Source of the DNA: a virus
Direction: 5' to 3' (one strand)
Length of the DNA stretch: 64,000 nucleotides
Virus record (IMG/VR): IMGVR_UViG_3300029037_000169
In this document: positions 1 through 64,000 of the stretch, piece by piece
Layout of the letters: each line of letters opens with the position of its first letter
Numbering within the stretch: the first letter of the stretch is position 1
The notes under the pieces: generated by a model
The model's database searches: none
Told to the model about the DNA's origin: nothing
Seen by the model: only the letters and a program-made list of their open reading frames with translations
Program-made: the position numbers and the translations under genes

Positions 1-822
1 ATGGCATCTAAAATACACAATGGAATACTCATTCTTACGCTAATTTTATTTGCGTCTTGCCGTACGCAAAAGCCTGCTCCACGCCCGGCCCCTCCCGAAA
101 CTGTGGATTTCCCTACGGCAAATATTCCTCTTCCCGTCGTGGATTTCAATTTCATGTTGCCGGAAGCTCCGGAGCTAGCGGTTTGTCATTCTCCTAGAAA
201 AGATATCACGGAAGCCTTTACGCCCCGTGATAAAAGCCAGATAGCGATCAAGGACCCCAAGCTATTCGATGAGAATAACACGGAAATTATTGATTTATCC
301 TTGATCCCCGCCGGGGAATACGCATTTCCCCTTCCTAATGGAAACGTGATCTCTCCTTACGGGGGAAGGAGAAGGCATCATTCCGGAGTAGATATCAAAA
401 CTTGTGCCAACGATACGATCGTGTCTGCTTTCGATGGTATTGTCAGGATGGCGAAACCATTCGCCGCCTATGGCAACGTTATCGTTGTCCGCCATTATAA
501 TGGACTGGAAACGATCTATAGCCACAACTCCAAGAACTTGGTTAAACCCGGAGATCGCATTCTCGCCGGACAACCGATCGCCTTAACCGGACGTACTGGC
601 AGGGCTACTACCGAGCATTTACATTTTGAGACTCGTATAAACGGAGTTCATTTCAATCCGAATATCGTCTTCAACATGGCTAAAAGGAAATTACGTTCAA
701 AATGTCTGGTTTGTACCCAGAAAGGTAATAACGTAATCGTCAAATCGGTTGATATATTACCCCATCAAAAGGCTGGTCCATACGTACCGCCACCTCCTTA
801 TAAATGGGTTTACAATGAATGA
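1..822 (+). CDS. M23 family metallopeptidase, lipoprotein-like (host flank, may be 5'-truncated by window edge)
   Basis: N-terminal signal/lipobox-like LILFASC; HxxxD (HHSGVDI) and HLHFE motifs typical of LytM/M23 peptidases. Confidence 0.7.
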   Translation: MASKIHNGILILTLILFASCRTQKPAPRPAPPETVDFPTANIPLPVVDFNFMLPEAPELAVCHSPRKDITEAFTPRDKSQIAIKDPKLFDENNTEIIDLSLIPAGEYAFPLPNGNVISPYGGRRRHHSGVDIKTCANDTIVSAFDGIVRMAKPFAAYGNVIVVRHYNGLETIYSHNSKNLVKPGDRILAGQPIALTGRTGRATTEHLHFETRINGVHFNPNIVFNMAKRKLRSKCLVCTQKGNNVIVKSVDILPHQKAGPYVPPPPYKWVYNE

Positions 823-860
823 AAAAAGGCCTTACGGACAATCCGTAAGGCCTTTTTTCA
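823..860 (+). terminator. rho-independent terminator of peptidase gene
   Basis: AGGCCTTACGG-acaat-CCGTAAGGCCT hairpin followed by T-run. Confidence 0.6.
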
Positions 861-864
861 TTCC

Positions 865-879
865 GTGGAGATGGAGAGA
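865..879. repeat. left prophage junction (attL core), 15-bp direct repeat GTGGAGATGGAGAGA
   Basis: Exact 15-mer repeated at 60919..60933 where it forms the 3' end of ssrA (minus strand). Confidence 0.65.
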
Positions 880-1038
880 CCATAACTTATACTATCATAC
901 AGTATCAAACAATATCATATGCGCTCATGTTCAATACATTCGTGTGTTTTTAAACAGTCAACAAATATCATGTAATATCATATGATGTCATGTTTTTTGC
1001 GTGTAAATTCGCGTAGTTACACGCAACACGTTTTTATC

Positions 1039-2319
1039 ATGGAAATAAAGAGGAGCATAACATTCGAGATAGAGAAAAGAAGGAAGGAGGGGGAATTGAT
1101 TACCAAGAACGTCCCCATCAGGTGCGTGGTGACATTCAACCGGAACAGGATCACGCTCTCCACGGGGCACAGGATAGACGCTAATAAGTTCATCCCGGAG
1201 AAAGGTATCGTCAAGAACGGATGCTTCAACAAGGCCGGGGAAAGCTCGTCCGAGATAAATTCCGATCTTGACGATATACGTGCCACATTGCAAAATATAT
1301 TCCGCCAATACGAGAGAGAGGGCGAGATGCCTAGATCCAACGATATCAAGGAAAAGTTCAAGGTTGCGACAGGCCGGGCGAAGGAGGAAGAGAGGAAGCC
1401 GGTATCCCTGTTCGATATCTACAAGGAGTTTATCGATACGGTAGGGAGGCAGAACGCATGGACGAAGACATCGCACTACAAACATAACTCGATCATGCAC
1501 CTTCTGGAGGAGTTCAATCCACTGATCAAGTTCGATGACCTGTCGGAGGATACCTTGCAAGACTTCGTAGAGTTCTTAAGGGAATACAAAGGTATAAGGA
1601 ATACCACGTTGAACAAGTACCTGCACTTTATAAAGCAATTCCTTTTATGGGCCGACGACAAGGGATACAACACGAGAAAGGACTATCGAAGGTTCAGCCC
1701 AAGGCTTAAAGGGGCGAACTTCGATCTGAAGAAAGTCATATACTTGACATGGGAGGAACTGATGCGTATATATAATATGTATATAAAGGAAGGGACGTTA
1801 TCCACCGTCCGTGACGTTTTCTGCTTCTGCTGCTTCACCGGCCTCCGTTACTCCGACGTATATAACTTAAGGAAGACAGATATCATTAACGGGAAGATTG
1901 ACATCGTGACACAGAAGGACAGCGACAACATACAGATCGAGTTGAACAAGTACAGCAAATCAATACTTGATAAATACGAAGACATCAAGCTCAAGAACGG
2001 GAAGGCGCTGCCGGTCTTGTCCAATCAGAAATACAACATGCATCTAAAGGATCTCGGCAAGATGGCGGAGCTGGACTCCGAGATAACCGAGGTATGGTAC
2101 GAGGGCAACAAGCGAATACAGCAGACATTTCATAAATGGGAACGGCTTACTACCCATGTCGCCAGAAAGACATTCGTCGTCAACGCCCTTATGCTAGGCA
2201 TCCCCCCTCAAGTTATCATGAGATGGACAGGGCACAACGACCTCAAGGCCATGAAACCTTACACTCATATAGTGGATAAGCTGAAGGAGGACGAGATGAG
2301 CAAGTTCGATAAGATATAA
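1039..2319 (+). CDS. int: tyrosine-type site-specific integrase (ORF opens at 982; probable start 1039 MEIKRS)
   Basis: C-terminal catalytic signature HVARKTF...RWTGHNDLKAMKPYTHI (R..H..R..Y); position adjacent to attL. Confidence 0.85.
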   Translation: MEIKRSITFEIEKRRKEGELITKNVPIRCVVTFNRNRITLSTGHRIDANKFIPEKGIVKNGCFNKAGESSSEINSDLDDIRATLQNIFRQYEREGEMPRSNDIKEKFKVATGRAKEEERKPVSLFDIYKEFIDTVGRQNAWTKTSHYKHNSIMHLLEEFNPLIKFDDLSEDTLQDFVEFLREYKGIRNTTLNKYLHFIKQFLLWADDKGYNTRKDYRRFSPRLKGANFDLKKVIYLTWEELMRIYNMYIKEGTLSTVRDVFCFCCFTGLRYSDVYNLRKTDIINGKIDIVTQKDSDNIQIELNKYSKSILDKYEDIKLKNGKALPVLSNQKYNMHLKDLGKMAELDSEITEVWYEGNKRIQQTFHKWERLTTHVARKTFVVNALMLGIPPQVIMRWTGHNDLKAMKPYTHIVDKLKEDEMSKFDKI

Positions 2320-2349
2320 ACAAGTACCTTATATAAAAAAGAATATATT

Positions 2350-2580
2350 ATGAACGATGAATTAAAACAGCTTTTGGAGTGGTTTGATAACTACGAGATA
2401 ACATTTAACGAGATCCGGCTAAGCCCGTGTCAATACATATTTGACCTCCATAAATTCATTTCTGTACAGACAAACTCCGTCCGAAGAAACTGGGAAAATC
2501 CAACATTTGAGTATGATATTTTGAGCCTATATCAGCTTAAAAAGGTGCTGGAGGAAAAAGAGAAAGAAAACATGCCATAG
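2350..2580 (+). CDS. hypothetical protein
   Basis: ORF with RBS-like context downstream of int. Confidence 0.3.
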   Translation: MNDELKQLLEWFDNYEITFNEIRLSPCQYIFDLHKFISVQTNSVRRNWENPTFEYDILSLYQLKKVLEEKEKENMP

Positions 2581-2689
2581 AACATAAAAATAATCCTCTA
2601 AAAACTTGCGTACTATCAAATTTGATAGTATATTTGCAATATCAAAATAACAATAGAACCGGCGGCAACGGATAAGCGGCATTAAGGAA

Positions 2690-2968
2690 ATGAATACATC
2701 TACGTATAGAGAACTATCCAAGACAGGACAAGGCAGAAAGCAATCACATGAAATGATGCTTGAAGATGTCAAAAAAAGAATCGATAAATTTGTTAACGAA
2801 GCCCCTGAGAGCACAAGGGAAAAAGCATCTCAATTAATGCAAACCGCATTTGAAAAAATATCCAAACTTGGCAACGGCATGTTGTTTGATTGTTTTGCCG
2901 ATGATCAAGTAAGCGACAGAAACTTTTTGCTTTACGTTAATGACATTTTAAAGGGAGAGTTACAATAA
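2690..2968 (+). CDS. hypothetical protein
   Basis: ORF only. Confidence 0.3.
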   Translation: MNTSTYRELSKTGQGRKQSHEMMLEDVKKRIDKFVNEAPESTREKASQLMQTAFEKISKLGNGMLFDCFADDQVSDRNFLLYVNDILKGELQ

Positions 2969-3010
2969 ATAATAATAAAAGCTGAGCTACCGGCGTGACG
3001 GGCAATTAAT

Positions 3011-3256
3011 ATGACATTAGAACAAATTAACGCTATCAACCTTGAGGTTGAAAAAGTCTATAATATTATTAACAACACTGCTAGTAATTGTGGTCTTGAA
3101 TTAAATGACCTTGCTTTTCCTGAGCATGACGGCGTAGAGGATGATGTCGCTATAGGCGACATGATGACTCTAAGGGTTAACTTAAACGGGCTGAGGCATG
3201 CTTGCAAAATTATGGCAGAAAAGATAACCTATGCAATTGGAGATTACGAAGAATAA
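3011..3256 (+). CDS. hypothetical protein
   Basis: ORF only. Confidence 0.3.
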   Translation: MTLEQINAINLEVEKVYNIINNTASNCGLELNDLAFPEHDGVEDDVAIGDMMTLRVNLNGLRHACKIMAEKITYAIGDYEE

Positions 3257-3469
3257 TTGAATTTATGATTTTTAAATTAACATCTTATGAAAACATATCT
3301 TAAAAATAATTTTAATGGCGAAGAGATTGAAGTAACATCCACTACCAATCATCCAGATAGCAGCTATGGTAAGGCTGTTTGGGTGGACAAGGAAGGCAAT
3401 GCCTACTGTCAAGTAGGGATGGAGGATCCATTTTACACAGTAATTACAGTGAATAGCTGATTATCCCAG

Positions 3470-3904
3470 ATGATAAAAACAAAAGATACTTTAAACAAAA
3501 CAGGGCGGCAACCTATAAGCGGCGTAAAGACAATGACAACTAGAAAGCTATTTGAACTTTTCGTTAAGAACAACACAAAAGGCAGAGATGGTATTACTCC
3601 TAATGCCAATTTCAAAAGGACATACGGCGACATTTCATTTGAGCAAGCTTTCGAGAGCTATCTTACAAATGTCAACGATTTTCTTTCTTTAAAAAAGAAG
3701 ATAGACAAATTTGAATCCTTCTTGCTAAAAGAAGGTTGCCAAAGGATTCAGAGCAATATTTCGGAAAGTAGATATTACTACTACGGAGGAATAAAATATC
3801 GCTTCAGCAGCCACGTATATCCTACGGGTTCAATGACAGATAAGATAATGGGAGTGGTTGATTTAGCGGCTGATCCAGAACTTATAAATGATGTTATTTA
3901 TTAA
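3470..3904 (+). CDS. hypothetical protein
   Basis: ORF only. Confidence 0.35.
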   Translation: MIKTKDTLNKTGRQPISGVKTMTTRKLFELFVKNNTKGRDGITPNANFKRTYGDISFEQAFESYLTNVNDFLSLKKKIDKFESFLLKEGCQRIQSNISESRYYYYGGIKYRFSSHVYPTGSMTDKIMGVVDLAADPELINDVIY

Positions 3905-4256
3905 TATGAGAAATATATCTTTGACCCTTCCAGAATTCGCCTTCGTCGAAGGCTCCGGCCACGAAAAAGGCGGAGATCCCTTATATGGGAGAAATGTCAT
4001 CTTACACACCCGCTCCGCTAGCGTGATGGAGGTATTATTAAAAGATGATGTCGTATTGGAAGAAGACGTATTGTCATTCAACTTTTCGAATACCAACATG
4101 CTTGGAGAAAACGAACGAATGACAATAGCGTTGCATTACTCGGCGACACTTGATAAAATAGCCGATAGAGATATGATAATAAAAGATATTTTAAGACAGG
4201 CCGCAATATGGTATTGCGACTACTGTGACTGGGAGGACACCAAAGATGACAGATAG
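3888..4256 (+). CDS. hypothetical protein
   Basis: ORF overlapping previous stop. Confidence 0.3.
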   Translation: MMLFINMRNISLTLPEFAFVEGSGHEKGGDPLYGRNVILHTRSASVMEVLLKDDVVLEEDVLSFNFSNTNMLGENERMTIALHYSATLDKIADRDMIIKDILRQAAIWYCDYCDWEDTKDDR

Positions 4257-4449
4257 AGAAAGAATCGGTAAAAGAATAGCCCAGCTCCGCATGGAGGCCG
4301 GGATATCACAGTACAAACTAGCTGAACTTACAGGGCTAGCGCCGGGAAACATCGCCCGGATAGAAACTGGGAAGTACAGCACAGGTGTTGACCTATTGTC
4401 CAAAATAGGCGATGCTTTAGGCTATAAGCTTGATTTCACAAATAAATAA
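4225..4449 (+). CDS. XRE-family HTH transcriptional regulator (Cro-like)
   Basis: IGKRIAQLRMEAGISQYKLAELTGLAPGNIARIE = canonical HTH_3 motif. Confidence 0.7.
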   Translation: MTGRTPKMTDRERIGKRIAQLRMEAGISQYKLAELTGLAPGNIARIETGKYSTGVDLLSKIGDALGYKLDFTNK

Positions 4450-4466
4450 CATTAAAAACTAACATC

Positions 4467-4682
4467 ATGGCAAGAACTATCAATTATGAGCTAAAGGCTC
4501 AAAAAATCAAGGGGCAAATAGACGAGTTAGTAACCGCTCTTTTGGAGGAGAGTAAAAATTCCTTTGACGAGAGCAATAAGAAAATAAAGATTGCAAATGT
4601 AGATCTGGAAGGGTTGAGCAGCCTTGAGTTGCAACAACTGCAAGTTCGAATTTCAAAGATTTTGGTCGAAAGGACAAAATAG
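4467..4682 (+). CDS. hypothetical coiled-coil protein
   Basis: ORF only. Confidence 0.3.
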   Translation: MARTINYELKAQKIKGQIDELVTALLEESKNSFDESNKKIKIANVDLEGLSSLELQQLQVRISKILVERTK

Positions 4683-4707
4683 TTCTATTTGTCGCATCAA
4701 AAAGTAT

Positions 4708-4745
4708 AACGCCCGTGTTTTTTCTGACACGGGCGTGTTTTATTG
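4708..4745 (+). terminator. rho-independent terminator
   Basis: ACGCCCGTGT-tttttctg-ACACGGGCGT hairpin then TTTTATT. Confidence 0.55.
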
Positions 4746-4777
4746 GTCTATTTCACTTATCGCTATAGTAAATATCT

Positions 4778-5029
4778 CTATGTTGAAAATTCGCTCGAAT
4801 CAACATTCCTACGCTTGACATAAAGGCATCGCTTGGATATCTCAGGATTCGCTATACCACGGTTATAAACTCTCACCGTCATTACCACTTTTCTTTTCTC
4901 TAAAAACAAATCTTCCGTCAAACGAATAATCTGCTCTACTCTATCGTCATAATCGCCAACCATATTAATTAGATTTTTTAAGGTAATAATTAAACAGTAT
5001 AGCGAAAAAGTTTGTTTTGCAACGCTCAC
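4778..5029 (-). CDS. hypothetical protein
   Basis: ORF only. Confidence 0.3.
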   Translation of the reverse strand: MSVAKQTFSLYCLIITLKNLINMVGDYDDRVEQIIRLTEDLFLEKRKVVMTVRVYNRGIANPEISKRCLYVKRRNVDSSEFST

Positions 5030-5035
5030 ATGTTA

Positions 5036-5491
5036 TTAAGCAGAATCTTTCTCTCCTTGCCGGCTTCCGGACCTCTCGTCTCTCTCTTGCTTCAACGACT
5101 CGGCCAACAGGCCTATGAGCTTCTCGATATTCCGGCTGTTCCTCTCGTTCGCCTCCGCGTTTTGCTTGCCTTGCGCCGTTAGGTCATGTATGATATCTAG
5201 CAGTTCCCTTGGATTAAAGCCGTCACCTATTTCTTCCGGGATATCAACTGATCGTGCGGGTGGAACGTCAGAGGTTAGCATATCACCAACACCTGTAAGA
5301 AGCCAAACTTTATTATAATGAGGATATACAGATATTATTTTATCAGCAATCTCTTCAGATATTTTCTTAATCTTTCCTTTTTGAAGGTCATATATTTGAG
5401 TAGGTACAACCCCAACACTTTTCGCAAATGTTGCTGCCTTCAGACCTTCTCTATCAAGAATAGAACTAATTATTTCTGATGTTATTCTCAT
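5036..5491 (-). CDS. HTH DNA-binding protein, phage repressor-like (CI-like), divergent from cro-like gene region
   Basis: N-terminal HTH LKAATFAKSVGVVPTQIYDLQKG; minus strand with AT-rich promoter region 5492-5817. Confidence 0.55.
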   Translation of the reverse strand: MRITSEIISSILDREGLKAATFAKSVGVVPTQIYDLQKGKIKKISEEIADKIISVYPHYNKVWLLTGVGDMLTSDVPPARSVDIPEEIGDGFNPRELLDIIHDLTAQGKQNAEANERNSRNIEKLIGLLAESLKQERDERSGSRQGEKDSA

Positions 5492-5817
5492 TCTACTTAA
5501 TTTTATTGTATAGCAAAAAACTATATATATTTATTCCTATATCAAGTTACTAAAACGAACCCCGCAAATCAATATAAAAACATTGAAACACAAATAAATA
5601 AGATCAAATGTCTTACTTGCAAAATCTACTAGACATACATTTTTACATAATATCCATAAACATCAAAAGTTAAAAAAACCTTTTATACAGTATTTTACTC
5701 TACAAGTGTTTGATCGTATAGTAAAATACTATATATTTGCATCATCATTCAATCACGCACAAAGATACGATAAAGATTGAAATAACGAAATGGCATAAAC
5801 ATGCCAAAATAATATAA

Positions 5818-5891
5818 GGCCCTTTAGCTCAGCGGAACAGAGCGACGGTTTCCTAAACCGCAGGTCCCGGGTTTGAGTCCCGGAAGGGCCA
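5818..5891 (+). tRNA. tRNA-Arg (anticodon CCT), phage-encoded
   Basis: Cloverleaf: acceptor GGCCCTT/AAGGGCC, D arm GCTC..GAGC, anticodon loop TTCCTAA, T arm CCGGG-TTTGAGT-CCCGG. Confidence 0.75.
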
Positions 5892-6288
5892 CTAAAAAAG
5901 AGTTCTTTGACTTATTGAATAAAATCCTTACCCCCATAAGAGGATATACGTAAGAGATATAGGTATGGTGGTAAGGTTATGATAGTCGAAGATACCGGAA
6001 GGGATGATGATCCCCGCTCCCGATGTAGTTTGATCGGTTCCGATGTTGGAGTCTACATATTTAATAATGTATAACAGTACGATCCCATTCGGGTATCCTT
6101 GCGGTGGATGGAGAAGAAGACCGTATCGTACTAAATAATACGACTTTTCCTACGAGTCGTATCTAAGATATAGTAGGAGGTTAATACGGCCAAAAGTATG
6201 ACAGATTGGACAGACAATCATAAGATGACGACAGATCGGAAAGACGATCAAGCCGAGAACTCCGGCTTTGCATGAGTTGATTAAGACT

Positions 6289-6346
6289 CCCCCACCCGTC
6301 TATGATTCGGGTTCTCGAAACCGTTGGAGGTTGTGGGGGGGAGCTA
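6289..6346 (+). repeat. structured ~55-bp direct repeat, copy 1 (CCCCCACCCGTCTATGATTCGGGTTCTCGAAACCGTTGGAGGTTGTGGGGGGGAGCTA)
   Basis: Near-identical copy at 7326..7379; outer 7-bp stem CCCCCAC/GTGGGGG; lies ~25 nt upstream of an ATG. Confidence 0.7.
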
Positions 6347-6372
6347 TTATAAATAAAAAGGAAATGTAAATC

Positions 6373-6570
6373 ATGCAGAAAAAAGTGGAAAGCAAAAGAA
6401 AGATCAGAGAAATGAAAGTATCTGAGAAACTATCCTTCCCTATAGAAGTGTTGGAGACGGTTAGAAATAACGTGTCTCTGTTAAACGCTAAGTATTATAG
6501 AGAGGGAAGGAAATGGTCTTCCGTATCAAACAAGGAAGAAGGGATCGTTTATGTCAGACGCTTAACATGA
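6373..6570 (+). CDS. hypothetical protein
   Basis: ORF with AAAGGA RBS-like sequence downstream of repeat copy 1. Confidence 0.35.
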   Translation: MQKKVESKRKIREMKVSEKLSFPIEVLETVRNNVSLLNAKYYREGRKWSSVSNKEEGIVYVRRLT

Positions 6571-6576
6571 CAGATC

Positions 6577-6966
6577 ATGGAAAGGGTATTCACCGAGTTA
6601 ACCGAGGAATGTGATTACACGGCCCAGTATTACGCCGTAGGGTTCGAGAAAAAAGAGATAGCCGAGAAAAAGTGCAGGTCGTTACATACGATCATAAACC
6701 AGCTAAGGACGGCTTTCGAGATACTAGGCGTAAGGAACGGTAGGGAGTTGGCCATAAAACTATGTGAGAGACTATGCGATATAAAAGCTAACGTGGATAT
6801 ACAGCAGATGGTTCATTCCGCCGTGGCGTGCGTATTGCTGCTTGTCCTTTGCGCCGACTCACATCTGGAAATGAGAAGGACAAGGCAAAGATGTCGGTCC
6901 GTGGCTAAAATAGAGATATCCTCTAGGGCTTTCAGGGGCTGTAGAGGAAAGAATATAACATTATAA
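6577..6966 (+). CDS. LuxR/GerE-like HTH regulator candidate
   Basis: FEKKEIAEKKCRSLHTIINQLRTAFEILGVRNGRELAIKL resembles LuxR C-terminal HTH. Confidence 0.4.
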   Translation: MERVFTELTEECDYTAQYYAVGFEKKEIAEKKCRSLHTIINQLRTAFEILGVRNGRELAIKLCERLCDIKANVDIQQMVHSAVACVLLLVLCADSHLEMRRTRQRCRSVAKIEISSRAFRGCRGKNITL

Positions 6967-6977
6967 TAAATAACGAT

Positions 6978-7259
6978 ATGGAGAATATAGCGGATTTACC
7001 GGCGACACAAGTAACGGCGGGGCAGCTGGCCGACTTGATCATAGAGAGGCTTGGGATTAACAAGGAGGCCAAGGATAAACCTAAATACGTAAGGGGCCTT
7101 GAGTCATTGGCTAAAACGCTCCAAGTAAGCCCGGCGACAATCGCCAGATACAAAAAGAGAGGAGTGTTTGGTGACGCTATAAAACAAAACGGGAAATACA
7201 TCTTGGTGGATATCCAACTCGCCCAAGAGCGTTTCCTTGGCAAAGGCAAGAAGAAATAA
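6978..7259 (+). CDS. excisionase/AlpA-like HTH (HTH_17) DNA-binding protein
   Basis: LAKTLQVSPATIARYKKRG HTH motif typical of Xis-like proteins. Confidence 0.5.
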   Translation: MENIADLPATQVTAGQLADLIIERLGINKEAKDKPKYVRGLESLAKTLQVSPATIARYKKRGVFGDAIKQNGKYILVDIQLAQERFLGKGKKK

Positions 7260-7325
7260 CATCCCGGATGTCCCTAGGCCTTATCGCACCTGTGGCGCTA
7301 GGGGTGTCCGGACCTACTTATAAGG

Positions 7326-7379
7326 CCCCTACCCGTCTACGATTCGGGTTCGAAACCGTTGGAGGTTGTGGGGGAGCTA
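7326..7379 (+). repeat. structured ~55-bp direct repeat, copy 2
   Basis: CCCCTACCCGTCTACGATTCGGGTTCGAAACCGTTGGAGGTTGTGGGGGAGCTA; T/C change keeps stem via G-U; preceded by further inverted repeats (GGCCTTAT/ATAAGGCC, CCCTAG/CTAGGG). Confidence 0.7.
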
Positions 7380-7402
7380 ACATTAAATATATAAAGGATA
7401 TG

Positions 7403-7582
7403 GGCATTACAATTAAAAAAATCGTGGAATCATTTATAGACACTATAAAATCGATCCGCACATCATCTGAAAATCATGATCAAAAGACGAACGGATCGAC
7501 CAAAAGTTTCTTTAGAAAAGATAACGAAGACGTGGCTACTTCTCTTTTTGCCTTAAAAACCTATCAATCTTCTGGAGATTGA
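7403..7582 (+). CDS. hypothetical small protein (longer ORF 7268.. reads through the repeat and is probably artefactual)
   Basis: ATG ~25 nt downstream of repeat copy 2 with AAAGGA. Confidence 0.3.
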   Translation, partial: GITIKKIVESFIDTIKSIRTSSENHDQKTNGSTKSFFRKDNEDVATSLFALKTYQSSGD

Positions 7583-7814
7583 AGTTCGCCACGAAGCCGC
7601 AATTATCACAAGTCAATGGGAATAAACGAAAATAATCATTTTCCCCCTCCTTGAAGACAAGGCTTTGTCCTTCTTTGGTAGCAGAAAGCAACTCGAATTC
7701 ATTTTCGGGAAAGGTAAAACCAGAAGTCGAACCGCAAATAGGACAACGGAACTTACCCGCTTTCTTTAAAATCTCGGACGTTATCTCGTCCAAACGTTCA
7801 TCTGTTAATTTCAT
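7536..7814 (-). CDS. small zinc-ribbon protein (CxxC...CxxC)
   Basis: RCPICG ... CDNCG; start taken at internal Met MKLTDERL. Confidence 0.4.
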   Translation of the reverse strand: MKLTDERLDEITSEILKKAGKFRCPICGSTSGFTFPENEFELLSATKEGQSLVFKEGENDYFRLFPLTCDNCGFVANFNLQKIDRFLRQKEK

Positions 7815-8036
7815 AAGCTTAATATTTATGTTTAGCGCCGTAAAGTTAAGCAATCCCGCCAAGAGAGCCAAAGACTCGCAGGTTCCGGAGCAAGACCGGA
7901 GGCGGGACGAAACCATTTGCACTGTTTGACATGTTTATGTGTAATAAAGCTACCAAGACCTTAATATACCGCCGTGAGGCAGGAAGGAATATTAGTTTTT
8001 ACTTAAACTGTGCCGGGGTGGGATTCCCCGGCAAAC

Positions 8037-8111
8037 GCTCCCTTAGCTCAGTTGGTCGAGAGCATCCGGCTCATAACCGGGAGGTCGCTGGTTCAAGCCC
8101 GGCAGGGAGCA
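8037..8111 (+). tRNA. tRNA-Met (anticodon CAT; could be tRNA-Ile2 if lysidinylated), phage-encoded
   Basis: Acceptor GCTCCCT/AGGGAGC, D arm GCTCAGTTGGTCGAGAGC, anticodon loop CTCATAA, T arm GCTGG-TTCAAGC-CCGGC. Confidence 0.75.
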
Positions 8112-8180
8112 CGTTTCACCCCTAGAGGGTGCTTATTCATCTATTTTTAAGTCACAAATAGTTTTAGACATTGCAACGCA

Positions 8181-8207
8181 GGTCTCCGTCCGTGAGGATA
8201 TGAGGCC
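8181..8207 (+). ncRNA. hairpin with conserved 15-nt loop CGTCCGTGAGGATAT (stem GGTCTC/GAGGCC)
   Basis: Same loop with a different, compensating stem at 13752..13780. Confidence 0.45.
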
Positions 8208-8239
8208 TTTTCACATCGATCAATTTAAATCAACAACAT

Positions 8240-8470
8240 ATGATAAAGAGAAACCAAGCGTGGCTCTGGAAGATATTCCGGGCCACAAAGAGCGTGATCG
8301 TCTTCTCTTTTAGGATGATCTCCGCTACCATACTAGGACTAATATCAATAGTGTCAATATTTGAGTGGTACGATAAGCCATTCAATATTCACCTCTTGAT
8401 CTTATCGATCATATCAATCTTTATTGTGGTACACCAAATAGTTATAATGACTTATGAGTCAGAAAAATGA
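8240..8470 (+). CDS. small hydrophobic membrane protein
   Basis: Two predicted TM segments. Confidence 0.4.
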   Translation: MIKRNQAWLWKIFRATKSVIVFSFRMISATILGLISIVSIFEWYDKPFNIHLLILSIISIFIVVHQIVIMTYESEK

Positions 8471-8614
8471 TTTCGGGGTGTTGTACGTGGTACAAGCCCC
8501 ATCAAGACCGAATCGATCGAGGAAGGACGATATCCTAGACGAGCTAAATTCTCTTAGCAAGGAGGAGCTTATACAAATCAGGAAAGATATTATAAAACTT
8601 ATAAACGAGAAATA

Positions 8615-9250
8615 ATGAAGACATTCGAGGAATTAAAGAAGGATCTGCTTGAACGGGCTAAAAAACATAACGCTTGTCAAGATGGATACAGGATGGGGTT
8701 AAACGCAAAAAGCAAACAAGATTTGCTGAAAGCAATAACCAATAATTGGTATTGGGTCTTGAGTGCATCCAAGATGATTGACGCAAATTACCTAGAAAAT
8801 AACTTTTCTGAAGAGGAATTAGCCGAAGCCGGTATTTACACAAGAAAAGAACACACCTCTAATGCTAAATCATTTGCTTGCGGCTCTGCCACGGTCGAGG
8901 CTTACGGCTCTGCCACGGTCGAGGCTTACGGCTCTGCCACGGTCGAGGCTTACGACTCTGCCACGGTCAAGGCTTACAACTCTGCCAAGGTCGAGGCTTA
9001 CGGCTCTGCCACGGTCAAGGCTTACGACTCTGCCACGGTCGAGGCTTACGACTCTGCCACGGTCGAGGCTTGCGACTCTGCCAAGGTCGAGGCTTACGGC
9101 TCTGCCACGGTCAAGGCTTACGATAACTCATATGTTGAGGATTGCACAGGGAACATAAATACAGTTTCCGATCATGGAATAATCAAAGATTACTACAATC
9201 ATAAGATATATATAAAGAAAGGAAAATTCGAGATTATTGAGATCGAATAA
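8615..9250 (+). CDS. protein with eleven tandem 8-aa repeats (G/D-S-A-T/K-V-E/K-A-Y)
   Basis: 24-bp DNA unit GGCTCTGCCACGGTCGAGGCTTAC x11 in frame; globular N-terminal 90 aa. Confidence 0.55.
   Translation: MKTFEELKKDLLERAKKHNACQDGYRMGLNAKSKQDLLKAITNNWYWVLSASKMIDANYLENNFSEEELAEAGIYTRKEHTSNAKSFACGSATVEAYGSATVEAYGSATVEAYDSATVKAYNSAKVEAYGSATVKAYDSATVEAYDSATVEACDSAKVEAYGSATVKAYDNSYVEDCTGNINTVSDHGIIKDYYNHKIYIKKGKFEIIEIE
8881..9144 (+). repeat. 24-bp tandem repeat array (x11) inside CDS 8615..9250
   Basis: Direct reading of sequence; all three frames open across it. Confidence 0.9.
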
Positions 9251-9257
9251 ATTCAAT

Positions 9258-9322
9258 GCCTTAGCTTATCGGTAGAGCGCCCCTAACATGGGGATGGCCG
9301 GGTTCGACTCCCGGAGGCCCAC
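9258..9322 (+). pseudogene. degenerate tRNA-like pseudogene
   Basis: Good D arm TAGCTTATCGGTAGAGCG and T arm CCGGGTTCGACTCCCGG, but 6-nt anticodon loop and only 4 bp of acceptor pairing. Confidence 0.45.
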
Positions 9323-9574
9323 AAATCAAGATATATGAGAGACATCTACATCAAAGACCCCGACGGAGATTACGAGTACGACGGGGAGGAAGACAACGAG
9401 GAATATGAGGAGAGCATGGAGGAACTTAGGTTCCTATGTGATTCATATAATTGGTAACATCCCGCCCTTACGAGGTGCAACCCCGACCCAGACCGGCAAC
9501 CGATATCCTAGACAAGTGGTAGGCCATGACGATATCATTGGCCCGGTGGAAAGGGACACGGTAATAAGGGCAGG

Positions 9575-9615
9575 GCGGCCGATGGTCTTAGTCCGGGTTC
9601 GACTCCCGGAGGCTG
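9575..9615 (+). pseudogene. tRNA 3'-fragment (T arm + partial acceptor)
   Basis: GATGGTCTTAGTCCGGGTTCGACTCCCGGAGGC repeats the 3' part of 9258..9322. Confidence 0.45.
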
Positions 9616-9637
9616 ACGAATTTAAATACAAGACAAC

Positions 9638-10300
9638 ATGGACAAATCAGAAGAGATTGACAAATTAGCCATAGCGTTGGCCAAGTTCCAAGGGTCGCTA
9701 GAGCAACCAAGCCTCAATTCAGAGGTCAAGGTAAAGACTAAAACTGGACTAGAGTACAAGTTTAAGTACGCGGACCTATCCGAATGCAAAAGGGCGGCGA
9801 AACAACCATTAGCCGATAACGAGCTTGCTGTATGTCAGCTAATAGAGGATGATTACTCTATCCGGACCATACTGCTTCATTCCTCCGGCCAATGGATATC
9901 GTCCAAGGTAAGGATGCCATCCAATACGGCGGACGCTCAATCCATAGGATCGGCCATCACGTACGCCAAGAGATACGCCTTTTGCGCCATCCTTGGCATC
10001 GTGGCCGACGATGACGAGGACGCTAACATAGCGAACGGTAATACCGCCCAAAAGGAGCTGCCTAAAAAAACGGCAAGCTCAAACCAGAAGAAAGAGCTTA
10101 CGAGAGATCATATAAACAACGAGAGCGCCATGAAATCCATATCGGAGTGGATATACAAGAACGAGAAGAAGGCCAAGGAATCCAACCAGCCCTTCTCCGT
10201 GGAGAGCCTTATAAACAAGGCTTACATCGCCGGAAAGGTTGAGATGGAATCCATTATCGAGATATACAACAACTATAAAATAAACAACAACCTGTCATGA
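9638..10300 (+). CDS. erf: Erf-family single-strand annealing protein (recombinase)
   Basis: ITYAKRYAFCAILGIVADDDED matches P22 Erf core SSYARKYCLNGLFGIDD. Confidence 0.75.
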   Translation: MDKSEEIDKLAIALAKFQGSLEQPSLNSEVKVKTKTGLEYKFKYADLSECKRAAKQPLADNELAVCQLIEDDYSIRTILLHSSGQWISSKVRMPSNTADAQSIGSAITYAKRYAFCAILGIVADDDEDANIANGNTAQKELPKKTASSNQKKELTRDHINNESAMKSISEWIYKNEKKAKESNQPFSVESLINKAYIAGKVEMESIIEIYNNYKINNNLS

Positions 10301-10776
10301 GCAAAGAACTAGAGCTAAGCGGCAAGACCCCGCTAACGAGAAGCGAGATCGAGGCCTTATCCATAGACCTTTTGAACCCGGTACTGGAAGGGGAGGTAGA
10401 CCCCGTATCACACGTCATCAAGTTAAAGGCGATGCAAGAGACCATCAAGAGGACGCTGGACGATGACCGGATGAAGGACGCTGTCCTTTCCGAGATCGAG
10501 AAATACGGGAAGGAGCGCTCTTGGAACGGGGCCACGGTCAAGATGAAGGAGGTAGGCGTATCCTACGACCACTCCAATTGCAACGACCCGGTCTACGCTA
10601 GGTTGATCGAGGAAAGGACGATTCTCGATGCCAAGATAAAAGAACGGGAGGCGTTTCTGAAAACGGTGCCGGACAATACCACGGTCGTTGATGACGAGAC
10701 CGGGGAGATATACACGATCCATCCGGCGATAAGGATAGCCAAGATGTCATACTCTATAACATTCAACAAAAAATAA
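10297..10776 (+). CDS. hypothetical protein, translationally coupled to erf
   Basis: ATGA overlap with erf stop. Confidence 0.45.
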   Translation: MSKELELSGKTPLTRSEIEALSIDLLNPVLEGEVDPVSHVIKLKAMQETIKRTLDDDRMKDAVLSEIEKYGKERSWNGATVKMKEVGVSYDHSNCNDPVYARLIEERTILDAKIKEREAFLKTVPDNTTVVDDETGEIYTIHPAIRIAKMSYSITFNKK

Positions 10777-10872
10777 TCCACGCGTGCCGTGGCTACGGGA
10801 CGGTGGTTATCCCCGCCGTAGCGAATAACCGACCGCCCCGCTTATAAATCTAAAATTTAAAATCATAACATT

Positions 10873-11181
10873 ATGGCAAATTTATACGGCTCAATCTGCT
10901 TGAGCGACATACCGAAGGAGTTGATGAAAAAAGTAATGACGGCCAAGGGGGAGAAGATCTTCCTCAATATCTCGATCGGGGAGAAAAAAGAGCCTGTCAC
11001 GTTCGACAACCGCACCTATACGCATTATGTGTCTTGCGCCCCAAGGAAAGAGGAACGAAAGGAAGGCGTTTATTATGGCATAGGTGACTTGATGGAATCC
11101 ACGTTCAAGAGCAACATCCCCTCACCGGAGGATATCAACAACGCCCCATCGGTTGGAGAAGACGATGGATTGCCGTTCTGA
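10873..11181 (+). CDS. hypothetical protein
   Basis: ORF only. Confidence 0.4.
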   Translation: MANLYGSICLSDIPKELMKKVMTAKGEKIFLNISIGEKKEPVTFDNRTYTHYVSCAPRKEERKEGVYYGIGDLMESTFKSNIPSPEDINNAPSVGEDDGLPF

Positions 11182-11183
11182 CC

Positions 11184-11618
11184 ATGGAACTATACTTGCT
11201 CAACACCGCCAGCGGATTGAGGCCATGCTATGATTCCGACTATGACGAGAAGAAAAAGCTCAAGCTAGGCAAGATATACAAGGCCAAGATAACGCTGGCA
11301 CGGAACATAGATTTCCATAGGAAGTATTTCGCCTTGATAAATTGCGCATGGTCTTACCAGAACGAGAAGACCACGGCGCATTTCAAGGAGAGCGTGGAGT
11401 GCTTCCGGAAGACTGTAGAGATCGCCGCCGGGCATTGCGATACGGCCTACAGCATATCCCGAAAGGAATGGATAGAGATCCCGAAGTCGATAGCCTTCGA
11501 CAAGATGGACGAGGCCGAGTTCATGGATCTCTACGAACGTGTCAAGGACGTGCTTTTCTCGGTATTCCTACGGGACATATCCGAATACGATTTTATGAGA
11601 AACCTCTCAAATTTCTAA
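11184..11618 (+). CDS. hypothetical phage protein
   Basis: ORF, tight spacing. Confidence 0.4.
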   Translation: MELYLLNTASGLRPCYDSDYDEKKKLKLGKIYKAKITLARNIDFHRKYFALINCAWSYQNEKTTAHFKESVECFRKTVEIAAGHCDTAYSISRKEWIEIPKSIAFDKMDEAEFMDLYERVKDVLFSVFLRDISEYDFMRNLSNF

Positions 11619-11620
11619 TC

Positions 11621-11794
11621 ATGAGAAAAAGTGACAGGCCTCCAAATTACTTAATAGAAAAGATCGTTAGGCATGCGAACATTATTATTACCGCTCCTTA
11701 TGGCAGCGTCAAATACATGGATGCGGCCAGACTCCTTAAAAAGGAGGTCAAGAAGCTGGAAACCTATAAGAGATACGATAATGAGAGATCTTAA
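11621..11794 (+). CDS. hypothetical small protein
   Basis: ORF only. Confidence 0.3.
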   Translation: MRKSDRPPNYLIEKIVRHANIIITAPYGSVKYMDAARLLKKEVKKLETYKRYDNERS

Positions 11795-11978
11795 ATACTG
11801 CCTCAATGAGGATTGCTGTAAAAGACATTGCCTTTGCCATCAACGGCAAAAGCATTGGAAAGACCCGTCTAAAAAAGATGGGGAAACTACAAGGGCTTCG
11901 GCCCTATTTGACGGAAACACCCCTTGCGAGGGGTATGTCCCACAGTTTGAAAGAAAGAAATACAACATAAACTATTAG
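11781..11978 (+). CDS. Cys-rich small protein
   Basis: CLNEDCCKRHCLCH motif. Confidence 0.3.
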   Translation: MRDLKYCLNEDCCKRHCLCHQRQKHWKDPSKKDGETTRASALFDGNTPCEGYVPQFERKKYNINY

Positions 11979-11982
11979 CGAC

Positions 11983-12708
11983 ATGCACAACTATTTTGAA
12001 TGTAAGGTCTCCTACGAGAAGATGTTGGAGAACGGTATGCAAAAGAAAGTAACGGAACCTTATTTAGTAGATGCCCTGTCTTTTACGGAAGCGGAAGCTC
12101 GCATCATCGAGGAGATCCGCCCCTTCATCACGGGTGAATTCACGGTAACAGACATCAAACGAGCTCGTTTATCCGAGTTGTTCTTCAACGAAAACGGTGA
12201 CCGGTTCTATAAGATCAAGGTTTATTTCATCACGCTGGACGAGAAGAGCGGGTCTGAGAAGAAAACAGCCGCTACCATGTTAGCCCAAGCCTCTAATCTA
12301 AAAGAGGCCATCGCCGTATTGGAAGACGGCATGAAGGGTACATTGGCGGATTATACCATCGCCTCGGTAACGGAGACAATGATCATGGACGTGTTCCCGT
12401 TCAACGCGGATGTCAACAAGAGAGTCGTTGACATAGACAAAGAAGAGATAGAGAGATCATTGTCCGACTCCGGCAAGTCCATCGAGGACAAGATGATAGA
12501 ATGTAAGGAGATCATAACCCGTGATCCCAAAGAAGGGGACGGGGATCTTATAACAAGGACGCAATCCTTCATCAGGCAAAAGGCCGGGCATGACAAGGGC
12601 AAGTTCAAGGAGGCGGCGATAGAGATAGCCTTGCTACAAAAATTGCCAGCTTCCCAAGTATGGTTCATGGGATGCGGGCAACTCTTAATTGAAGAGCTAG
12701 AAGTTTAA
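11983..12708 (+). CDS. conserved hypothetical protein (DUF4494-like, Bacteroidales phage-associated)
   Basis: N-terminal YFECKVSYEKMLENGMQKKVTEPYLVDALSFTEAEARIIEE from memory of a recurring family; not verifiable here. Confidence 0.45.
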   Translation: MHNYFECKVSYEKMLENGMQKKVTEPYLVDALSFTEAEARIIEEIRPFITGEFTVTDIKRARLSELFFNENGDRFYKIKVYFITLDEKSGSEKKTAATMLAQASNLKEAIAVLEDGMKGTLADYTIASVTETMIMDVFPFNADVNKRVVDIDKEEIERSLSDSGKSIEDKMIECKEIITRDPKEGDGDLITRTQSFIRQKAGHDKGKFKEAAIEIALLQKLPASQVWFMGCGQLLIEELEV

Positions 12709-12722
12709 TAAATAAAAAGATC

Positions 12723-12902
12723 ATGAAGAAATTTATCAACAAACACTGGATATTGATATTGGCCATAGCCTTTATTCCGGCAGGGAACAGAGTTTTTAAC
12801 CATGTTGACGCATGGCTAGGAATAGTCATTATGTTAACTAGTTCATTATTTATAATTTACAAACTATTTAATTTTATCAAGAATGAAAAGGACAAGTTTT
12901 AA
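12723..12902 (+). CDS. small membrane protein (59 aa), overlaps start of SPFH gene
   Basis: Two hydrophobic segments; 20-nt overlap with next gene. Confidence 0.35.
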   Translation: MKKFINKHWILILAIAFIPAGNRVFNHVDAWLGIVIMLTSSLFIIYKLFNFIKNEKDKF

Positions 12903-13695
12903 GTTTTTTACTATAGCGATAATCGCTATGGTATTTTTATCCTCTTGTGAACGTGTAGCACCTAATTACGCTGGGGTATTGATGGAAAATTATGGGAAAC
13001 AAGGCAAGGAGGATTTCAAGGTCGTATCGGGTAAGGTATCCACTTGGGAATGGGGGACGGAATTATTCCAAGTCCCATTATTTGATCAAAGAGGTGAGTT
13101 TGCGAGCCCTGTTACGTTAAAAGCCGCAGATAATACGGAATTTAACGCACGCCCCACTTACTCATACAAGGTTATCAAGAACAGGGCCATAGACGTTGTT
13201 TTCGACAACAAACACATAGACAAGGCCGATACGGAATCAGGCAAAGACGGTTTCATGCAATCATTGGAGGATAATATACTTGAGCCTCGCATCTATGACT
13301 TGATCAAGGAAGAGAGTCGTAAACATAAGACAGACAGCTTAATGGCGGATGGAGGATCGCTTCTTTTTGAGAAACGACTTGAGCAGATAGTAGATAAGGA
13401 ATTCGAGAAAAGAGGCCTTCAATTACTCACATTCTCCGCCCAGCTTGAGTTTTCCAAGGCGGTACGTGAAAAAATAGACAGCAGGAATGAGGTTAACACC
13501 AATATATCGGTTTTAGACCAGCAGATAGCGGAGCAACGGAAACGTAACGAGTTGGAGCAATTGAAAACGGAACAAGCGTTAATCACCTCGAGAGGATTGA
13601 CTAAAGAAATTCTTTATAAGCAGTTTATCGACAAATGGGATGGTCGTACCCCCATTTATGGAGCGATACCCGATTTAATAAAGATTCAGAACTAA
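12883..13695 (+). CDS. SPFH/band-7 (prohibitin/stomatin-like) domain lipoprotein
   Basis: Signal peptide + LSSC lipobox; SPFH-like core followed by long coiled-coil. Confidence 0.55.
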   Translation: MKRTSFKFFTIAIIAMVFLSSCERVAPNYAGVLMENYGKQGKEDFKVVSGKVSTWEWGTELFQVPLFDQRGEFASPVTLKAADNTEFNARPTYSYKVIKNRAIDVVFDNKHIDKADTESGKDGFMQSLEDNILEPRIYDLIKEESRKHKTDSLMADGGSLLFEKRLEQIVDKEFEKRGLQLLTFSAQLEFSKAVREKIDSRNEVNTNISVLDQQIAEQRKRNELEQLKTEQALITSRGLTKEILYKQFIDKWDGRTPIYGAIPDLIKIQN

Positions 13696-13751
13696 GGATA
13701 TTAATATTAGAGTGTGTTTTTCATGGTATTAGATTTGGGTTAGAATGATTA

Positions 13752-13780
13752 TCCCCGCCGTCCGTGAGGATATGCGGGGA
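13752..13780 (+). ncRNA. hairpin with conserved loop CGTCCGTGAGGATAT (stem TCCCCGC/GCGGGGA)
   Basis: Covaries with 8181..8207. Confidence 0.45.
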
Positions 13781-13784
13781 TTTA

Positions 13785-13861
13785 GGTATCGTGGGTCTAA
13801 TGGTAAGACCACTCCGCCAAAAGACGGAGAGATGCAGATTCGAATCCTGCCGATACCACCA
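13785..13861 (+). tRNA. tRNA-like gene with encoded CCA and non-canonical 8-nt anticodon loop lacking U33
   Basis: Perfect 7-bp acceptor GGTATCG/CGATACC+A+CCA, D arm GGTC-TAATGGTAA-GACC, T loop TTCGAAT, but anticodon stem CTCCG/CGGAG encloses CCAAAAGA. Confidence 0.55.
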
Positions 13862-14045
13862 ACAACAAATAACAATCATGGATTTCGGTAACGACATTCC
13901 GGATTACGGTCCGGACGATTTTGACAATTACGATTATGAATGACATTTTTCAAAGCCTGTTATTATCCTTCGGGGTAACAACGTTCATATTCGCTATCCT
14001 AGCGATAATTTTTATTGTATTAATCTTGATAGACGACAAGTACAA

Positions 14046-14396
14046 ATGAGGAATATCGAATCACAGACCCAGCAAGCTTGCGTCAGATACTTCCGTCTCC
14101 AATACCCGAGATACGCCGGATGCTTCTTTAGCGTCCCGAACGGAGGACGGAGGGACACGGTAACCGGGGCGATACTGAAAGCGGAAGGGGCATTGGCCGG
14201 GGTCGCCGATCTGTTCCTGTCAGTCCCGAATAACGTCCATCACGGTCTGTACGTGGAAATGAAGACAAGAAAAGGCCGGCAACAGGACAGCCAGAAGGCA
14301 TTCCAGAAGGCGGTAGAGGCTCAAGGATACAGATATGAGATATGCCGATCGCTGGACGATTTCATCGCGCTTATAAAAGACTACTTGAATGGCTAA
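14046..14396 (+). CDS. VRR-NUC domain nuclease (PD-(D/E)xK)
   Basis: ADLFLSVPN...YVEMKTRKG catalytic D..E.K arrangement. Confidence 0.65.
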   Translation: MRNIESQTQQACVRYFRLQYPRYAGCFFSVPNGGRRDTVTGAILKAEGALAGVADLFLSVPNNVHHGLYVEMKTRKGRQQDSQKAFQKAVEAQGYRYEICRSLDDFIALIKDYLNG

Positions 14397-14541
14397 GAAA
14401 CCTACCAAGCAGCCCGAGCGTATCAGATGCGCCGATTGCGTGCACGGCAAGCCTCACAAGGGTCTGGCCGTATGGTGCGAGATACTGAACACCGGAAGGG
14501 TAGCGAACTCCTTCCGGTATTGTGACAACTATAAACGATAA
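14389..14541 (+). CDS. small zinc-finger-like protein (50 aa)
   Basis: CADCVHGKPH...C...C; overlaps VRR-NUC stop. Confidence 0.3.
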   Translation: MAKKPTKQPERIRCADCVHGKPHKGLAVWCEILNTGRVANSFRYCDNYKR

Positions 14542-14546
14542 CTTAT

Positions 14547-14735
14547 ATGAGAACGATCAAAGCGAACACGAAGGCAAACGGGGATATACTCCCGGAGCCT
14601 CAATTCAAGAGGATACCCGTAAGGGTTGACAAGAACACGATCATCCTCGTAAGGGAGGGGTTGAACGTGGAAGAGCATCTGAAAAGATTCAAGGACAAGG
14701 ATAACACGCCTCCGGGATATATCCCATGGTTCTAA
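14547..14735 (+). CDS. hypothetical small protein
   Basis: ORF only. Confidence 0.3.
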   Translation: MRTIKANTKANGDILPEPQFKRIPVRVDKNTIILVREGLNVEEHLKRFKDKDNTPPGYIPWF

Positions 14736-14759
14736 AAAAAACTTCAATTTGTTTGGCAT

Positions 14760-14975
14760 TTTTAATTTGAGTTGTATCTTTGCGGTGATTCAAGACCAAG
14801 GAATCACTACATAGTAAACTTGTATGCGGCATTTTTTATGTCGTTACTACAGCTATACCTGCAAAGATATAAGCCGTTGGTTTCCCTGTTGGCTGCATCA
14901 GTTTATCTAATGTAGTGTTCCTTGGTCGGAGTTGGGAGCCAGCGGCTTTCTTTATATAACTCAAATTTCATCAAA
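14760..14975. promoter_or_regulatory. regulatory region with two divergent Bacteroidetes-type TAnnTTTG (-7) elements and three copies of GACCAAGGAA(T/C)CAC
   Basis: TATCTTTGC at 14773 (+) and its complement at 14858 (-); motif at 14801 (+), 14907 (inverted), 14964 (+). Confidence 0.45.
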
Positions 14976-15206
14976 ATGACCAAGGAACATGAAATTGCGA
15001 GTGTAACGAACAACAGTAATTGCACAACCACGTCAGCTCACGAAACGAGCATCTTCTCATGGCGCACAATCGCCAAGCTATTAACCTTCATATCATCCGG
15101 ATTGCTCGAATGCGATAACCGGGATGATGTTATAGGCTATGTAAAGGTTCTCATCTTATTAATGACAGCTTTCATATTAGCAGGAATGGAAGGAGGTGCG
15201 TTATGA
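14976..15206 (+). CDS. small C-terminal-TM protein, paralogous to 63139..63342
   Basis: ~80% DNA identity over ~150 bp to the flank gene; shared C-terminus SWRxIAKLL...LLECDNRxDV.GYVKVLILLM.AFILAG.EGG. Confidence 0.45.
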   Translation: MTKEHEIASVTNNSNCTTTSAHETSIFSWRTIAKLLTFISSGLLECDNRDDVIGYVKVLILLMTAFILAGMEGGAL

Positions 15207-15460
15207 ATACGCTTACCCAACGTCAGCAAACCATCCGTATCAACCGCCTATCCAAGGAGAACGACCAGCTCGCCAAGGAACTTGAGCACGTGAAGAACCA
15301 ACTCAAATGGTCACGCATCACGTCCTCGCAAGAGACGGAGCTAAAGAACTCGTGTTTCTTCTTCATGGTGTCCAAGGGGATATTCACCGAATGGCACGAG
15401 TGGCACGACAGGAGGATAACCGAGAGGTTGATGGACGAGATCAAGAGGACTATCAAATAG
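15203..15460 (+). CDS. hypothetical coiled-coil protein
   Basis: ATGA overlap. Confidence 0.4.
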   Translation: MNTLTQRQQTIRINRLSKENDQLAKELEHVKNQLKWSRITSSQETELKNSCFFFMVSKGIFTEWHEWHDRRITERLMDEIKRTIK

Positions 15461-15732
15461 CCCTACCCTACTCACGTATTAAGATTTTAAAAGCCCCGGT
15501 TCCGACCGGGGAGTATATAGTACACTTTAAAATTAAGCAATCATGGACATAAAGAGAATGTCAAACAAGGATCTCAAATATGGCATAGACCGATGCAACG
15601 CAAGGTTGGCCGGGATAATGCCAATGGGATACATGGACAAGGAGCGATGCCTTAAGGCGTTGGAGCAATATAGGGAGGAATTGTATAATAGAGGAATAAT
15701 ATATTGACTAATAATATAAAACATATAGTGAC

Positions 15733-15936
15733 ATGAGTACATTTATGAAATTCATATCAGAATCTAAGCCTTGTGTAGCATTAGAGGTAAGCCCATTAAG
15801 CGAATCTGATGAGTGCATAAGTTTTTTCATATCTGAATATTCGGACTACATGACCAAAAGCGTAGAAATAAGTAAGGATGATATTAGAAGATTGATAAAG
15901 TTCCTAAAAGAGGAATTGGAAAATGCCGACAACTGA
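15733..15936 (+). CDS. hypothetical small acidic protein
   Basis: ORF only. Confidence 0.3.
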   Translation: MSTFMKFISESKPCVALEVSPLSESDECISFFISEYSDYMTKSVEISKDDIRRLIKFLKEELENADN

Positions 15937-16828
15937 TATGGATAAAGGATTTATCATGTTATCCCGTAAATTATTTTCTCACAGAATATGGAAAGCATCC
16001 CGGACTTTTAGCGAGTGCGAAGCGTGGATAGACTTAATACAGTCAGCACGATTTGAGGCAACGCAGCTTAAGGCTAGTATCGGAGGTAGAGAAATAACAT
16101 ACGGAAGAGGACAATATCCAGCATCCATAAGTTTTCTTTCCAAAAAATGGAAATGGGACTCAGAGAAAAAGGTCCGAAATTTCTTGGACATGCTTAAAAG
16201 GGACGGAATGATAACAACAGACGCATCCCAAGGCATGAATGTGATAACTCTATGCAATTATGATTTATACAACCCTATAAATATAGACAAGGGCGAGGAT
16301 AAGGGCAAGGGTAATGGCATAGACATAGAACAAGAAATCAAGGACTTAAAGCTTTCTTTGGGCGAGCTAAGGGCAAGCCTAGGGGCAAGTGACGAAAATA
16401 AAGGGCAAGGTAAGGGCAAGAATAATAATAAAGATAATAATAATATACCCCCTACCCCCAAATCGGGAGGTGCCGTCACTTCCGTTCCGGACACGGGCGA
16501 TAACCCTGAGACAGAAAAGGAGAAAACATGGAAAGATGATTTCAGCATCTATTTGGATTTAGTCCGTAGCGCATATAAGAGCATATGCGACGATCCAAAG
16601 ATCATGGAGACTCAACAATCCTATTATCCCGGCGTAAACATAAAACTATCCCTAGAGAAGGCTTGCACAAATTTCTGGGCAACAGACGCAGGATGGAAGC
16701 ACAAGAAAAAAAGCAGGGCCAAGGAGATTGACATGAGAATGACATTGATTAACGCAATAGATAAAAACAAGGTTTATTATGGCAAGAACGAACACCGCAC
16801 AGATCTCACATACATCGTCCCCGATTGA
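15923..16828 (+). CDS. putative replication initiation / helicase-loading protein
   Basis: Sits immediately upstream of and overlapping dnaB; low-complexity K/G/N linker. Confidence 0.4.
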   Translation: MPTTDMDKGFIMLSRKLFSHRIWKASRTFSECEAWIDLIQSARFEATQLKASIGGREITYGRGQYPASISFLSKKWKWDSEKKVRNFLDMLKRDGMITTDASQGMNVITLCNYDLYNPINIDKGEDKGKGNGIDIEQEIKDLKLSLGELRASLGASDENKGQGKGKNNNKDNNNIPPTPKSGGAVTSVPDTGDNPETEKEKTWKDDFSIYLDLVRSAYKSICDDPKIMETQQSYYPGVNIKLSLEKACTNFWATDAGWKHKKKSRAKEIDMRMTLINAIDKNKVYYGKNEHRTDLTYIVPD

Positions 16829-19187
16829 CGGCAGGCTGCCTCCCCAAGCCAAGGAGATCGAGCAGATAATACTCGGGGCTTGCCTCATAGAGAGCGACGC
16901 TTTCGAGAAAATCGCCTCGGAGCTATCGGAGGTCGATTTCTACGACAAGAGGAACCAATCGGTATTCAAGGCCATATCCGGGCTATACAAGGAGAGAAAG
17001 CCCATAGACATGATGACGGTCACGCAAGCGATGCTGTCATCCGGGGAGCTTGAGAGTATTGGGGGGCCGATATACATAGCTTCCCTTACCTCCAAGATCG
17101 GGTCTTCGGCCCATATACAGGATCATGCCATGATCGTCAAGGAGCGGTCCATACAGAGGAAGGGGCTGGCTATCGCCAACGACCTTGAGAACGCCATCTA
17201 TTCCAACGAGGATATAGGGGACGTTCTTCACAAGGCCATAAACGGCTCAGAGACCCTCATGGAGGAACTTATCGGCAAGTCTAATGGCGAGCATATATCC
17301 AAGGCCCTTAAAGGCTCCATGGACGGTTTATACAAGCGTGTGGAGATGGCGAGGAAAAACATCCGATCCGGTGTTGACACGGGTCTTCACGACCTGAACA
17401 AGATCACGAACGGATGGCAGCCGGGAAACTTGGTGATAATAGCGGCTAGGCCCTCCATGGGAAAGGCGCTAAGGATGGATGCCAAGGTCTTGACACCTTC
17501 CGGATGGAAACTGAACAAGGATCTGGCGATAGGCGACCAAGTTTGCTCCGTAGACGGGACGGAATCACGTGTGACCGGCATATTCCCGCAAGGGTATGTC
17601 AAGACATACATGGTCGAGTTCTCGGACGGTCGCAAGATCGAATGCTGCGGAAGTCACCTATGGAGCGTAATATCTTCCAAGTTCAATTCCAAGGCCGAAA
17701 GGGTAGTATCTACCTTGGAGCTTATGGACTTGATAAGCAAGGAAAGATATTCCGGCAGAATAAGCATTCCTCGTTTCTCCGGGATATTCGGGGACAGGAA
17801 AGATTTCGTGATCCCACCATATCTCATGGGAGTCTTGTTAGGGGATGGGATCTTGGGCAAAGGGGTTAGCTGGTGCAAGCCAGATAAGTTTATCGCAGAC
17901 AAGATCCGAGGTATGGTTGACTACGATGTTATCGCCTCAGATGATCGATACCTAATAACCAACACGGAGAACAGGAAGGCCAATAAGTACTTGGCAGAGT
18001 TGAAGAACCTAGGATTGCTCAACGCCCATTCTTACGAGAAGTTCATTCCGGACATGTACATTGACACATGTAGGGATCAAAGAGTAGAACTGTTGAACGG
18101 TCTTCTTGACACTGATGGGGATATAGACAAGAATGGGGCTATATGTTACAACACCACGAGTGTCAAATTGGCGAGAGGCGTACAAACGCTTTGCTGGTCT
18201 TTGGGATATAAATGTTCCTTGAGAGAAAGACGCTCATTCCTTTATGGCGAGCGGAAAAGGAACAGTTTCAGGCTCGTGATCGTAGCGGACAACCCTAGGG
18301 AATGCTTCACGCTCCCAAGGAAATTCGACAGGGTGAGGATGGACCGGAGAAACAAGCCTTTGACCGTGATGTCCGTGACACCGACCAACCGCAGGGTTGA
18401 ATGCCAGTGCATATCGGTATCGCATGAGAAGGCCTTGTACATAACGGATGATTACATAGTCACCCACAATACCGCCGTGATGCTTCACTTGGCCAAATCG
18501 GCGGCAAAATCCAACACGCCCGTGGCTATATTCTCGCTTGAAATGTCCGACATAAGCTTGGCCAACAGGTTGATCCTATCCGAGTGCGACGTAGATCCGG
18601 AAAGGTTCAAGTCCGGGTATATGACAAACGAGGAGATCAAAAAGGTAGAGACGGCAGTCAACGAGCTTTGGAGGCTCCCGATCTATGTCGATGACAACCC
18701 GTGCGTTACGATGGACTACATCCGCTCACGATGCAAGATACTGAAGAAGCAAGGCAAGTGCGGGATCATCATGGCCGACTATCTCCAATTGGCGGAGAGC
18801 GGGGAACGGGAAGGAAACCGTGAGCGGGAGGTAGCCAAGATGTCAAGGACCGCCAAGATCACGGCGAAGGAGTTAAAGGTTCCCTTCTTGCTCTTATCCC
18901 AATTGAACAGGGGAAACGAGGCCAGACCGGACAAGAAACCCCTCCTATCAGATCTTAGGGAATCCGGGGCTATCGAACAAGACGCTGATATCGTAATGTT
19001 CATCCATAGGCCGGAGTATTACAAGATCGAGGTAAAGGACAAGAACGGGAACGTCGAACGCAACTATGGGGAGTTGATCGTGGCCAAAAATAGAGATGGG
19101 GCTACTGGATTAGTAAAATTCAAGCATAATGACGGTATGACCAAGTTCTACGATTACGGGAGTTATGACAAGGACATGCCATTTTAA
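16779..19187 (+). CDS. dnaB: replicative DNA helicase DnaB containing a LAGLIDADG-type intein in the P-loop
   Basis: DnaB N-domain; Walker A split ARPSMGK|[ALRMDAKVLTP...YIVTHN]|TAVMLHLA; LLGDGILGKG and LLDTDGDIDKNG endonuclease motifs; RecA-like C-terminal domain. Confidence 0.85.
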   Translation: MARTNTAQISHTSSPIDGRLPPQAKEIEQIILGACLIESDAFEKIASELSEVDFYDKRNQSVFKAISGLYKERKPIDMMTVTQAMLSSGELESIGGPIYIASLTSKIGSSAHIQDHAMIVKERSIQRKGLAIANDLENAIYSNEDIGDVLHKAINGSETLMEELIGKSNGEHISKALKGSMDGLYKRVEMARKNIRSGVDTGLHDLNKITNGWQPGNLVIIAARPSMGKALRMDAKVLTPSGWKLNKDLAIGDQVCSVDGTESRVTGIFPQGYVKTYMVEFSDGRKIECCGSHLWSVISSKFNSKAERVVSTLELMDLISKERYSGRISIPRFSGIFGDRKDFVIPPYLMGVLLGDGILGKGVSWCKPDKFIADKIRGMVDYDVIASDDRYLITNTENRKANKYLAELKNLGLLNAHSYEKFIPDMYIDTCRDQRVELLNGLLDTDGDIDKNGAICYNTTSVKLARGVQTLCWSLGYKCSLRERRSFLYGERKRNSFRLVIVADNPRECFTLPRKFDRVRMDRRNKPLTVMSVTPTNRRVECQCISVSHEKALYITDDYIVTHNTAVMLHLAKSAAKSNTPVAIFSLEMSDISLANRLILSECDVDPERFKSGYMTNEEIKKVETAVNELWRLPIYVDDNPCVTMDYIRSRCKILKKQGKCGIIMADYLQLAESGEREGNREREVAKMSRTAKITAKELKVPFLLLSQLNRGNEARPDKKPLLSDLRESGAIEQDADIVMFIHRPEYYKIEVKDKNGNVERNYGELIVAKNRDGATGLVKFKHNDGMTKFYDYGSYDKDMPF

Positions 19188-19197
19188 GAACAAGATA

Positions 19198-19431
19198 ATG
19201 GAAATAACAGACAGATTAAGGAACACCCCTACCGGGTTCACGGTAAAAATAGGGGAAATAAACATCCGAGTGATGAGATTCGTCCCCTGCACCAATACAA
19301 AGGCGACAATTTGCAAGGGCTGTGCCTTCCGGGACGAGGGAGCGAGGTTTTGCGAATACTCATCCGCATGCATGGCCCATCTGAGGCCGGATCACGAAAG
19401 CGTTGTTTTCTCTAAAACGAGTGAGATATGA
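19198..19431 (+). CDS. Cys-rich small protein
   Basis: CTNTKATICKGCAF...FCEYSSAC. Confidence 0.3.
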   Translation: MEITDRLRNTPTGFTVKIGEINIRVMRFVPCTNTKATICKGCAFRDEGARFCEYSSACMAHLRPDHESVVFSKTSEI

Positions 19432-20075
19432 AACAATACAACGATTGGGAAGAGATCGACAAGGACACGAACGGCCTTGTCACCTCGCTAACCTACATGG
19501 TACTTTTCGTGAACGACCAAGTGTATAACTACACGGTATCGCTCATGGAGGCCATGAGGAATAGCGAGCACTACAGGCATAACGCCAAACGGACGGCCAA
19601 CGCTATCGAGAAAGAGATAGACGCTTATAACACCAACATCTTCCGGATAGCCAAGGCGAACAAGGAGGCGTTAGCGGAGATAACGCAAAGCATGGAAGAG
19701 GACGTGCAGCCCCACATAGACCGATACTACTACACGATCAGCCAGATATTGCTGGATCACGGGGTATCGGGCATGACAAACCGGATCGCCTCGCTGTCAT
19801 CAACGATAAACATGCTAGCGCAGATGTCGAGGATCACGATAAGCGATTTCGGTGACAGGATGCGGGGGATCGTTCCTTTGGCGTACAACCCCCTATCCTA
19901 TCTGACACTGGACAAGGTGGAATATCTGAGCGACCGGTTATCAAGCGAGGTCACCGGAAAGGACGTGAGAATAAACTTAAATGAGCAGCCCGGGATCGTG
20001 AAGGCGTTCACGGCGATAACGAACGCTATACTTGATCCGAGGGTGTTCAATAAGGCTTTTGAGAAAGCAGGGTGA
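19428..20075 (+). CDS. hypothetical protein
   Basis: ATGA overlap. Confidence 0.4.
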   Translation: MKQYNDWEEIDKDTNGLVTSLTYMVLFVNDQVYNYTVSLMEAMRNSEHYRHNAKRTANAIEKEIDAYNTNIFRIAKANKEALAEITQSMEEDVQPHIDRYYYTISQILLDHGVSGMTNRIASLSSTINMLAQMSRITISDFGDRMRGIVPLAYNPLSYLTLDKVEYLSDRLSSEVTGKDVRINLNEQPGIVKAFTAITNAILDPRVFNKAFEKAG

Positions 20076-20241
20076 TTTTTTTCAATGATTTTATTTGGCG
20101 TTTTGGAAAGAAGTGGTACATTTGTAGCGACTATCATACTCAAGAGGCAGACGGAAGCCTGCCATATATAGCGGGCATTTTTTATGCTTGTAAGATCGAT
20201 GTATCTAAGATATACGGCTTGTACCCCCGTGGTGAACTGTA

Positions 20242-21129
20242 ATGGGACACCAGCCTCTTGAGGTGATAGTCAACGGGAAAGGCAAGCCGTTTTTCTTTGC
20301 CTATAATGCCAAAAAAATGACTATCGATATGGCAGAAATTACAACAAACGTAGGGGCGTTAATCCCCATCACAGAAAGCAACGGAAAAAGAGCCGTTAGC
20401 GCAAGAGCTTTGTACGACTTTTTAGGTTGTACGGAAAGATTCCAGTCTTGGTTTGACCGACAACTACAGTACGGTTTCGACGAAAACAAGGACTATGTAG
20501 GGTGTAAAGTATTTAACACCCTTGCGAATCAAGAACTTCAAGATTACGCAATGACATTAAACATGGCGAAAGAAGTATCAATGATCCAAAGAAGCGAGAA
20601 AGGTAAGCAAGCCCGCCGTTACTTTATCGCTTGTGAGGAAAAACTGGAAGAAAGCAAATCAATTAACCAATCCAGACCAGTGTCCGTCACCCCGACAAAA
20701 GTCCGGGCCGGAATAGAATGGGTGAAGGGCGTAAGCGAGATGCTGAACCTCAATGACGTTTCCAAGCTGTCTTTGCTTGAGAAAGTAGCCACCCCTCTTG
20801 GATTGCCCTTGCCTGACTACGTCCCGTCGAAGGGCGTGATGAAATCGGCCACTGACTTACTCAGCGATAAAGGTTACAAGGTGTCAAGGAATCAATTCTA
20901 CAAAAGGGCTATCGAGCTAGGATATATCGAACGTATATCCCGTAAATCCTCTAAAGGGAATACCAAATATTTCAACTCCATATCCAAGAAAGGACTCGAA
21001 TACGGAGAGAATCAAATAAACAAGAACAACCCGAAGGAAACGCAACCGGAGTGGTATGTGGACAAATTCGATTCTCTTATGTCCGTGTTAGGATTTTCTA
21101 AGATGGAGGAGTTGAACTATGCTAGCTAA
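20242..21129 (+). CDS. AntA-like phage antirepressor-domain protein
   Basis: SARALYDFLG...FQSWFDRQLQYGFDENKDY resembles the AntA/AntB N-domain. Confidence 0.45.
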   Translation: MGHQPLEVIVNGKGKPFFFAYNAKKMTIDMAEITTNVGALIPITESNGKRAVSARALYDFLGCTERFQSWFDRQLQYGFDENKDYVGCKVFNTLANQELQDYAMTLNMAKEVSMIQRSEKGKQARRYFIACEEKLEESKSINQSRPVSVTPTKVRAGIEWVKGVSEMLNLNDVSKLSLLEKVATPLGLPLPDYVPSKGVMKSATDLLSDKGYKVSRNQFYKRAIELGYIERISRKSSKGNTKYFNSISKKGLEYGENQINKNNPKETQPEWYVDKFDSLMSVLGFSKMEELNYAS

Positions 21130-21325
21130 ACAATACGACTTTACCTCGTTTAACGAGTTCATGAACAAGATCACCACGCCCTCCGAGGTGTGCGACCAAC
21201 TGATGGACTTGGTATTCAACTACTCATGGTGCATCAACGAGGAAACGGTGGATCGTTTCAAGGACGATATCGCCACGATCTATATGTTGCTTGGGGAGTT
21301 CAAGAAACTTGCCGAGCAGAACTAA
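21119..21325 (+). CDS. hypothetical small protein
   Basis: ORF only. Confidence 0.3.
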   Translation: MLAKQYDFTSFNEFMNKITTPSEVCDQLMDLVFNYSWCINEETVDRFKDDIATIYMLLGEFKKLAEQN

Positions 21326-21539
21326 TAATCTATCCGGGGCGTTCCTTTCATGGGATGCCCCTTTAAATCAACAAGAGAAAAATTAGCATGAGAAATAAAG
21401 AACTAATCGCTCTTCTCCAAGAGCAAGACCCGGAAGCGGAGGTAATGATACGCACGTCCGATGGAGAGTATGAGTACGATCCGGTGGATGTCACATGGGA
21501 CGAAGAGATAGAATACACAATTATTCAGGAGGGGTAGAT

Positions 21540-22136
21540 ATGAAAAATGAAACAAAAATCCTCAATTTATTTGTCGGTAACGACAAGTATAGACCAGCAT
21601 TAAACCAAGCGTTCAAACAAGGAGACATGGTATGTGCCACTGACGCTATCACGCTTATAACAATACCTATATCCTTGATAGGTCTTAGGTATCCGTATCA
21701 AGACAAGCCAGATGTATCATCTGTGTTGAATATAAGGAAAGAATGCCATGAGATCATAGAATTGTCTTGGTTGAAGGAATTGTACGATGACGTCCCGATG
21801 ATAAATGAAACGTATAAGTGCGAGGCTTGCGCAGGTACCGGGATGGTTGATTATGAGTTTTGTTTTGATGATATAATCTATACGGAAGAGGAGGAATGCC
21901 CCGTATGTCGTGGAGAGGGTCATTTATGCGAGACCGGGGAAATGATAAAAGATCCCCAATATGACATTGACATACACGGGAATCCTTTTAAATCATGGCT
22001 TGTGCTTAAAATGATAAATCTCATGGAGCTTCTTGATATCACCTCTTGTGTTCTTGTTTCGAACCCTTTATATGGACCTAACCTGTTTAGGTTCGAGAAT
22101 GGGATAAATGTAATATTAATGCCTTGTTTTAGATGA
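21540..22136 (+). CDS. hypothetical protein with zinc-ribbon motifs (CEACAGTG...CPVCRGEG)
   Basis: ORF and motifs. Confidence 0.35.
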   Translation: MKNETKILNLFVGNDKYRPALNQAFKQGDMVCATDAITLITIPISLIGLRYPYQDKPDVSSVLNIRKECHEIIELSWLKELYDDVPMINETYKCEACAGTGMVDYEFCFDDIIYTEEEECPVCRGEGHLCETGEMIKDPQYDIDIHGNPFKSWLVLKMINLMELLDITSCVLVSNPLYGPNLFRFENGINVILMPCFR

Positions 22137-22196
22137 GATGAATAAATTGAGGGAAAGATATGGATAATAAGGAATATTTTAACAACGAATTATAAT

Positions 22197-22577
22197 ATGA
22201 ATCAAATTTGCACGAACAAAGAACAATCACAACGGCTGTTAGAGGCCGGGGTGAGACCGGAGACGGCGGACATGTATCTTGACGAGTTCGAACGTCTGGT
22301 CGCATTTGAATATAGAAGGATTAAAAGTAAAGCGTATCAAGATACGGTATTGCCCACTTGGTCTCTATCCAAGCTAATAGACATGATACCCGATCAAATA
22401 GAATGTGAGGGATATAACTATTACCTATTCATACTTCCACGAGATAAAGAATTCACTATAAAGTATTCCGCTGGAAGTAACCTTGCCAAGTCATATTGCA
22501 GGGAGAGCCTTTTTGATGCTATCACAGAAATGATTGAATGGCTTATCAAGGAAGGACACCTTGACAATAGAAACTAA
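22197..22577 (+). CDS. hypothetical protein
   Basis: ORF only. Confidence 0.35.
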   Translation: MNQICTNKEQSQRLLEAGVRPETADMYLDEFERLVAFEYRRIKSKAYQDTVLPTWSLSKLIDMIPDQIECEGYNYYLFILPRDKEFTIKYSAGSNLAKSYCRESLFDAITEMIEWLIKEGHLDNRN

Positions 22578-22763
22578 AAAAAGCCCAAAGTTACAGGACA
22601 ATGGGCTTGTGTCTTTTCTCGGACAAGGGAGATAGGACAAGGAGGTGAATGACAGTTCACCAGATTGGAGGTGTTAATGTTCCAACCAAACGCAATGCAA
22701 ATATACAGGTTTACCGTATACTAACAATGTGTGGTTAGCAATATTTAAATATTATTTAAAATC

Positions 22764-23060
22764 ATGGAAAGAGATATTGATAAGAGACAGACGGTAGAAG
22801 AAGCGGCTCATTTCTTCGCTGAAAGCAGGAGTAGCGGTAGTGCATTCCCGGCGTATTATCAGGGATTTATAGCAGGTGCCGAATGGGAAATGGCAGAAGC
22901 TATTAATGCTCACTGGAAAAGTTGTCCAAACCTCTCTAAAGACAATGATCGAATGTGCAATCAAATGAATGATTGCAATCAGAATTGCGAGTACATGAGG
23001 TCTTTTATTAGACTATTAAGAGGAATAGTATTAACCGAGCCTTCCCGGGAAGGCTCATAA
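22764..23060 (+). CDS. hypothetical protein
   Basis: ORF only. Confidence 0.3.
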   Translation: MERDIDKRQTVEEAAHFFAESRSSGSAFPAYYQGFIAGAEWEMAEAINAHWKSCPNLSKDNDRMCNQMNDCNQNCEYMRSFIRLLRGIVLTEPSREGS

Positions 23061-23070
23061 TTTAAAAGAT

Positions 23071-23364
23071 ATGAAAGAAAAAATAGAAGAAGCTAGAAAA
23101 AAAGCACTTTGTTATTATCATGATCTTATTGCCAAATGTCTTGAAGTACATGACATTGATCTAACAACAATCATCAGTGATTGTGTAACAGCGGGATATG
23201 AGGCCCGTGCAGATGAAGTTATTGAACTTCGAGTAAAGTTAGATCGAAAAGTGAGTCAAAAACTTGAGTATGAGAAACTATACGAAGAAGCTAAAGATAA
23301 ACTTTATAAAGCGGGGATAGAGCCATGCCCTATTCGAGAAAACAATCATTCACGTAACTCATAA
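23071..23364 (+). CDS. hypothetical protein
   Basis: ORF only. Confidence 0.3.
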   Translation: MKEKIEEARKKALCYYHDLIAKCLEVHDIDLTTIISDCVTAGYEARADEVIELRVKLDRKVSQKLEYEKLYEEAKDKLYKAGIEPCPIRENNHSRNS

Positions 23365-23391
23365 TTAAGAAAAATGAGCAAATTATAATTT

Positions 23392-23652
23392 ATGAAACTA
23401 GGCAAGCAAACAATAGTATTCTTGGCCGTAAACAAGAATGGTGACGAGGTTATTCTTGATAACTTCCCAGTGCGGCAAGGAGAGGTATGGACGGACGATA
23501 GATCGGCGCATGACGAGGAATATTTTTCCGTCGAGGATCACAATTCGGCGATCGTACTTCCAAAAGGCAGTATATATAGGTTAACAGGTAGATACTTAAC
23601 GTGGGAAGACGATCCCATATCTCTTAAATCCGTCATTGAGGAACTTCCTTGA
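23392..23652 (+). CDS. hypothetical protein
   Basis: ORF only. Confidence 0.3.
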   Translation: MKLGKQTIVFLAVNKNGDEVILDNFPVRQGEVWTDDRSAHDEEYFSVEDHNSAIVLPKGSIYRLTGRYLTWEDDPISLKSVIEELP

Positions 23653-23778
23653 TGGTTATCTATGTGGAATGATAGATTCATTATAATAGGCACATCAAGT
23701 GCCGTATCCGAGCCATCACCTCATAGAAGTTGACAGGCTCGAAATCCAAGGAATCCGCGAGGCGGTCTATCTCCCGTC

Positions 23779-24249
23779 TTACGGATTCCTTTTTCTTTTT
23801 ATCTTCTTTTTTCTTTCCCATAACTCATCGTTTATATCGTTCCTGTGACGATGGCAATCGCAGATGAACATCCTTATCTCATCGGACATCAAGGCTCCTA
23901 TATCGCCAGCCAAGTAAGCGATAGGCTCCCCTCCGATCTCCAGATCCAAGGCCAAGGACATATGATCCGTCAAGTGCCGGCACTCGTGGAACAACGAATT
24001 AGAGAACTCCCTGTAAGACGAGGTCCGGCCTATCACCATGACGGATTCCCTTCGCCGGTAGTTGGAATAAGTAAGTCCCACGTCCAGCTTGCAGGATCCT
24101 ACGTTGCCATAAGCCTCCCGTATCTTGCTTTCCGGGCAACCGGCCCTCCTCAATAGGGCTATGATATCGGATATCCTCGAGCAGGTGACGTTATACAGTA
24201 CGTGGATCACCCAATCGTATCTCTTGATATGGTAATCCCGTCGTATCAT
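23779..24249 (-). CDS. HExxH zinc-metallopeptidase-like protein (ImmA/IrrE- or SprT-like)
   Basis: LFHECRHLTDH motif. Confidence 0.4.
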   Translation of the reverse strand: MIRRDYHIKRYDWVIHVLYNVTCSRISDIIALLRRAGCPESKIREAYGNVGSCKLDVGLTYSNYRRRESVMVIGRTSSYREFSNSLFHECRHLTDHMSLALDLEIGGEPIAYLAGDIGALMSDEIRMFICDCHRHRNDINDELWERKKKIKRKRNP

Positions 24250-24427
24250 CTCCTTACCGTCTTGAACTCCCGCTCTATCCTCCTCCTTTGTTGCCGGGTG
24301 AGATTGGTTGCCTTGAGATTGCCCACCACCTCGGATACCTTGTCAAAATCCTTCTCTGGCATACTCGCCAGCACGTCCTTGGGGGACTCTCCCTTCAAGA
24401 TCCTCAGTATGTAGCCCCAGCCTCCCA

Positions 24428-24880
24428 TCACATCATCTCCTCCCAGATTATAGGCGTGCCGGACCCGATGCAATCAGCGTAGAACCGGGTGAACACTATC
24501 CCGTCGTAAGCGTCCGGATCGTCGCAGACGTTCTTGACATAAAGAGCGGCGTACTGCTCGTTAGGCACTGAGGAGCCAAGGTAATCGGCCTTGCACATGT
24601 TGGCGGCGTAAACATAATCGTATCCACCCTTTTTCTTCACGTCAACGCTATACTTCTTCAGCATCTCATCCACCTGTTCCTTCGTGAAAGGGGTTATCTT
24701 GACCTTCTTCCCGTTTCCGTCCTCCTTCTCCATCATGGATACGGCCCAATCGCACATGGCCTTGGAAAAATGCCAGCCATACGCCTTCAGGTAGGATCGC
24801 ATCCCGGAAGGGAAATCATCATACATATCTAGTCTCATATTCCTCTGTTTTTTAGGAGGGGGAAACCGGTCCCCCCTCAT
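24428..24880 (-). CDS. hypothetical protein
   Basis: ORF only. Confidence 0.4.
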   Translation of the reverse strand: MRGDRFPPPKKQRNMRLDMYDDFPSGMRSYLKAYGWHFSKAMCDWAVSMMEKEDGNGKKVKITPFTKEQVDEMLKKYSVDVKKKGGYDYVYAANMCKADYLGSSVPNEQYAALYVKNVCDDPDAYDGIVFTRFYADCIGSGTPIIWEEMM

Positions 24881-24882
24881 GG

Positions 24883-25200
24883 TTATCTACGATATCGTCT
24901 CGAGTAGCGTCCGGTGCCCGGTACCCCACGGCGATTGCCATAGCCTCCCCCGGATGATCCACGACCGCCGCCACGGTTGCCGTAGCCGCCACGCTCCCAC
25001 ATCTCACGGAACTCGTCGTCGTCCTCGAACTCATCGTCTTCGTCTTCCTCCATGCGGTTGCCATAGCCTTCCATGGCCTTCCGCTTTCCTTCCTTACAGC
25101 CAAGCTTATAGGCCTCCTTCGCCAGTTCCAACATATCCTCGTCTTCCATGGCGTCGAATTCCTCGATCAGCTCTCTCAGTTTTCTGCTATATGTTCCCAT
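24883..25200 (-). CDS. acidic, GYGNR/RGG-repeat low-complexity protein
   Basis: EEDEDDEFEDDDEF acidic patch; three GYGNR repeats. Confidence 0.4.
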   Translation of the reverse strand: MGTYSRKLRELIEEFDAMEDEDMLELAKEAYKLGCKEGKRKAMEGYGNRMEEDEDDEFEDDDEFREMWERGGYGNRGGGRGSSGGGYGNRRGVPGTGRYSRRYRR

Positions 25201-25201
25201 A

Positions 25202-25747
25202 TCACTCTGTTTTTTTATTCTTGTTATTATTACCGTTCACGGAACCGACAAGTTGCTCCATCATGGCAACCAACCTTGCGTTAGCCTCCTTCAGATCGGA
25301 CATCTCGTTTCTCATGTTAGCGATCTCACTCTCCCTCTCCTTCTCCCGGGCAAACTCAGGGTTCAGTATTACCAGCATCTTCTCGCACCCCTCAATCACG
25401 GATTTATGGTAATCGATGCTGTCAAGTGCCTGTCGGCTTTGCTGCATCATGGCGTTGATCTCCGTATTCAGGGCACCTAGATCGCATGACACAACCAGTT
25501 TCTCCCCATTTGTAGTGGGGTAATCCGTAATGGTAACGTCGGACAAGACGTTGGAGAAGCTGACGTTGTCCTCACCTACCTTGGCCTTTATGTCCACCAC
25601 GATTTTAGCTTGCGGACCATACATGTTGAAATTTGGATTCTCCGGTCTCGGAGGGGACACGCTGACTATGCTTCCAACCTCACAAAAAGGCGTATTCCCC
25701 TTATGAAGGATATATAAAGGATTCCCTTGTCTCTGATTCTTGAACAT
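25202..25747 (-). CDS. hypothetical protein with C-terminal coiled-coil
   Basis: ORF only. Confidence 0.4.
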   Translation of the reverse strand: MFKNQRQGNPLYILHKGNTPFCEVGSIVSVSPPRPENPNFNMYGPQAKIVVDIKAKVGEDNVSFSNVLSDVTITDYPTTNGEKLVVSCDLGALNTEINAMMQQSRQALDSIDYHKSVIEGCEKMLVILNPEFAREKERESEIANMRNEMSDLKEANARLVAMMEQLVGSVNGNNNKNKKTE

Positions 25748-25800
25748 ATTTATTGGTTTTTATGAGAGCCGGATCGCTCCGGTCTCTCGTTGATACTCTC

Positions 25801-26145
25801 TCACACCACTCCCGTCATTATCTGGAGCGTATTATTGCCCGACTCATAGTAACACAAGTAGATTCCGGTGCCGGTTATATCGGATGCCGTGACATCTGCG
25901 CCGTTAATGGTCGTTAGCGCCTGCGTGGAGCCGTTCGTGTCAAACACTACCGGCAACGTCCCGGTAGTACCAGCCGGGATAGGCTGGGCCAGACGGAACA
26001 AGATCAACCCGCTAAACGGGGCTGACAGGAACGGGTGATTGCGGAAGGAGAAACGAACGTTGGTCGTCCCGACCGTAACGCCCGTGCTCTCCAAACGTGG
26101 GATACCGTTCTTGTTCGCCATTATGAAAGGACTAATGAATGCCAT
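25801..26145 (-). CDS. hypothetical protein
   Basis: ORF only. Confidence 0.4.
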   Translation of the reverse strand: MAFISPFIMANKNGIPRLESTGVTVGTTNVRFSFRNHPFLSAPFSGLILFRLAQPIPAGTTGTLPVVFDTNGSTQALTTINGADVTASDITGTGIYLCYYESGNNTLQIMTGVV

Positions 26146-26173
26146 AACTCTTTATTTTTAGGTTATTAACTCA

Positions 26174-27148
26174 TTATCCCCATCCGTTGCCGAAGTTTCC
26201 CCAGTTACCGAGACCTAGGCCTAATCCGTACTGGGCGGCCACGCAAGTGGGTATGCCTACCACGGGGGAGTAAGGAACCTTTGCCACCTCCGGCTGGTTA
26301 CACTCGATCTTGGCCAATCTTGAGCTCAAATCACCCAAGGCGTTACCTAGAGGGGCGGTCTGCGCCTGTAGAGTAGCGGCGAAATAGGCGTTCTGGTTGC
26401 TTTGGGAGATCTGTCCTTTCAAGGCTAGGTTCTCCGCCGTCAAGCGATCCATCTTGTCTTGTTGATACAAGTTCTTGAAATCACGAACCTCGTTGATGAT
26501 ATCACGGGTGTTCTGCAGACCTGAGTCACGGAGAGTCAACGTGTTGTTGTTCATCGTATTCACCAGCGTGTTTGTCTGGTTGCAGCTAGCCAATTGGTTC
26601 TCGTAGCCCATCTTAGTGATGTTGTTGTTAACCGTGCAGCAGCACTCGGCGATCTGGCTCAATAATTGATTGTTACCACTTTGGACGGCGTTAATGATTT
26701 GTTGGGAACTCATGCCTACTTGGTTACCCACGCTCTGGATCTGTCCTTGGATCTGGCAGATAGCGTTTTGTAATTGTTGGGTTGAGCAATTCAAGGAAGA
26801 TGACAATTGGCTGATAGCCGTTCCGTTTCCTTGGATAGCGTTCATCAACAATTCACGACCAGCGTCATTGTTCAATTGAGCCGGTAATCCGTTAGCCCCG
26901 TTGTTGCCGAAGCCGTTGCCACCCCAGCCTCCCCATACGAAGAACAGGAGGATGATCCAGATCCACCAGCAACCACCACCGCCCCAAGCGTCTTGATTGC
27001 CCTTATTGTTCATCAAAGCCGCTACCAAATTGGGGTCCAATGATTTTCCACCGCCACCCATCAAGCTCGGGAGAAAGGCCATGATGTCAAACTTACTTCC
27101 ACCGGAATTACCTCCTTCGGGAGTACCGATAAAATAATTTCTATCCAT
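26174..27148 (-). CDS. Gly/Gln/Asn-rich protein with central hydrophobic segment
   Basis: Low-complexity GGGG/GNGxGNNG runs. Confidence 0.4.
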   Translation of the reverse strand: MDRNYFIGTPEGGNSGGSKFDIMAFLPSLMGGGGKSLDPNLVAALMNNKGNQDAWGGGGCWWIWIILLFFVWGGWGGNGFGNNGANGLPAQLNNDAGRELLMNAIQGNGTAISQLSSSLNCSTQQLQNAICQIQGQIQSVGNQVGMSSQQIINAVQSGNNQLLSQIAECCCTVNNNITKMGYENQLASCNQTNTLVNTMNNNTLTLRDSGLQNTRDIINEVRDFKNLYQQDKMDRLTAENLALKGQISQSNQNAYFAATLQAQTAPLGNALGDLSSRLAKIECNQPEVAKVPYSPVVGIPTCVAAQYGLGLGLGNWGNFGNGWG

Positions 27149-27531
27149 TATCTTTAATTTTTGTCGTTAATCCGGCACCATTACCGGACACGACAAAAAT
27201 CATGAGAAGGGCTTTGCTAAATAAATATCTCCTTGCTAGCTTGTTGCGAGGTTGTTGCTAGTTCTTTGCGGAAGGGGATGAGACAAAAAAAGCGCCGCCA
27301 ATTTGTGTTGACGACGCTTTTACCTTTTAAGGGAGGCTTTATAATGATATGGAAAGGAGCTCTTCTCCTAATTTATGCAAGGCTGTTTCCAATACATGCA
27401 TTGTAGCGTGGTTGGACTAGATATATGTTTTTTTCTATCTGAGTATTTATCAAAACTATTCCTTTCTAGGAATTCATCATACTCCTTAGCTAGTTCATCT
27501 AAATTTTTCATACCTTCCTCTTTATATGATA

Positions 27532-28005
27532 TCACTTTAGTTTATCCTGCAATATTTTCTCAAATATCTTTTTATACTCCCGAGGAGTTTTCTTGCTTTG
27601 ATATAGCGTATAAATCAAATCCAAGTATTCTTTCTCAAACAAACTACATATAAAAGTCAAATCAGGCACATTCAATGATAAGCTATGCGTGGAGGTCTTT
27701 GTATAACCATAATCTGGAACGACCGTACTATCTTCAGGAAATCTGAAGCTTTGAGTAACTCCATTGCCGTCTTTGTATGTGCCTACATCCTTACTGGCAA
27801 GAAACACATAAGATTTAGGGTCATTAGATCCAGAAGGATTTTTCCCATGCACATAATCACTAACCCCAGACCTCTTTTTCGATGTAGTGTATGTGGCTAA
27901 CACACAATCTTGCCCGTCATTATGTAAAATGATCGCATATTTTGGTTTCGTGCATATATTTGACAGCTTAAACGTGCCATATAAAACGTTTCCGGGCTTA
28001 AACAT
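27532..28005 (-). CDS. MazF/PemK-like toxin candidate (CcdB/MazF fold)
   Basis: GNVLYGTF...KPKYAIILHND...VLATYTTSKK parallels MazF GDLIWVDF...RPAVVLS...CVPCTTQSK; 8-nt overlap with upstream Panacea gene. Confidence 0.4.
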   Translation of the reverse strand: MFKPGNVLYGTFKLSNICTKPKYAIILHNDGQDCVLATYTTSKKRSGVSDYVHGKNPSGSNDPKSYVFLASKDVGTYKDGNGVTQSFRFPEDSTVVPDYGYTKTSTHSLSLNVPDLTFICSLFEKEYLDLIYTLYQSKKTPREYKKIFEKILQDKLK

Positions 28006-28591
28006 TATCGCATGACTTTAATTTACTATTAATCATCATAATCTCCATGGCACCATTATAGTTCTCCAGTTTCTCAGGATCATCCGCTATTAGTCTCTTA
28101 AAGTCTAAGCTATAATCTGATACTTTATAATCATTATCGAAAATAATATTATGCTCTTTCTTGGTAATATCCCATAACGATCCCTTTTTATGGGTCAAAT
28201 TCACCAATTCACTAGGCTTTTTATTCCCATATTCTTTTATGACACGATCTATTATGTCCATTTCGTAGTCGCTAAATTTATCATCCGAGAATGACACCTT
28301 CGGCAAAACATAAAAATGATTATCTGATCCTGAACATTTCTCCGCCTTAACATAATCAGAGAACTCCATTCCCCCGCATTTTATATAATATGTATCTGGG
28401 GCTACAGGGCCATATTGCCACGCCTTATAATCAAGCCAAGTGACAGGAACGCCATCATCCTTAACAGCCTCTTCATCTATAAGATATAGAAGCTTAATAA
28501 GCTGAGTATGGTATATTGGAGATATCCTCTCCGACAAATATACCATAAGATTGCCTATTTTATCTTTATTGACTTTTATTCCTAAACACAT
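27998..28591 (-). CDS. Panacea-domain (DUF4065/SocA-like) antitoxin
   Basis: LIKLLYLIDEE...WQYGPV motifs characteristic of DUF4065. Confidence 0.6.
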   Translation of the reverse strand: MCLGIKVNKDKIGNLMVYLSERISPIYHTQLIKLLYLIDEEAVKDDGVPVTWLDYKAWQYGPVAPDTYYIKCGGMEFSDYVKAEKCSGSDNHFYVLPKVSFSDDKFSDYEMDIIDRVIKEYGNKKPSELVNLTHKKGSLWDITKKEHNIIFDNDYKVSDYSLDFKRLIADDPEKLENYNGAMEIMMINSKLKSCDNV

Positions 28592-28753
28592 TTCGATTTA
28601 AATAATTTCCTGTTCAATAAACAAAACCCCGATACGGATTGTTGCGCCGCCGAGGTTTCATTATTATCTTTCATGCCGCAAAGGTCGCATAAAATTTTGT
28701 TATATGAAAATTTTTTCATAGACAAATCACATGCCTTACAACATAACGCACCC

Positions 28754-29050
28754 TCAGACCGTACCGGATAGCTCCTCTTTCACGCTCTCCACCGTTCTTC
28801 TCAGATAGTAACTCCTCCTTATCCTGTCCGGGTACAGGTTTCGCATCCGGTTCACGGCTTGCCTCGTCATTCCCGTCAGATCGGATATGATATTATCGCT
28901 CAACTTGCGATCGGCCAGTATGGTTATAGCCACTCCCCTAGCGTCAACGTTCCTCTCCTTGTTGTTGCTAAACATCATTACCGGATCGGTCCCGCACTCC
29001 TTGCAGACTGCCTCTATCACTTTTTTGTAAAAAATTTCCACCTTATTCAT
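28754..29050 (-). CDS. DnaA C-terminal-domain-like HTH DNA-binding protein
   Basis: RNVDARGVAITILADRKLSDNIISDLTGMTRQAVNRMRN. Confidence 0.4.
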   Translation of the reverse strand: MNKVEIFYKKVIEAVCKECGTDPVMMFSNNKERNVDARGVAITILADRKLSDNIISDLTGMTRQAVNRMRNLYPDRIRRSYYLRRTVESVKEELSGTV

Positions 29051-29254
29051 AAACTTTTTATTTCGTGGTTTGTTTTACTATCAAAGCCGGGCACAAAAAA
29101 TGCACGGCAGAAGAAATAAAGAATCTCTCCCGTCGTGCAGCGATAATTAAAACAAACTTCCGATCCGTTTTAATTTGTGGGGAGATTCTTTCTTTATCTC
29201 CCCGCCAACTCGTCCTCACGGAGTCATTGGATAACACTATGTATCAATATTAAA

Positions 29255-29734
29255 TCACCCTCTCTTATTAATGATCCACCATAACATGGCCGCAATCATT
29301 CCTCCTACCAACAGATACCACCATACCCTAGGATGGATAAGCCTCGTTTCCTTATCCACGTTTATCGTTTCTCTCTCATCGGAGACGACCGTCTTGTTAT
29401 TCGTCCGTACCTCTGTCATATCAGATCCGGTCGAAACGATCTTCTCGCCGGATTCCTCTCGCTCCTTACCTATGGTTATATCTGAGGTCTTGACTGGATA
29501 CTGGTTCCCCACGCTGTCTGGAGAAGACCACTCCACGACCAAGATCCGGGCGCTCAATCTCTCGTTAGATAATATCCGCTCTATGGCCGAAAGGCTGTCT
29601 TTTTTAAAGATACTATCCGATAGACTGACACTTGCAGTGGTATGCCTTTCCGTATCCGTGGATTTCTTGGAGGTTCCACAGGCACAGAAAAGGCATAACA
29701 ATATGACGTACCATATTCTCATAGCAAGTTCCAC
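29255..29734 (-). CDS. putative unimolecular spanin (N-terminal lipoprotein signal + C-terminal TM)
   Basis: ILLCLFCACG signal/lipobox region; C-terminal WWYLLVGGMIAAMLWWII TM; last gene of lysis cluster. Confidence 0.45.
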   Translation of the reverse strand: MELAMRIWYVILLCLFCACGTSKKSTDTERHTTASVSLSDSIFKKDSLSAIERILSNERLSARILVVEWSSPDSVGNQYPVKTSDITIGKEREESGEKIVSTGSDMTEVRTNNKTVVSDERETINVDKETRLIHPRVWWYLLVGGMIAAMLWWIINKRG

Positions 29735-30129
29735 CCAGCTATAACGTCCGACATTTCGGCCTCCCTACCGTTCTCGACCCGACTCATACCAGCGACAATA
29801 CGGATCATCTGCTCACGATCGTTGATATTTACAGGATCGTCAGCCGGTATCCCGGCGTAATCGGACACGGCCTTAATGTAAGCGTCCGTATCGTTCTCGT
29901 TTTCCGGTGCCCAGCGACCGATCATCTTGCGGATCGTGTCCAAATTATAGTTGTTATAGTAGTTACGCAAGATCCGGAATATGGCACGGTAGCCATACGC
30001 CATCGTCTCAAACTGTTTGAACGACTTGTCCTTGCTCGGACGTATCTCACCTTGGAACAAGTCTCCGTTGATCCGGATGTTTCCCGGGTTGTTGTTCCGA
30101 TACCCACGAGGTAAATTATTTTTCCCCAT
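29719..30129 (-). CDS. putative endolysin / cell-wall hydrolase (family not recognised)
   Basis: Sits between holin-like and spanin-like genes with overlaps; RGYRNNNPGNIR motif. Confidence 0.35.
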   Translation of the reverse strand: MGKNNLPRGYRNNNPGNIRINGDLFQGEIRPSKDKSFKQFETMAYGYRAIFRILRNYYNNYNLDTIRKMIGRWAPENENDTDAYIKAVSDYAGIPADDPVNINDREQMIRIVAGMSRVENGREAEMSDVIAGWNLL

Positions 30130-30132
30130 ATT

Positions 30133-30609
30133 TTACTCTCCTTTCTTCTTTTTATTCATGGCATTGGATAAAGCGTTTGTCAAAGCGTCCTCCAAAACCT
30201 TTTGCGTTACAACCTTACCGATCATGTCGGCTGTCTTACTCGCCTGCCTCCTTTGTTTGGCGTCAGCCTTCTCCCAGATAGACCGAACCTCCGTTATCAA
30301 GATAAATACGGTCACTATCGAGGATACGACCGGGACATTGGTCAAGAAAGGCAGATGGATAAATTCCCAGAACCGGCACACGTAGCAAACCGAGTCTATC
30401 CCGCACGCTATACATACGCTACCAGCGTAAAGTATGAACTTACTGACCGTCCTACGCATGCCATACGAATTACGCTCCTCGCCCCTCAATTTAGCCTTGT
30501 AATAACCCGAGGCGAAATCCCACCCCATCGCCACCATAACGATGAACATCTCAAACACGACTACAGTCAGTAGCTCCCTCATACTGCAAATCATTTTAAA
30601 AAATTCCAT
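30133..30609 (-). CDS. holin-like protein (3 TM + charged C-terminus)
   Basis: Three hydrophobic helices then K/R/D-rich tail. Confidence 0.5.
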   Translation of the reverse strand: MEFFKMICSMRELLTVVVFEMFIVMVAMGWDFASGYYKAKLRGEERNSYGMRRTVSKFILYAGSVCIACGIDSVCYVCRFWEFIHLPFLTNVPVVSSIVTVFILITEVRSIWEKADAKQRRQASKTADMIGKVVTQKVLEDALTNALSNAMNKKKKGE

Positions 30610-30634
30610 TCTTCCGATCCTTTTTTTTATTTAG

Positions 30635-31027
30635 TTATAAAACCACTATGCTCTCCTCCTCTCTCGCCGCCTCCCACTCGGCGAAATCGCTATCCACACG
30701 GTCTTTCAACGCCTTCCTCTCGTTAAGGAACGTCTTATAAGACTCCACGTATGACAAGTCCAATATGCCTAGCTGGGCGGCGTTGTAGTCGTTCAGCTTC
30801 TTTTGCTCCACGTCCTTGTCCCATAGGGCGTTGATACAGGCCTCCAATATCTTGTTGGCAGTTAACGTGGCCCATATCCTGACCTCGTTGTAACTATAGG
30901 AGATCACGGGGGCCATATCGTCACCCATCTCCCTTGTCTCCTCTCTAACGTCCCACCGGTACAGGTAGGAACCGTCACCGTCCCGCTCTATTTTAGGCGG
31001 CATTGTGTCGCTCCATGATCGCTTCAT
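30635..31027 (-). CDS. hypothetical protein downstream of RT
   Basis: ORF overlapping RT start. Confidence 0.4.
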   Translation of the reverse strand: MKRSWSDTMPPKIERDGDGSYLYRWDVREETREMGDDMAPVISYSYNEVRIWATLTANKILEACINALWDKDVEQKKLNDYNAAQLGILDLSYVESYKTFLNERKALKDRVDSDFAEWEAAREEESIVVL

Positions 31028-32054
31028 AAAACTCTGGTTTTAAAATTTTCTTAGCTAAATGCTTGCTATCGCTATCATATATCCAGCCCAGCCAACCGGC
31101 TAGACCTGCCTTGTATTCCGTTAAGGATATATTCGGGACTTTATTCAATCTAGCCGCCGCACGACATAGATTTTGCTTAGTCCTCTTCCTTATCCGTATA
31201 TGCTCCTTATAGAAAACGAACCCCACGAAATCTATACCACGGCCGCTTTTATCCGATCTTCTCTCAGCGATCTTAAATATCTGGTAATTCCCTTTCAGCT
31301 CCAACTTCAACACGGTCAACCTATCGATAAGCCACGGAAGCAATACGTTTCTCAAGAAACACTTATCATGATGGAAAAAAGTCATGTCATCCGCATATCT
31401 GATATAATGCTTTATATCTATAATCTCCTTTATCTCGTGATCCAGATAGGCGAGATAAAGATTCGCAAGATATTGGCTAAGATAATTCCCGATCGGAACG
31501 CCGGGAGCGGAATCGATGATCTCATCCAACAACATAAGCAAGCGATCGTCCTTGATCTTCTTCCGAGCTATGCCTTTCAACACTTCATGGTCTATTGACG
31601 GATAGAATTTGCGGATATCAACCTTGAGGCAATAGGCGGATTCACGATCGGACAAAGCCCGTCTTGTCCTTTTATACGCCTCCGTTATCCCTCTTCCCTT
31701 GATACATGATGTCGTGTCAGAAGTGAATATGGAAACCCATATAGGTTCCATGACGTTCATTATAGCATGATGCAATATCCTGTCCGGGTAATAAGGAAGC
31801 TTGAATATGACCCTTTCTTTAGGCTCATAGATGATATCAGTCCGGTACTTGGAAGTCTTGAACGTGCCATCCTGCAAAGACTTTAGCAAACGGCTGAGAT
31901 TACCTTCTTTGTCCTTGTCAAACAACCTTATGCCGTAGGAATCCTTCTTCCCCCTCCGAGCCTTGATGTCTGCCAGTATCAAGTTATCCATATTCGCTAT
32001 CTTATCAAATAAATTTCCTATTCTCTTCATTGTCATCAATTTGCTTTTTATCAT
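30993..32054 (-). CDS. diversity-generating retroelement (DGR) reverse transcriptase
   Basis: YADD catalytic box (IRYADDMTFF); DGR-specific IGNYLSQ in place of QGxxxSP; ~350 aa; adjacent TR. Confidence 0.85.
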   Translation of the reverse strand: MIKSKLMTMKRIGNLFDKIANMDNLILADIKARRGKKDSYGIRLFDKDKEGNLSRLLKSLQDGTFKTSKYRTDIIYEPKERVIFKLPYYPDRILHHAIMNVMEPIWVSIFTSDTTSCIKGRGITEAYKRTRRALSDRESAYCLKVDIRKFYPSIDHEVLKGIARKKIKDDRLLMLLDEIIDSAPGVPIGNYLSQYLANLYLAYLDHEIKEIIDIKHYIRYADDMTFFHHDKCFLRNVLLPWLIDRLTVLKLELKGNYQIFKIAERRSDKSGRGIDFVGFVFYKEHIRIRKRTKQNLCRAAARLNKVPNISLTEYKAGLAGWLGWIYDSDSKHLAKKILKPEFYEAIMERHNAA

Positions 32055-32161
32055 AGGGAGTCTTCGGTTCCCCTACCAACACCCTTTATATGGGGAGACT
32101 TTTTTCGCCAAGAGGCGAGGCCACCATCCCTGTTTGTTCCCTAAATATCTTTCCCCTTTCT

Positions 32162-32278
32162 TAAAAGTATAGGCGTGAACCGATGTTACGATTCGCATCG
32201 GAAGGCGCATTATTCGTATTCACGTTAGCGAGGCCTGCATTCGACCTGTTGTCCGCGTTACCGCCAACCAGCACCACC
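32162..32278 (-). repeat. DGR template repeat (TR)
   Basis: 117-bp homology to VR 32727..32843; every mismatch (~18) is at a TR plus-strand T, i.e. an A on the coding minus strand. Confidence 0.85.
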
Positions 32279-32302
32279 TAGGGATGATCGACCCTTATTC
32301 CG

Positions 32303-32644
32303 TTATTCGAGATAATACCTGTTCCCGGAGGCTCGCATCGTCACTTTCCTCGGGAACTTGTCCATCTCCTTTATCTTTCCAAGCACGTACTTGATCTCTT
32401 GGGAATTCGTAAAGAATTTCTTGGCATCACTGTCCTTGTCCTCGATATTGTTCTTGATCATAACGAGTGCCCGGTCCTTCCCAAACTTGGTGGACACGCC
32501 GTCCATGTAATCAATGACCCAGAACGTGAGGTTCGTCAACTTCTGTTGGGTGATCTCCGGACAATTAAAATGCCTTGAGTTCTTATCCCTTGGGATGTTC
32601 AAGAATGACAAGCTGCCATCGTCTTTATTCTTATTTTCTTCCAT
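32303..32644 (-). CDS. DGR accessory variability determinant (Avd) candidate
   Basis: 113-aa ORF positioned between target gene and TR, the canonical avd slot. Confidence 0.45.
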   Translation of the reverse strand: MEENKNKDDGSLSFLNIPRDKNSRHFNCPEITQQKLTNLTFWVIDYMDGVSTKFGKDRALVMIKNNIEDKDSDAKKFFTNSQEIKYVLGKIKEMDKFPRKVTMRASGNRYYLE

Positions 32645-32697
32645 TTCATATTGTTATTTAATTGTTATACAAAATATTTCCGACGTGATACGTGCGG

Positions 32698-35600
32698 CTA
32701 CGCCGACGTTTTACGAAATTCGGGGAAAAAGCAAAGGCGCGAACCGAAGTGACGAAACGCAGCGGAAGGCGCATTATTCGTACCCACGTGAGCGAGGCCC
32801 GCAGCCGACCCGTCGTCCGCGCCACCGCCAACCAGCACCACCTGTAAGCGGTTGGCTTGCGTATAGGTGTAGTAATAGTCGCACCAGTAGGTAGAGCTAC
32901 TACCGCCGACCTCCGTAGCCACGATATCCCCATCTTCCCCAAGTAACATCTTCTTGGCATAACCATTGGTACGGCAGATGTTACCTTTCTTGTCATAACC
33001 TGTGTAAGATGTATCGCTGAAGTTTGACGGGTCATCGGTAGTCCATAGGATAGACAATCCGGAATCACCCGTGGTGACTTGTATGTTGGCCCCATCGGTG
33101 TATTTCCAGATATGGCCGAACGGGTTCTCTATGCCACGGTACCTGTTAGCCATCAACGTGGCGTGAGTACCACCGGAGGCGTTCTTCACGACATACGCCT
33201 TCTCTCCCGAGCCGTTCCCGAACTCGTTGGTATAGCCGCATGGGATAAGAGGATTGGCGTTGTTGAAGTTCGTCCAATCCGTCATTTGCGTCGGTCCCGG
33301 ACCTAGGCCGCCTTGGGCGAAACCGTTAGCGTCCTTCTGGGCGTTGAAAGGTTTCTGGCTGTCCAGCGTGGCGTACTCGACGGCGAATAACCAGAACAGG
33401 ATCTTGTGGGCGTTATAGGTGTACATTTCCCAGCCGCTGCCACGTTTCCTAGCGGCTTGCCGGAATTGGTCTCGGGTGAGGTTGGTGACGGGGCGGCCGA
33501 GTAGGGAACGGTAGGTATCATCCCATTCAGCGGTGTTGTCACCACCTCTAAAATTAGTTGAATTAGGATCACTTAATTTACTAGCTCCAGCCGCCGAACA
33601 TAATAAATTATCGGTTCTATACATTCTGGCTTCATATGTTGAGATATAGAACTTATCTACATGTTTATACCCAGGTAATGGAATTTCGGACAACATCTTC
33701 CTAAATTTAGTGCCATTAAAATACAATTTATACCAATGTTCAGGTATCTCTGTCATAACGGCATAATCCAAATAGCTTCCACCCCATGAAAGCTCATTAT
33801 CCAAATATTCTTTAACTCCACCATCTCTATCCAAAAGACACCTTCTCATCTTACTCTGCACCGGCAACTCCCGATGTAGTTGCATATTACCCACACGCTT
33901 CCCGTCCGGGCTTGACGATGCCATGTCCCACTCTACACCGTAGGCGTACCGCTCCTCTATATCCGGGATGTCCTCCCAAGCGGGGGTCCACTCGGTGGAG
34001 ATGTCACCATATTCAAGTTTAATCTTATGGATGGTGGAAGTTGATGTGCCAGTTTTAGGAGAACTAAATACAACCATATGTGTATTATCAGCTACTGCAT
34101 CTCCGATATTAGTAATCCATTTAAAAGTCTTACTGGCCTTCCCATTCACAAAGTCAGCCTTACTGAACTGAGCCATAGAACCTACTGCACCAGTAGAGTT
34201 ATATATAGTGAACATTTCCTTATCATCACCCAATTCTCCAAAAATAGTCAATGTTACTTGTGTTCCTTTAGATATCGGTTCAGTTAGCCAATAATCAGCG
34301 ATATTGTAATTCGAGTTACTCACCTCCTTCCCTGATCCCAGCAACAGGTTCCTGCCGTACACGGGCAGCTTGCGGTACTTGCCATCAGCCATCAGAGACT
34401 TATCCTTGTCCCCCTTGGTCTCCAGCGTTATCGACACGTCCGGATCTTCGTTTTGGGCCTTGTCCGGCGTTATGGTTATCTGGCCGTTAGACGGGGTGGA
34501 TGTGACAACGGGCTTTAACTTATTAACGTCCGTCCTTAGACCGGTGACCAGATTCCGGATATCCGTATCGTCGTAATTATCCAATCCATCCAACTTACCC
34601 TTATCTTCGTCAGTATAATTATTGTCCGTATGGACGTAATTAGCGTCCTTTACGATGTGATCGTCATTTGTTAATTGGGATGTCTTGGTTGGGATCAAAG
34701 CCGTTATCTCCGCACGCAAGTCATTGAGAAGACCGGTTAGGGTTTCCTTATCAGTAATACCCTGCAAAAAAAGCTCGATCTCATGGAAGGTATCTATAGC
34801 GTCGCTCGCTCCATCACCCAATAACGTGTCGATATCCGCCTTGATAGAGGCGATCTCACTCCTGACCCATTCATCATCATAGTTGGATAAGCCGTTGATC
34901 TTAGATAACAGCTCATCCGTAAGGTCGTTTGTGCTAAGTCCCTTCCCTTTGATCTTCTCGACAAACCTATCGTCAATCTGTCCGGACGTGTAATAACCTG
35001 ACAAGATACTCGTGACCTCCGCAAGTATTTGTTTTTTCAAATCCAGCAACACTCCGGCCATATCCTTATCCTCTGTCATACCGGACAAGAACTCCACCAC
35101 CTCCTGCCATCTGTTGATGATATTGTCCGCGTCCGGATCTCCCGTTATAAACGTGGACAGATCGGAAGCAACTTTCCTTATGGCCGTGTCAAGATCCCCC
35201 TCTACCTCCTTCGCCCTGCTGATCTCGGAGGTTAAAGCCTCTCTTAACGCCGTGTCATCGTAATTACTCAATCCGTCGAGCTTTTTCAAAAGAGCGTCCG
35301 TCAAGTTGTTATCCGTATGCGTGTAATCGGCATCGGTTACGATATTATCCGGGAGAATGGGTATCCCTAACTCCTCTAGGGACTTATCCCCGACCAACTC
35401 AACCCCGTTGATCCGTGGTTTATTGGTCATACTTTCATAATCTCCGGTCCCTACGGCAGGAACGGAGATATCTCCCGTTAGCCTTACCGTTGTCACCTTG
35501 ACGCTGCCACATCCCGTATCTCCACCTACGGAGCACGACCGTGGGATAAGACGGAACGCATCGCAAGCGTCTACGGTGTACATGCCCTCCTTCCCTTTGT

Positions 35601-35823
35601 TCTCGATAAGAGTCAGCGTATAGACACCGTTATAATCTTGGTCTTTGCCTAGGTAGGTGAATCGTATCACGTTATCCCGGAAGTGGAGGTCTTTTACCTC
35701 CATCTTCCTGTAACCATTGGTCATGAAGACGCTAATGTTCTTGCCATCCAAAGACTCGGGCTTACCGTCCCGGAAGATGGTCCATTCTATATTGATGTCG
35801 TTTCCTATGCGAATAGCTTCCAT
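32698..35823 (-). CDS. DGR target: tail fibre / receptor-binding protein with C-terminal variable region
   Basis: 1041 aa, fibre-like, VR at C-terminus, sits in tail-fibre cluster. Confidence 0.75.
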   Translation of the reverse strand: MEAIRIGNDINIEWTIFRDGKPESLDGKNISVFMTNGYRKMEVKDLHFRDNVIRFTYLGKDQDYNGVYTLTLIENKGKEGMYTVDACDAFRLIPRSCSVGGDTGCGSVKVTTVRLTGDISVPAVGTGDYESMTNKPRINGVELVGDKSLEELGIPILPDNIVTDADYTHTDNNLTDALLKKLDGLSNYDDTALREALTSEISRAKEVEGDLDTAIRKVASDLSTFITGDPDADNIINRWQEVVEFLSGMTEDKDMAGVLLDLKKQILAEVTSILSGYYTSGQIDDRFVEKIKGKGLSTNDLTDELLSKINGLSNYDDEWVRSEIASIKADIDTLLGDGASDAIDTFHEIELFLQGITDKETLTGLLNDLRAEITALIPTKTSQLTNDDHIVKDANYVHTDNNYTDEDKGKLDGLDNYDDTDIRNLVTGLRTDVNKLKPVVTSTPSNGQITITPDKAQNEDPDVSITLETKGDKDKSLMADGKYRKLPVYGRNLLLGSGKEVSNSNYNIADYWLTEPISKGTQVTLTIFGELGDDKEMFTIYNSTGAVGSMAQFSKADFVNGKASKTFKWITNIGDAVADNTHMVVFSSPKTGTSTSTIHKIKLEYGDISTEWTPAWEDIPDIEERYAYGVEWDMASSSPDGKRVGNMQLHRELPVQSKMRRCLLDRDGGVKEYLDNELSWGGSYLDYAVMTEIPEHWYKLYFNGTKFRKMLSEIPLPGYKHVDKFYISTYEARMYRTDNLLCSAAGASKLSDPNSTNFRGGDNTAEWDDTYRSLLGRPVTNLTRDQFRQAARKRGSGWEMYTYNAHKILFWLFAVEYATLDSQKPFNAQKDANGFAQGGLGPGPTQMTDWTNFNNANPLIPCGYTNEFGNGSGEKAYVVKNASGGTHATLMANRYRGIENPFGHIWKYTDGANIQVTTGDSGLSILWTTDDPSNFSDTSYTGYDKKGNICRTNGYAKKMLLGEDGDIVATEVGGSSSTYWCDYYYTYTQANRLQVVLVGGGADDGSAAGLAHVGTNNAPSAAFRHFGSRLCFFPEFRKTSA
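32727..32843 (-). repeat. DGR variable repeat (VR) at 3' end of target gene
   Basis: See TR; lies within last ~48 codons of 32698..35823. Confidence 0.85.
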
Positions 35824-35824
35824 A

Positions 35825-36865
35825 TTATTGAAGGGTGAAGGGGTCTATTATTTTAAAAGATTCTCCATCTCCATTGGACACAATAATCTTTCCTTGGCAA
35901 CTCTCGGAGATTTGAAAGACATAGTCTGATCCAGCTTTAAAAGATCCTAATACCGTACATCCTTTAAGAGAACCTGAAATTTGGAGTCTAGCCTGTCCTT
36001 CGATGTTAAATAGGTTATTAGTCACCATTAAATTTGCGCCATTCAATAATATATCTACATAATTATTTACCGTATTACCGCTAACTTCCATAGCGACATC
36101 ATCTATATTAAGTCCATATCTCATATCATTAGTATCTATTTTTGAGTTAACGGTTCCTTTAACAGCTATGAAAAAAGACTTATTTGAGCTATTTTTCTTT
36201 ATCCTGGCAGAACCTATCGATGGTTTTGCCACACTAAGGACATACACAGCAGTATTGGTTATACTATCAAGAATATATATTTCATTATTCATTGCCTTGC
36301 CATCCAAGGAAGCGTCCATAACCGAATCCTCGCTAATGCCATTATATGAATTTAAAAAAGTAAAAGTAAAAAACGGTACAGGACCATTTGTCACCTTTTT
36401 AAAAATATTTGAGTCTATTTTCCATTTTATGTTCTTAAAATCAAAATCAGCCTCATTTCCATATTCGTCTATAAGCCTATAAATATATCCTTTCCCACTC
36501 TCATGAGCGATTGGATACGATTTAGTATCATTATTGATATCATACCATATTTCCCAAGATCCTAGGTCTGATCCGGCGAAGTAATCATCACCTTCACGCA
36601 TTATGGCAGATGCTTTACGTTCTAGTTTATTGGAAGATTTAGCCGTGACGATAATGTCAAAAGGTTTCTCCGCTGAAACAGCCTTGTATTTATCATTTAC
36701 TTTAGTTACATAATCTGTGATCCTGTACTTGTTCCCTGCGACAAGAGAGCTTGCCTGAATCAAAGATACTATCTCCTGATAGGTTACAGAAATCATTGTT
36801 GAGCCGCCAGAACCAGCCAAATCATATTCTTGCCCATTTACATTTATTTTTCTGATTGTTCCCAT
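35825..36865 (-). CDS. tail fibre-associated protein
   Basis: Position and size; beta-rich. Confidence 0.45.
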   Translation of the reverse strand: MGTIRKINVNGQEYDLAGSGGSTMISVTYQEIVSLIQASSLVAGNKYRITDYVTKVNDKYKAVSAEKPFDIIVTAKSSNKLERKASAIMREGDDYFAGSDLGSWEIWYDINNDTKSYPIAHESGKGYIYRLIDEYGNEADFDFKNIKWKIDSNIFKKVTNGPVPFFTFTFLNSYNGISEDSVMDASLDGKAMNNEIYILDSITNTAVYVLSVAKPSIGSARIKKNSSNKSFFIAVKGTVNSKIDTNDMRYGLNIDDVAMEVSGNTVNNYVDILLNGANLMVTNNLFNIEGQARLQISGSLKGCTVLGSFKAGSDYVFQISESCQGKIIVSNGDGESFKIIDPFTLQ

Positions 36866-36873
36866 ATTTTTAT

Positions 36874-38706
36874 TTATTTGATTGTTAATACTCCATTAGC
36901 AACCGTTGTTTGCGAATCGGAAATAAAAAAGGTTTCACCCGACACTTCCGCTTGTATATTTTTAGTAAAAACCAAAACACTACCTGAAACAAAAGCCTTT
37001 GTTATCCCAACTCCGGACTGTAACAAGGCTAACAAATCCTTTATCTGATTAGATTGCTCATCTATAATAGCCTTAAGCTCTTCGTTATTATTATTAAATT
37101 TATTGTTTAAACCTATAACTTTCGAATCTGTAGCATCATTTATCCTATCTTCCAAGCTAGGGATTAATACAGTTCCATCTTCCAATATAGACAAAGCGTT
37201 TTCTCGCGAGTTATCATCACGTCCTATCCCATAGGAAAACAGCACATTTTTATTATTTAGTGTTGGCTTATTAAAACGACCAAAAGAAACGCCATAATCC
37301 GAATTTACAAGCAGCCACTTCCCATGACAAAACGCCAACCTTGCAGGGGCTATATTACCTATAGTGCAATACTCTCCTCCTACATGCGAAAAAGAGCATC
37401 CCGGATAAACCTCATTACTATATCCTTCCACATGAACACAGAAGTTTTGGTCTGTATATTCTCTCCCCGAAAACAGAACATTATTGTATCCTTCCACATG
37501 ATTTGCCTTATGTACAATTGGTGCACTATGCGAATAATACAAATCACCACATATATTATTATATCCTTCTACATGGCTTGTGTTATCACAAATAAAATTG
37601 TTAGCTCCCTCGAGGTGGCTTCGGGTGCCAATTGAAATGTTCAGAGCGAACTTCTCTCGTATAGATACAGCGTCAAAAAATAATGAGTGCTCAATATTTT
37701 CAGAGTTATAGACTCCGTAATCTTCTATGAAAGTCCTTAAAGAATCTCCACTCGTATCAAAAATAGGCCGATCCGCTATGCCTCCTACGGCATTTTCAAT
37801 AAAATAAGGCTGGGTGCCTATTGATTCTCCTTCTACATGCGAACCATCTCCTAAACAATAAGAATATAATCCCTCTACATGCGATTGCGCTCCTAAGCAC
37901 CATGTTCCCCTGCCCTCGGCGTGACCCTCGCTAGCGAACACATTCGTTTCGTAACCCTCCGCATGCGCCCTAGGACCGGTAGCGTTGGTATTCATACCCT
38001 CTGCGTGGGCGTAATTTCCTGCCGCCTTGTTATTCTCATAGTCATTGAATATCTCGGCGTTCTTGTAACCCGAGTAGTTTTGACCTACACCAAAGGCAAG
38101 GCTGTCCAATTCGATAAAATCCCCGTTTGCGCTTTTATCAACGGAGGATTTAAAAATATAATATCTATCGGCTATGATATTATCCGTAGGGACAAACACG
38201 TTCCCCGCCCCATTTCCGTCTTGGCCGGGCTTGCCTTGTGGGATACCTAAATCCAAAGCATAAATAGGTATACCTTCTGGGGTCTCCCCTCTCAAGACAA
38301 AGCCAGCCGTTGCCGAGCTATTAAAAGGAAGGGTGGAGACCGTACCGATAGAGACGACCGGAGAATCTCCCGGAGTTCCCTTCGGACCGGTTAGCAAGGA
38401 TAATTCCACCAACACATTCCATCCGGGATTTCCAACATACCTCCATTGGATATCCGTAGACGAAGAGGCTAGTTCTATCTCCCTACCGTCAAGTCCCTTA
38501 AGTATAGCCATGGGGACTCTCACTAATTCCTCCTTAGCGGAAATACCGGGCAAAGATGACACGGAGGATATAGAGTCAATCTCCTTGAACTGACTTAAAT
38601 CCTTGGACTCCTCCGCTAAGATCTTTTTACTCTCAGCGGCGATCGCACGTAAATCCTCGGGCGTTAGAGTAAAGCCGGAAGACAATGTAAGATCCCCTAC
38701 AGCCAT
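36874..38706 (-). CDS. tail fibre protein with repeated H(A/V)EG beta-helix-like motifs
   Basis: At least 9 H[AV]EG repeats over 200 aa (HAEGMNT, HAEGYET, HAEGRGT, HVEGLYS, HVEGESI, HLEGANN, HVEGYNN x2, HVEGYSN). Confidence 0.5.
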   Translation of the reverse strand: MAVGDLTLSSGFTLTPEDLRAIAAESKKILAEESKDLSQFKEIDSISSVSSLPGISAKEELVRVPMAILKGLDGREIELASSSTDIQWRYVGNPGWNVLVELSLLTGPKGTPGDSPVVSIGTVSTLPFNSSATAGFVLRGETPEGIPIYALDLGIPQGKPGQDGNGAGNVFVPTDNIIADRYYIFKSSVDKSANGDFIELDSLAFGVGQNYSGYKNAEIFNDYENNKAAGNYAHAEGMNTNATGPRAHAEGYETNVFASEGHAEGRGTWCLGAQSHVEGLYSYCLGDGSHVEGESIGTQPYFIENAVGGIADRPIFDTSGDSLRTFIEDYGVYNSENIEHSLFFDAVSIREKFALNISIGTRSHLEGANNFICDNTSHVEGYNNICGDLYYSHSAPIVHKANHVEGYNNVLFSGREYTDQNFCVHVEGYSNEVYPGCSFSHVGGEYCTIGNIAPARLAFCHGKWLLVNSDYGVSFGRFNKPTLNNKNVLFSYGIGRDDNSRENALSILEDGTVLIPSLEDRINDATDSKVIGLNNKFNNNNEELKAIIDEQSNQIKDLLALLQSGVGITKAFVSGSVLVFTKNIQAEVSGETFFISDSQTTVANGVLTIK

Positions 38707-38717
38707 ATTATCGTATG

Positions 38718-38996
38718 TTATTCTTGTTTAAGGAAAATATTTGCCGCATCGTCTATCACGGTTGACAATATAGCCTTGCAGTCTTCGTCCGAGACTCCAT
38801 CTTCCAAGACTATCGATTTCCTGCCTTTGTCCACAATGTTTACATAACCGAACCTAAGCTCTCCTTTTTTGACCGAGGCCAATACCTCTGTTACCTTTTC
38901 GCCCGCATTCCGTGTTGTCTCATAGGAGATATCATAATCTCCTACCGTGTTTTTGTATTTGCTTCTCAATACAGATGATAATGTTGATAGTGCCAT
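38718..38996 (-). CDS. hypothetical tail-associated protein
   Basis: ORF only. Confidence 0.35.
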   Translation of the reverse strand: MALSTLSSVLRSKYKNTVGDYDISYETTRNAGEKVTEVLASVKKGELRFGYVNIVDKGRKSIVLEDGVSDEDCKAILSTVIDDAANIFLKQE

Positions 38997-38997
38997 G

Positions 38998-39198
38998 TTA
39001 ATTTCCCCTTTCTATAATGTTATAAATTTGCCCGTTACGCTCGTAGGCCAGAGATCCCACACGTACCTCGTCCTTGATAAAAGAGCCTGTTATCCGGTCT
39101 ATCCGCTCATCGGTCTTGACCGAGGCGGAATACTGTATCTTGATACCGGCCACGTCCGAGTCGCCGTTTATTGTCCTTGTGTCGCTCGTTATCTCCAT
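38998..39198 (-). CDS. hypothetical small protein
   Basis: ORF only. Confidence 0.3.
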   Translation of the reverse strand: MEITSDTRTINGDSDVAGIKIQYSASVKTDERIDRITGSFIKDEVRVGSLAYERNGQIYNIIERGN

Positions 39199-39202
39199 GG
39201 TC

Positions 39203-39493
39203 TTACACGTTTAAAAGGTCGAAGATCTGCCCGAAAGCGCCGGCGGTCAATGTCCTGTTACAACATTTCTTTATCAATATGGATTCCTTGTCGCTGATGT
39301 CCATATCGCCATCGGCGGCGTTGATCCTTGTCATCAGCTTGTAGGACTCATATTTCTCGTCCTCGTTCATCTCATCGCCGGAAGAATAAAGCCTAGCGCA
39401 TACGATATCCTTGATGACCTGAACTTTTCCGAACTCGTCCTTCATGTCTTCCCCCCTGAAGGTCTTTAGGGGCTTGTTGAAATTTACTTTCAT
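39203..39493 (-). CDS. hypothetical protein
   Basis: ORF only. Confidence 0.35.
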   Translation of the reverse strand: MKVNFNKPLKTFRGEDMKDEFGKVQVIKDIVCARLYSSGDEMNEDEKYESYKLMTRINAADGDMDISDKESILIKKCCNRTLTAGAFGQIFDLLNV

Positions 39494-39517
39494 GATTGAT
39501 GTATTTTAATTGTTATA

Positions 39518-42500
39518 TTATTCTATATAGAGAAGTCTCGTAGCGGAATCCCATTTGACATTATATCTCGTTCCAGATGTGGATTCAGTGTTTACTTGTG
39601 TTACCGAAGGCATTAAGCCCATACGCAAGACAGTACGCCATATTCCGGGTGAGTCATTAGAGAACTTCTTTGTCCCAAGCTGTATATCTCTTATTCCATG
39701 CTTGCAATACAAAAAATTCATAAAACCACTATCATTTCTGGTAGACTCACATTCTAATTTTACCATATCAGAATCGTCCGCGTTAGTGACCGCTACTTTT
39801 ATGGCGGTTCTCGGGACTTCGACCATAGTTCTTATCGCCAGTGATTTTTTGATGAACAAGGACGCTGTCCCCGCATCATTCGTTGTCCTATAATTATATC
39901 CTACGCTCAGTTTATACGTTGACTCATTGCTATCAGATATCCCGATCTCACATCTGCTTGAGTCCATGTACATCTTATAACTCCCGTAATATTCATTATT
40001 CGCTGTTCCATAAAGCTGATTATTGTTAATCGTAAATCCTCCAATTGTACCCCTTACTGCGTCCAAACTGGTTGCGTATAGATTATCTACGTCGATCATA
40101 GATGTCTTGATATATCCATTAACTATCACAGTGGCAGAAGTTAAGGCCTTTATTATGCTAGCCTCCTTACTCCATGCAGGAAGATTGTTAATAGCTTCTT
40201 GCGCTGATCCGGCTGTAGTTACGGCTTTAGCGGCATTTGATATGGCCGTAGCTGCGTCTTGAATAGCCTTGGAAGCGTTTGAATATGCTGTACTGGCAGT
40301 CGATTCGGCAGACGAAGCCTTACTCCATGCGCTAGAAGCGTCAGACAAGGCTTCGTTAGCTTTCGATAGAGCCGAACTAGCATTACTGCTAGCGTTATTG
40401 ATCGTATTTTTGACATCCGTATTGAACATATTGAATGTCACCGCCCCTACAAGATTGATCCTCTCCGCCTTGATCGTGGTGGTGGTTGCCGTCTGGTTGA
40501 TATACGATATGATATTATCGCCGTTCTCCAAGCTCTTGGCGGCGAACAACGTATTTCCCTGCGTAGTGTTGATCCATCCCGCCGTGTCTATCTCATTCCT
40601 TATATTATCCACCCTCGTTGATATGGCCGATATTTGCCCTGCGGTGATATTCAATTGAGAATCATACTTGGTATACACCTTACCTGTTTCCTCATCCACA
40701 TAATCCTTCGTTGCCGCCAGCTTGATAGACTCTTCTGTTTGCTCTATCCTTGTCTCCAACCTGATAATGGCATCCGCCAAGTTATCGATAAACAAGGAAA
40801 CACCATAAATCAGTATTTCCCCATCGAAAGATATACGGAAATCGCCACGTTCGTCCCATTTCCCCGCTTTCGAAAGCTTACGATACGAGGATGATGGTTC
40901 CAAGGACATGGAGACATAAAGGCTTGATCCCTCGAAACCTGCGGTCAATATCCCCGCCTTAACAACCCGGTAATGTAATGAGAAGGAATAGTCATACTCG
41001 GTCGCCTCGGTCTCATGTGACGGTATGTTTATAACGTCATTCCGCTGGAGGATATACGAGTCACTGATACGTAAGACATTTCTGTTGCCGTCTTGATAAA
41101 TATCTGAAACTCCCCTCTTCTCTGACAGGAAAGAATCATTGGCGTAAATAAACGATCCGTCATGTCCCCAAAAACTTATTGAGTTCTCTGTCACCCAATA
41201 GTCCGTATTTTGGGAGAATGAGCTATTTTTCAATATATTGCCCGGCTCTAAGGATATATCGTTCCTGATGCCTTCGATTGAACTCTCGAATTTCCCGTTC
41301 ATTATGGAAAATTCCTGCTCGATCGTATTACCTGTATCAAGGATGTAGGTCGAATTTTCAAAGTAAGCCCCGTTACCGTAAATCCCCCAAACACCGGTCA
41401 AATCTATACCGCTCTTGGTCCTTATCCCCGAAAGATTGCCGACACGTGCCTTGGTAGCATTATCGGGATCGGTCTTCATTCCATACACGACATCCATATA
41501 CGGAGCTCCCACCTCGTCAATCGTAGTGATCTTGACAATACCCTTTCTGGTAGAATCGGCCACGCTATCTACACGGGTCAATACATCGCCTTGCGCAATG
41601 TCGGCTTTATCACCGGCAAAGTTGACAAACGTAATCCAGTCTAAACGATTTTCGCCGTCCGACAAATTACCGATGCCGACTTGATCAACCCGAAGTTCGT
41701 ATTGCTTGATGATATTGTAATCATTCTCCACAGTCGGCATTCCCCCGAAACGCTGGACCATCAAGATATCCCCCGAACGGAACGGATTGTAGAGTAAGCC
41801 ATTCCCCGTGTCCAAGTAAATCCTTCCAGTGGCATGGTCATAATACTCCACCTTCATCATCCCGGAGAATATCACGTTGTCATTTTCCCCACGAAGCTGA
41901 GAGACAATGAACTCATAGACCCTGAGACTGCCTCTAACATTTATATCGTCTATCTCTAGACGATATTTCTGCTCCTCTACACCTGCCGAGTTAACCCGTT
42001 TGTATGGCGCAATATCCCAGCCGAAGCCATTGGGGAAGCCCGATATAAACGTATGGGACCCCACTCGTTTCTTGAATAAAACATTCCCACGGAACCATGA
42101 CTCATCAAATATGGCACGACCGTCGGCCTTGATCTCCCATCCCTTGCCGTCCATGCCGTCAAGAAAGATGGAGGAGCCTATCTTCTTGTCGAATAAAATA
42201 TCCTCATGGGCGATATCGGGTATGTCCTTCCGAAGGTAACGTTTGTCGTTATCCTGTTTTACCTTGTTTATCTCATATAATGTCCGTAGAGCGGAGAAAA
42301 CGTTCTCGTCCGAGGCGGCGGTAGTATCCTCTTTCTTTATGATATACACCCCGAAAGAACCGCTACCTTGGTTGACGTACGTGTTATCCTTATATTGGAT
42401 ATTATCCAGCTTACGCTCCAATTCCCCCAGACGGGAGTAAGCCGCGCTCTCTCCCACCGTATAGGAAGGCGAATCATATGGGATATCAAGCTTTTTCTCG

Positions 42501-43936
42501 AAACCCAATACCCTAGATTCCCGCCCATTCTCAAAATAGGCCTTATTGATAAGCCTGACACGCTGCCCTACGGATAGATCAATCGCCTTTTCCGGGTTCA
42601 ATATACCATTATTCTCATCGTAGCCGGAAGCGTAGTACGAGTCAAGGACGCATGTGTAAGTGGAAGGGTCCGACACGACCTTGGCCTTATACTCTATCGT
42701 CCTTCTCAGCAATTCCTCTTCCGCCTGTGGGATAAGGGTGTCACTTACGTATTGCGTGTCAAAATTGTATAGGATATATTTGTTCCCCGTCCCCGGTATA
42801 AGAGGGCTTTCCGGCAATGTCTGGCCATAGGTGTCATTACGGACTATCTCGAACAACTGAGCCTCCGGATCATCCTCCGGCAGTCCTTCCGGGTTGAATC
42901 GCAAGGCGAAATCCATGCCTGACAACGGCCCTGTCTGGAATACGACACGAAGCTCTTTGCCGGGAAGCACGTATTCCTCGGAGAAGGACAATCCCGAGTC
43001 CTTGAACCGATAGACGGTGAATGTCTCCGATATCCCGTCCTCGCCCTCCTCCGTGACCTCCTTAGGTATCACCTCGGTTATCGTACCGATCTTACGTGGG
43101 TATATATCGTCGAATATAACGACCGCCTCCACTATTTGATCCTCGGTCAATCCCTGTACCACGTCCACGTAGGGGGTTCCCTTAGGAAGCATGAGCCGTT
43201 TTTGCACCACCCCTTGCACCACCGTACCGGATTCCCCCTTGCGATAGTCCGAGGGGATATTTCTCGTTGAGCCGAAAGCGTACAGGCGTGTGGCGAACAG
43301 GTCTTGGCTTTGGCTTCTTGACATGGACGCTACTTGCCGGCCTATTTCCAGATCTACTGGATCGCCACGCTCTATCCGCCCTATATATATCTTGTCGCCC
43401 TCTACCCACCACTCGCACTCCCACGCCTCGGCAATCTTGGTAAGGGCATCCACGATATTCGTGCTGTCGTATTGCACGAGCTTGGCTACAGCGTCAACGG
43501 AGCTATCGACAACGGCTTGGTACTCCTTGCCGTTATACCTGAATCCCAGAGATCGCAAATTGGATACGACAATGCTTAGGTGGGCCTCCGGAGCACGTGT
43601 AAGGCTCCATGACGCTTCCTTGTTACCTTGCCTATCGTAAAACAGGATATGATTCTTCCATCGGTAATAATGCGAGTCGAATCGCACGCTATAGTCGTAT
43701 CCGCCTGTGGATGTGTTGAATGTCGGGTATGTCTTGGCAGTTACGTAGAAAACGCTACCTCCATAATCGATATTGTCTCCGATCTCCAGTTGCACCGGGT
43801 CGGACAAGGAGAACACGAGGTTCACATAGTCCTCTTTCATCAACTCAAACCGACGTACCGAACCCGTTTCTATCGATACCGACAACTTGACTCTACCAGA
43901 TATGTCCTTTATCTCGATCATGAACTCAAAGTTCAC
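39518..43936 (-). CDS. large tail protein (host-specificity / central fibre, 1472 aa) with Ala/Ser-rich low-complexity segment
   Basis: Size and position after tape measure/distal tail; NNASSNASSALSKANEALSDASSAWSKASSAES segment. Confidence 0.55.
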   Translation of the reverse strand: MNFEFMIEIKDISGRVKLSVSIETGSVRRFELMKEDYVNLVFSLSDPVQLEIGDNIDYGGSVFYVTAKTYPTFNTSTGGYDYSVRFDSHYYRWKNHILFYDRQGNKEASWSLTRAPEAHLSIVVSNLRSLGFRYNGKEYQAVVDSSVDAVAKLVQYDSTNIVDALTKIAEAWECEWWVEGDKIYIGRIERGDPVDLEIGRQVASMSRSQSQDLFATRLYAFGSTRNIPSDYRKGESGTVVQGVVQKRLMLPKGTPYVDVVQGLTEDQIVEAVVIFDDIYPRKIGTITEVIPKEVTEEGEDGISETFTVYRFKDSGLSFSEEYVLPGKELRVVFQTGPLSGMDFALRFNPEGLPEDDPEAQLFEIVRNDTYGQTLPESPLIPGTGNKYILYNFDTQYVSDTLIPQAEEELLRRTIEYKAKVVSDPSTYTCVLDSYYASGYDENNGILNPEKAIDLSVGQRVRLINKAYFENGRESRVLGFEKKLDIPYDSPSYTVGESAAYSRLGELERKLDNIQYKDNTYVNQGSGSFGVYIIKKEDTTAASDENVFSALRTLYEINKVKQDNDKRYLRKDIPDIAHEDILFDKKIGSSIFLDGMDGKGWEIKADGRAIFDESWFRGNVLFKKRVGSHTFISGFPNGFGWDIAPYKRVNSAGVEEQKYRLEIDDINVRGSLRVYEFIVSQLRGENDNVIFSGMMKVEYYDHATGRIYLDTGNGLLYNPFRSGDILMVQRFGGMPTVENDYNIIKQYELRVDQVGIGNLSDGENRLDWITFVNFAGDKADIAQGDVLTRVDSVADSTRKGIVKITTIDEVGAPYMDVVYGMKTDPDNATKARVGNLSGIRTKSGIDLTGVWGIYGNGAYFENSTYILDTGNTIEQEFSIMNGKFESSIEGIRNDISLEPGNILKNSSFSQNTDYWVTENSISFWGHDGSFIYANDSFLSEKRGVSDIYQDGNRNVLRISDSYILQRNDVINIPSHETEATEYDYSFSLHYRVVKAGILTAGFEGSSLYVSMSLEPSSSYRKLSKAGKWDERGDFRISFDGEILIYGVSLFIDNLADAIIRLETRIEQTEESIKLAATKDYVDEETGKVYTKYDSQLNITAGQISAISTRVDNIRNEIDTAGWINTTQGNTLFAAKSLENGDNIISYINQTATTTTIKAERINLVGAVTFNMFNTDVKNTINNASSNASSALSKANEALSDASSAWSKASSAESTASTAYSNASKAIQDAATAISNAAKAVTTAGSAQEAINNLPAWSKEASIIKALTSATVIVNGYIKTSMIDVDNLYATSLDAVRGTIGGFTINNNQLYGTANNEYYGSYKMYMDSSRCEIGISDSNESTYKLSVGYNYRTTNDAGTASLFIKKSLAIRTMVEVPRTAIKVAVTNADDSDMVKLECESTRNDSGFMNFLYCKHGIRDIQLGTKKFSNDSPGIWRTVLRMGLMPSVTQVNTESTSGTRYNVKWDSATRLLYIE

Positions 43937-44008
43937 GCATATGAGGGGGATGGCAAAAAATCAAGCGGACCTAAAAAAAACAATGAAGGGATTGTTGTAA
44001 TTTTGTTG

Positions 44009-44422
44009 CTACGTCCTGTCATATGGGTTAGGCTCGACAAATTTGCAAGCCAGTTTGGAGACGGTGCGAGATCCATCCAAGGCATATGACGCTGAGTTTT
44101 GGTATACCAACTTATAGGTCTCCCCTAATGCAGGCACACGTAGAGCAACGTTACCCTTATGCAATTCCGTTACAAAAGCCCTATAATGATCTAGGTATTC
44201 CTCTGGTGTCTTTCCGTTTATCGTAAAAGTAAGGGTCACGTTGCGGCTAGCTAACCTAGGATTGGATATTATCATTCTCTTGCCATGCTCAAGACGGCTA
44301 TCATTCTCAACAAACTCTTTTAATGGAGCGGCCATCGATATGTTCTCAATGAAACCATCCCCCATGATGACACCATACATCATGTATGCGTCACTTCCAT
44401 TTATATATAATTGCCCTATCAT
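44009..44422 (-). CDS. distal tail protein candidate
   Basis: Immediately downstream of tape measure, ATGA-type overlap. Confidence 0.4.
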   Translation of the reverse strand: MIGQLYINGSDAYMMYGVIMGDGFIENISMAAPLKEFVENDSRLEHGKRMIISNPRLASRNVTLTFTINGKTPEEYLDHYRAFVTELHKGNVALRVPALGETYKLVYQNSASYALDGSRTVSKLACKFVEPNPYDRT

Positions 44423-47400
44423 TATATCCCTCCCGTATTTATTTTCACTTGCTCTATGTTTTGTGACATCTTCTTTAATGTCTTATCTATGCTTTTTGTC
44501 GTGTCATTTATCTCTTGTATTTCCAAAAACGATTGAACTTGAAAATCCCGTATCTCTCCCGCTATATCCCTTACGGAGTCACTGGCGGATAATACTCCTC
44601 CTATAGAAGCTACAATATTCGATAACAAGGATGTCTGTGTCAAATTTTGCTCCGAGATTACATTTCCACTTTCCTGTAATGCAGTGAAACGCCCATTCAA
44701 CTCCGCTGCCTGATCTTGTGTCATGGTCTCGAAACCTCTAGCGGTGGCCTTTTGATCCTCTGTCTTTGTCTCCTTCTCAAGCCCTGCGGCCTCAAATGCA
44801 GCATCCCTCTCTTTGGCGGCATCCTCGTATATCTTTTTATAGGTTTCCTGTAAATTCCTTTTTTCTAAATCACTTAACTCTCCATCAGCCATAGCTTCAG
44901 AGAATTTTTCATACCATTTTTTGATTTTTTCACTTAATGTCTTATCAATTATAGTATTGACAATGGCTTGCCTCATATAATCCTCAAAATGCTCCGATAC
45001 TTCTTTCATCGTGGTGTCTGTATCCAACAAGAGATTCCTAAGCTCTGATCTTGCGGAATCGAAAGATATGCCAGTAAAAGCTTCCTTACTGTCCTCTTCT
45101 AACTCCTTCATCTTGTCATCCAGTTCCAACAAAGTCTCAAGATATCCTCTAGCATCATCATCAATTTTTAGCCATGCTTCTGGAACATCATCCCTAAGTT
45201 GCCTTATCACTTCTGGATCAAGCTCGAATAACCCCTCCGCACGACCTCCCAATGAGTCCAGATTGATACCGATAGCCCTCAGCTCCTTGTCATAAGCCCT
45301 CAAATCCCTGACAGCCCTATATCCGTAAGAGTGAGACCCCGCACTTGATCCCGCATTGAGTTGAGCCAATCCTAATTTTTTTGTCATGTCAATCTGCTTC
45401 TCAATAAGCGTCACAGCCTTGTTGTAAGCTTCCACCGCATCAGCCCCACTCAATCCGTCAAGTAACGCCTGTTGACGGGAGATAACGCCATCCATCACCT
45501 CCATGAGGTTATTATAGCTATCGATCGTCTCTTGAGCCACTACATTCTTACCACCACCGAACAATCCTCCTATGGCCTTGCCGATACCTCCGATTATACC
45601 GGTAGCGGACGTAATGACACTAAACGGCTTGGTGAGATCTATGCTAGCCAGACTGGACATGACTTGACTCACTCCGTCCAAAGCCTTGGATATGGATTCC
45701 GGGACGGAAACACCCAAGTCGGTGAGCATATCGACAATATTATCCCCGGCAGTAACGATATCCTGCCCTTTCTCTCCCATGGAGTTTATGGCCGATGTCA
45801 TCTTGACCAAGGAGGATCTACGTTTGTTTAACGATTCCGTCAATTTTTTGTTCGCCATCTCCAAAGCCTCCTTGGATGCGGCCCCGCTAGACTCCAGATC
45901 ATTCAACTCTTTTTGAGCGACGGCCACTTCCTCTATTGTCTCCTTATACTCATCATACCCTTGGCGTAATTGATCGATAGGCTTTCGATCGGTCATGGCC
46001 TCGTTGATTTGCTCGATAGCGTCCGATACCGTCTTGAAATCCTCCTTGCTTATGGTTCCGGCAGCGTCTTGGAGGTATTGCTGAAGCTTATCCTTGATTC
46101 CGGACAAAGCCTCGGTAGCAACCCTGTCAAGGTTGCCGAACACGGAAGTCCAATCTATATTCTCCTTGAGTTCTTCTAGGTTGATCTTAGAAAGGCTCTC
46201 CTTCCTTTTCTTGTCAGCCTCTTTTAACGCCGAGTCTATCTGTTTGGCGTTCTCCTCGTTTCTCTGGCTCTGCAAAAACTTGACATCCTCATTGTATTGC
46301 CTCTCGATATCCTCCCTTTGCTTGGCGTAATCCTTATACTTATCCAATGTGCCCTTGAGTAACTCAGCCTCTTTTGCTTGAGTCTCTATCGCTATGGACG
46401 CTAGCATATCGGCCAATAACTGTAGCTGCTCCTTCGGCAACTCGGAAACCTTTGTTGTAGTTGGAGAGAAGGCCTTCCCTTGCTCCTTGGCTTTAGGATT
46501 AGCCGCCTCGAACGCCTTTCTCTCAATCTCCTGTTGAGCCTTCAAGAACTCCTCCCCCAATTTCGTAACCTCTTGTGTCCGCTTCTTATAATCAAGCCTT
46601 AATTGAGCAATACGCTTATCCGCTCCCTCTTTCATAGCGTTTATGCGGGTTTGCTGGATCTGCATCTCTACCTCCAACTCCTTTTCTTGGATCTTCTTAC
46701 GACCTTCCTCTATAGCCATAAGTCTCTCGGAGGTCTCAACCTTCTCCTTATTGGCGCTAATACCTTGGGCTTTAATCCTGTTACCTATTTCTCTCTGCTG
46801 ACTAGACAATTCACGAAGTCTTGATGCTCTTTCCGCTAATTGCTTATTTACGTCTGCCTCTGCTTCCGCTTGTTCCTGCAGTGCTTCTCCGTTAGAATGC
46901 GACAAGGAATTTGTCTCTTTTATGATCTCAAAACGTTCTTGAGCCATATCTACTTCCTCATCATACATTTTTTCTACTAACTTAGAGGCTTCTTTTGAGG
47001 CTTCCAGACGTTCTTTATCCGAATAAGCCGCATTTTGAGATTTCTCCCTTAACTCGTTTATTCTTGCCTCTATTTCTGATCTCTTAACCAACCATGATCG
47101 CTGTCTATTCTCTAATTCATTCTCACGTTTAGCTAAATCTGCTCGCTTTTTTGATTTATCAATGATATCATCCATTAGTCCGGAAGCTTTCTTCAAGGGG
47201 TCCTCTATACCGGTAAAACCTTGTGCGATAGCATCCCCTAAATCCTTCAAACCTTCTCCTACCTCACCTCCAAATATCTTCCAGATAGCCGCACCAATCT
47301 TTGCCGTTGCGTTAAGACGGTTCATTACCTGTCCTTCCAAGAGGCTAACAATATCCTTCATAGCCTCTTTAGGCTTCGTGAACGCCTTATAAAGCCATTC

Positions 47401-48555
47401 TCCAACATCATCCACCACATCTAATATGGAATCCAAGGTTTGCTTGAAATAAGCGCTCGTGACATTCAACGCTTCCTCGCCTTCCCTTGTTCTTTTAAAC
47501 CAAGAAGTCAAGGCCATAAGAGCCAACGATATCCCAGCCAGAACCGCCCCTATTGGCGTGGCAATAAATCGCAAGGATGCCTTAGTCAAGCCTTGCATGG
47601 CAGAAGCGGATTGCCCTATAGGACCGGGAAGCGCCGACATGTTTTGCATCATGTCATTAAGGGAGACGCTTGCGTCATCCAAGGCACTAGCGTAATTACC
47701 TACATTTCTTTGATGATTGCCGAGAGAAGCGTCAAGCCGCTTGACCTCCGCATCCACGTTTTTTATCTCTGACAGCAACGCCTTCCCGAAAGAAGAGGAT
47801 TGCATCGTTGCGCTCATGGAACGATAAAGATCCCTCATCTTCCCCAAGGATAGAGACAATTCATCAATAGATCCTTGAGCGGCCTTGTTCAGCTTTACGT
47901 CGTTACGTATGGATTGCTGGAGAGAGGATATATTCTGCTTGTACTCATATAAGGATCTGGTAAGTTCCTCCCTTCTTTGTTTTTGCTTATCGTTTAACGA
48001 TCCGTTATCTTTCTCCTGCTTGGCTAGATTGGACAGCTCGTTTTTTACCTTAGCCAATGAGCCTTGTTCTCGGATAAGCTTCGCCACATGCTGATCCAAT
48101 GTCCCGTTTACCTTGGTGATCTCCTCGTTAAGGTTGTCATAAGCCGATCTCTGTTGGTTCACTTGGGCGGTAGCTTGTGTCTGGGCGGCAGACGGAGGAA
48201 TTACCTCGACCGTTCTTTTGGTCTTTCCGGCCTCGGCGTTCATTTGCTCATATAACGCCTTATAGGATTGCGCAAGCCTAGCTATCTCTTGCTCTTGTCT
48301 CTTGCTATCATTGATAGCCGATTGGACTTGTTGGGCTTGCTCCTCCTTTAGCTTTCGTATCTGCTCGGTAAGTTCGTCGATCACCTTCTTTTGATCCTCT
48401 ATCTGGGACAATATGACTTTCGATCTGGGATCATCCACATGGACATCCTTCAAGACCTTCTTTAGCTCCTCTATTTTCTTGATAGCCTCGTCTACTTGCT
48501 TGTAATTGGCAGTGATATCTATTGATATGGAAGACATAAACTTTTTTTTGCCCAA
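44422..48555 (-). CDS. tail tape measure protein (1377 aa)
   Basis: Very long coiled-coil protein with central TM segment. Confidence 0.8.
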   Translation of the reverse strand: MGKKKFMSSISIDITANYKQVDEAIKKIEELKKVLKDVHVDDPRSKVILSQIEDQKKVIDELTEQIRKLKEEQAQQVQSAINDSKRQEQEIARLAQSYKALYEQMNAEAGKTKRTVEVIPPSAAQTQATAQVNQQRSAYDNLNEEITKVNGTLDQHVAKLIREQGSLAKVKNELSNLAKQEKDNGSLNDKQKQRREELTRSLYEYKQNISSLQQSIRNDVKLNKAAQGSIDELSLSLGKMRDLYRSMSATMQSSSFGKALLSEIKNVDAEVKRLDASLGNHQRNVGNYASALDDASVSLNDMMQNMSALPGPIGQSASAMQGLTKASLRFIATPIGAVLAGISLALMALTSWFKRTREGEEALNVTSAYFKQTLDSILDVVDDVGEWLYKAFTKPKEAMKDIVSLLEGQVMNRLNATAKIGAAIWKIFGGEVGEGLKDLGDAIAQGFTGIEDPLKKASGLMDDIIDKSKKRADLAKRENELENRQRSWLVKRSEIEARINELREKSQNAAYSDKERLEASKEASKLVEKMYDEEVDMAQERFEIIKETNSLSHSNGEALQEQAEAEADVNKQLAERASRLRELSSQQREIGNRIKAQGISANKEKVETSERLMAIEEGRKKIQEKELEVEMQIQQTRINAMKEGADKRIAQLRLDYKKRTQEVTKLGEEFLKAQQEIERKAFEAANPKAKEQGKAFSPTTTKVSELPKEQLQLLADMLASIAIETQAKEAELLKGTLDKYKDYAKQREDIERQYNEDVKFLQSQRNEENAKQIDSALKEADKKRKESLSKINLEELKENIDWTSVFGNLDRVATEALSGIKDKLQQYLQDAAGTISKEDFKTVSDAIEQINEAMTDRKPIDQLRQGYDEYKETIEEVAVAQKELNDLESSGAASKEALEMANKKLTESLNKRRSSLVKMTSAINSMGEKGQDIVTAGDNIVDMLTDLGVSVPESISKALDGVSQVMSSLASIDLTKPFSVITSATGIIGGIGKAIGGLFGGGKNVVAQETIDSYNNLMEVMDGVISRQQALLDGLSGADAVEAYNKAVTLIEKQIDMTKKLGLAQLNAGSSAGSHSYGYRAVRDLRAYDKELRAIGINLDSLGGRAEGLFELDPEVIRQLRDDVPEAWLKIDDDARGYLETLLELDDKMKELEEDSKEAFTGISFDSARSELRNLLLDTDTTMKEVSEHFEDYMRQAIVNTIIDKTLSEKIKKWYEKFSEAMADGELSDLEKRNLQETYKKIYEDAAKERDAAFEAAGLEKETKTEDQKATARGFETMTQDQAAELNGRFTALQESGNVISEQNLTQTSLLSNIVASIGGVLSASDSVRDIAGEIRDFQVQSFLEIQEINDTTKSIDKTLKKMSQNIEQVKINTGGI

Positions 48556-48685
48556 AAGTATGCCTCATCAAGATCGCAAGGAAATGTAAACAAAAAAAAA
48601 TTGAAACATTATAGGTATTGTTGTAATTTTATTTTAGAAGGGAAATAAAAAACCCCGAACCATTGGAACGGGGCTAAAATATTAC

Positions 48686-49510
48686 TTAATTAAGCCAAGT
48701 AAATTTATGTTCTTTGGCTGTTTCTAAATCTTTGGCAAAATAGATAATATTCTTTGTTGCTGGGCGTGTACCTGTTTCCCATAAAATATCATATTTTGTT
48801 TGCTCATAAACTGCATAATATTTTTGAGGGTACGAATATATATAGCCTTGCATTCTCGCCTTTGGATAGGAATTTATTGTTTCTGAATAACTCGTTTCAT
48901 AATCGGTATATCCTCTTAAACTATTGTTAATATTAAGAAAAGCATCCGCATCTGATCCTGAACTATTGATTACCTTTTCTACTCCACACAATGCTCCGTT
49001 TTCAAAATAATACCTATTTGTAATCTTATATCCTGATTTTGTATATGTAAAATTTTTAGATCCTCTTTGTGTGTCATTCATAAAGCTATCATAAGGTCGT
49101 TCAATTTTTTCTTTTAACTCATCATAGGATATGTCCCAATCAGTGACAGTTGAACCAATGTAATCAATTGTTGAAGTTACAGATACTTTACATTTGGCTT
49201 CCGCATCTCCAAATTTCACAGTAATTGCCGTTTCTCCAATGTGTTCCCCTTCTATATTAATTTTTCCTCCATAGACCATCGCTTCCGCAATAAATTCATT
49301 ATCAGAAGAAACAGTACAATTATCAATATCTACCCCTGATACATCTATGTTAACATCCTCTTCTACATTGATATCGACTTCTGTTTTACTCAATGATATG
49401 TTTACAGGTAGATCTTGCGGCTTATCATTACCCATATCCTCATCATCTCCACAGCCCGTAAAAACAAATAAAGTCAATAGCATTGACCATAAATAAAATA
49501 CTTTATTCAT
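48686..49510 (-). CDS. lipoprotein with Ig-like (BIG2-like) domain - moron
   Basis: Signal LTLFVFTGC lipobox; GETAITVKFGDAEAKCKVSVT Ig-like strand pattern; AT-rich. Confidence 0.45.
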   Translation of the reverse strand: MNKVFYLWSMLLTLFVFTGCGDDEDMGNDKPQDLPVNISLSKTEVDINVEEDVNIDVSGVDIDNCTVSSDNEFIAEAMVYGGKINIEGEHIGETAITVKFGDAEAKCKVSVTSTIDYIGSTVTDWDISYDELKEKIERPYDSFMNDTQRGSKNFTYTKSGYKITNRYYFENGALCGVEKVINSSGSDADAFLNINNSLRGYTDYETSYSETINSYPKARMQGYIYSYPQKYYAVYEQTKYDILWETGTRPATKNIIYFAKDLETAKEHKFTWLN

Positions 49511-49777
49511 TGTAAAATGTATTTAAGTTAATAATGGCACAAATCTAGCAACAATATTTAACACGACAATGTATTTATGAGAAAAACATCAATAAAGATT
49601 ATAAAAAAAGACCGCCCTCCAGCGATCCTTCACCTTATCATGGCATTATTTACTCAGCCTTACCATTTTCCATCGATAACGTGAAATCATTTCTTTTTTC
49701 ATTCTATCTCATCCAATGATTTCATAAGTAGTAGCAAGAAAGTTAAGCCATTCCGTAAATGGGTCACAAGCGAAGTC

Positions 49778-50242
49778 TTACCTTCTATCTGCAAACAGAT
49801 ATTTTCTTTTTGCGTATTCAAGTAAATCAATCAAAAGTATAGTATTGTTAGGACGCCATAAAGGATTATATTCGTTCCAGTATGGGGATGGATACAGATT
49901 CTCATTGGTTTCCAAGGATAAAAGGATGTCATCCTTATATTCCGGAAACATAAGAATAAGCTCATTTGCTTCTTTTTGATTAAAGTAATCGCTATATTCA
50001 ATAGCCAATTCAAGAACATGTTTCATATTTTCAAAATCGCCCCTTTCATCATACAGTAGACCTAAACGTAAAAAGGCTTGCGTTGAACGCATATCCTTAT
50101 CTATTAATCTTATGCTTTCCCAATATGCTTCAATAGCCTCGTCATATCTTTGTTCATCCTGTAAACGACACGCCATTGAGAACATAGAGACACTTCTTTT
50201 GTCACTTTCTGTTCTTTCTTGTTTTTTTCCGCAATAAATCAT
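49778..50242 (-). CDS. TPR-like repeat protein - moron
   Basis: YDEAIEAYWESIRL...AFLRLGLLYDERGDFENM helical repeat pattern. Confidence 0.4.
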   Translation of the reverse strand: MIYCGKKQERTESDKRSVSMFSMACRLQDEQRYDEAIEAYWESIRLIDKDMRSTQAFLRLGLLYDERGDFENMKHVLELAIEYSDYFNQKEANELILMFPEYKDDILLSLETNENLYPSPYWNEYNPLWRPNNTILLIDLLEYAKRKYLFADRR

Positions 50243-50582
50243 GGTATCATTTTTTAAATATTATTTAACACTGTAAAAATCAACAAAAATACTTATATTG
50301 TTCTTCTACACAATGGTTATTCCTATAAATCATCTATTTATCCAAATTTTATTCATAAAATATTGCATATTCCCCAAATATTTATCATCTTTGCAGCGTT
50401 CAACATAAATATACACAAATGCAGGTCGTGAACTTGCATACTACATGCAGGTTATTTTCATGACCGTGCTTAAGATATTAGGTGCTATCGTACCCCCGTG
50501 TGAAGTATTAATGTACTCACAGCATTTGTGTAATGTGTTGAACAGCGGGACAGGCGATAGCACTTTTTTATTACAAATTGTT

Positions 50583-51388
50583 ATGTTCAACAATTACACA
50601 ATTCAAATCTTCCAATATGATGGGAGTCCTGTTTCTTTTAAGAAAAGTAACAGAGTTATGGTAAACGCTACAGAAATGGCAAAGCCATTTGGAAAATTGC
50701 CTAAAGACTGGCTTTCCAACAAATCAACTAAAGAGTTTTTATCCACATTATCAGCCGTTAGGGGAATTATCCTAACGGATTTGGTTGAAATAATTCAAGG
50801 TGGTAATGATAAGCAAGGCACATGGATGCACGAAGATGTAGCCTTAGAGTTTGCTCGCTGGCTAAGTCCTTCCTTCGCCATTTGGTGTAACGATCGCATC
50901 AAAGAACTTCTAACCACAGGTGTAACCACGGTTGCTAACGATGATGAAGCAATTGCCTATGCAATGTCCGTACTTCAAAAGAGATTGGAACAAGCAAAGG
51001 CCGAAAAGCTATGCTTGAGGCCGAAAACAAACAAAAGGATGCCAAAATCGCAAAACTCCAACCGAAAGCCGACTTCGCAGATGCCGCCTTCACCACCGAC
51101 GACAAAGTTGATATCGGGATGGCCGCAAAAATCCTAAAGTTGGGATTTGGGCGCAATACTCTATTCCAAAAGCTAAGACAGGTCGGCGTGTTCTTCTCTA
51201 ACCGGAACGAGCCGAAGCAGCGGTTTGTCAATGCCGGGTATTTCGAGATGAAGGAAAAATTCATCGAGCGCAACAGCCATCCGGGTTTTGTTGTCACGAA
51301 GATTCTTGTTACGCAAAAAGGACTGGCTTACATCAACCATTTGTTCGGAGGAAATCCGTCTGATGGAAAGATTGCGGCTATGGAATAA
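50583..51388 (+). pseudogene. KilA-N + KilAC antirepressor gene, disrupted by a frameshift near 51000
   Basis: KilA-N-like (KDWLSNKSTKEFL...GTWMHEDVALEFARWLSPSFAIW) in frame of ORF 50445..51137; KilAC-like (AKILKLGFGRNTLFQKLRQVGVFF) continues in another frame (51011..51388). Confidence 0.5.
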
Positions 51389-51487
51389 TCATATATACAT
51401 ACCAAATTCATAGGTACGGCGTAAGGACGTACAGCCAAGACTTTGACTTTATGTGACTTGATAATGAATGCAATGATTTAAAACTAG

Positions 51488-51739
51488 ATGAATATGAAAG
51501 ATATAAATAAAATACTCAGCGACATAGCCTTGATATCAAGGGAGGATAAGAAAGCAATGGAGCGATTCAACCGGCAATCCATCAAGATGGAGAGGTTGAT
51601 CGATGAGCTGGAGAGGGCTTGCGGATTTAGAGAGACCAACCCCAAGCCAAGCATGACTGTTTCGGTGTACAACAACGGAAGGTCAAAGCCGGGAAGATTC
51701 GACCTTCGATCGTTAAACACGCATCTTTTAGCGCAATGA
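51488..51739 (+). CDS. hypothetical small protein
   Basis: ORF only. Confidence 0.3.
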   Translation: MNMKDINKILSDIALISREDKKAMERFNRQSIKMERLIDELERACGFRETNPKPSMTVSVYNNGRSKPGRFDLRSLNTHLLAQ

Positions 51740-51776
51740 GGAAAAAGCCGTCTAGCCAATAAGGGCCGGACGGCTT

Positions 51777-51977
51777 TTATCTACCTCCGTTCCGTCTAGC
51801 CAACATATCCTTTCCGGATATTTTCACGATCTTTTTCCCATGACAGATACGGAGCTTGTCCTTTTGCATCATCAAAAGGTTTTGATAAGGGATAACCTCC
51901 AGCACCTCATGGTAAGATAAATGTAAATTCTCCATGAAAGTGGCTATCTGCCCGAACAACGTATCATTACCTATCAC
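51777..51977 (-). CDS. tail assembly chaperone (distal part; possible frameshift extension)
   Basis: Position between major tail and tape measure; 4-nt overlap with upstream chaperone ORF. Confidence 0.35.
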   Translation of the reverse strand: MIGNDTLFGQIATFMENLHLSYHEVLEVIPYQNLLMMQKDKLRICHGKKIVKISGKDMLARRNGGR

Positions 51978-52387
51978 TTCTGTTCCGCCGCCATTCTCGC
52001 TACGCTCTTCGCTAAGGCGGCAGAAACGAAAAAATCATCCACATGTATTAACTTTATGATATCCTCGAAAATGGTTTTCAATTCCTCCAAGGTACAATTA
52101 TCAAACTCGTTCGATAGCCGGGAGGCTTCTCTCTCCCATTCCTCCACATCCCCAACGATAACGCATGATATTCCATGGCTGATATAACGGATATTATCCG
52201 GTACCATGAAAAGAGCATCCACCCAAGTGGCTTCGTTTGGTACCGATACCATCGAGAACCACGTAATAGCCCTACATAACACCTTTATAGTCGGTGGATA
52301 TACCGTCATGGCCCTCCCTTTGACAACCACGGTGGCGAACCTCGTCCCATTGATCGCCTCACTTACTTTCTCTGCGGCTTTATTCAT
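51974..52387 (-). CDS. tail assembly chaperone
   Basis: Position. Confidence 0.4.
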   Translation of the reverse strand: MNKAAEKVSEAINGTRFATVVVKGRAMTVYPPTIKVLCRAITWFSMVSVPNEATWVDALFMVPDNIRYISHGISCVIVGDVEEWEREASRLSNEFDNCTLEELKTIFEDIIKLIHVDDFFVSAALAKSVARMAAEQK

Positions 52388-52436
52388 GCTGATAAGATAA
52401 GGGAGGGTATTTAGCCCTCCCGATTATATTCTCAAG

Positions 52437-52976
52437 TTAAATAGACGGATTTACCACACTATTTGCCCACCAGTATTCCGGGTTAAGCTCTTTTGTCTCT
52501 GGTTCCATCGGAGTGGCGGCGACCGCCAAGCCAATAGCGCCGTCCGTATCGGCCCCACGGCCAACGATAGCCGCTTTCGGGAACACGATCCACACATCAT
52601 CCTCGGTCTCAGCGATCACGCATTTATAGATCTCTTGATATCCCCTAGCTCTCTGCCAACCCGTAGCGGTAGCCGTGCCTCCTTGCAAATCCGCTTTCGT
52701 CTGGAAATCATATTGCCCAATAGTGAAGGAGACTTGAACGGTTCCCTGCTCTTGGGTTTGCCTGTATGTATTCTTAGACAACTGGTTCTTGTACTCGGTC
52801 ACGCTAGCCTCAGCCTCCTCATAACTCCAAGTATCTTGATGCACGTTAATGACCTCCGTCAAGGTTTCCCCGGACAACAGAGTCTTTAATTTCGTGGGAT
52901 CAAACGTAGAGTCCGTGATAACCGGACCATAATACAGTTTCTTGATACCCACGGCCATAATCTTCTCGTTAGCCAT
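52437..52976 (-). CDS. major tail protein candidate
   Basis: Position and size (179 aa) upstream of chaperones. Confidence 0.45.
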   Translation of the reverse strand: MANEKIMAVGIKKLYYGPVITDSTFDPTKLKTLLSGETLTEVINVHQDTWSYEEAEASVTEYKNQLSKNTYRQTQEQGTVQVSFTIGQYDFQTKADLQGGTATATGWQRARGYQEIYKCVIAETEDDVWIVFPKAAIVGRGADTDGAIGLAVAATPMEPETKELNPEYWWANSVVNPSI

Positions 52977-52979
52977 ATC

Positions 52980-53393
52980 TTATCTCATTTTAAAATTAGC
53001 AACCTTAATAAATAATCTCACGTTAACGAAGTAAGAGTCCGTATCCGGGTCTTCCTCCGTGGACAAGTCCTCTATCGAGTATTTTCCCTTATTATCGCCG
53101 TACTCAAAATAGCAAGACAAGAAATTTCTCTCCGCTATCTCTTGAAGCTCGTTCAGCCTTGTATTATTGGGTGTCTTGTAGCCCATGGACTCCAAGCAAG
53201 GCACTAGGATATTGATGTTAGCGTATCCCATGCTCCAAGGCGTATTGGACATCGTCCCCATGTGGACAACAATCCTTTCCGGAACCTTGCCCTTTTTATA
53301 GGGGGGATGCCTGTCCTTATATACAGGTATGCCGTAATAGACCTCCTTGAGCTTACGGTAAAGCAAATCCTTTATATCCTCGGTGGACATCAT
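52980..53393 (-). CDS. tail completion / neck protein candidate
   Basis: Position. Confidence 0.35.
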   Translation of the reverse strand: MMSTEDIKDLLYRKLKEVYYGIPVYKDRHPPYKKGKVPERIVVHMGTMSNTPWSMGYANINILVPCLESMGYKTPNNTRLNELQEIAERNFLSCYFEYGDNKGKYSIEDLSTEEDPDTDSYFVNVRLFIKVANFKMR

Positions 53394-53878
53394 GGTTTAA
53401 GCAATTCTTTTATCTCTATCATAGCGCTATTCATAACGTCCAGTCCCTTGGCATTGACATAGCTAGCGTACCCCATACCGGCTACAACTACCATCGTATA
53501 ACCATTCTTGGCAGAAGTTGCCAGTTCCGTAGCAAGCTTACGTCCCTCCTCGCTACCCAACGTTCCATCTCCGCTAGGCCCATTAGCCCAGAAATCGACA
53601 TTCTTACCCTCCTTGGTAGTAAACTTAGCTCTTTGCATGTTAGGCCCGAACCCCTCAACTTTCTTGAAACCTCCCTCCCTGATAACCTTGCCGTTATAGG
53701 CTAGCACATAGCCTATCGAGCTTCTAAGGTTTCCAGTCCTATTCACGTATTGACCGCTTTTGACAGCCTTTTGGATAGCGGCCTCACCCGTTTGGATAAG
53801 TTTATTTATCACCTTATCGTCCAAGGATTTCAACTCCTGTTCCAAATCAGACAAATCAAACCTGACCTTTATATCCAT
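53390..53878 (-). CDS. HK97 gp10-like neck/tail-component protein
   Basis: NRTGNLRSSIGY motif recalled from HK97 gp10 family. Confidence 0.45.
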   Translation of the reverse strand: MDIKVRFDLSDLEQELKSLDDKVINKLIQTGEAAIQKAVKSGQYVNRTGNLRSSIGYVLAYNGKVIREGGFKKVEGFGPNMQRAKFTTKEGKNVDFWANGPSGDGTLGSEEGRKLATELATSAKNGYTMVVVAGMGYASYVNAKGLDVMNSAMIEIKELLKP

Positions 53879-54195
53879 ATCTCTGAATAGCTTAGGAAGT
53901 TACACATAAGGGGCTTCAAAACCTCGCCTTCACCACGTATATTACCATCTTGATCCAAAACCCGGACCATAGTGCCTATAGGAATAAGATGTTTTCCCTT
54001 AATGACAACATGATAATCATAGGCACGCATTTCACCGCCTACTCCAATCTGCTTACCGGCTCCGTTGTCATCGCACCTACATGTTGACACTAGCTCCCAA
54101 CATTCCGATCCCGTGCCTTCCACAGGATTGCCATTATCGTCAATATCGGGTTCCTTGACAACCTTTCGTTCTAATATGTGAGGAGCGTATATCAT
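53869..54195 (-). CDS. head closure protein candidate
   Basis: Position. Confidence 0.35.
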   Translation of the reverse strand: MIYAPHILERKVVKEPDIDDNGNPVEGTGSECWELVSTCRCDDNGAGKQIGVGGEMRAYDYHVVIKGKHLIPIGTMVRVLDQDGNIRGEGEVLKPLMCNFLSYSEIWI

Positions 54196-54506
54196 AGCAA
54201 TCTAACCGTAGCCTTTTCATTTAACTCGTCCTTTATCCCATTCTTTTTGCAAAGGAAGGAATAGTAAGATTTAACACCATTGATATCCCAAGCCATAGAG
54301 AACCCGCTTTCATTGACAGACGTAGCTCTCAATAGTAAAGACGGAATAAACCTAGCGATCGCCACAGAAACTCTAACATGGCAATCCTTGCACATCTCAT
54401 CCTCTCCACTGACCTCAGCATTCAAACATATGTCCAAAAGGTCAGCTTCCGATAAATCGATACCGAAAGCTTGGAACCTTTGTCTTATGTAGTCATTTAC
54501 CGTCAT
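54192..54506 (-). CDS. head-tail adaptor candidate
   Basis: Position. Confidence 0.35.
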   Translation of the reverse strand: MTVNDYIRQRFQAFGIDLSEADLLDICLNAEVSGEDEMCKDCHVRVSVAIARFIPSLLLRATSVNESGFSMAWDINGVKSYYSFLCKKNGIKDELNEKATVRLL

Positions 54507-55585
54507 ACAACGTTCATTGTATCTAAGTCAATGATCACGATCTTATTTGGAGATGTATACTCCGGAATCCATTCCGCTCCGTATTCCATAAATCGACCCT
54601 CATCTGTACGGACATTAGAGATATACATACCTCCCTCTGAACGGGTATAGCTTTTGCCCGGCACAGGATCGGTTATTTCATACGGAGTATGCCATCTCAT
54701 CTTGCCTTGCTTCGGTGTCGTGAACAGTGATATGCGGTTATCCTTAAACACTTGCTTGAAGCCTCCATCCGGTAATTCCACCAAATCTTCATTAATAACG
54801 ATAGAAGGAAGCCCCAAACCTTGGAAGATAGTCGTGGCCATCTCGCTGGACATCAATCCAGAGGATAGTTGTACTTCTTTTTGGGCGAAGGATTGCTTAT
54901 AAAATTCACCGAAATCGGACGATCCTACGATAGAATTAATGAATGTCTTCCGTGACATCTCCATAGATAGGAAAACTCCAAATTTAGTTCTCAACTCCAC
55001 GACCTGATCCATAAGGTACTTTACGAAATGAGACTTATCCGAGGTTTGAGGAGTTATTTTATGAACAGGCAAAACCATGTCCAACAACTCTATTCCTTGA
55101 GGATTATCATCGACTTTTACGGAAGCCTTTCCGTCGGAGCGCAAATCACCATCCACGATATCCATGCGCTTATGAGGAGCAAGGAGAATCTGTCTCATAT
55201 CATCCACAATATAAGCGATAATATCGTCCAATACGGTTCGCTGATCTTGCGTTCTTGAGGTATTGAATTTGGTAATAAGCTCTTGTAGCATATCCAAACG
55301 ATCATTATCCATCTGATAACGATCTCCTAAATAAGCAACCTCCCCATACCCTGATCCAAGGGATTTACGCTCTCTCAATGGCTTATTTGAGTTCCGATCA
55401 ATAATAGAACCCGCAGTAACGCCTGTTACCGTACCTAGATAGGTCTTAAACACCCTAGATTTAGTCTCCTCAAAATCAAGATGTTTTTTCCAGAAAATAG
55501 TATCTAGGCGAAGCGCTTGCACCCTGTCAATGACCGCCTTTACAATATTAGGGTCATTCAATAATGTTTGAATTGTCAAATACAT
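54503..55585 (-). CDS. major capsid protein candidate (ORF opens to 55660; probable start MYLTIQ)
   Basis: ~360 aa, follows portal/scaffold-like genes. Confidence 0.5.
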   Translation of the reverse strand: MYLTIQTLLNDPNIVKAVIDRVQALRLDTIFWKKHLDFEETKSRVFKTYLGTVTGVTAGSIIDRNSNKPLRERKSLGSGYGEVAYLGDRYQMDNDRLDMLQELITKFNTSRTQDQRTVLDDIIAYIVDDMRQILLAPHKRMDIVDGDLRSDGKASVKVDDNPQGIELLDMVLPVHKITPQTSDKSHFVKYLMDQVVELRTKFGVFLSMEMSRKTFINSIVGSSDFGEFYKQSFAQKEVQLSSGLMSSEMATTIFQGLGLPSIVINEDLVELPDGGFKQVFKDNRISLFTTPKQGKMRWHTPYEITDPVPGKSYTRSEGGMYISNVRTDEGRFMEYGAEWIPEYTSPNKIVIIDLDTMNVV

Positions 55586-55598
55586 AAATCCTCCTTCC

Positions 55599-56189
55599 TT
55601 AATACGTGAACATAAATCTATCGCCCAATGACTCCTTGTCTTTATCCGAGATAGGGACAATCAGTCGGGTAGGCCTAATCTCATAGGCTTGTCCCACGGC
55701 TGTGATAGTGGCCCCATCCTCAACTTTCGTCCAAGCGTAATTCAGTGCCATAGCCATGGCCTTAGGAGTTTTTCCAGCAGCGGATGAAGCCTCAAACAAC
55801 ACCGCATCTTTTTTAGCCGCCAATGTGGGTGAGGCCGCCAATGTTATCGTGTCATATTCCAGTCCCGACTTATCAATAGCCTCTACGGTACCACCATTAG
55901 TTCCATTTCCCAAATGCATTCCTACGTAAGCCAATGAATTCTTATTTATTTTCAAAGAAGTTCCACCAGCTATAATTTCTTCGGCTACTGTCACGTTAAT
56001 GACAACTTTTGCCGTTCTAGTTTTAAAATCTAGTACCAAGGGGGTACAAGGAGGAATATTCTTAACCCCCGATAGGTTAGATATATCCAAATTAAAACCG
56101 CCAGAATATCGATATACCGTATCATAACGGCACATCTCCGGCATATTAGGCTCAATCGGATTTAAATCATACTTAACACCTGCCGACAT
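55599..56189 (-). CDS. capsid-associated protein (decoration or similar)
   Basis: Position between scaffold-like and capsid genes. Confidence 0.35.
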   Translation of the reverse strand: MSAGVKYDLNPIEPNMPEMCRYDTVYRYSGGFNLDISNLSGVKNIPPCTPLVLDFKTRTAKVVINVTVAEEIIAGGTSLKINKNSLAYVGMHLGNGTNGGTVEAIDKSGLEYDTITLAASPTLAAKKDAVLFEASSAAGKTPKAMAMALNYAWTKVEDGATITAVGQAYEIRPTRLIVPISDKDKESLGDRFMFTY

Positions 56190-56207
56190 AATTTTATACC
56201 TTAAAAT

Positions 56208-56834
56208 TTAACTTTGTTTCTTTATCTCTTCTGTACCTTTATTGATAAGATTCGCAATATCGTCAGAGTTCTTCTCTTCAGAGACACCGATCTCCGGAGA
56301 TATTACGCCCGCTAATCCTGCATTGACAAATGTCTGCTTAGCGTCTTTCATAAAAATATCCAAGTCTGCATCTTGTGCGACTTTCAATATAGGGATGAGC
56401 GTTTCGGGAATGCCATACTCCTTAGCCTTAGCAAGAACTTGCTCTTGACGTGTAGCCTGAACTTTTTCCGCCTCAAGCTGAGTAAGCTTATCGGACAGGG
56501 GTTTTACAGCAGCATTTACCGCTTCAACCACCAATCTTGCGAGATCAGGCTTTTCATCTGTTTTTTCTTCTGGCTTAACTCCCGTTTTATTGCCCTTAGC
56601 TTTCAGTTCATCCAGTTCTTTCTTATAGTCCGAACCCTCTTTTCGTACTCTATCGAAATTCTGCTGGAAAGCCCTTAAAGCTGCTTCCTGCCCCTGAATA
56701 ACAGTTGCGAGGTTCTCATCATTTACAAGCCCAGTTGCTGCCAAAGACTCAGCATACCCCTGAAGCACCTCTTCGCTTACACCATACTTCGAGGAAAAAG
56801 TTTGTTTTAAGCTCTGAAAAATCTTTTCTTTCAT
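56208..56834 (-). CDS. scaffolding protein candidate
   Basis: Alpha-helical, charged, coiled-coil. Confidence 0.4.
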   Translation of the reverse strand: MKEKIFQSLKQTFSSKYGVSEEVLQGYAESLAATGLVNDENLATVIQGQEAALRAFQQNFDRVRKEGSDYKKELDELKAKGNKTGVKPEEKTDEKPDLARLVVEAVNAAVKPLSDKLTQLEAEKVQATRQEQVLAKAKEYGIPETLIPILKVAQDADLDIFMKDAKQTFVNAGLAGVISPEIGVSEEKNSDDIANLINKGTEEIKKQS

Positions 56835-56940
56835 ACCGTATGAATTTTGTTTAAAATCTTTGGGATAAAAGTAGCTGGAGTATATAATAGAATAAAATAC
56901 CGAGAGGCATGGTATACAACAATGAGTTCATTGTTGTAAA

Positions 56941-58413
56941 TTAATGATCATCATCACCATCACCGCTATTCTCTTCCTCTATTTCTTTAAGTACCTCATC
57001 CACCCTTTCCGCATTACCGGCAAATAAAATACCTTCTCTCCTACTCCAGATCTTTCCGTTTATCGCATTAGTAGCCGTATAAACCCTCTCATCTATATCA
57101 TCGATCATATACGGAACCAGATCAACATCTATGTCTATTGTTTGTGACGCTTTCATAAATTGACTGGGATTGATATCTCCCATTGCTGATACTAAAAAAT
57201 TAACCCTTCTCTGGAAAAACTCCCCTATTATCTCCGCATGGTTCGAAACCGCCATATGAGCTCCCATAAAGATATATCTAAAAGCCTTTCCTGATACGGC
57301 ATTGCCTATACCTTTCAACTCTTGGGGAGAAATACGAGGTGTATTGGTCATATCATAGGCTCTATTAGTCAGTCCCTCAAGCTCTAGACGAACAGTGTCC
57401 GGGACTTGATTCCATGTTAAATATTGAGCGTTAGCCCCCGGTCCAGTAAGTTGAATCATACGATTCTTCCTCTTCCCAGAGAAGTTTTCTATGTCTCCGA
57501 ACAACATCAAGTAAGGGAAGAAATGATAGTCTATACAATCGGCGTAATTAGATAAAACCTTCTCTATTCTCACACGCAATGGCTTGATCTTATGGCAGTA
57601 ATTTTCAGAACGATAGCAATACATTACCGGAAGTTTTGAGAATAGATGTCTAAAGGATGATTCCCTCTTCTCTTGCCATGCATCACTATTCTCCCATTGA
57701 TATACATGAGTGGATGTTATCGTCTGGAAACATATTATCTCATTATCATCCAAATCCTTTTTTTTATACTCTCTTGAGAAAGCGACCAAATCGTTTGAAT
57801 CATCAAAAAATGGATATAATTTATCTCCTCTGAAAGGAGACCATATAACACTCCTCAATTTATAAGAAGGAAATACGTTCCCTGAAAAAACCATCTTGAT
57901 CTTATTCCTTAGCTTAGTCCAAAATGAATCGTCTTCCACGACATACCAATATTCCGCACATTCTTGTTCCGACAGCCAAGATCGCACCTCCCGTTTGTTT
58001 TGATACTTGATCTTGTTTTTCTTCAAGGTCTGCTGAATAGCCGCAAAAAGTGCCTTTTCCGCATCGTTAGAAGGGGCACAGTCCATTTTAGGCTCTATTC
58101 CTACGGTAAACGCCGTTTGAATATTTGTTATATCCTGCTCAAGAGGAATAGATATACGATTACAAGGCTCAGTATGTTTCTTGGCTGGAATTTCCATATA
58201 TTCACCGGTGTCGTGATTATAAGCTTTTCCCTCTTTCTCATCCACGATTTCTATATCCGGGTATTTCTCTTTATCCGTTATAATCTCATGCAGATCTGGA
58301 TTCCAGTCGGCCATATTCTCTCTATTGTCGGGGAGAGGGGTTCTTCTCCCTTTCTTTAAATACTCGATCTTCTGATCTATATCTTCTAACGCTAAAATCT
58401 CTTCAAGTGTCAT
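56941..58413 (-). CDS. portal protein candidate
   Basis: 490 aa immediately downstream of large terminase; acidic C-terminus. Confidence 0.55.
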   Translation of the reverse strand: MTLEEILALEDIDQKIEYLKKGRRTPLPDNRENMADWNPDLHEIITDKEKYPDIEIVDEKEGKAYNHDTGEYMEIPAKKHTEPCNRISIPLEQDITNIQTAFTVGIEPKMDCAPSNDAEKALFAAIQQTLKKNKIKYQNKREVRSWLSEQECAEYWYVVEDDSFWTKLRNKIKMVFSGNVFPSYKLRSVIWSPFRGDKLYPFFDDSNDLVAFSREYKKKDLDDNEIICFQTITSTHVYQWENSDAWQEKRESSFRHLFSKLPVMYCYRSENYCHKIKPLRVRIEKVLSNYADCIDYHFFPYLMLFGDIENFSGKRKNRMIQLTGPGANAQYLTWNQVPDTVRLELEGLTNRAYDMTNTPRISPQELKGIGNAVSGKAFRYIFMGAHMAVSNHAEIIGEFFQRRVNFLVSAMGDINPSQFMKASQTIDIDVDLVPYMIDDIDERVYTATNAINGKIWSRREGILFAGNAERVDEVLKEIEEENSGDGDDDH

Positions 58414-58424
58414 AATTTTACGTT

Positions 58425-59690
58425 TTAATGTCCAAATATTCCGGAATAATCCCTAGGCTTTAAAACACGCCCCAAAAGACATCCCAACACATAGTACCTA
58501 ATTCCGTCCATGAGATGATTGTAATCATCTATCGGCTCATTGATACGATTTCCATCCTTGTCCTTATCCCATACATAGTTGCGAAGCTCCTTTATGAGAT
58601 TATAAGAATGCTCCGTGACAAATAGCTCCATATCCTTAATCTTATCAATCCCAGCCTTAATAGATCCCGGATACTTATCTACTGGGTAAATATTGACCCC
58701 CCTGTTCTTTATCTCTTGGATAAGACGTGGATCTTGCGAGTCGGCAAATACTTTCAATGAATAAGGGCGGAGCTTTTTAGCTATGGCAGATGAAAGCATA
58801 TCCGTCTCATAGAAAAGCTCATCCACATACAACCTATTATCAATGATTCCGCATCTGACCGCAGCGGATGGATCGTTGGAGAAACCAAAGTCTTGCCCAA
58901 TAGCCACTTTCTTACACCACTGAGGAAAATCTTTAACGATACCCCATTTCTTAAATACTGCACCTTCCGCAACATCAGCCCATCGACCGATAACCACATG
59001 AGCATATTTATCTGGATTATACTCTTTCATTCGTCTCACCTCTCCAAGAAATTGGGGCGATAAGTTATCAATATTATCCAAATAGGTCGTATGTATATGT
59101 AATACATTTGGATGAGTAGATATCTGCACCTGCACACCGTCTATCTCCACCAGCTTATGAGTATTCTCAATATACTTCTTATAGATAAAATGATTGGAAT
59201 CTGTGGGATTCATTACTATGATAATCCGGTTCTGAATCCCCTTTTGGCGTATGGACAACATTATTTTGTCGAAGTCGGATTCTGAAGTCCATTCCTCCGC
59301 CTCATCACACACAAAGGTCGTAAGCCCTTTAATTGATTTGAGCCGTGCCGTCTGATTTCCGGACGATGTTTTTATTCCACGAAAGAGGATTTTGCTATCT
59401 GAGTAATTATTGATGATATCCTTATTAGTTATATCAAAAAACTCATCCGTTCCCTCCAACTCAATCTTCTCCTGCAACTCCGGAATCACTGACATGGAAG
59501 CGGCAACCATCGTATAACGGCAAAATAAGATTATATGCCCAGACTCAAAAGATAGTCGCTCTATAAAAGTAGAGGCATTAAAACTTTTTCCACTGCCCCT
59601 ACCTCCCGTTATAAGAATGATAAATTTATCAGCATCCTCATACAAGGGCTTGTAAGGTAATTGGGGTTTTATGTTAAATACCGGGACCAT
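58425..59690 (-). CDS. terL: terminase large subunit
   Basis: Walker A ILITGGRGSGKSF; Walker B/coupling FVCDEAEEW; C-terminal nuclease-like region. Confidence 0.8.
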   Translation of the reverse strand: MVPVFNIKPQLPYKPLYEDADKFIILITGGRGSGKSFNASTFIERLSFESGHIILFCRYTMVAASMSVIPELQEKIELEGTDEFFDITNKDIINNYSDSKILFRGIKTSSGNQTARLKSIKGLTTFVCDEAEEWTSESDFDKIMLSIRQKGIQNRIIIVMNPTDSNHFIYKKYIENTHKLVEIDGVQVQISTHPNVLHIHTTYLDNIDNLSPQFLGEVRRMKEYNPDKYAHVVIGRWADVAEGAVFKKWGIVKDFPQWCKKVAIGQDFGFSNDPSAAVRCGIIDNRLYVDELFYETDMLSSAIAKKLRPYSLKVFADSQDPRLIQEIKNRGVNIYPVDKYPGSIKAGIDKIKDMELFVTEHSYNLIKELRNYVWDKDKDGNRINEPIDDYNHLMDGIRYYVLGCLLGRVLKPRDYSGIFGH

Positions 59691-59692
59691 TC

Positions 59693-60160
59693 CTAAAAAG
59701 ATTTAATCCACTCAGATATTTTCTTGCTACCCTTCTCATTCGTTCCCTGATCATCTTGTTTATCGGATAATCCAAGTTTCCTAGCGATAATATTTGCGTT
59801 AAACGCTCCCACTACCGCACCTTCGAATTGTTGAGTCTCAATTACGCTCTCTATACGCGATATGACCGTAGAAAAATCTATATGGTTCTTAGCAGCCTTA
59901 AATTGCCTCCAATAAGCCTCGTTAGCGTCACAGTAAAGCATAAACCCGCTTAAACTATAAGGCCTTTGCGTCGGGGTCTCCTCCTTTTCCTTGGTCTTGC
60001 CTTTAGTCTTATTCTTAACTACCTTCCAAGGATGCTTATCACACCATTCAAAATATTCACATGCAGATTCCCATAGCAACTCAGGCGTGGCAAATAACTT
60101 GTCACGCCCATGCTTGTTCCTTAGTTTCCAAAACTGATTTCCTCTTGGTGCCGCACACAT
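59693..60160 (-). CDS. terminase small subunit candidate
   Basis: Directly upstream of terL with 3-nt spacing. Confidence 0.45.
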   Translation of the reverse strand: MCAAPRGNQFWKLRNKHGRDKLFATPELLWESACEYFEWCDKHPWKVVKNKTKGKTKEKEETPTQRPYSLSGFMLYCDANEAYWRQFKAAKNHIDFSTVISRIESVIETQQFEGAVVGAFNANIIARKLGLSDKQDDQGTNEKGSKKISEWIKSF

Positions 60161-60235
60161 ATCTCAATATTTTGTTATCCAAAGATATATATGACCAATA
60201 GCACATCATAAATAAAGATTTATTTATTCACAACA

Positions 60236-60676
60236 TCACCCAAGTTGTTGTGTTTTATTTTCTAGATATTTTCCCAAACGTAATATTATCTCCTTATATA
60301 TCCTTTCAACGTCTTGACGAAAATATTTATAGAGTTGATAGGAAAATACTAAATTGTTAGTGTTGTTGGATACTACCGATTTTTCCTTTATAGGAAATAC
60401 CTCAGCTAGTTTTTCCCTTAAACCAGCCCTCATTTTTCCACCAGCTAAGGTTGTAGGTGAATAAAGATATAAGATTATGAAAATGAATTTTTTCCTTTGG
60501 GAGACATTCCCTTTTGGAAGTTCTTTACCATCAAGGGCTATCTCCTTGAACCACTCATATAGGGTATCGATCATGCCCAAGTCGGTTAACACAGGTTTAG
60601 CGATCTCCGATTCACGCTCAGAGAGTCTGTACTTTTGCTCACGAATGGATTTGAGCTCAAAAATATTTGAAAACAT
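60236..60676 (-). CDS. hypothetical protein (first gene of late operon)
   Basis: ORF only. Confidence 0.35.
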   Translation of the reverse strand: MFSNIFELKSIREQKYRLSERESEIAKPVLTDLGMIDTLYEWFKEIALDGKELPKGNVSQRKKFIFIILYLYSPTTLAGGKMRAGLREKLAEVFPIKEKSVVSNNTNNLVFSYQLYKYFRQDVERIYKEIILRLGKYLENKTQQLG

Positions 60677-60918
60677 ATTTTCGTAACTTTAAGTTACGCA
60701 CCTGTCCCGCAAATATAATGAATAATATACATGACGGCTACACTGTATCCATAAAATATGTTATTGATCATAATTGGGAGTTGAGAAGGAAAAACGTTAT
60801 ATTTGTCACGATGGAGAATTAAGACATCAAAAATCCTATAAAAAAACGCCTTTTACGTGTATTTTTACGTGTAACAACAAAAATAGCCTTGACAATCAGT
60901 AAATTACCAAGGCTATTG

Positions 60919-60933
60919 TGGAGATGGAGAGAT
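60919..60933. repeat. right prophage junction (att core) = 3' terminal 15 nt of ssrA
   Basis: Identical to 865..879. Confidence 0.65.
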
Positions 60934-61315
60934 TCGAACTCTCGTCCAAACGAGGAATTAATTTGCTTTCTACATGTTTATCTTCGCCTTCATTGTCGGG
61001 GAAGAGCAAGACCGAAGCCACCCACTCATCCCTTATCCTCTAAAGTTTCGCCTGAGACCCGAGGCTTATCTCAAACTATCTCCGATATTGCTGCACCACC
61101 TGATCGGAACGCTTCGGAGCCACAGCATCCGGGTGATGTCACGTCCCCGCAACTTTTGCAGGGATTAAGCTTGAATCTACTATACTTCGATTAAGCAGCG
61201 AGAGCGTAATTATTTTCGCCAGTTAATTGTTCGTTGTCTGAGATTTAAGTGCAAGCCAACCACGCACTACATGCTTACAAACCACTTCTACCCGCTGTCA
61301 AAACCGGTCATCCCC
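60919..61315 (-). ncRNA. ssrA: tmRNA (ssrA) with tag peptide GENNYALAA
   Basis: 5' GGGGATGACCGGTTTTGACAGCGGG; tag ORF GGCGAAAATAATTACGCTCTCGCTGCTTAA (61191..61220, minus); 3' tRNA-like GAGAGTTCGAATCTCTCCATCTCCA. Confidence 0.85.
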
Positions 61316-61551
61316 ATGGTTTTATAACTGATTAAAAATCAAAAGAAAGCGAAGATGTTTCCGTTTATGGGTAACAAACTGGTAACAAAATTAAAGAACT
61401 TTTCCTTCAAATAATCGCTTTCTTTGGTGCAAAGATACAGATTAATCTGGATTTGCCAAATAACAGGCCGCATAAAGGCTAAATTCCTCCAACATATCAC
61501 CTATCACATTTTTGTTACTCGTTTGTTACTTACCTGTATTCCGTTGCTACC

Positions 61552-61620
61552 ATCTCCGTCAACCTCTATGTTTCTCATCCAAATAATTGCACAGGTTACG
61601 GGGTTACGGTTACGGTGATA
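61552..61620 (+). repeat. ~68-bp direct repeat A with GGTTAC iterons
   Basis: ATCTCCGTCAACCTCTATGTTT...CACAGGTTACGGGGTTACGGTTACGG; partner at 61886..61953. Confidence 0.6.
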
Positions 61621-61826
61621 CCATACGTGTTATAAATCAATAAATTAAGCGCATTTATACCGTAACCTCAACATTCGTACCCGGCATTCCATCAAAGGAC
61701 AGGCTCAAAGACCGTGCCGGGTGTGGCTGGAGCTACTGAAAGCCTATTTAAACGCACATAGCGTCACCACATATCCAGTGAAGCCTATGCAATCGAAATA
61801 AGACCGCTCTCACGATATTTACCCAA

Positions 61827-61849
61827 GTTGACAGGTTGACGGTTGACTG
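61827..61849 (+). repeat. triple GTTGAC tandem motif (GTTGACAGGTTGACGGTTGAC)
   Basis: Complement CCGTCAACC occurs in both 68-bp repeats. Confidence 0.5.
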
Positions 61850-61885
61850 CATATTATCAATCTATTAATCAGATATTTATACCCA

Positions 61886-61953
61886 AATCTCCGTCAACCT
61901 CTATGTTTATCTATAAAATAAACACACAGGTTATCAGGTTATAGGTTATCAGA
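61886..61953 (+). repeat. ~68-bp direct repeat B with GGTTAT iterons
   Basis: AATCTCCGTCAACCTCTATGTTT...CACAGGTTATCAGGTTATAGGTTATCAG. Confidence 0.6.
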
Positions 61954-62182
61954 CAGCAAATGCATTGAATTTCAAGCCATATACCCCCTTTTAAGGTGAT
62001 AACCTCTAATATCGATCTGCTTATGTCCTGTATCTTCACCTCCAGCTATGAACGTTGCTGGTTAAGTGTGCATTTGTCCCTTGACGCAATCTCGCTTTGC
62101 GTTGTCCGGTCGTTCCGGTCCGCAAGGGTGTCCGGTAGGCAATATTACCTACCGGGCATCAAACTTCCGATCGCCGTTCCCG

Positions 62183-62473
62183 TCATGAGGCATTTCCTTT
62201 CTCGATCACCCTCAGAAAATCCCTCACGCAAGACACGGCCCTCATCTTATCCATGATGTCCTTGTCCTCGTAGCAACCCTCGCAACTCAACTGGATGAGC
62301 GTGTCTATCATATCGCCCATGTCCTCGGAGAACAGGTAACCGGACATGTCCTTTATCTCTTTCATCATTTCCGGGGTGATGCTCAATCCTCCGATCACCA
62401 ATTCCGAAGCCTCATTAATCTTGATCTCGTTCTCGCCGGCTCTCACGACGATGTCCTTAATTAAATCTTTCAT
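62183..62473 (-). CDS. hypothetical protein downstream of ECF sigma factor (anti-sigma candidate)
   Basis: Operon position only. Confidence 0.3.
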   Translation of the reverse strand: MKDLIKDIVVRAGENEIKINEASELVIGGLSITPEMMKEIKDMSGYLFSEDMGDMIDTLIQLSCEGCYEDKDIMDKMRAVSCVRDFLRVIEKGNAS

Positions 62474-62487
62474 TTTTCTTGTAGTTA

Positions 62488-62967
62488 TTAAAATATAGAT
62501 CTATTAAGTAATTTGAAAACGCTCTTTCTCTGGAAAAATATGCGGCTCTTTACCGTACCTATGGCTTTCTTTGTCCGGTCGGATATCTCCAGATAGTTAT
62601 ACCCTTCAATGAATAACGAAAGCTCGATCATCCCCTTGTCACGCATGACCCTGTCAACTCTTTGGTACTCGTCCCTTATGTCTTGGAGTATATCGCCGTC
62701 CTCCAGCATATCACACGCATAAAGTGCCGGATCGTCCACGGGAACCGGCTTGTAGCGCAAGCATTGATTATGATATAGATGTCTCATGATAACGGCACAC
62801 CAGCCCCTAAAGTTGTCACCATACCGGAACTTATCGAGGTTATCCAATATACGGATATTGGTATCTTGCACTAGGTCTTTCGAGTCGTTGACGTTCCCGC
62901 AAAGATGGAAGGCGTAAGCGAATAGGTACTTTTGGACGTTCTCCAGTCGTTTTATGTTACTTTCCAT
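62488..62967 (-). CDS. ECF-type RNA polymerase sigma-70 factor
   Basis: Region 2 (FRGWCAVIMRHLYHN) and region 4 HTH (GYNYLEISDRTKKAIGTVKSRIFFQRK). Confidence 0.65.
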   Translation of the reverse strand: MESNIKRLENVQKYLFAYAFHLCGNVNDSKDLVQDTNIRILDNLDKFRYGDNFRGWCAVIMRHLYHNQCLRYKPVPVDDPALYACDMLEDGDILQDIRDEYQRVDRVMRDKGMIELSLFIEGYNYLEISDRTKKAIGTVKSRIFFQRKSVFKLLNRSIF

Positions 62968-63139
62968 ATCTGCCTCCTCTCAATGGTATCATCGTGGCCT
63001 TGACCGGGGTCTTTTCGCCTTTTAACTCACGGATATCTCGTTGTAGCTCCATGAACTTATCAAATAACTTATTGTAGTCCTTTGCTAGGCTAATAACAAA
63101 GTCCTTATAAAGCTGGATGTTTTTTTGAATTTCTTCCAT
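62957..63139 (-). CDS. hypothetical small coiled-coil protein
   Basis: Overlaps neighbours. Confidence 0.35.
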   Translation of the reverse strand: MEEIQKNIQLYKDFVISLAKDYNKLFDKFMELQRDIRELKGEKTPVKATMIPLRGGRYGK

Positions 63140-63342
63140 TATAGCGACCCTCCTTCCAGCCCGGCCAAAATGAATGCGGACATCAATAAGATTAGTACCT
63201 TGACGTAACCGAGAACGTCGTTCCTGTTATCGCATTCGAGCAAGCCGAATGACAATACGGTTAATAACTTGGCGATGGATCGCCATGATAAGACATTTAT
63301 AGACACCTGTCTTTTGGCTTGTTTTCCTAATGATAAATACAT
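63139..63342 (-). CDS. small C-terminal-TM protein, paralogue of prophage gene 14976..15206
   Basis: Shared ~150-bp DNA segment and C-terminal 50 aa. Confidence 0.45.
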   Translation of the reverse strand: MYLSLGKQAKRQVSINVLSWRSIAKLLTVLSFGLLECDNRNDVLGYVKVLILLMSAFILAGLEGGSL

Positions 63343-63393
63343 AACTTGATTTTTATAATCGGGGGTGCCGAGAATTCGGCTGCCCCCCTTTGT

Positions 63394-63705
63394 TTAATAT
63401 ATCGTGATTAGATTCTCTACCTTGAATGACCGGAACCCGTTCGCCTCAACGTCAAAGTAACGGACGGTCTTGTAATTTTCCGTACCTGTACCTTTGATGA
63501 GGTTCTGAACGTCCTGTAACGTTCCTTTCGCCTTTCTCAAGCTTCCATCCGCTTTCTCGTAAGCGAATGTTACTATTTCCCGGCGCATCCGCTTGGTGAG
63601 GCGGTACAACGCCCACGCCTTGGACAGGCATACCGCAAATGCCTTTCCCGTTGCTCTCATAAGCTCATGAGCCTGTTTGAATACTTTTGTCCTAAAATTC
63701 TTCAT
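63394..63705 (-). CDS. hypothetical protein with terminator hairpin (GGGGGCAGCCGAATTCTCGGCACCCCC) downstream
   Basis: ORF and hairpin at 63343..63390. Confidence 0.4.
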   Translation of the reverse strand: MKNFRTKVFKQAHELMRATGKAFAVCLSKAWALYRLTKRMRREIVTFAYEKADGSLRKAKGTLQDVQNLIKGTGTENYKTVRYFDVEANGFRSFKVENLITIY

Positions 63706-64000
63706 GATCGTATAGTTTTATGTGTTAGTAATCCGTTTACGCTATGTACATCCAATATTCACGAATGTATGTCTCTGCCTCTTTCTCTGTCATAGCCTCT
63801 AGTTCGGCTAGCTCGTTGTTCATGTAATCCTCGTTTGTCATAGCTGTATATCTGTTTGTTTTATTTTGATAATGCAAAGATAATGTAATACTTTATACAA
63901 TACAAGGGCAAAGTAAAGAATTACATTACAATTAACACTATTTAATAATGTTATTCTTTATACATCTATTATAAATGAAAAGAATTACATTATATTTGCA

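Follow-up and report, generated by a model that had tools for sequence, protein, structure and literature searches.

Sequence comparison indicates that the small membrane-protein gene occurring twice in the window (the whole 64,000-nucleotide stretch of DNA analysed here) is represented by two diverged members of an uncharacterised membrane-protein family of Bacteroidales mobile elements, neither of them a host gene. Copy A lies in a 60-kb temperate prophage, and copy B lies in a separate mobile element, so the duplication itself amounts to ordinary gene sharing, or mosaicism, between mobile elements. The host is Parabacteroides distasonis, named through an exact M23 peptidase match. The relevant features are collected in Table 1.

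Table 1. Positions in the window of the two gene copies, their partners and the surrounding features
Feature	Position	Strand	Remarks
Prophage att core GTGGAGATGGAGAGA	865..879	+	repeated at 60918-60932
Prophage	about 880-60917		integrase 982..2319 (integrase domains found)
Cassette promoter	14752..14782	+	TTTG-N19-TATCTTTG, the Bacteroidetes primary-sigma consensus
Structured 5' leader	14784..14975	+	~190 nt
Leader long closing helix P1	14787-14933
Leader element A	14794-14804
Leader hairpin 1	14826-14844
Leader element A'	14916-14927
Leader terminator-like hairpin and U-tract	14934-14950
Copy A, small membrane-protein gene	14976..15206	+	76 aa; variable N-tail, residues 1-27; conserved core, 15057-15203
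Element A2	14978-14989		start codon and codons 2-5 of copy A; complementary to A'
SD-like GGAAGGAGG in last codons of copy A	15188..15196	+	6 nt before partner ATG (15203)
Phage partner ORF	15203..15460	+	85 aa, predicted all-helical; start overlaps copy A stop
GC-rich hairpin just past cassette	15493..15511	+	not a canonical + strand terminator
Endolysin	29719..30129
Holin-like gene	30133..30609
ssrA (tmRNA)	60918..61315	-	ARAGORN; Rfam RF00023, 138.8 bits
Right-hand 26-bp direct repeat (AAAACCATGGGGATGACCGGTTTTGA)	61298..61323	-	first 18 nt of tmRNA and 8 nt upstream
Element-borne consensus promoter, now upstream of ssrA	61430..61460	-
Last ORF of satellite-like early operon	62183..62473	-	96 aa; homologue in L109
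ECF-like sigma factor	62488..62967	-	159 aa; start overlaps partner by 11 nt, after GAGAGGAGG
Satellite partner ORF	62957..63139	-	60 aa; start overlaps copy B stop (TAATG)
Copy B, small membrane-protein gene	63139..63342	-	67 aa; in satellite-like element
Copy B conserved core	63142-63288	-
WYL_2 (Sm-like SH3 barrel) protein	63394..63705	-	directly upstream of copy B
First small ORF of satellite-like early operon	63737..63841	-	34 aa

A diverged membrane-protein family

Both ORFs that the earlier note had read as a membrane-protein gene present twice occur where it placed them, and the DNA of 15052-15204 is repeated in reverse complement at 63141-63293 (153 nt, 78% identity). This is the largest inverted repeat of the window, the runner-up spanning 34 nt. 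The similarity begins inside the two ORFs and ends at their stop codons, and the N-terminal tails are unrelated. The common C-terminal segment of about 50 residues with a transmembrane helix is likewise borne out: the copies share a 49-52-aa core with 77% amino acid identity, which BLASTP aligns over 52 positions without gaps (40 identical, 49 positive; E = 1e-30).

The earlier note had allowed that this match might reflect a low-complexity hydrophobic stretch, and that objection fails. The conserved positions include polar ones (SWRxIAKLL...GLLECDNRxDVxGYVK) in addition to the hydrophobic helix. Differences between the copies are distributed 11/1/21 over codon positions 1, 2 and 3, and dN/dS in the core is 0.066; this codon pattern and this ratio identify the match as constrained coding homology rather than low complexity. 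The shared core is an old protein under strong purifying selection.

Because dS is ~1.45 and synonymous sites are near saturation, the window holds no trace of a recent transfer or duplication in this genome. The 48-kb spacing of the copies within a single window might suggest such an event between prophage and host chromosome. This reading is exceedingly improbable, being refuted by the dS value, by the occurrence of the flank as a mobile element without the prophage in many contigs, and by allele identities that place copy B nearer to the alleles of other phages (91%) than to copy A (77%). An exchange of genes with the host, which the earlier note had also raised, is not supported: at every locus examined, the family occurs in phage or satellite-like contexts only.

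The family comprises ~90 sequence clusters; 51 close clusters and 41 representatives at 50% identity were found, with the core consensus FSWxxxAxxxNxLPxGxxECxTxEDAKGYxKVLxxxxxAFxxAGxxEGGAL. The earlier note had asked whether it is phage-borne or chromosomal: it is phage- or satellite-borne at all examined loci, and a chromosomal home is not supported; a pattern scan of genome contigs gave no confirmed relative. Phage-borne members occur in the isolated Bacteroides phage BF1-TP2 (as gp11), for which we found no paper, at 38 IMG/VR loci and in the diverged phage L054, where the order VRR_NUC, membrane protein, partner and replication genes is that of the window phage. Satellite-like carriers belong to at least three lineages, represented by L001, L058 (P. 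distasonis CP051672) and L109, and the exact copy B protein was found on 55 contigs. Most phage alleles have ~91% identity to the satellite allele, and the phage allele of the window is an outlier at 77-85%. Tails and partners each fall into three types, and L001 and L058 have in common only the module from repressor to sigma factor (~90% identity). Comparison among these loci shows N-terminal tails and downstream partner ORFs to have been swapped through modular recombination.

From hydropathy and charge only, the core is predicted to run from an amphipathic helix through an acidic loop to a single C-terminal transmembrane helix (hydropathy 2.2-2.4 in copy A), which is followed by a 5-residue tail. 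The AF2 model of copy A has helices at residues 29-43 and 51-72 and is of low confidence (pLDDT 58). Pfam, PHROG and NCBIfam yield no match above threshold and only sub-threshold noise (DUF6136, 13 bits; DUF202, 15 bits).

Partner ORFs and the insertion at the 5' end of ssrA

Translational coupling of each copy to a small downstream ORF, as the earlier note had proposed, is upheld by stop/start overlaps at copy A (TTATGA at 15201-15206, with ATGA) and at copy B (TAATG at 63137-63141), each with GGAAGGAGG 6-8 nt before the partner start. All 25 distinct gene tails, distant homologues included, contain AGGAGG unchanged and have GGA as the first Gly codon, and every family copy examined overlaps a small helical ORF behind this motif. 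A comparable SD-like motif is present at 9 of the 97 ORF starts of the window; Bacteroidales normally do not use Shine-Dalgarno sites. The conserved C-terminal EGGAL may stem from the embedded AGGAGG and the overlapping start rather than from protein function.

The phage partner is modelled by AF2 with helices at 6-36, 41-57 and 60-84 (pLDDT 75). Its homologues lie directly downstream of the membrane gene in L054 (E = 8e-13) and in BF1-TP2, and the protein has no family match, a search for relatives giving close ones only, without annotation. The satellite partner has "MEEIQK" homologues in L043, L058 and L109. Direct comparison of the phage and satellite partners reveals no homology.

Copy B does not lie in the chromosomal flank to which the earlier note assigned it. 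It sits in an 11,191-bp insertion at the ssrA 5' end that is bounded by a 26-bp direct repeat, and window positions 61324..64000 are the right-hand part of this insertion. Its bounds were set by comparing empty and filled sites, and in L001 it spans 855-12045. When the flank is followed through contigs that lack the prophage (L001, L003 and L004), as the earlier note had advised, the insertion is present without the prophage, and both elements are absent from L045, L047, L049 and L050. The prophage does lie in ssrA, at the 3' end of the gene: the att core recurs at the downstream junction, and in L001 the empty site joins window position 879 to 60918. The map is thereby corrected to an ssrA gene flanked by two independent insertions, one per end. 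As read from promoter positions, ssrA has exchanged its promoter for one brought by the 5' insertion, and the original promoter now lies beyond the element, next to its integrase.

The element encodes a 390-aa tyrosine integrase, an HTH_17 protein, a DUF3987 helicase/primase, a PriCT_2 primase and RusA, together with a cI-like HTH_19 repressor on the opposite strand to the early operon and an ECF-like sigma operon. Pfam matches and a PHROG scan of the unknown ORFs identify no virion, terminase or lysis families in it, and eight small ORFs have no family. We interpret the element as phage-satellite-like from its gene content only: it falls within the size range of satellites (about 7-18 kb), has an integrase and att repeats as well as its own replication module and a divergent repressor, and lacks virion and lysis genes.

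The alternative offered by the earlier note, a second related mobile-element remnant upstream of ssrA, is correct in its essentials. Empty and filled sites establish a separate mobile element there. "Remnant" does not describe an 11-kb element that keeps its integrase, HTH_17 protein, helicase/primase, repressor and sigma operon, and "related" is not sustained, since the gene core and a weak integrase similarity are all that blastn (word size 7), tblastx and phmmer detect in common with the prophage. No pac/cos-like DNA common to the two was found, and the satellite's repeated motif TCTCCGTCAACCTCTATGTTT is absent from the prophage.

The operon assignment of copy B was right. Its ECF-like neighbour matches Sigma70_r2 (E = 9e-11), phrog_1740 (E = 9e-15) and, weakly, r4_2 (E = 0.009), and aligns over its full length with NCBIfam ECF-type models below their curated cut-offs. 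The WYL_2 gene matches PF10902 (E = 4e-23) and phrog_1086 (E = 2e-24), and upstream of the early operon lie a -7-type TATCTTTG box and operator-like repeats (63880-63997). The order membrane protein, small helical ORF and sigma factor is kept in three lineages with different integrases and replication genes.

This conserved order, with its overlaps and GGAGG motifs, would be expected if the membrane protein and its helical partner formed a membrane-tethered regulator, acting as a split anti-sigma factor or a sigma chaperone, whose phage homologue targets a host or satellite sigma factor. We consider this quite unlikely. Searches of Pfam and NCBIfam anti-sigma families (E <= 0.1) give no match to the membrane protein, no anti-sigma domain is detectable, and the membrane gene lies two ORFs upstream of the sigma gene, although anti-sigma genes are normally downstream of their sigma. 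Moreover, the phages carry the membrane protein without a sigma homologue, and the phage and satellite partners are not homologous. That the pair exerts membrane-tethered control of an ECF-like sigma defining a hitherto undescribed family of Bacteroidales satellites, with copies in temperate phages of the same hosts, behind a new class of three-element translational riboregulator, interfering or competing, is very unlikely; if it were true, the shared gene would be a marker of helper-satellite conflict.

A candidate regulatory leader upstream of copy A

Copy A and its partner form a cassette between recombination genes (ERF, VRR-NUC) and replication genes (DnaD-like, DnaB). The full promoter consensus occurs five times in the 64 kb, compared with 1.15 expected, and the 32-nt promoter block recurs almost unchanged on 52 other viral contigs and in L054. 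Alignment to BF1-TP2 loses similarity at the stop codon of the partner. In related phages, the same promoter and leader drive a 78-aa ORF without the membrane core, which implies that the membrane gene is dispensable for the phage. No sigma factor was found in the prophage. A holin was considered and rejected, as the lysis genes are 14.5 kb away and the cassette lies between recombination and replication genes.

The promoter of its own, the sharp boundaries against BF1-TP2, the dispensability in related phages and a membrane protein common to mobile elements would all suit a superinfection-exclusion or lysogenic-conversion "moron". Such an autonomous cassette would be expressed from the prophage and block DNA entry or abort competitors, and the satellite copy would serve the same purpose. 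However, the PADLOC set gives zero matches for copy A, copy B or either partner ORF, and the satellite gene lacks a separate promoter and is presumably silent when integrated, because its operon diverges from a cI-like repressor. This reading is unlikely.

The leader of copy A folds with an MFE of -63 kcal/mol (z = -4.5; z = -5.9 for the L054 leader), and its architecture is kept in ~10 sequence variants. Element A' can pair either with A, near the 5' end, or with A2, which covers the start codon. The A:A' helix is 87% paired, with compensatory changes in 9 of 13 pairs, and the A':A2 helix is 91.5% paired, with such changes in 8 of 13; for both, 0 of 500 shuffles are as good, as counted on windows anchored on an analyst-chosen conserved CCA/TGG motif because whole-leader MAFFT alignments misalign one or other arm. 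The A':A2 complementarity is perfect over 9-12 nt in 10 of 10 variants. The two sequence-unrelated leader classes follow the same pairing logic. The leader is a candidate alternative-pairing cis-regulatory RNA, in which compensatory changes on the transcribed strand support mutually exclusive helices. Rfam matches in 14500-15600, even at E <= 1, are limited to two chance eukaryotic ones.

The A, A' and A2 repeats might instead be DNA operators for a phage-specific DNA-binding protein. There are three copies of 10-13 bp, direct and inverted, and they vary among phage variants like immunity-specific operators. We nevertheless regard this as highly improbable. In leader pairs, G.U outnumber A.C mismatches 21 to 6, which favours the sense strand, the only one on which G.U pairs occur; each variant has one to four of them in hairpin 1, whose reverse complement folds far less well. 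P1 reaches 25-35 bp with nested covarying hairpins, and the G.U wobble of class-II leaders is specific to A:A'. An invertible promoter (inverton), suggested by the resemblance of the leader to inverted repeats around a promoter box, was also rejected, since the variants are colinear and the inner segment is flipped in 0 of 32, and later 0 of 82, loci.

The full-length leader is predicted to leave the start codon open, and removal of 45 nt from the 5' end brings about a thermodynamic "closed" state in 6 of 9 variants. An antisense TATCTTTG box (a -7 box, 14862-14869 in the window) lies inside most class-I leaders. As no -33 element accompanies it and class-II leaders lack it, it is a weak lead to an antisense promoter.

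These features bear on whether the protein might be a membrane-damaging peptide, like a type I toxin or a viroporin, with a folded leader and possibly an antisense RNA restraining its translation and the partner modulating it. The single hydrophobic helix with an AxxxAG motif, the elaborate leader that could sequester the start codon and the antisense box would fit. On the other hand, the proteins have 67-76 residues, compared with under about 60 in typical type I toxins, the downstream ORF is always coupled, the satellite copy is in an operon without a leader, and neither the predicted open start nor the deficiencies of the antisense box are as expected. We give this possibility little credence.

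Proposed role and comparison with known systems

Our best guess is that the membrane protein is produced early in lytic growth and serves in the inner membrane as an accessory effector or tether. It would be inserted N-in/C-out as a tail-anchored protein, by predicted topology, and would act at or within the cytoplasmic membrane, probably through helix-helix contacts at the AxxxAG motif. The stop/start overlap behind AGGAGG may ensure synthesis in fixed proportion with the small cytoplasmic helical partner. In phages, the dedicated promoter would drive expression and the sense-strand leader RNA would gate it: pairing of A' with the 5' element A would leave the start codon open, and pairing with A2 would close it. 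In satellites, the gene would instead be chained by overlaps to its partner and the ECF-like sigma in a repressor-controlled early operon. The protein could serve host takeover, exclusion or the tethering of a regulator, and the phage may be able to do without it, whereas its mis-expression may be harmful. The joint explanation, comprising the mobile-element family, this mechanism and the accessory early-lytic role, is in our judgement fairly probable.

The analysis reveals a family of compact integrase/primase/sigma elements in Parabacteroides and Bacteroides, with a satellite anatomy hardly documented in the phylum; in the open-access literature on Bacteroides satellites and ssrA prophages, we found no description of such elements in Bacteroidales. 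Their regulatory core includes, as a constant component, a strongly constrained small membrane protein that is also distributed among gut Bacteroidales phages. The presence of the family in the cultured phage BF1-TP2 (on B. fragilis) makes it genetically testable. The leader is a candidate new cis-regulatory RNA with covariation support, and the SD-like coupling sites are conserved in bacteria that do not ordinarily rely on such sites.

Like PICI and P4 satellites, the element is ~11 kb long, inserts site-specifically at a t(m)RNA gene, and encodes an integrase, an HTH_17/AlpA-like protein, a helicase/primase and a divergent cI-like repressor, with no virion genes found. It also shares a host with, and lies next to, a complete temperate phage. 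Its cousin L109 resembles capsid-forming PICIs in encoding a capsid protein and a small terminase. Unlike PICI and P4, the element has an ECF-like sigma operon as conserved core and a 5' ssrA insertion with a replacement promoter, and no derepression mechanism, packaging signal or capsid-redirection gene was identified in it.

The satellite arrangement resembles ECF sigma/anti-sigma pairs in that the gene of a small single-pass membrane protein shares a transcript with that of an ECF-like sigma, to which it is also translationally chained. It differs in that the membrane gene is upstream and has no anti-sigma domain, a soluble ORF intervenes, and the phage copy occurs without a sigma factor.

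HK97 gp15 and lambda SieB, Kil and CIII are small early membrane proteins of lambdoid phages, which also carry "morons". The cassette is similar to these in being small, accessory and driven from its own promoter, in lying between conserved modules near recombination genes, and in encoding a predicted membrane-associated product that is dispensable and mosaically distributed. It has no sequence or family relationship to them, and it is distinct in its constant coupling to a helical partner and its fixation in a satellite regulatory operon.

The hok mRNA, with its tac, ucb and dcb elements, and the lambda cIII mRNA, with structures A and B, have alternative-pairing leaders that gate translation of small plasmid or phage proteins. 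The copy A leader likewise combines three mutually complementary elements with a start codon that is sequestered in one predicted conformer and free in the other, and it too would control a small, possibly harmful protein. It belongs to no Rfam family, and its polarity is opposite to that of hok and tisB, the full-length form being predicted open and the 5'-shortened form closed.

Two independent insertions at ssrA

The ssrA gene is flanked by two independent insertions. A 15-bp core (GTGGAGATGGAGAGA) is found at 865-879 and again at 60918-60932, and in contig L001 position 879 of the window is joined straight to 60918, which shows that a 60-kb prophage occupies 880-60917, within the 3' end of ssrA. 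Copy A, the small membrane-protein gene of this phage, lies between its recombination and replication modules. The contigs retrieved via the exact protein of copy B, the second homologue, and the neighbouring M23 peptidase carry both insertions (L002), the smaller one without the prophage (L001, L003, L004) or neither (L045, L047, L049, L050). Empty sites read M23 peptidase, ssrA, GH3 glycosidase. Contig L001 has an 11,191-bp segment (its positions 855-12045) between ssrA and GH3; the 26-bp direct repeat flanking this segment (AAAACCATGGGGATGACCGGTTTTGA; 61298-61323 in the window) spans the first 18 nt of tmRNA and 8 nt upstream. Positions 61298-64000 belong to this element, and the rest lies beyond the window. 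The earlier note had taken the region beyond ssrA for host flank, which is wrong; its alternative of a second mobile element is borne out by the repeat and the empty and filled sites.

The exact M23 peptidase carries the name Parabacteroides distasonis, so this species is the host. Other islands with defence-type genes occupy the 5' ssrA site in other strains (L044, L048, L052, L053). The 11,191-bp element occupies the 5' end of ssrA, whereas insertions usually lie at the 3' end; the native ssrA promoter has been moved to its integrase end, and the element supplies a consensus promoter upstream of ssrA (61430-61460, minus strand). No virion, terminase or lysis families were detected in the element, and its gene content suggests a satellite. 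It has only the membrane-protein core in common with the prophage, plus weak integrase similarity, and no homologues of its sigma factor, WYL_2 or copy-B partner (the small helical ORF directly downstream) were found in the prophage. The non-coding right end of the satellite-like element contains a 55-nt repeat (61552-61606 and 61887-61941, spaced 335 nt) followed by GGTTACG/GGTTATC iteron-like runs, with an origin, packaging sites or arm-type sites as possible roles. Its early operon is preceded by operator-like repeats (63910-63997).

Several further features of the prophage were observed. A LAGLIDADG homing-endonuclease domain splits DnaB, suggesting an intein. A diversity-generating retroelement (30993-35823) comprises a reverse transcriptase (30993..32054, minus strand), an Rfam RT-17 RNA (32037..32122) and a 117-nt template/variable-type repeat (32163-32279 and 32727-32843, 85% identical) whose second copy falls inside the 3' end of a 1041-aa gene. 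There are genes for tRNA-Arg(CCT), tRNA-Met and an odd tRNA with the four-base anticodon 'aaaa' (ARAGORN), and tRNA-3'-end-like sequences are repeated (tRNA regions at 5818-5892, 8037-8112, 13785-13861, 9298-9338/9593-9633 and 6315-6339/7350-7374). About 15 tandem 24-nt units (8828-9187) within ORF 8615..9250 encode an 8-residue protein repeat.

Coordinates and gene order of features in the window and in the 11,191-bp element
Feature	Position	Strand	Remark
Prophage integrase	982..2319		first in gene order
Prophage HTH_3 regulator			between integrase and ERF recombinase
Prophage ERF recombinase	9638..10300
Prophage VRR-NUC	14046..14396
Promoter TTTG-N19-TATCTTTG	14752-14782		full Bacteroidetes consensus
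Leader A	14794-14804		5' strand of closing helix
Leader A'	14916-14927		3' strand of closing helix
Copy A	14976..15206	+	real ORF, 76 aa
Leader A2	14978-14989		start codon region
Strong AGGAGG-type motifs	15188-15196, 62970-62978, 63147-63155		at overlapping junctions
Prophage DnaD-like loader	15923..16828
Prophage DnaB	16779..19187		802 aa, intein-containing
Prophage AntA antirepressor			after DnaB
Prophage endolysin/holin pair	29719..30609
Strong AGGAGG-type motif	55589-55602		before major head gene
Prophage reverse transcriptase, major head protein, terminase			in this order, end of gene order
ssrA	60918..61315	-
Copy B	63139..63342	-	real ORF, 67 aa
Element tyrosine integrase, HTH_17 protein, DUF3987 helicase/primase, PriCT_2 primase, RusA			in this order
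Element cI-like HTH_19 repressor		opposite	after RusA
Element small ORF, WYL_2, copy B, 60-aa ORF, sigma factor, 96-aa ORF			operon, in this order

The membrane-protein family and its coupled partner

The membrane-protein gene is indeed present twice in the window, as the earlier note held. Aligned over 52 residues, the two proteins show no gaps, 40 identities and 49 similar positions (E 1e-30), and the DNA match of 15052-15204 to the reverse complement of 63141-63293 (153 nt, 78%) far exceeds every other inverted repeat of the window in length (runner-up 34 nt). Similarity sets in within the ORFs and ends at their stop codons, and the N-terminal tails are unrelated. The match is not a low-complexity hydrophobic stretch, since SWRxIAKLL, GLLECDNRxDV and GYVK are also conserved. 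Of the 33 nucleotide differences, 11, 1 and 21 lie at codon positions 1, 2 and 3, respectively, which together with a dN/dS of 0.066 and a dS of about 1.45 indicates old, diverged copies of a protein under strong purifying selection.

A profile built from both copies finds 51 close clusters, and an exhaustive profile search gives 41 representatives at 50% identity, with the core consensus FSWxxxAxxxNxLPxGxxECxTxEDAKGYxKVLxxxxxAFxxAGxxEGGAL and no match in Pfam, PHROG, NCBIfam or PADLOC. In the hydropathy profile one C-terminal helix stands out as strong (2.2-2.4), and an amphipathic helix is weaker; AF2 likewise models two helices, with low confidence (pLDDT 58). Lys/Arg residues precede the C-terminal helix and only ExGGxL follows it, so that an N-in, tail-anchored topology is predicted. 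This one constrained family is carried by phages and satellite-like elements: every readable genomic context is one or the other. The contexts include 38 IMG/VR loci and gp11 of the cultured Bacteroides phage BF1-TP2. The diverged phage L054 has the same order as the window (VRR_NUC, membrane protein, partner, replication initiator, DnaB) and a partner homologous to that of the window phage (E 8e-13). A second P. distasonis element, adjoining a tRNA gene and recO, has a different integrase and a DnaB module, yet its repressor-to-sigma module is the same, about 90% identical. In the BF1-TP2 record (L005, PQ571263; 5898-6570), gp11 is stretched upstream to 118 aa and the frame given for gp12, the partner gene, is wrong; the conserved partner ORF is 6251..6508 (85 aa).

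Each copy overlaps the start of its downstream ORF through ATGA in copy A and TAATG in copy B, both preceded by GGAAGGAGG; these two ORFs are mutually non-homologous. In all 25 distinct gene tails, distant homologues included, the last codons are (G/A)A(A/G) GGA GGN, the first glycine codon is GGA, and the partner ATG follows 6-8 nt past the motif and overlaps the stop. The satellite partner-to-sigma junction has the same design (GAGAGGAGG and an 11-nt overlap). Shine-Dalgarno-like motifs occur at only 9 of the 97 ORF starts in the window, the major head gene among them. Shine-Dalgarno sequences are generally missing from Bacteroidetes genes, so the invariant AGGAGG likely has a function, and this motif is probably the reason why the C-terminal EGGAL is conserved. 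Membrane protein and partner would be co-produced stoichiometrically.

The leader of copy A

The promoter of copy A is one of five full consensus matches in the window (1.15 expected) and is almost unchanged in 52 further viral contigs. The leader of about 190 nt folds much better than shuffles (z -4.5; L054 leader, z -5.9), and about ten variants retain the long closing helix, a hairpin whose loop is rich in U and, some 25 nt ahead of the ATG, a small hairpin with a U-tract. A' is complementary to A and also to A2, the latter perfectly over 9-12 nt in all variants (each scores 1-40 of 2000 shuffles). In windows anchored on a motif, pairing reaches 87% for A:A' (9 of 13 pairs compensatory) and 91.5% for A':A2 (8 of 13), with 0/500 shuffles each, and slid controls fall to 31-50%. 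RNAalifold selects A':A2 independently. The start codon is predicted to be open in full-length leaders (P unpaired 0.55-0.97) and closed in six of nine variants when 45 nt are cut from the 5' end.

Positions 14784-14990 are a candidate for a new sense-strand cis-regulatory RNA in which A, A' and A2 could expose or sequester the start codon, and the leader may act as a switch. DNA operator repeats are a less favoured reading of these elements, because G.U pairs exceed A.C mismatches (21 vs 6) and hairpin 1 folds on the sense strand only. The candidate RNA has no Rfam match. A further class of leaders (L071, L109, L112), unrelated in sequence, follows the same logic and has A2 at -14..-2. No such leader precedes copy B; 51 nt with a hairpin separate this gene from WYL_2. 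An inverton reading was rejected, as flipped variants are absent.

Exchange among mobile elements and possible roles

The family has three N-tail types and three mutually unrelated partner types. The cores of the common phage allele and the satellite allele are about 91% identical, and the window phage allele is an outlier (77-85% to all others). Some related phages retain promoter, leader and N-tail, but in place of the membrane core and partner they have one 78-aa ORF weakly similar to the partner, so the core is dispensable for the phage. These patterns point to modules exchanged among mobile elements, not to the phage-host gene exchange proposed earlier, and the presence of copies A and B is ordinary mosaicism. 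The tail and partner types and allele identities do not indicate duplication within this genome.

The role we favour is that of an accessory effector or tether at the membrane in the early lytic programme. Several features point that way: the protein has a highly conserved helix and a predicted tail anchor, the phage can do without it, it is tightly gated, and mobile elements have it in common. A prophage-expressed exclusion moron and a type I-toxin-like peptide are rival readings. A third rival, a membrane-tethered sigma regulator, would fit the order of membrane protein, partner and sigma factor conserved in three lineages, but phages that carry the protein without a sigma factor speak against it. 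A holin role is excluded by position, given the separate endolysin/holin pair. The satellite-like sigma-factor element at the ssrA 5' end, the uncharacterised membrane-protein family and the candidate riboregulator are moderately novel and testable. In the third lineage (L109, 2783-6500), membrane protein, partner and sigma factor stand beside HK97-type capsid and small-terminase-like genes, an arrangement that resembles capsid-forming PICIs.

What the first reader, a model, noticed from the sequence alone, without database searches (positions are those of the whole stretch)
16779..19187. DnaB helicase interrupted in its Walker A motif by a LAGLIDADG-type intein that begins with Ala
The extein sequence is ARPSMGK|...|TAVMLHLAKSA, which reconstitutes GxxxxGKT. 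The insert begins ALRMDAKVLTPSGW, ends YIVTHN followed by Thr, and carries two LAGLIDADG-like motifs, LLGDGILGKG and LLDTDGDIDKNG. An Ala at intein position 1 implies a non-canonical class 2/3 splicing mechanism, and the intein includes a homing endonuclease.
Basis: partly seen in the sequence, partly recalled or inferred. Interest (0 to 1): 0.55.

Follow-up and report, generated by a model that had tools for sequence, protein, structure and literature searches.

The report
Class 3 intein splitting prophage DnaB
A prophage replicative helicase gene (DnaB) is interrupted exactly inside its ATP-binding loop by a 335-residue self-splicing, mobile protein element (a class 3 intein with a LAGLIDADG homing endonuclease); this is a real but ordinary member of a very large, already characterised family.

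Summary
ORF 16779..19187 (+) encodes an 802-aa DnaB. A 335-aa insert (nt 17466..18470) sits between Lys and Thr of the Walker A motif (AARPSMGK|T).

An intein-free allele of the same gene (P0002, 95% extein identity) reads ...ARPSMGKTAVMLHLAKSA.... At the DNA level it differs by one clean 1005-nt gap, so the boundaries are fixed and no Cys/Ser alternative exists.

The insert carries the full class 3 signature:
- Ala1, block B His64 and Trp66 (B:12);
- block F Cys315 (F:4) and block G Thr333 (G:5);
- C-terminal His-Asn followed by Thr+1.

Trp, Cys and His are invariant in 116 same-site DnaB inteins and in 140 representatives of about 17,000 related clusters. Class 2 fails because it needs Cys+1.

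The AlphaFold model (pLDDT 94) matches PI-SceI (TM 0.79) and the class 3 mycobacterial DnaB inteins. Both LAGLIDADG acidic residues are present. dN/dS is about 0.1. The intein is more conserved than its exteins in 112 of 115 homologues, which indicates mobility.

Verdict: a new member of a known kind (the DnaB P-loop "site b" class 3 intein, here full-length, in a Bacteroides-type prophage). Interest is low. The only unusual detail is a conserved Cys-Cys dyad in block B.

The parts
16779..19187 (+). dnaB precursor ORF (802 aa plus stop): N-extein, intein, C-extein
   Evidence: DnaB N domain, split DnaB_C, TIGR00665 412.8 bits (cut-off 385.25)
16779..17465 (+). N-extein (aa 1-229). It ends with the first part of Walker A, AARPSMGK (17442..17465)
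   Evidence: The intein-free allele P0002/L003 is colinear
17466..18470 (+). Intein, 335 aa, Ala1 ... Asn335. It is a HINT splicing domain interrupted by a LAGLIDADG endonuclease domain
   Evidence: A clean 1005-nt gap against the intein-free allele. PDB sequence hits to gp41-1 and Msm DnaBi1 inteins. AF2 model pLDDT 94.4. Foldseek match to PI-SceI, TM 0.79
17466..17507 (+). Block A (ALRMDAKVLTPSGW), with non-nucleophilic Ala1
   Evidence: Ala in 113 of 116 same-site homologues. Aligns to ALALDTPLPTPSGW of Msm DnaBi1, 6bs8
17628..17669 (+). Block B (GRKIECCGSHLWSV): His64 (B:10), Trp66 (B:12, the W of WCT), and the Cys60-Cys61 dyad (B:6, B:7)
   Evidence: His and Trp are invariant in 116/116 and 140/140. 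C60 is present in 104/116 and C61 in 111/116
17781..18359 (+). LAGLIDADG homing-endonuclease domain (approximate limits). Motif 1 is at 17823..17849 (Asp127) and motif 2 at 18090..18119 (Asp217)
   Evidence: Pfam LAGLIDADG_3 33 bits (cut-off 22.5). Asp127 in 112/116 plus 3 Glu, Asp217 in 115/116. Fold match to PI-SceI, TliVMA and PI-PfuI. dN/dS 0.11
18399..18446 (+). Block F (ECQCISVSHEKALYIT). Cys315 (codon 18408..18410) is F:4, the predicted initiating nucleophile (the C of WCT)
   Evidence: Cys315 is invariant in 116/116 and 139/139 aligned sequences. It aligns to Cys118 of Msm DnaBi1
18450..18473 (+). Block G (DYIVTHN|T): Thr333 (G:5, the T of WCT), His334, Asn335, then Thr+1, which is also the Walker A Thr
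   Evidence: In the BLAST-based set, T/H/N are found in 139/139 and +1 is Thr in 117 and Ser in 22
18471..19187 (+). C-extein (aa 565-802) plus stop: the remainder of the DnaB RecA-like ATPase domain
   Evidence: The spliced sequence scores 426.6 bits on TIGR00665 as one continuous stretch
15923..16828 (+). Upstream gene for a DnaD-like helicase loader. It overlaps the dnaB start by 50 nt and forms a replication module with dnaB
   Evidence: PHROG 2514/186 'DnaD-like helicase loader', E 1.4e-18

Best explanation
The window carries a prophage of the Bacteroides temperate-phage type. Its replicative helicase gene dnaB is invaded by a full-length class 3 intein at the classic P-loop site, between the Lys and Thr of Walker A (DnaB 'site b').

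The 802-aa precursor cannot bind or hydrolyse ATP because the P-loop is split, so the helicase is made active by protein splicing. The inferred mechanism follows the characterised class 3 inteins:
1. The internal block F Cys315 attacks the Lys229-Ala1 peptide bond, assisted by block B His64 and Trp66. This gives a thioester 'block F' branched intermediate.
2. [quoted passage not shown]
3. Asn335 cyclises and releases the intein.
4. An O-to-N shift restores AARPSMGK-TAVM, a 467-aa DnaB.

The excised intein carries a two-motif LAGLIDADG endonuclease. That enzyme is predicted to cut intein-free dnaB alleles at the same site (around ...CCATGGGAAAA|ACGGCCGTGATG...) and so copy the intein into them (homing).

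Shown here: the anatomy, the exact boundaries, all signature residues and their conservation, the fold, purifying selection, presence/absence polymorphism, and intein/extein discordance. Inferred: the chemistry, and that both activities are currently functional.
For: **Boundaries.** The intein-free allele P0002 is 95% identical in the extein and reads ARPSMGK-TAVMLHLAKSA. Its DNA (L003) differs by a single 1005-nt gap at 17466..18470.

**Class 3 signature.** The definition in PMC2807308 is a non-nucleophilic residue 1, Trp B:12, Cys F:4, Thr G:5 and Ser/Thr+1. Here these are Ala1, Trp66, Cys315, Thr333 and Thr+1.
- In 116 same-site DnaB inteins, Ala1 occurs in 113 and His64, Trp66 and Cys315 in all 116.
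- In 140 representatives from an exhaustive search, H/W are found in 140/140 and C/T/H/N in 139/139. The +1 residue is Thr in 117 and Ser in 22. The insertion context is almost always GK|A.

**Homology to experimentally characterised inteins.** phmmer E is 3e-7 to Msm DnaBi1 (6bs8). In that alignment Ala1, His65, Trp67, Cys118 and Thr137 align to Ala1, His64, Trp66, Cys315 and Thr333. Msm DnaBi1 is a P-loop, Ala1, class 3 intein shown to splice (PMC6195587).

**Fold.** The AF2 model has pLDDT 94.4 and pTM 0.92. Foldseek gives PI-SceI E 6e-16 with TM 0.79, plus TliVMA and PI-PfuI. The splicing domain matches 6bs8, 6rix and 6riy at about 32% identity.

**Endonuclease.** LAGLIDADG_3 scores above the Pfam cut-off, and the acidic residues Asp127 and Asp217 are conserved.

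**Selection.** Against the 92%-identical intein+ allele L004, dN/dS is 0.10 for the intein, 0.11 for the HEN domain and 0.07 for the N-terminal splicing domain.

**Mobility.**
- The closest exteins after the near-identical alleles P0001 and P0002 (P0021, P0023, P0024, 63-64% identity) have no intein.
- The closest inteins (P0008, P0003, P0004, 68-71%) sit in DnaBs only 38-44% identical.
- The intein is more conserved than the extein in 112 of 115 homologues.
- The intein+ cluster has 780 members and the intein-free cluster 306.

**Host protein.** The spliced sequence matches TIGR00665 DnaB end to end at 426.6 bits, above the 385.25 cut-off. The gene sits after a DnaD-like loader in a phage replication module.
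Against: - No experiment was done. Splicing, the block F branched intermediate and endonuclease cleavage are all inferred from sequence signatures and homology.
- Grafting WCT onto a class 1 intein was not sufficient for splicing (PMC7664689), so the triplet alone does not prove competence.
- Block B position 7 is Cys, whereas the studied class 3 inteins have Asp (Msm DnaBi1) or Ser (MP-Be). The catalytic environment is therefore not identical.
- dN/dS rests on a single pairwise comparison.
- Model coordinates could not be read, so the Cys315-to-junction distance was not measured.
Confidence: 0.9

Rival explanations
1. The splicing domain works, but the homing endonuclease is dead or dying. 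On this reading the intein is now inherited only vertically with the prophage, as a late stage of the homing cycle.
For: - Many DnaB site-b inteins have lost the endonuclease altogether (Msm DnaBi1, Mle DnaB; PMC6195587).
- Only the second LAGLIDADG half reaches the Pfam threshold.
Against: - Both catalytic Asp residues are present and conserved.
- The HEN dN/dS is 0.11 at dS 0.43.
- The whole domain folds confidently onto PI-SceI.
- Presence/absence polymorphism in near-identical dnaB alleles, and intein/extein discordance, argue for recent movement.
Confidence: 0.15
2. Class 2-like mechanism: with Ala1, the +1 residue attacks the N-terminal junction directly, without a block F branched intermediate.
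For: Ala1 is shared with the KlbA class 2 inteins.
Against: - Class 2 inteins use Cys+1 and have Asp at F:4 with no WCT. Here +1 is Thr (115 of 116) and F:4 is an invariant Cys, with Trp B:12 and Thr G:5.
- A Thr hydroxyl attacking an amide directly is chemically unfavourable.
- In MP-Be the F:4 Cys is absolutely required (PMC2807308).
Confidence: 0.03
3. Canonical class 1 intein with misplaced boundaries, where a Cys or Ser is the true first residue.
For: None beyond the general rule that most inteins start with Cys or Ser.
Against: - The intein-free allele fixes both junctions to the residue.
- Shifting either boundary by one residue would not regenerate GK-TAVM.
- 113 of 116 homologues also start with Ala.
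Confidence: 0.01
4. Non-splicing remnant: a decayed intein or permanent insertion that leaves this dnaB a pseudogene. The precedent is the Arthrobacter Arth_1007 'DnaB' intein.
For: A precedent for a dead class 3-like intein exists (PMC3196547, listed).
Against: - All catalytic residues are intact here, whereas the Arthrobacter case has WDT and 66-aa exteins.
- The exteins form a full-length DnaB above the equivalog cut-off and are under strong purifying selection (dN/dS 0.02-0.16).
- The intein+ allele cluster has 780 member sequences.
Confidence: 0.02

Closest known systems
Mycobacterium smegmatis DnaBi1 (PDB 6BS8/6OWN), with M. leprae DnaB and M. chimaera MchDnaB-1 (6RIX/6RIY): class 3 inteins at DnaB site b
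   Same: - Same host protein and same insertion point, the P-loop GK|S/T.
- Ala1 with a similar block A (ALALDTPLPTPSGW vs ALRMDAKVLTPSGW).
- His/Trp in block B, Cys at F:4, and a T-H-N C-terminus.
- phmmer E 3e-7. Foldseek gives about 32% identity over the splicing domain.
   Different: - The mycobacterial inteins are mini-inteins of 139-145 aa with no endonuclease. This one is 335 aa with an intact LAGLIDADG domain.
- Ser+1 there, Thr+1 here.
- Block B:7 is Asp62 there, and Cys61 (preceded by Cys60) here.
- Chromosomal essential dnaB there, prophage dnaB here.
Mycobacteriophage Bethlehem 'DnaB' intein (MP-Be DnaB), the class 3 prototype (PMC2807308)
   Same: - Phage-borne and full length (341 aa), with an endonuclease domain.
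- WCT triplet and Thr+1.
- Ile after the F:4 Cys, and an aromatic residue 10 positions after it (Ile316 and Tyr325 here).
   Different: - It starts with Pro1 after Gln-1, not Ala1 after the P-loop Lys.
- B:7 is Ser there.
- The sequences are only distantly related. They were not aligned directly here.
DnaB P-loop inteins annotated only as 'replicative DNA helicase' in Burkholderia, other Betaproteobacteria, and Bacteroidia/Parabacteroides (P0010, P0041 and others)
   Same: - Same site, Ala1, CCxxHLW block B, QCISV block F and THN|T.
- LAGLIDADG domain, 330-350 aa.
- Identity is 37-71%.
   Different: - Different exteins (36-52% identity).
- Most are chromosomal dnaB genes of Proteobacteria. The window copy sits in a prophage replication module.
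gp41-1 intein (PDB 6QAZ; the engineered WCT variant is 6RIZ)
   Same: - Best PDB sequence matches: 1e-7 for the WCT-engineered variant and 3.5e-6 for the native protein.
- Phage-type helicase host.
- T-H-N C-terminus.
   Different: - Class 1 (Cys1; native Phe at B:12 and Asp at F:4).
- Naturally split.
- No endonuclease.
PI-SceI (yeast VMA1 intein) and other bifunctional intein endonucleases (TliVMA, PI-PfuI)
   Same: Overall two-domain architecture, HINT plus LAGLIDADG. Foldseek TM is 0.79 with E about 1e-16.
   Different: - Class 1 (Cys1).
- About 14% identity.
- Larger (454 aa), with an extra DNA-recognition region.
- Different host protein.

Membership tests
Intein (HINT-domain protein-splicing element) | In-frame insertion in a conserved host protein that is absent from otherwise colinear orthologues or alleles | tested here: met
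   P0002/L003 lack exactly aa 230-564, a 1005-nt gap at 17466..18470
Intein (HINT-domain protein-splicing element) | HINT fold with splicing blocks A, B, F and G, and a C-terminal His-Asn followed by Ser/Thr/Cys | tested here: met
   PDB sequence hits to inteins. AF2 model pLDDT 94 matching intein structures. The intein ends ...VTHN|T
Intein (HINT-domain protein-splicing element) | Demonstrated excision with extein ligation | not testable with these tools
   Needs expression plus western blot or mass spectrometry
Class 3 intein (Tori et al. 2010, PMC2807308) | Non-nucleophilic first residue | tested here: met
   Ala1, with boundaries fixed by the intein-free allele. Ala in 113 of 116 homologues
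Class 3 intein (Tori et al. 2010, PMC2807308) | WCT triplet: Trp at block B:12, Cys at block F:4, Thr at block G:5 | tested here: met
   Trp66, Cys315 and Thr333. They align to Trp67, Cys118 and Thr137 of 6bs8. Invariant
Class 3 intein (Tori et al. 2010, PMC2807308) | [quoted passage not shown] | tested here: met
   Thr+1. The family has Thr in 115 and Ser in 1, and Thr in 117 and Ser in 22
Class 3 intein (Tori et al. 2010, PMC2807308) | Thiol-labile block F branched intermediate, and an absolute requirement for the F:4 Cys | not testable with these tools
   Biochemical: needs C315A and N335A mutants plus DTT sensitivity
Class 2 intein (KlbA type) | Cys+1 that attacks the N-terminal junction directly; Asp at F:4; no WCT | tested here: not met
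   +1 is Thr, F:4 is Cys, and WCT is present
Class 1 (standard) intein | Cys, Ser or Thr at intein position 1 | tested here: not met
   Ala1
LAGLIDADG homing endonuclease (two-motif, intein-encoded) | Two LAGLIDADG motifs, each ending in a catalytic acidic residue, within an alpha-beta-beta-alpha-beta-beta-alpha pseudo-dimer fold | tested here: met
   LMGVLLGD127G and LLNGLLDTD217G. Pfam PF14528 scores 33 bits against a 22.5 cut-off. Fold match to PI-SceI and I-DmoI
LAGLIDADG homing endonuclease (two-motif, intein-encoded) | Site-specific cleavage of the intein-free allele | not testable with these tools
   Indirect support only: presence/absence polymorphism and intein/extein discordance
DnaB replicative helicase (NCBIfam TIGR00665 equivalog) | Score above the curated cut-off over the full model; N-terminal domain plus RecA-like domain with Walker A | tested here: met
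   412.8 bits as precursor and 426.6 bits spliced, against a 385.25 cut-off. Model positions 1-433 of 435 are covered
phage_DnaB (NCBIfam TIGR03600) | Score above the curated cut-off of 498.65 | tested here: not met
   347.5 bits. It is a DnaB encoded by a prophage, but not a member of that particular subfamily model
DnaB intein insertion site b (P-loop) | Insertion between the invariant Lys and the Ser/Thr of Walker A, so that the +1 nucleophile is the Mg-coordinating P-loop residue | tested here: met
   AARPSMGK|intein|T. The site is described in PMC6195587. 'SVGK' is the N-extein of MchDnaB-1

The most novel reading that the evidence does not exclude
The conserved Cys60-Cys61 dyad in block B (positions B:6 and B:7, motif CCxxHLW) may be functional. 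It replaces the Asp or Ser of the studied class 3 inteins and, by homology to Asp62 of Msm DnaBi1, lies next to both the scissile bond and the catalytic Cys315.

Two roles are possible:
- A built-in redox or metal switch, through a reversible disulfide or thiolate cluster with Cys315.
- A relay nucleophile.

Either would make maturation of the phage helicase, and hence prophage replication in an anaerobic Bacteroides host, conditional on the redox state of the cell. This would be a phage counterpart of the Cys48-Cys118 toggle described for M. smegmatis DnaBi1, but built from conserved block residues.
Probability: 0.12. Interest if true: 0.5.

Novelty: new member of a known kind. Interest (0 to 1): 0.2.

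Why it matters
Mostly as correct annotation. The 802-aa product should be annotated as a DnaB precursor with a class 3 intein, not as an aberrant helicase. The mature helicase is 467 aa.

It is a clean natural example of a full-length class 3 intein that still has its endonuclease at the DnaB P-loop site. In mycobacteria only endonuclease-less relics remain at that site. Intein-plus and intein-minus alleles of the same prophage gene are both available, which is ideal material for a homing assay. It also supports the proposed phage reservoir of class 3 inteins.

Such inteins are of practical interest as splicing tools with an internal nucleophile. The conserved Cys-Cys dyad would be worth a redox or zinc test.

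None of this changes current understanding.

Tried and rejected
- **DNA search.** blastn (distant mode) of the whole gene against the phage collection found nothing. Only protein-level searches were informative. The related phage BF1-TP2 shares 24% of the 10-30 kb stretch but has no dnaB at this position.
- **Prototype intein.** I tried to fetch the prototype MP-Be DnaB intein from the Bethlehem record (30-52 kb). The annotated DnaB-like gene gp62 has no intein, and gp52 carries a different, Cys/Ser-type insertion. No direct alignment to the prototype was therefore made, and the comparison rests on the paper's residue numbering.
- **Literature not held.** Tori & Perler 2011 (PMC3133030) is not held, and neither are the supplements of Tori 2010. 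I could not check whether Burkholderia or Bacteroidia DnaB inteins are in the original class 3 list.
- **Model geometry.** Model coordinates are not exposed to scripts, so no Cys315-to-junction or Cys61-to-Cys315 distances were measured.
- **Second copy.** A search of the window for a second intein or HEN copy (phmmer and a family HMM against six-frame translations) found only the dnaB one.
- **Rejected readings.** Class 1 with shifted boundaries, class 2, a pseudogene remnant and a non-intein insertion were all considered and rejected (see rival explanations).


Full report
**1. Observation**

The ORF list shows one uninterrupted reading frame at 16779..19187 on the + strand, 802 aa.
- Pfam finds the DnaB N-terminal domain (aa 21-122) and a DnaB_C domain split into two stretches (E 1.8e-84). 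A LAGLIDADG_3 match lies in between (aa 434-502).
- NCBIfam TIGR00665 (replicative DNA helicase DnaB, equivalog) scores 412.8 bits against a cut-off of 385.25, even with the insert.
The insert is aa 230-564, nt 17466..18470, 335 aa.
- One small correction: the Walker A motif here starts with Ala (AARPSMGKT), which fits the [AG]xxxxGK[ST] consensus.

**2. The boundaries are fixed by a natural intein-free allele**

A search of 5.8 billion proteins returned two clusters close to the window protein. One is a 96%-identical intein-containing cluster (P0001, 803 aa, 780 member sequences). The other is a 468-aa cluster (P0002, 306 members) whose extein is 95% identical to the window's. P0002 reads ...AARPSMGKTAVMLHLAKSA..., exactly the predicted splice product.

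At the DNA level, the contig encoding P0002 (L003) aligns to the window gene with a single clean gap of 1005 nt, at window 17466..18470. Flanking identity is 89-92%. Moving either junction by one residue would not regenerate GK-TAVM.

Both intein-plus alleles (the window and L004) carry silent changes in the two codons that flank the insertion, AAA>AAG and ACG>ACC, relative to the intein-free allele.

**3. What kind of intein**

[quoted passage not shown] Class 2 (KlbA) inteins use Cys+1 and lack the triplet (PMC2807308).

The window intein has Ala1 and all the class 3 signature residues:
- Block B is GRKIECCGSHLWSV, with His64 at B:10 and Trp66 at B:12.
- Block F is ECQCISVSHEKALYIT, with Cys315 at F:4.
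- Block G is DYIVTHN, with Thr333 at G:5, followed by Thr+1.

HMMER aligns these residues to Ala1, His65, Trp67, Cys118 and Thr137 of the M. smegmatis DnaBi1 intein (6bs8, E 3e-7). That intein is an Ala1 class 3 intein in the DnaB P-loop ('site b') whose splicing and structure were studied experimentally (PMC6195587).

Conservation in relatives:
- In 116 homologous DnaB proteins with an insert at the same GK|T site, Ala1 occurs in 113 and His64, Trp66 and Cys315 in all 116. The +1 residue is Thr in 115 and Ser in 1. The THN terminus was used to delimit those inteins, so its invariance there is by construction.
- An independent BLAST-based read-out used 140 representatives from an exhaustive HMMER scan. 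It gave H/W in 140/140 and C/T/H/N in 139/139. The +1 residue was Thr in 117 and Ser in 22. Ala was first in 94 of the 95 sequences aligned to position 1. The insertion context was almost always GK|A, in several kinds of P-loop NTPases.

The class 3 membership test is therefore met on every sequence criterion. Class 1 and class 2 fail on defining features.

**4. Fold and endonuclease**

An AlphaFold2 model built from a 20-sequence alignment is confident (mean pLDDT 94.4, pTM 0.92). It shows beta-strand N- and C-terminal parts around a helical/beta middle domain.

Foldseek against the PDB gives these matches:
- PI-SceI (E about 1e-16, TM up to 0.79), TliVMA, PhoVMA and PI-PfuI over the whole length.
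- The class 3 DnaB inteins 6bs8, 6rix and 6riy (about 32% identity) for the splicing domain.
- I-DmoI for the endonuclease part.

Both LAGLIDADG motifs keep the catalytic acidic residue: Asp127 (Asp in 112 of 116, Glu in 3) and Asp217 (115 of 116). Pfam LAGLIDADG_3 passes its threshold.

**5. Is it alive and mobile?**

A Nei-Gojobori comparison with the intein-plus allele L004 gives dN/dS of 0.10 for the intein, 0.11 for the endonuclease region and 0.07 for the N-terminal splicing region. The exteins are at 0.02-0.16. This is one pairwise comparison, but it argues against decay.

Intein and extein histories are discordant:
- After the near-identical alleles, the most similar exteins (P0021, P0023, P0024, 63-64%) have no intein.
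- The most similar inteins (68-71%: P0008, P0003, P0004) sit in DnaBs only 38-44% identical.
- The intein is more conserved than the extein in 112 of 115 homologues.

The three alleles are also mosaic. The N-extein of L004 is close to the window (dS 0.07), while its C-extein is 97.9% identical to the intein-free L003. This is compatible with recombination around the insertion site. Together with the presence/absence polymorphism, this is what an active or recently active homing element looks like. Cleavage itself is not shown.

**6. Mechanism**

The mechanism is inferred from the family. The precursor's P-loop is split, so ATPase and helicase activity require splicing.
1. Cys315 attacks the Lys229-Ala1 amide, giving a block F thioester branch.
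2. The N-extein is transferred to Thr+1.
3. Asn335 cyclises.
4. An O-N shift restores the Walker A motif.

The spliced 467-aa sequence matches TIGR00665 end to end (426.6 bits). The Thr that serves as the splicing nucleophile is the P-loop Thr of the mature enzyme.

**7. Context**

The gene follows a DnaD-like helicase loader (15923..16828) and an Erf recombinase (9638..10300), and precedes an Ant anti-repressor. The window as a whole is a prophage:
- An integrase lies at 982..2319.
- Tail, head, portal and terminase genes lie on the minus strand at 32.7-59.7 kb.
- A tmRNA gene lies at 60918..61315.
- A 15-nt direct repeat lies at 865..879 and 60918..60932, the latter at the tmRNA 3' end.

Bacteroides phage BF1-TP2 shares 91% identity over a quarter of the 10-30 kb stretch but has no dnaB there. 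No second intein is present in the window.

**8. Comparison with what is known, and novelty**

DnaB P-loop class 3 inteins with Ala1 are well described (Msm DnaBi1, Mle DnaB, MchDnaB-1). P-loop GK|T is called the 'classic' intein site (PMC5050341). The prototype class 3 intein is a full-length phage intein with Thr+1.

The family is huge: 17,358 representative clusters at E<=1e-3 and 3,913 at E<=1e-30. The window intein differs from the studied mycobacterial ones in three ways. It retains the endonuclease, it has Thr+1, and it has a Cys-Cys dyad at block B:6-7 where they have Asp or Ser. None of this takes it outside the known kind.

I rate it a new member of a known kind, with low interest. 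The one feature I could not explain is the conserved dyad (C60 in 104 of 116, C61 in 111 of 116). By homology to Asp62 of Msm DnaBi1, which lies next to Ala1 and the catalytic Cys, a redox or metal switch is conceivable but untested.

Noticed in passing
window 30993..35823 (- strand); repeats 32163..32279 and 32727..32843: This looks like a diversity-generating retroelement. A reverse transcriptase gene lies at 30993..32054 (phrog_1423, E 6e-103). A 117-nt template repeat lies at 32163..32279. An 85%-identical variable repeat lies at 32727..32843, at the 3' end of the tail-protein gene 32698..35823. In the repeat core the mismatches are A in the template against G/C/T in the variable copy, read on the minus strand.
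   Followed up: partly
window 865..879 and 60918..60932; integrase 982..2319; tmRNA 60918..61315 (-): The window is an integrated prophage of about 60 kb. A 15-nt exact direct repeat (GTGGAGATGGAGAGA) lies just upstream of the integrase gene and again exactly at the 3' end of the tmRNA gene (tag GENNYALAA). This is as expected for att sites of a phage integrated into ssrA.
   Followed up: partly
window 13785..13861 (+); also 5818..5892 and 8037..8112: ARAGORN calls a tRNA-like gene with a four-base anticodon 'aaaa' inside the prophage. It also calls tRNA-Arg(CCT) and tRNA-Met. The four-base call could be a frameshift-suppressor-like tRNA, a degenerate tRNA or a false positive.
   Followed up: no
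window 17643..17648 (intein Cys60-Cys61, block B:6-7): A conserved Cys-Cys dyad lies immediately before the block B His (CCxxHLW). It is present in 104 and 111 of 116 same-site DnaB inteins, and in 97 and 79 of 140 wider representatives. Studied class 3 inteins have Asp or Ser at B:7. Its function is unknown, and it could be a redox or metal switch.
   Followed up: partly
window 17463..17465 and 18471..18473; L003 and L004: Both intein-containing alleles (the window and L004) carry silent substitutions in the two codons that flank the insertion, Lys AAA>AAG and Thr ACG>ACC, relative to the intein-free allele. The alleles are also mosaic. The L004 N-extein is close to the window (dS 0.07), while its C-extein is 97.9% identical to the intein-free L003. 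Both observations are compatible with co-conversion or recombination around a homing site.
   Followed up: partly
protein P0005 (925 aa, metagenome contig): A related DnaB (53% extein identity) carries at the same site a 448-aa intein that starts with Ser (SLLMDAKILTPTGW). It also has an extra PF07463 (NUMOD4) hit in addition to LAGLIDADG_3. This is a WCT-type intein with an N-terminal nucleophile and an enlarged endonuclease region.
   Followed up: no
window 16779..16828: The dnaB start overlaps the end of the upstream DnaD-like loader gene by 50 nt in another frame. The first ~19 codons differ strongly from those of P0001 and P0002 (56-58% nt identity in the first 60 columns). The true start codon was not verified.
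   Followed up: no
phage collection hits H2, H3, H14, H30 and others: Related inteins (35-41% identity over the full 335 aa) occur in 858 phage records. They include 300 mycobacteriophages and many jumbo phages, in genes annotated as helicase, terminase large subunit, 'DarB-like antirestriction' or hypothetical protein. One is Bacteroides phage BS-TP3 'terminase large subunit'. Many of these host genes appear to be annotated without mention of the intein.
   Followed up: no

Follow-up and report, generated by a model that had tools for sequence, protein, structure and literature searches.

The Panacea domain was defined as a hyperpromiscuous antitoxin domain by Kurata et al. 2022 (PMC8832971; PNAS 119:e2102212119), who validated two PanA pairs with toxins like EndoA, PemK and MazF, one from P. 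moraviensis and the other from B. ruminantium. Both of these MazF-like PanT toxins lack a CDD match and inhibit protein synthesis, and the P. moraviensis PanA and PanT form a complex (PMC8832971). Stable PanA:toxin complexes are known for five pairs, and mutagenesis backs direct neutralisation (PMC8832971, PMC10440598). According to Ernits et al. 2023, PanA neutralises its toxin via the Panacea core or via appended elements such as C-terminal helices, and their network has MazF/PemK among its most frequent toxin folds (PMC10440598). The same authors propose that Panacea may be a sensor and not merely a neutraliser (PMC10440598). Among the toxin clusters in Dataset S1 of Kurata et al., cluster T8 includes a pair of B. 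luti DSM 26991, PanA WP_073399940.1 and PanT WP_073399942.1, in the order A|T with a gap of 1 (PMC8832971). The T8 representative for HHpred, from P. bohemica, matches PemK/MazF at 99.66%, and the single T8 member that was tested, Flavobacterium xanthum WP_073354223.1, labelled 'MazF', was non-toxic in E. coli (PMC8832971).

Here I describe a phage-borne pair of this kind. The window, that is, the whole stretch of 64,000 nucleotides that was analysed (IMG/VR record IMGVR_UViG_3300029037_000169), is a temperate phage of the Bacteroides type. It has genes for an integrase (982..2319), a primase-helicase (16779..19187), a tail protein (32698..35823), a major head protein of the capsid (54503..55660), a portal (56941..58413) and a large terminase (58425..59690), together with lysis genes. 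The original prediction had placed two overlapping minus-strand ORFs downstream of the lysis genes, and both exist exactly so. The upstream ORF, panA (27998..28591, minus strand), encodes an antitoxin candidate of 197 aa, and the downstream ORF, panT (27532..28005, minus strand), encodes a toxin candidate of 157 aa. They overlap by 8 nt, as had been noted; the TAA stop codon of panA (27998-28000) lies within ATGTTTAA and the ATG of panT is at 28005, so that in the overlap sequence GATAATGTTTAAGCC the start codon of panT stands five bases ahead of the stop codon of panA. When the 1123-bp cassette containing the two genes was shuffled 500 times, the longest ORF averaged 57 aa and reached 141 aa at most, compared with the observed 197 aa. 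Since the shuffles give shorter ORFs and both proteins have numerous homologues besides, the ORFs exceed chance. Upstream of the pair, the gene at 30133..30609 encodes a holin (PF05105, E=4e-7), that at 29719..30129 is endolysin-like (phrog_873, E=1e-46) and that at 29255..29734 encodes a membrane protein.

The assignment of panA to the Panacea proteins had been based on the motifs LIKLLYLIDEE and WQYGPV, both of which are found in its translation. It was borne out by a Pfam search, in which residues 31-140 match PF13274 (SocA_Panacea) with E=3.6e-23 and 83.1 bits against a cut-off of 25.7. panA also matches the phage family phrog_1281 (E=1.3e-22). The protein consists of the Panacea (DUF4065/SocA-like) domain and a conserved C-terminal tail of about 55 residues, and an N-terminal HTH is absent. 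Its homologues are collinear with it from end to end, including the C-terminal tail (roughly residues 150-190). PADLOC models match neither panA nor panT.

The original prediction regarded panT as MazF/PemK-like from the motifs GNVLYGTF, KPKYAIILHND and ATYTTSKK, all of which are present in the translation. Scans against Pfam, PADLOC and PHROG gave no meaningful match for panT. A word-indexed search returned 23 relatives of 110-160 aa with 38-97% identity, 21 of them full-length (148-160 aa). A profile search of 1.84 billion representatives returned 170 relatives at E<=1e-3, 64 of which are at E<=1e-10; most are 140-170 aa in length and the remainder are mainly shorter fragments. The panT family is thus modest in size and fixed in architecture. 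In an alignment of 123 diverse members, none matches Pfam, the PemK_toxin profile (PF02452) included. A second word-indexed search, started from this alignment, yielded hardly any further relatives. Family profiles from this and a further alignment returned only chance-level matches among PDB sequences.

The structure was more informative. An AlphaFold2 model of panT, made from a 22-sequence alignment, has a pLDDT of 91.6 and a pTM of 0.86 and shows a core of ten strands, a pair of short helices and another pair of helices at the C-terminus. Its best structural matches are exclusively MazF, Kid, CcdB and CptN, and no unrelated fold scores above 5.7 in the structure comparison. Foldseek placed MazF-mt3 first (E=2.7e-3, probability 1.0), and in a viral structure library the phage proteins ranking first are PemK-like or named PemK/MazF. 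The model thus has the SH3-like barrel fold of the CcdB/MazF type. It had been stated beforehand that a structure prediction without a MazF/CcdB fold would speak against a MazF-like toxin; since such a fold was found, the call is supported.

Which residues of panT may be catalytic? Among the 123 members, conservation reaches 90% or more in just four columns, namely position 22, position 41, G54 and F89. A lysine is found at position 22 in 113 members and an arginine in the other 10 (123/123 K/R), and position 41 holds a threonine in 116 members and a serine in 6 (122/123 T/S). These two are the only universally conserved polar columns; the adjacent S42 is kept in 110/123 members. An Arg/Thr pair is essential for catalysis by MazF, R25/T48 in B. 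subtilis and R29/T52 in MazF-sth (PMC10893535). I aligned the panT family by hhalign with a profile of four sequences, E. coli MazF (identical to 3nfc_A), EndoA, Kid and S. aureus MazF. The result was not significant (probability 2.8%); in this alignment, K22 lies over R29 of MazF and T41 over T52. The earlier pairing of the motifs KYAIIL with RPAVVL and TYTTS with PCTTQ is returned by the same 2.8% alignment. In the panT model, K22 is within strand 2 and TTS directly follows strand 3, the same places relative to the strands as in MazF. The mapping of K22 and T41 onto the catalytic pair is to be read as putative, since it is based on a weak alignment and strand order and not on a superposition.

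A C-terminal extension of about 50 aa had also been proposed for panT. A C-terminal addition does exist, but it amounts to about 20 residues (helix 142-155) and is not a single 50-residue block. As aligned by hhalign, residues 1-109 of MazF extend over residues 1-136 of panT, which has an insertion of about 20 residues at about 43-65. The extra length relative to MazF is made up of this insertion after TTS, smaller insertions and the one C-terminal helix. The H53-G54 motif, another conserved feature of panT beside K22 and T41-S42, sits in the insertion.

Is the pairing with Panacea conserved? A Panacea gene lies directly upstream of the panT homologue in all of the 25 loci that were fetched. 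Five are chromosomal islands of the Parabacteroides type that lie between purL and a capsule locus, and another five are phages in which the tape-measure gene is downstream of the pair. Seven GTDB genomes (Bacteroides luti, Parabacteroides, Paludibacter, Tannerellaceae and Bacteroidaceae), three other phage contigs and five loci of two distant branches make up the rest. In the 11 representative loci that were measured, the spacing of the two genes ranges from -13 to +9 nt. The PanA homologues are 35-60% identical to panA, and this identity tracks the divergence of the toxins. The pairing holds in chromosomes, in three different phage positions and even in the two distant branches, where toxin identity falls to about 22%. 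Thus, the locus shows the two-gene neighbourhood across differing genomes and the Panacea domain in the antitoxin that mark PanAT systems.

The third mark, homology to a catalogued PanT cluster, was found with B. luti. In the locus of this species, the Panacea ORF runs to 2999 and the ORF of the toxin begins at 3001, leaving a gap of 1 nt, and an exact-sequence look-up revealed that the toxin is WP_073399942.1. panT is 50% identical to this protein (tblastn E=2e-43), which is listed in cluster T8, and therefore belongs to an already catalogued family. The original prediction held the combination of Panacea with a MazF-fold protein to be unusual. This can no longer be maintained, because Kurata et al. 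validated such pairs and list the T8 homologue (PMC8832971). Rather, panA-panT is a phage-borne, newly found member of a catalogued PanAT cluster.

The pair is borne by an exchangeable cassette of 1123 bp (27528..28650, minus strand), which consists of panA, panT and a 59-nt leader. It was compared by blastn with Bacteroides phage BF1-TP2 (host B. fragilis) and with 80 sibling loci of IMG/VR, which had been retrieved by the neighbouring 98-aa DnaA_C-like protein (28754..29050) at 97-100% identity. Homology ends at 27527/27528 on one side and at 28650/28651 on the other. The flanks of BF1-TP2 are 81% (27184-27527) and 91% (28651-29226) identical to the window, and between them the place of the 1123-bp Panacea cassette is taken by a pair of 1320 bp, one gene of which is annotated as encoding an ATP-binding protein and the other a DUF4325 protein. 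Eight sibling loci have the same 1123-bp cassette at 99-100% identity, with the pair intact and its proteins 98.7-100% identical. The remaining siblings have alternative cassettes of 1074, 1128, 1185, 1320 or 1615 bp. The most frequent encodes a HATPase-like protein of 299 aa and a DUF4325/STAS-like protein of 119 aa (44 loci, plus 5 partial), followed by a pair of 422 aa and 71 aa without a family match (12 loci). Three other Panacea pairs occupy the site in 10/80 loci in all. A Panacea protein of 164 aa is followed by a hydrophobic protein of 166 aa, judged by eye to be probably a membrane protein, in 7 loci; one of 187 aa by a related membrane protein of 198 aa in 1 locus; and one of 181 aa by a 156-aa protein in 2 loci. 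The last locus is truncated. The 156-aa partner has a weak KNKYFIVL-type resemblance to the panT family (15 bits). PADLOC found no complete system among the hot-spot alleles.

The PanA proteins of different cassettes are 22-26% identical, one pair excepted (44%). Whole modules are thus exchanged, not toxins under a constant antitoxin. The GC content of all the hot-spot cassettes is 0.32-0.36. That of the panA-panT cassette is 0.358, compared with 0.436 in the window and 0.477 in the lysis genes, in agreement with the AT-rich region described earlier, and the surroundings form a compositional island with a GC of 0.33-0.38 over 27300-28800 versus 0.46-0.55 on either side. The reading of the pair as AT-rich phage cargo was strengthened by this island, by the temperate phage genes and by the swapping of the cassette for five others. 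The cassette is exchangeable cargo, for which the swaps among siblings are the strongest evidence. The swapping also suggests, indirectly, a role in conflict between phages or between phage and host.

Directly after panT comes a small ORF (27368..27535, minus strand), which was considered as a third gene of the module; it has 55 aa when read from a GTG and 47 aa when read from the ATG at 27511. It has no family match in Pfam, PADLOC or PHROG. It lies in a stretch conserved with BF1-TP2 (gp41), which carries a different cassette, and it is not present downstream of the module in the chromosomal and other phage contexts. Because it is shared with phages carrying other cassettes and is gone next to the module elsewhere, this flank-borne ORF was rejected as a part of the module.

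How may the cassette be transcribed? The region upstream of panA (28592..28753) had been taken as an AT-rich promoter gap. It is indeed AT-rich (162 nt, GC 0.358), but a promoter motif was not found in it; the Bacteroides-type TAnnTTTG does not occur on its coding strand, and sigma-70-like matches are no commoner than in shuffles. A part of this gap, 103 nt in length (28651..28753, minus strand), is a conserved intergenic flank common to phages with different cassettes. It is 88-100% identical in nearly all sibling loci, with one weaker partial match and one locus without a match. No terminator was found between the DnaA_C-like gene and panA (from 29050 to 28591). Transcription of the cassette probably starts in 28651..28753 or enters from 28754..29050 by read-through. 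Between 29300 and 27000, the minus strand has a single strong terminator-like site, a hairpin at 27288..27321 with a 14-bp stem followed by a T run. It is probably the 3′ end of a transcript carrying panA, panT and the small ORF.

Taken as a whole, the exchangeable cargo that this temperate Bacteroidales phage carries is probably a PanAT-type toxin-antitoxin cassette acting through protein-protein contact (type II), with a predicted RNase activity, toxicity and anti-phage function. The overlapping panA and panT would be co-translated. panA would bind and neutralise panT via its Panacea core or its conserved C-terminal tail, whereas free panT would act as a MazF-fold endoribonuclease that cleaves RNA and arrests translation, with Lys/Arg22 and Thr/Ser41 serving as the catalytic Arg and Thr of MazF. 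In a lysogen or during infection, the cassette may serve as a device for superinfection exclusion, abortive infection or addiction, and panA-panT would be one allele among several that replace each other at a hot spot for cargo, downstream of the lysis genes.

Other explanations of the pair were weighed. It might not be a growth-arresting toxin-antitoxin system at all; panT could be a non-toxic regulator that binds RNA or DNA, or an anti-defence factor, with the Panacea protein as its partner or sensor. The sole T8 member examined so far was harmless to E. coli, no defence-system model of PADLOC matches, and a sensor role of Panacea has been proposed by Ernits et al. 2023 (PMC10440598). However, non-toxicity in a foreign host carries little weight as negative evidence, and the tight antitoxin-toxin pair, overlapping or abutting, is kept across very divergent members and unrelated contexts. 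The putative catalytic residues are conserved as well, and the same site harbours three other Panacea pairs, two of them with membrane-protein partners. I therefore regard this explanation as unlikely. It seems similarly improbable that panT is toxic through a target other than RNA, with Panacea still its antitoxin, as the same fold in CcdB acts on DNA gyrase. RNA cleavage is the most likely activity of panT, because the conserved K/R22 and T/S41 align with the essential Arg and Thr of MazF and the strand order agrees, as judged from the alignment and the model.

Another alternative concerns how panA would silence its partner. In Caulobacter, the antitoxin SocA serves ClpXP as the adaptor for the toxin SocB, and it is from SocA that the Panacea domain has its Pfam name. 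Thus, panA might be an adaptor that delivers panT to ClpXP for proteolysis. This is very improbable, given that panT is unrelated to SocB and that the antitoxin-first, overlapping arrangement is the architecture of type II systems. The stable complexes of five PanA:PanT pairs and the mutagenesis cited above also argue for direct neutralisation.

What does the site add? Speculatively, and with more doubt than conviction, the region 27527-28651 may be a dedicated immunity-allele hot spot in a widespread lineage of gut Bacteroides phages. Recombination between the conserved flanks would exchange unrelated PanA:PanT modules and other two-gene cassettes there, each allele would endow the lysogen with its own spectrum of exclusion against rival phages, Panacea would be the common infection sensor, and a toxin of the T8 type would work in its native Bacteroidales host alone. 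The last point would explain why a relative is non-toxic in E. coli. In this speculation, two of the PanA:PanT modules of the hot spot have MazF-like toxins and two have membrane toxins.

As a toxin-antitoxin pair, panA-panT adds little, Panacea pairs with MazF-fold toxins being published and the panT family already catalogued. What is new is that an AT-rich cassette of 1123 bp occupies a hot spot between conserved flanks and that this site is multi-allelic in 80 siblings. The value is mainly in this setting, as near-identical phages hold four Panacea modules and two other cassettes at one site. With this series of natural alleles, one could test directly how Panacea modules serve a phage or a lysogen, be it by exclusion, addiction or sensing, and how PanA specificity tracks its toxin. 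The setting is gut Bacteroides, a system in which tests of phage-defence or toxin-antitoxin functions are very scarce. In addition, K/R22 and T/S41, conserved family-wide, offer precise mutants for asking whether sequence-orphan MazF-fold proteins are RNases.

Compared with known systems, the T8 pair of B. luti is like that of the window; a Panacea protein without an N-terminal domain is followed by the toxin, abutting or overlapping, and the PanA proteins are 58% identical, as against 50% for the toxins. The window copy is on a temperate phage at an exchangeable hot spot, whereas the B. luti copy is chromosomal and adjoins an MzaE-like defence gene. T8 is a computational cluster, and the F. 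xanthum member is tied to panT through cluster membership. The P. moraviensis (cluster T6) and B. ruminantium pairs are also like that of the window in that a Panacea antitoxin accompanies a toxin without a CDD or Pfam match and with a predicted EndoA/PemK/MazF fold. These two toxins belong to other clusters and other phyla than the window pair, and they are likened here by description. They are toxic, translation-inhibiting and neutralised by the cognate PanA, while the activity of the window pair is only predicted.

The canonical MazEF, PemIK and Kis-Kid systems have an antitoxin of the MazE/PemI type, and the window has a Panacea protein instead. panT is about 45 residues longer than canonical MazF, PemK or Kid, with the insertion after TTS and the extra C-terminal helix, and, unlike canonical MazF/PemK, it has no match to Pfam PemK_toxin. 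The beta1-beta2 loop, which closes over RNA in MazF, is much shorter in panT (residues 14-18). A type III system (ToxN/AbiQ/CptN) was also considered. Tandem repeats of an RNA antitoxin were sought in 27100..29300, which shows only three chance-level pairs of 12-13 nt. The type III reading was rejected because such repeats are absent; the upstream space is occupied by the Panacea ORF. In comparison with SocAB (type VI), SocA shares the Panacea domain with panA, while panT has a MazF fold and not that of SocB.

As for the site, the anti-phage hot spots of temperate phages and satellites, those of P2/P4 for example, have a fixed position, low GC and mutually exclusive small cassettes. The site in the window is like them, with a fixed position between conserved genes, low GC and alternative small cassettes in close relatives. 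It differs from them in that the phages are of the Bacteroides type and that four of the six alleles are Panacea pairs.

The exchangeable cassette site that holds panA and panT, a Panacea antitoxin candidate and a MazF-fold toxin candidate, was found to carry three further Panacea pairs in sibling phages (comparison loci L035, 4485..5476; L094, 4389..5518; L068, 2950..3968; and L070). In two of the three, the partner is a hydrophobic protein, of 166 and 198 aa, which is probably membrane-spanning. In the third, the partner is 156 aa long and contains a KNKYFIVL motif; it may be another MazF-like toxin. In L070, the genes for Panacea and the 156-aa partner lie alongside a leftover DUF4325 gene, and this arrangement looks like a recombination intermediate.

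Immediately upstream of the variable site lies a minus-strand gene (28754..29050) for a 98-aa protein with a weak similarity to HTH or DnaA C-terminal domains (E about 0.01-0.02). The protein is 97-100% identical across 80 IMG/VR phage contigs; it could be a regulator of the cargo locus, or its gene could be a promoter source. On the other side, a small minus-strand ORF without a family match (27368..27535) overlaps the toxin stop codon by 4 nt, and beyond it, on the same strand, lies a strong hairpin resembling a terminator (27288..27321). Its counterpart is kept in the Bacteroides phage BF1-TP2 as gp41, while some hot-spot alleles have replaced this ORF, and downstream homology there begins only at flank position 162-207.

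Chromosomal homologues of the pair were also assessed for their neighbours. In Bacteroides luti, the PanAT homologue faces a convergent gene (L012 3483..5858, minus strand) for a 791-aa protein matching the PADLOC model MzaE with E=8e-92. Thus, the chromosomal copy of B. luti adjoins a defence gene. In Parabacteroides-type chromosomes, a pair of the T8 type, the predicted PanAT cluster to which the B. luti homologue of panT belongs, sits with purL on one side and a UpxY/NusG-like capsule locus on the other. It is adjoined by a gene for an Xre-type HTH protein and by another Panacea pair, distinct from the first (region L001 4463..6180). This second pair, a 326-aa PanA with a 128-aa partner, is strain-variable and is missing from some Parabacteroides-type strains.

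The profile of panT homologues also matched a 2380-aa protein, P0066, in 16 separate stretches, each confined to the TTSQ...HG segment at profile positions 33-73. Probably, P0066 is a repeat protein whose motif reflects chance or convergence.

The window carries a complete diversity-generating retroelement. A minus-strand reverse transcriptase gene (30993..32054; PF00078, E=3e-13; PADLOC RT, E=7.5e-35) is accompanied by a 117-nt template repeat (32163..32279) and a variable repeat (32727..32843) at the 3′ end of a minus-strand gene for a 1041-aa tail protein (32698..35823). The two repeats differ at 18 positions; at every one of these the template has an A, which the variable copy replaces with G, C, or T.

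What else occupies the hot spot? In 12 of the 80 sibling loci, it holds a pair of 422-aa and 71-aa proteins (L031 4486..5975), neither of which had a match in the Pfam and PADLOC scans; the 422-aa protein has the N-terminal sequence MTAIVGVLNKHAVAIAADSAITT. The most frequent allele, with 44 of the 80 sibling phages carrying it, combines a 299-aa HATPase-like protein with a 119-aa DUF4325/STAS-like protein (L027 4451..5706; also gp43/gp42 of BF1-TP2, L011 5381..6624). The sole PADLOC match of this pair was a weak one that involves part of DrmA (E=2e-8). Its layout recalls that of an anti-sigma kinase and its antagonist.
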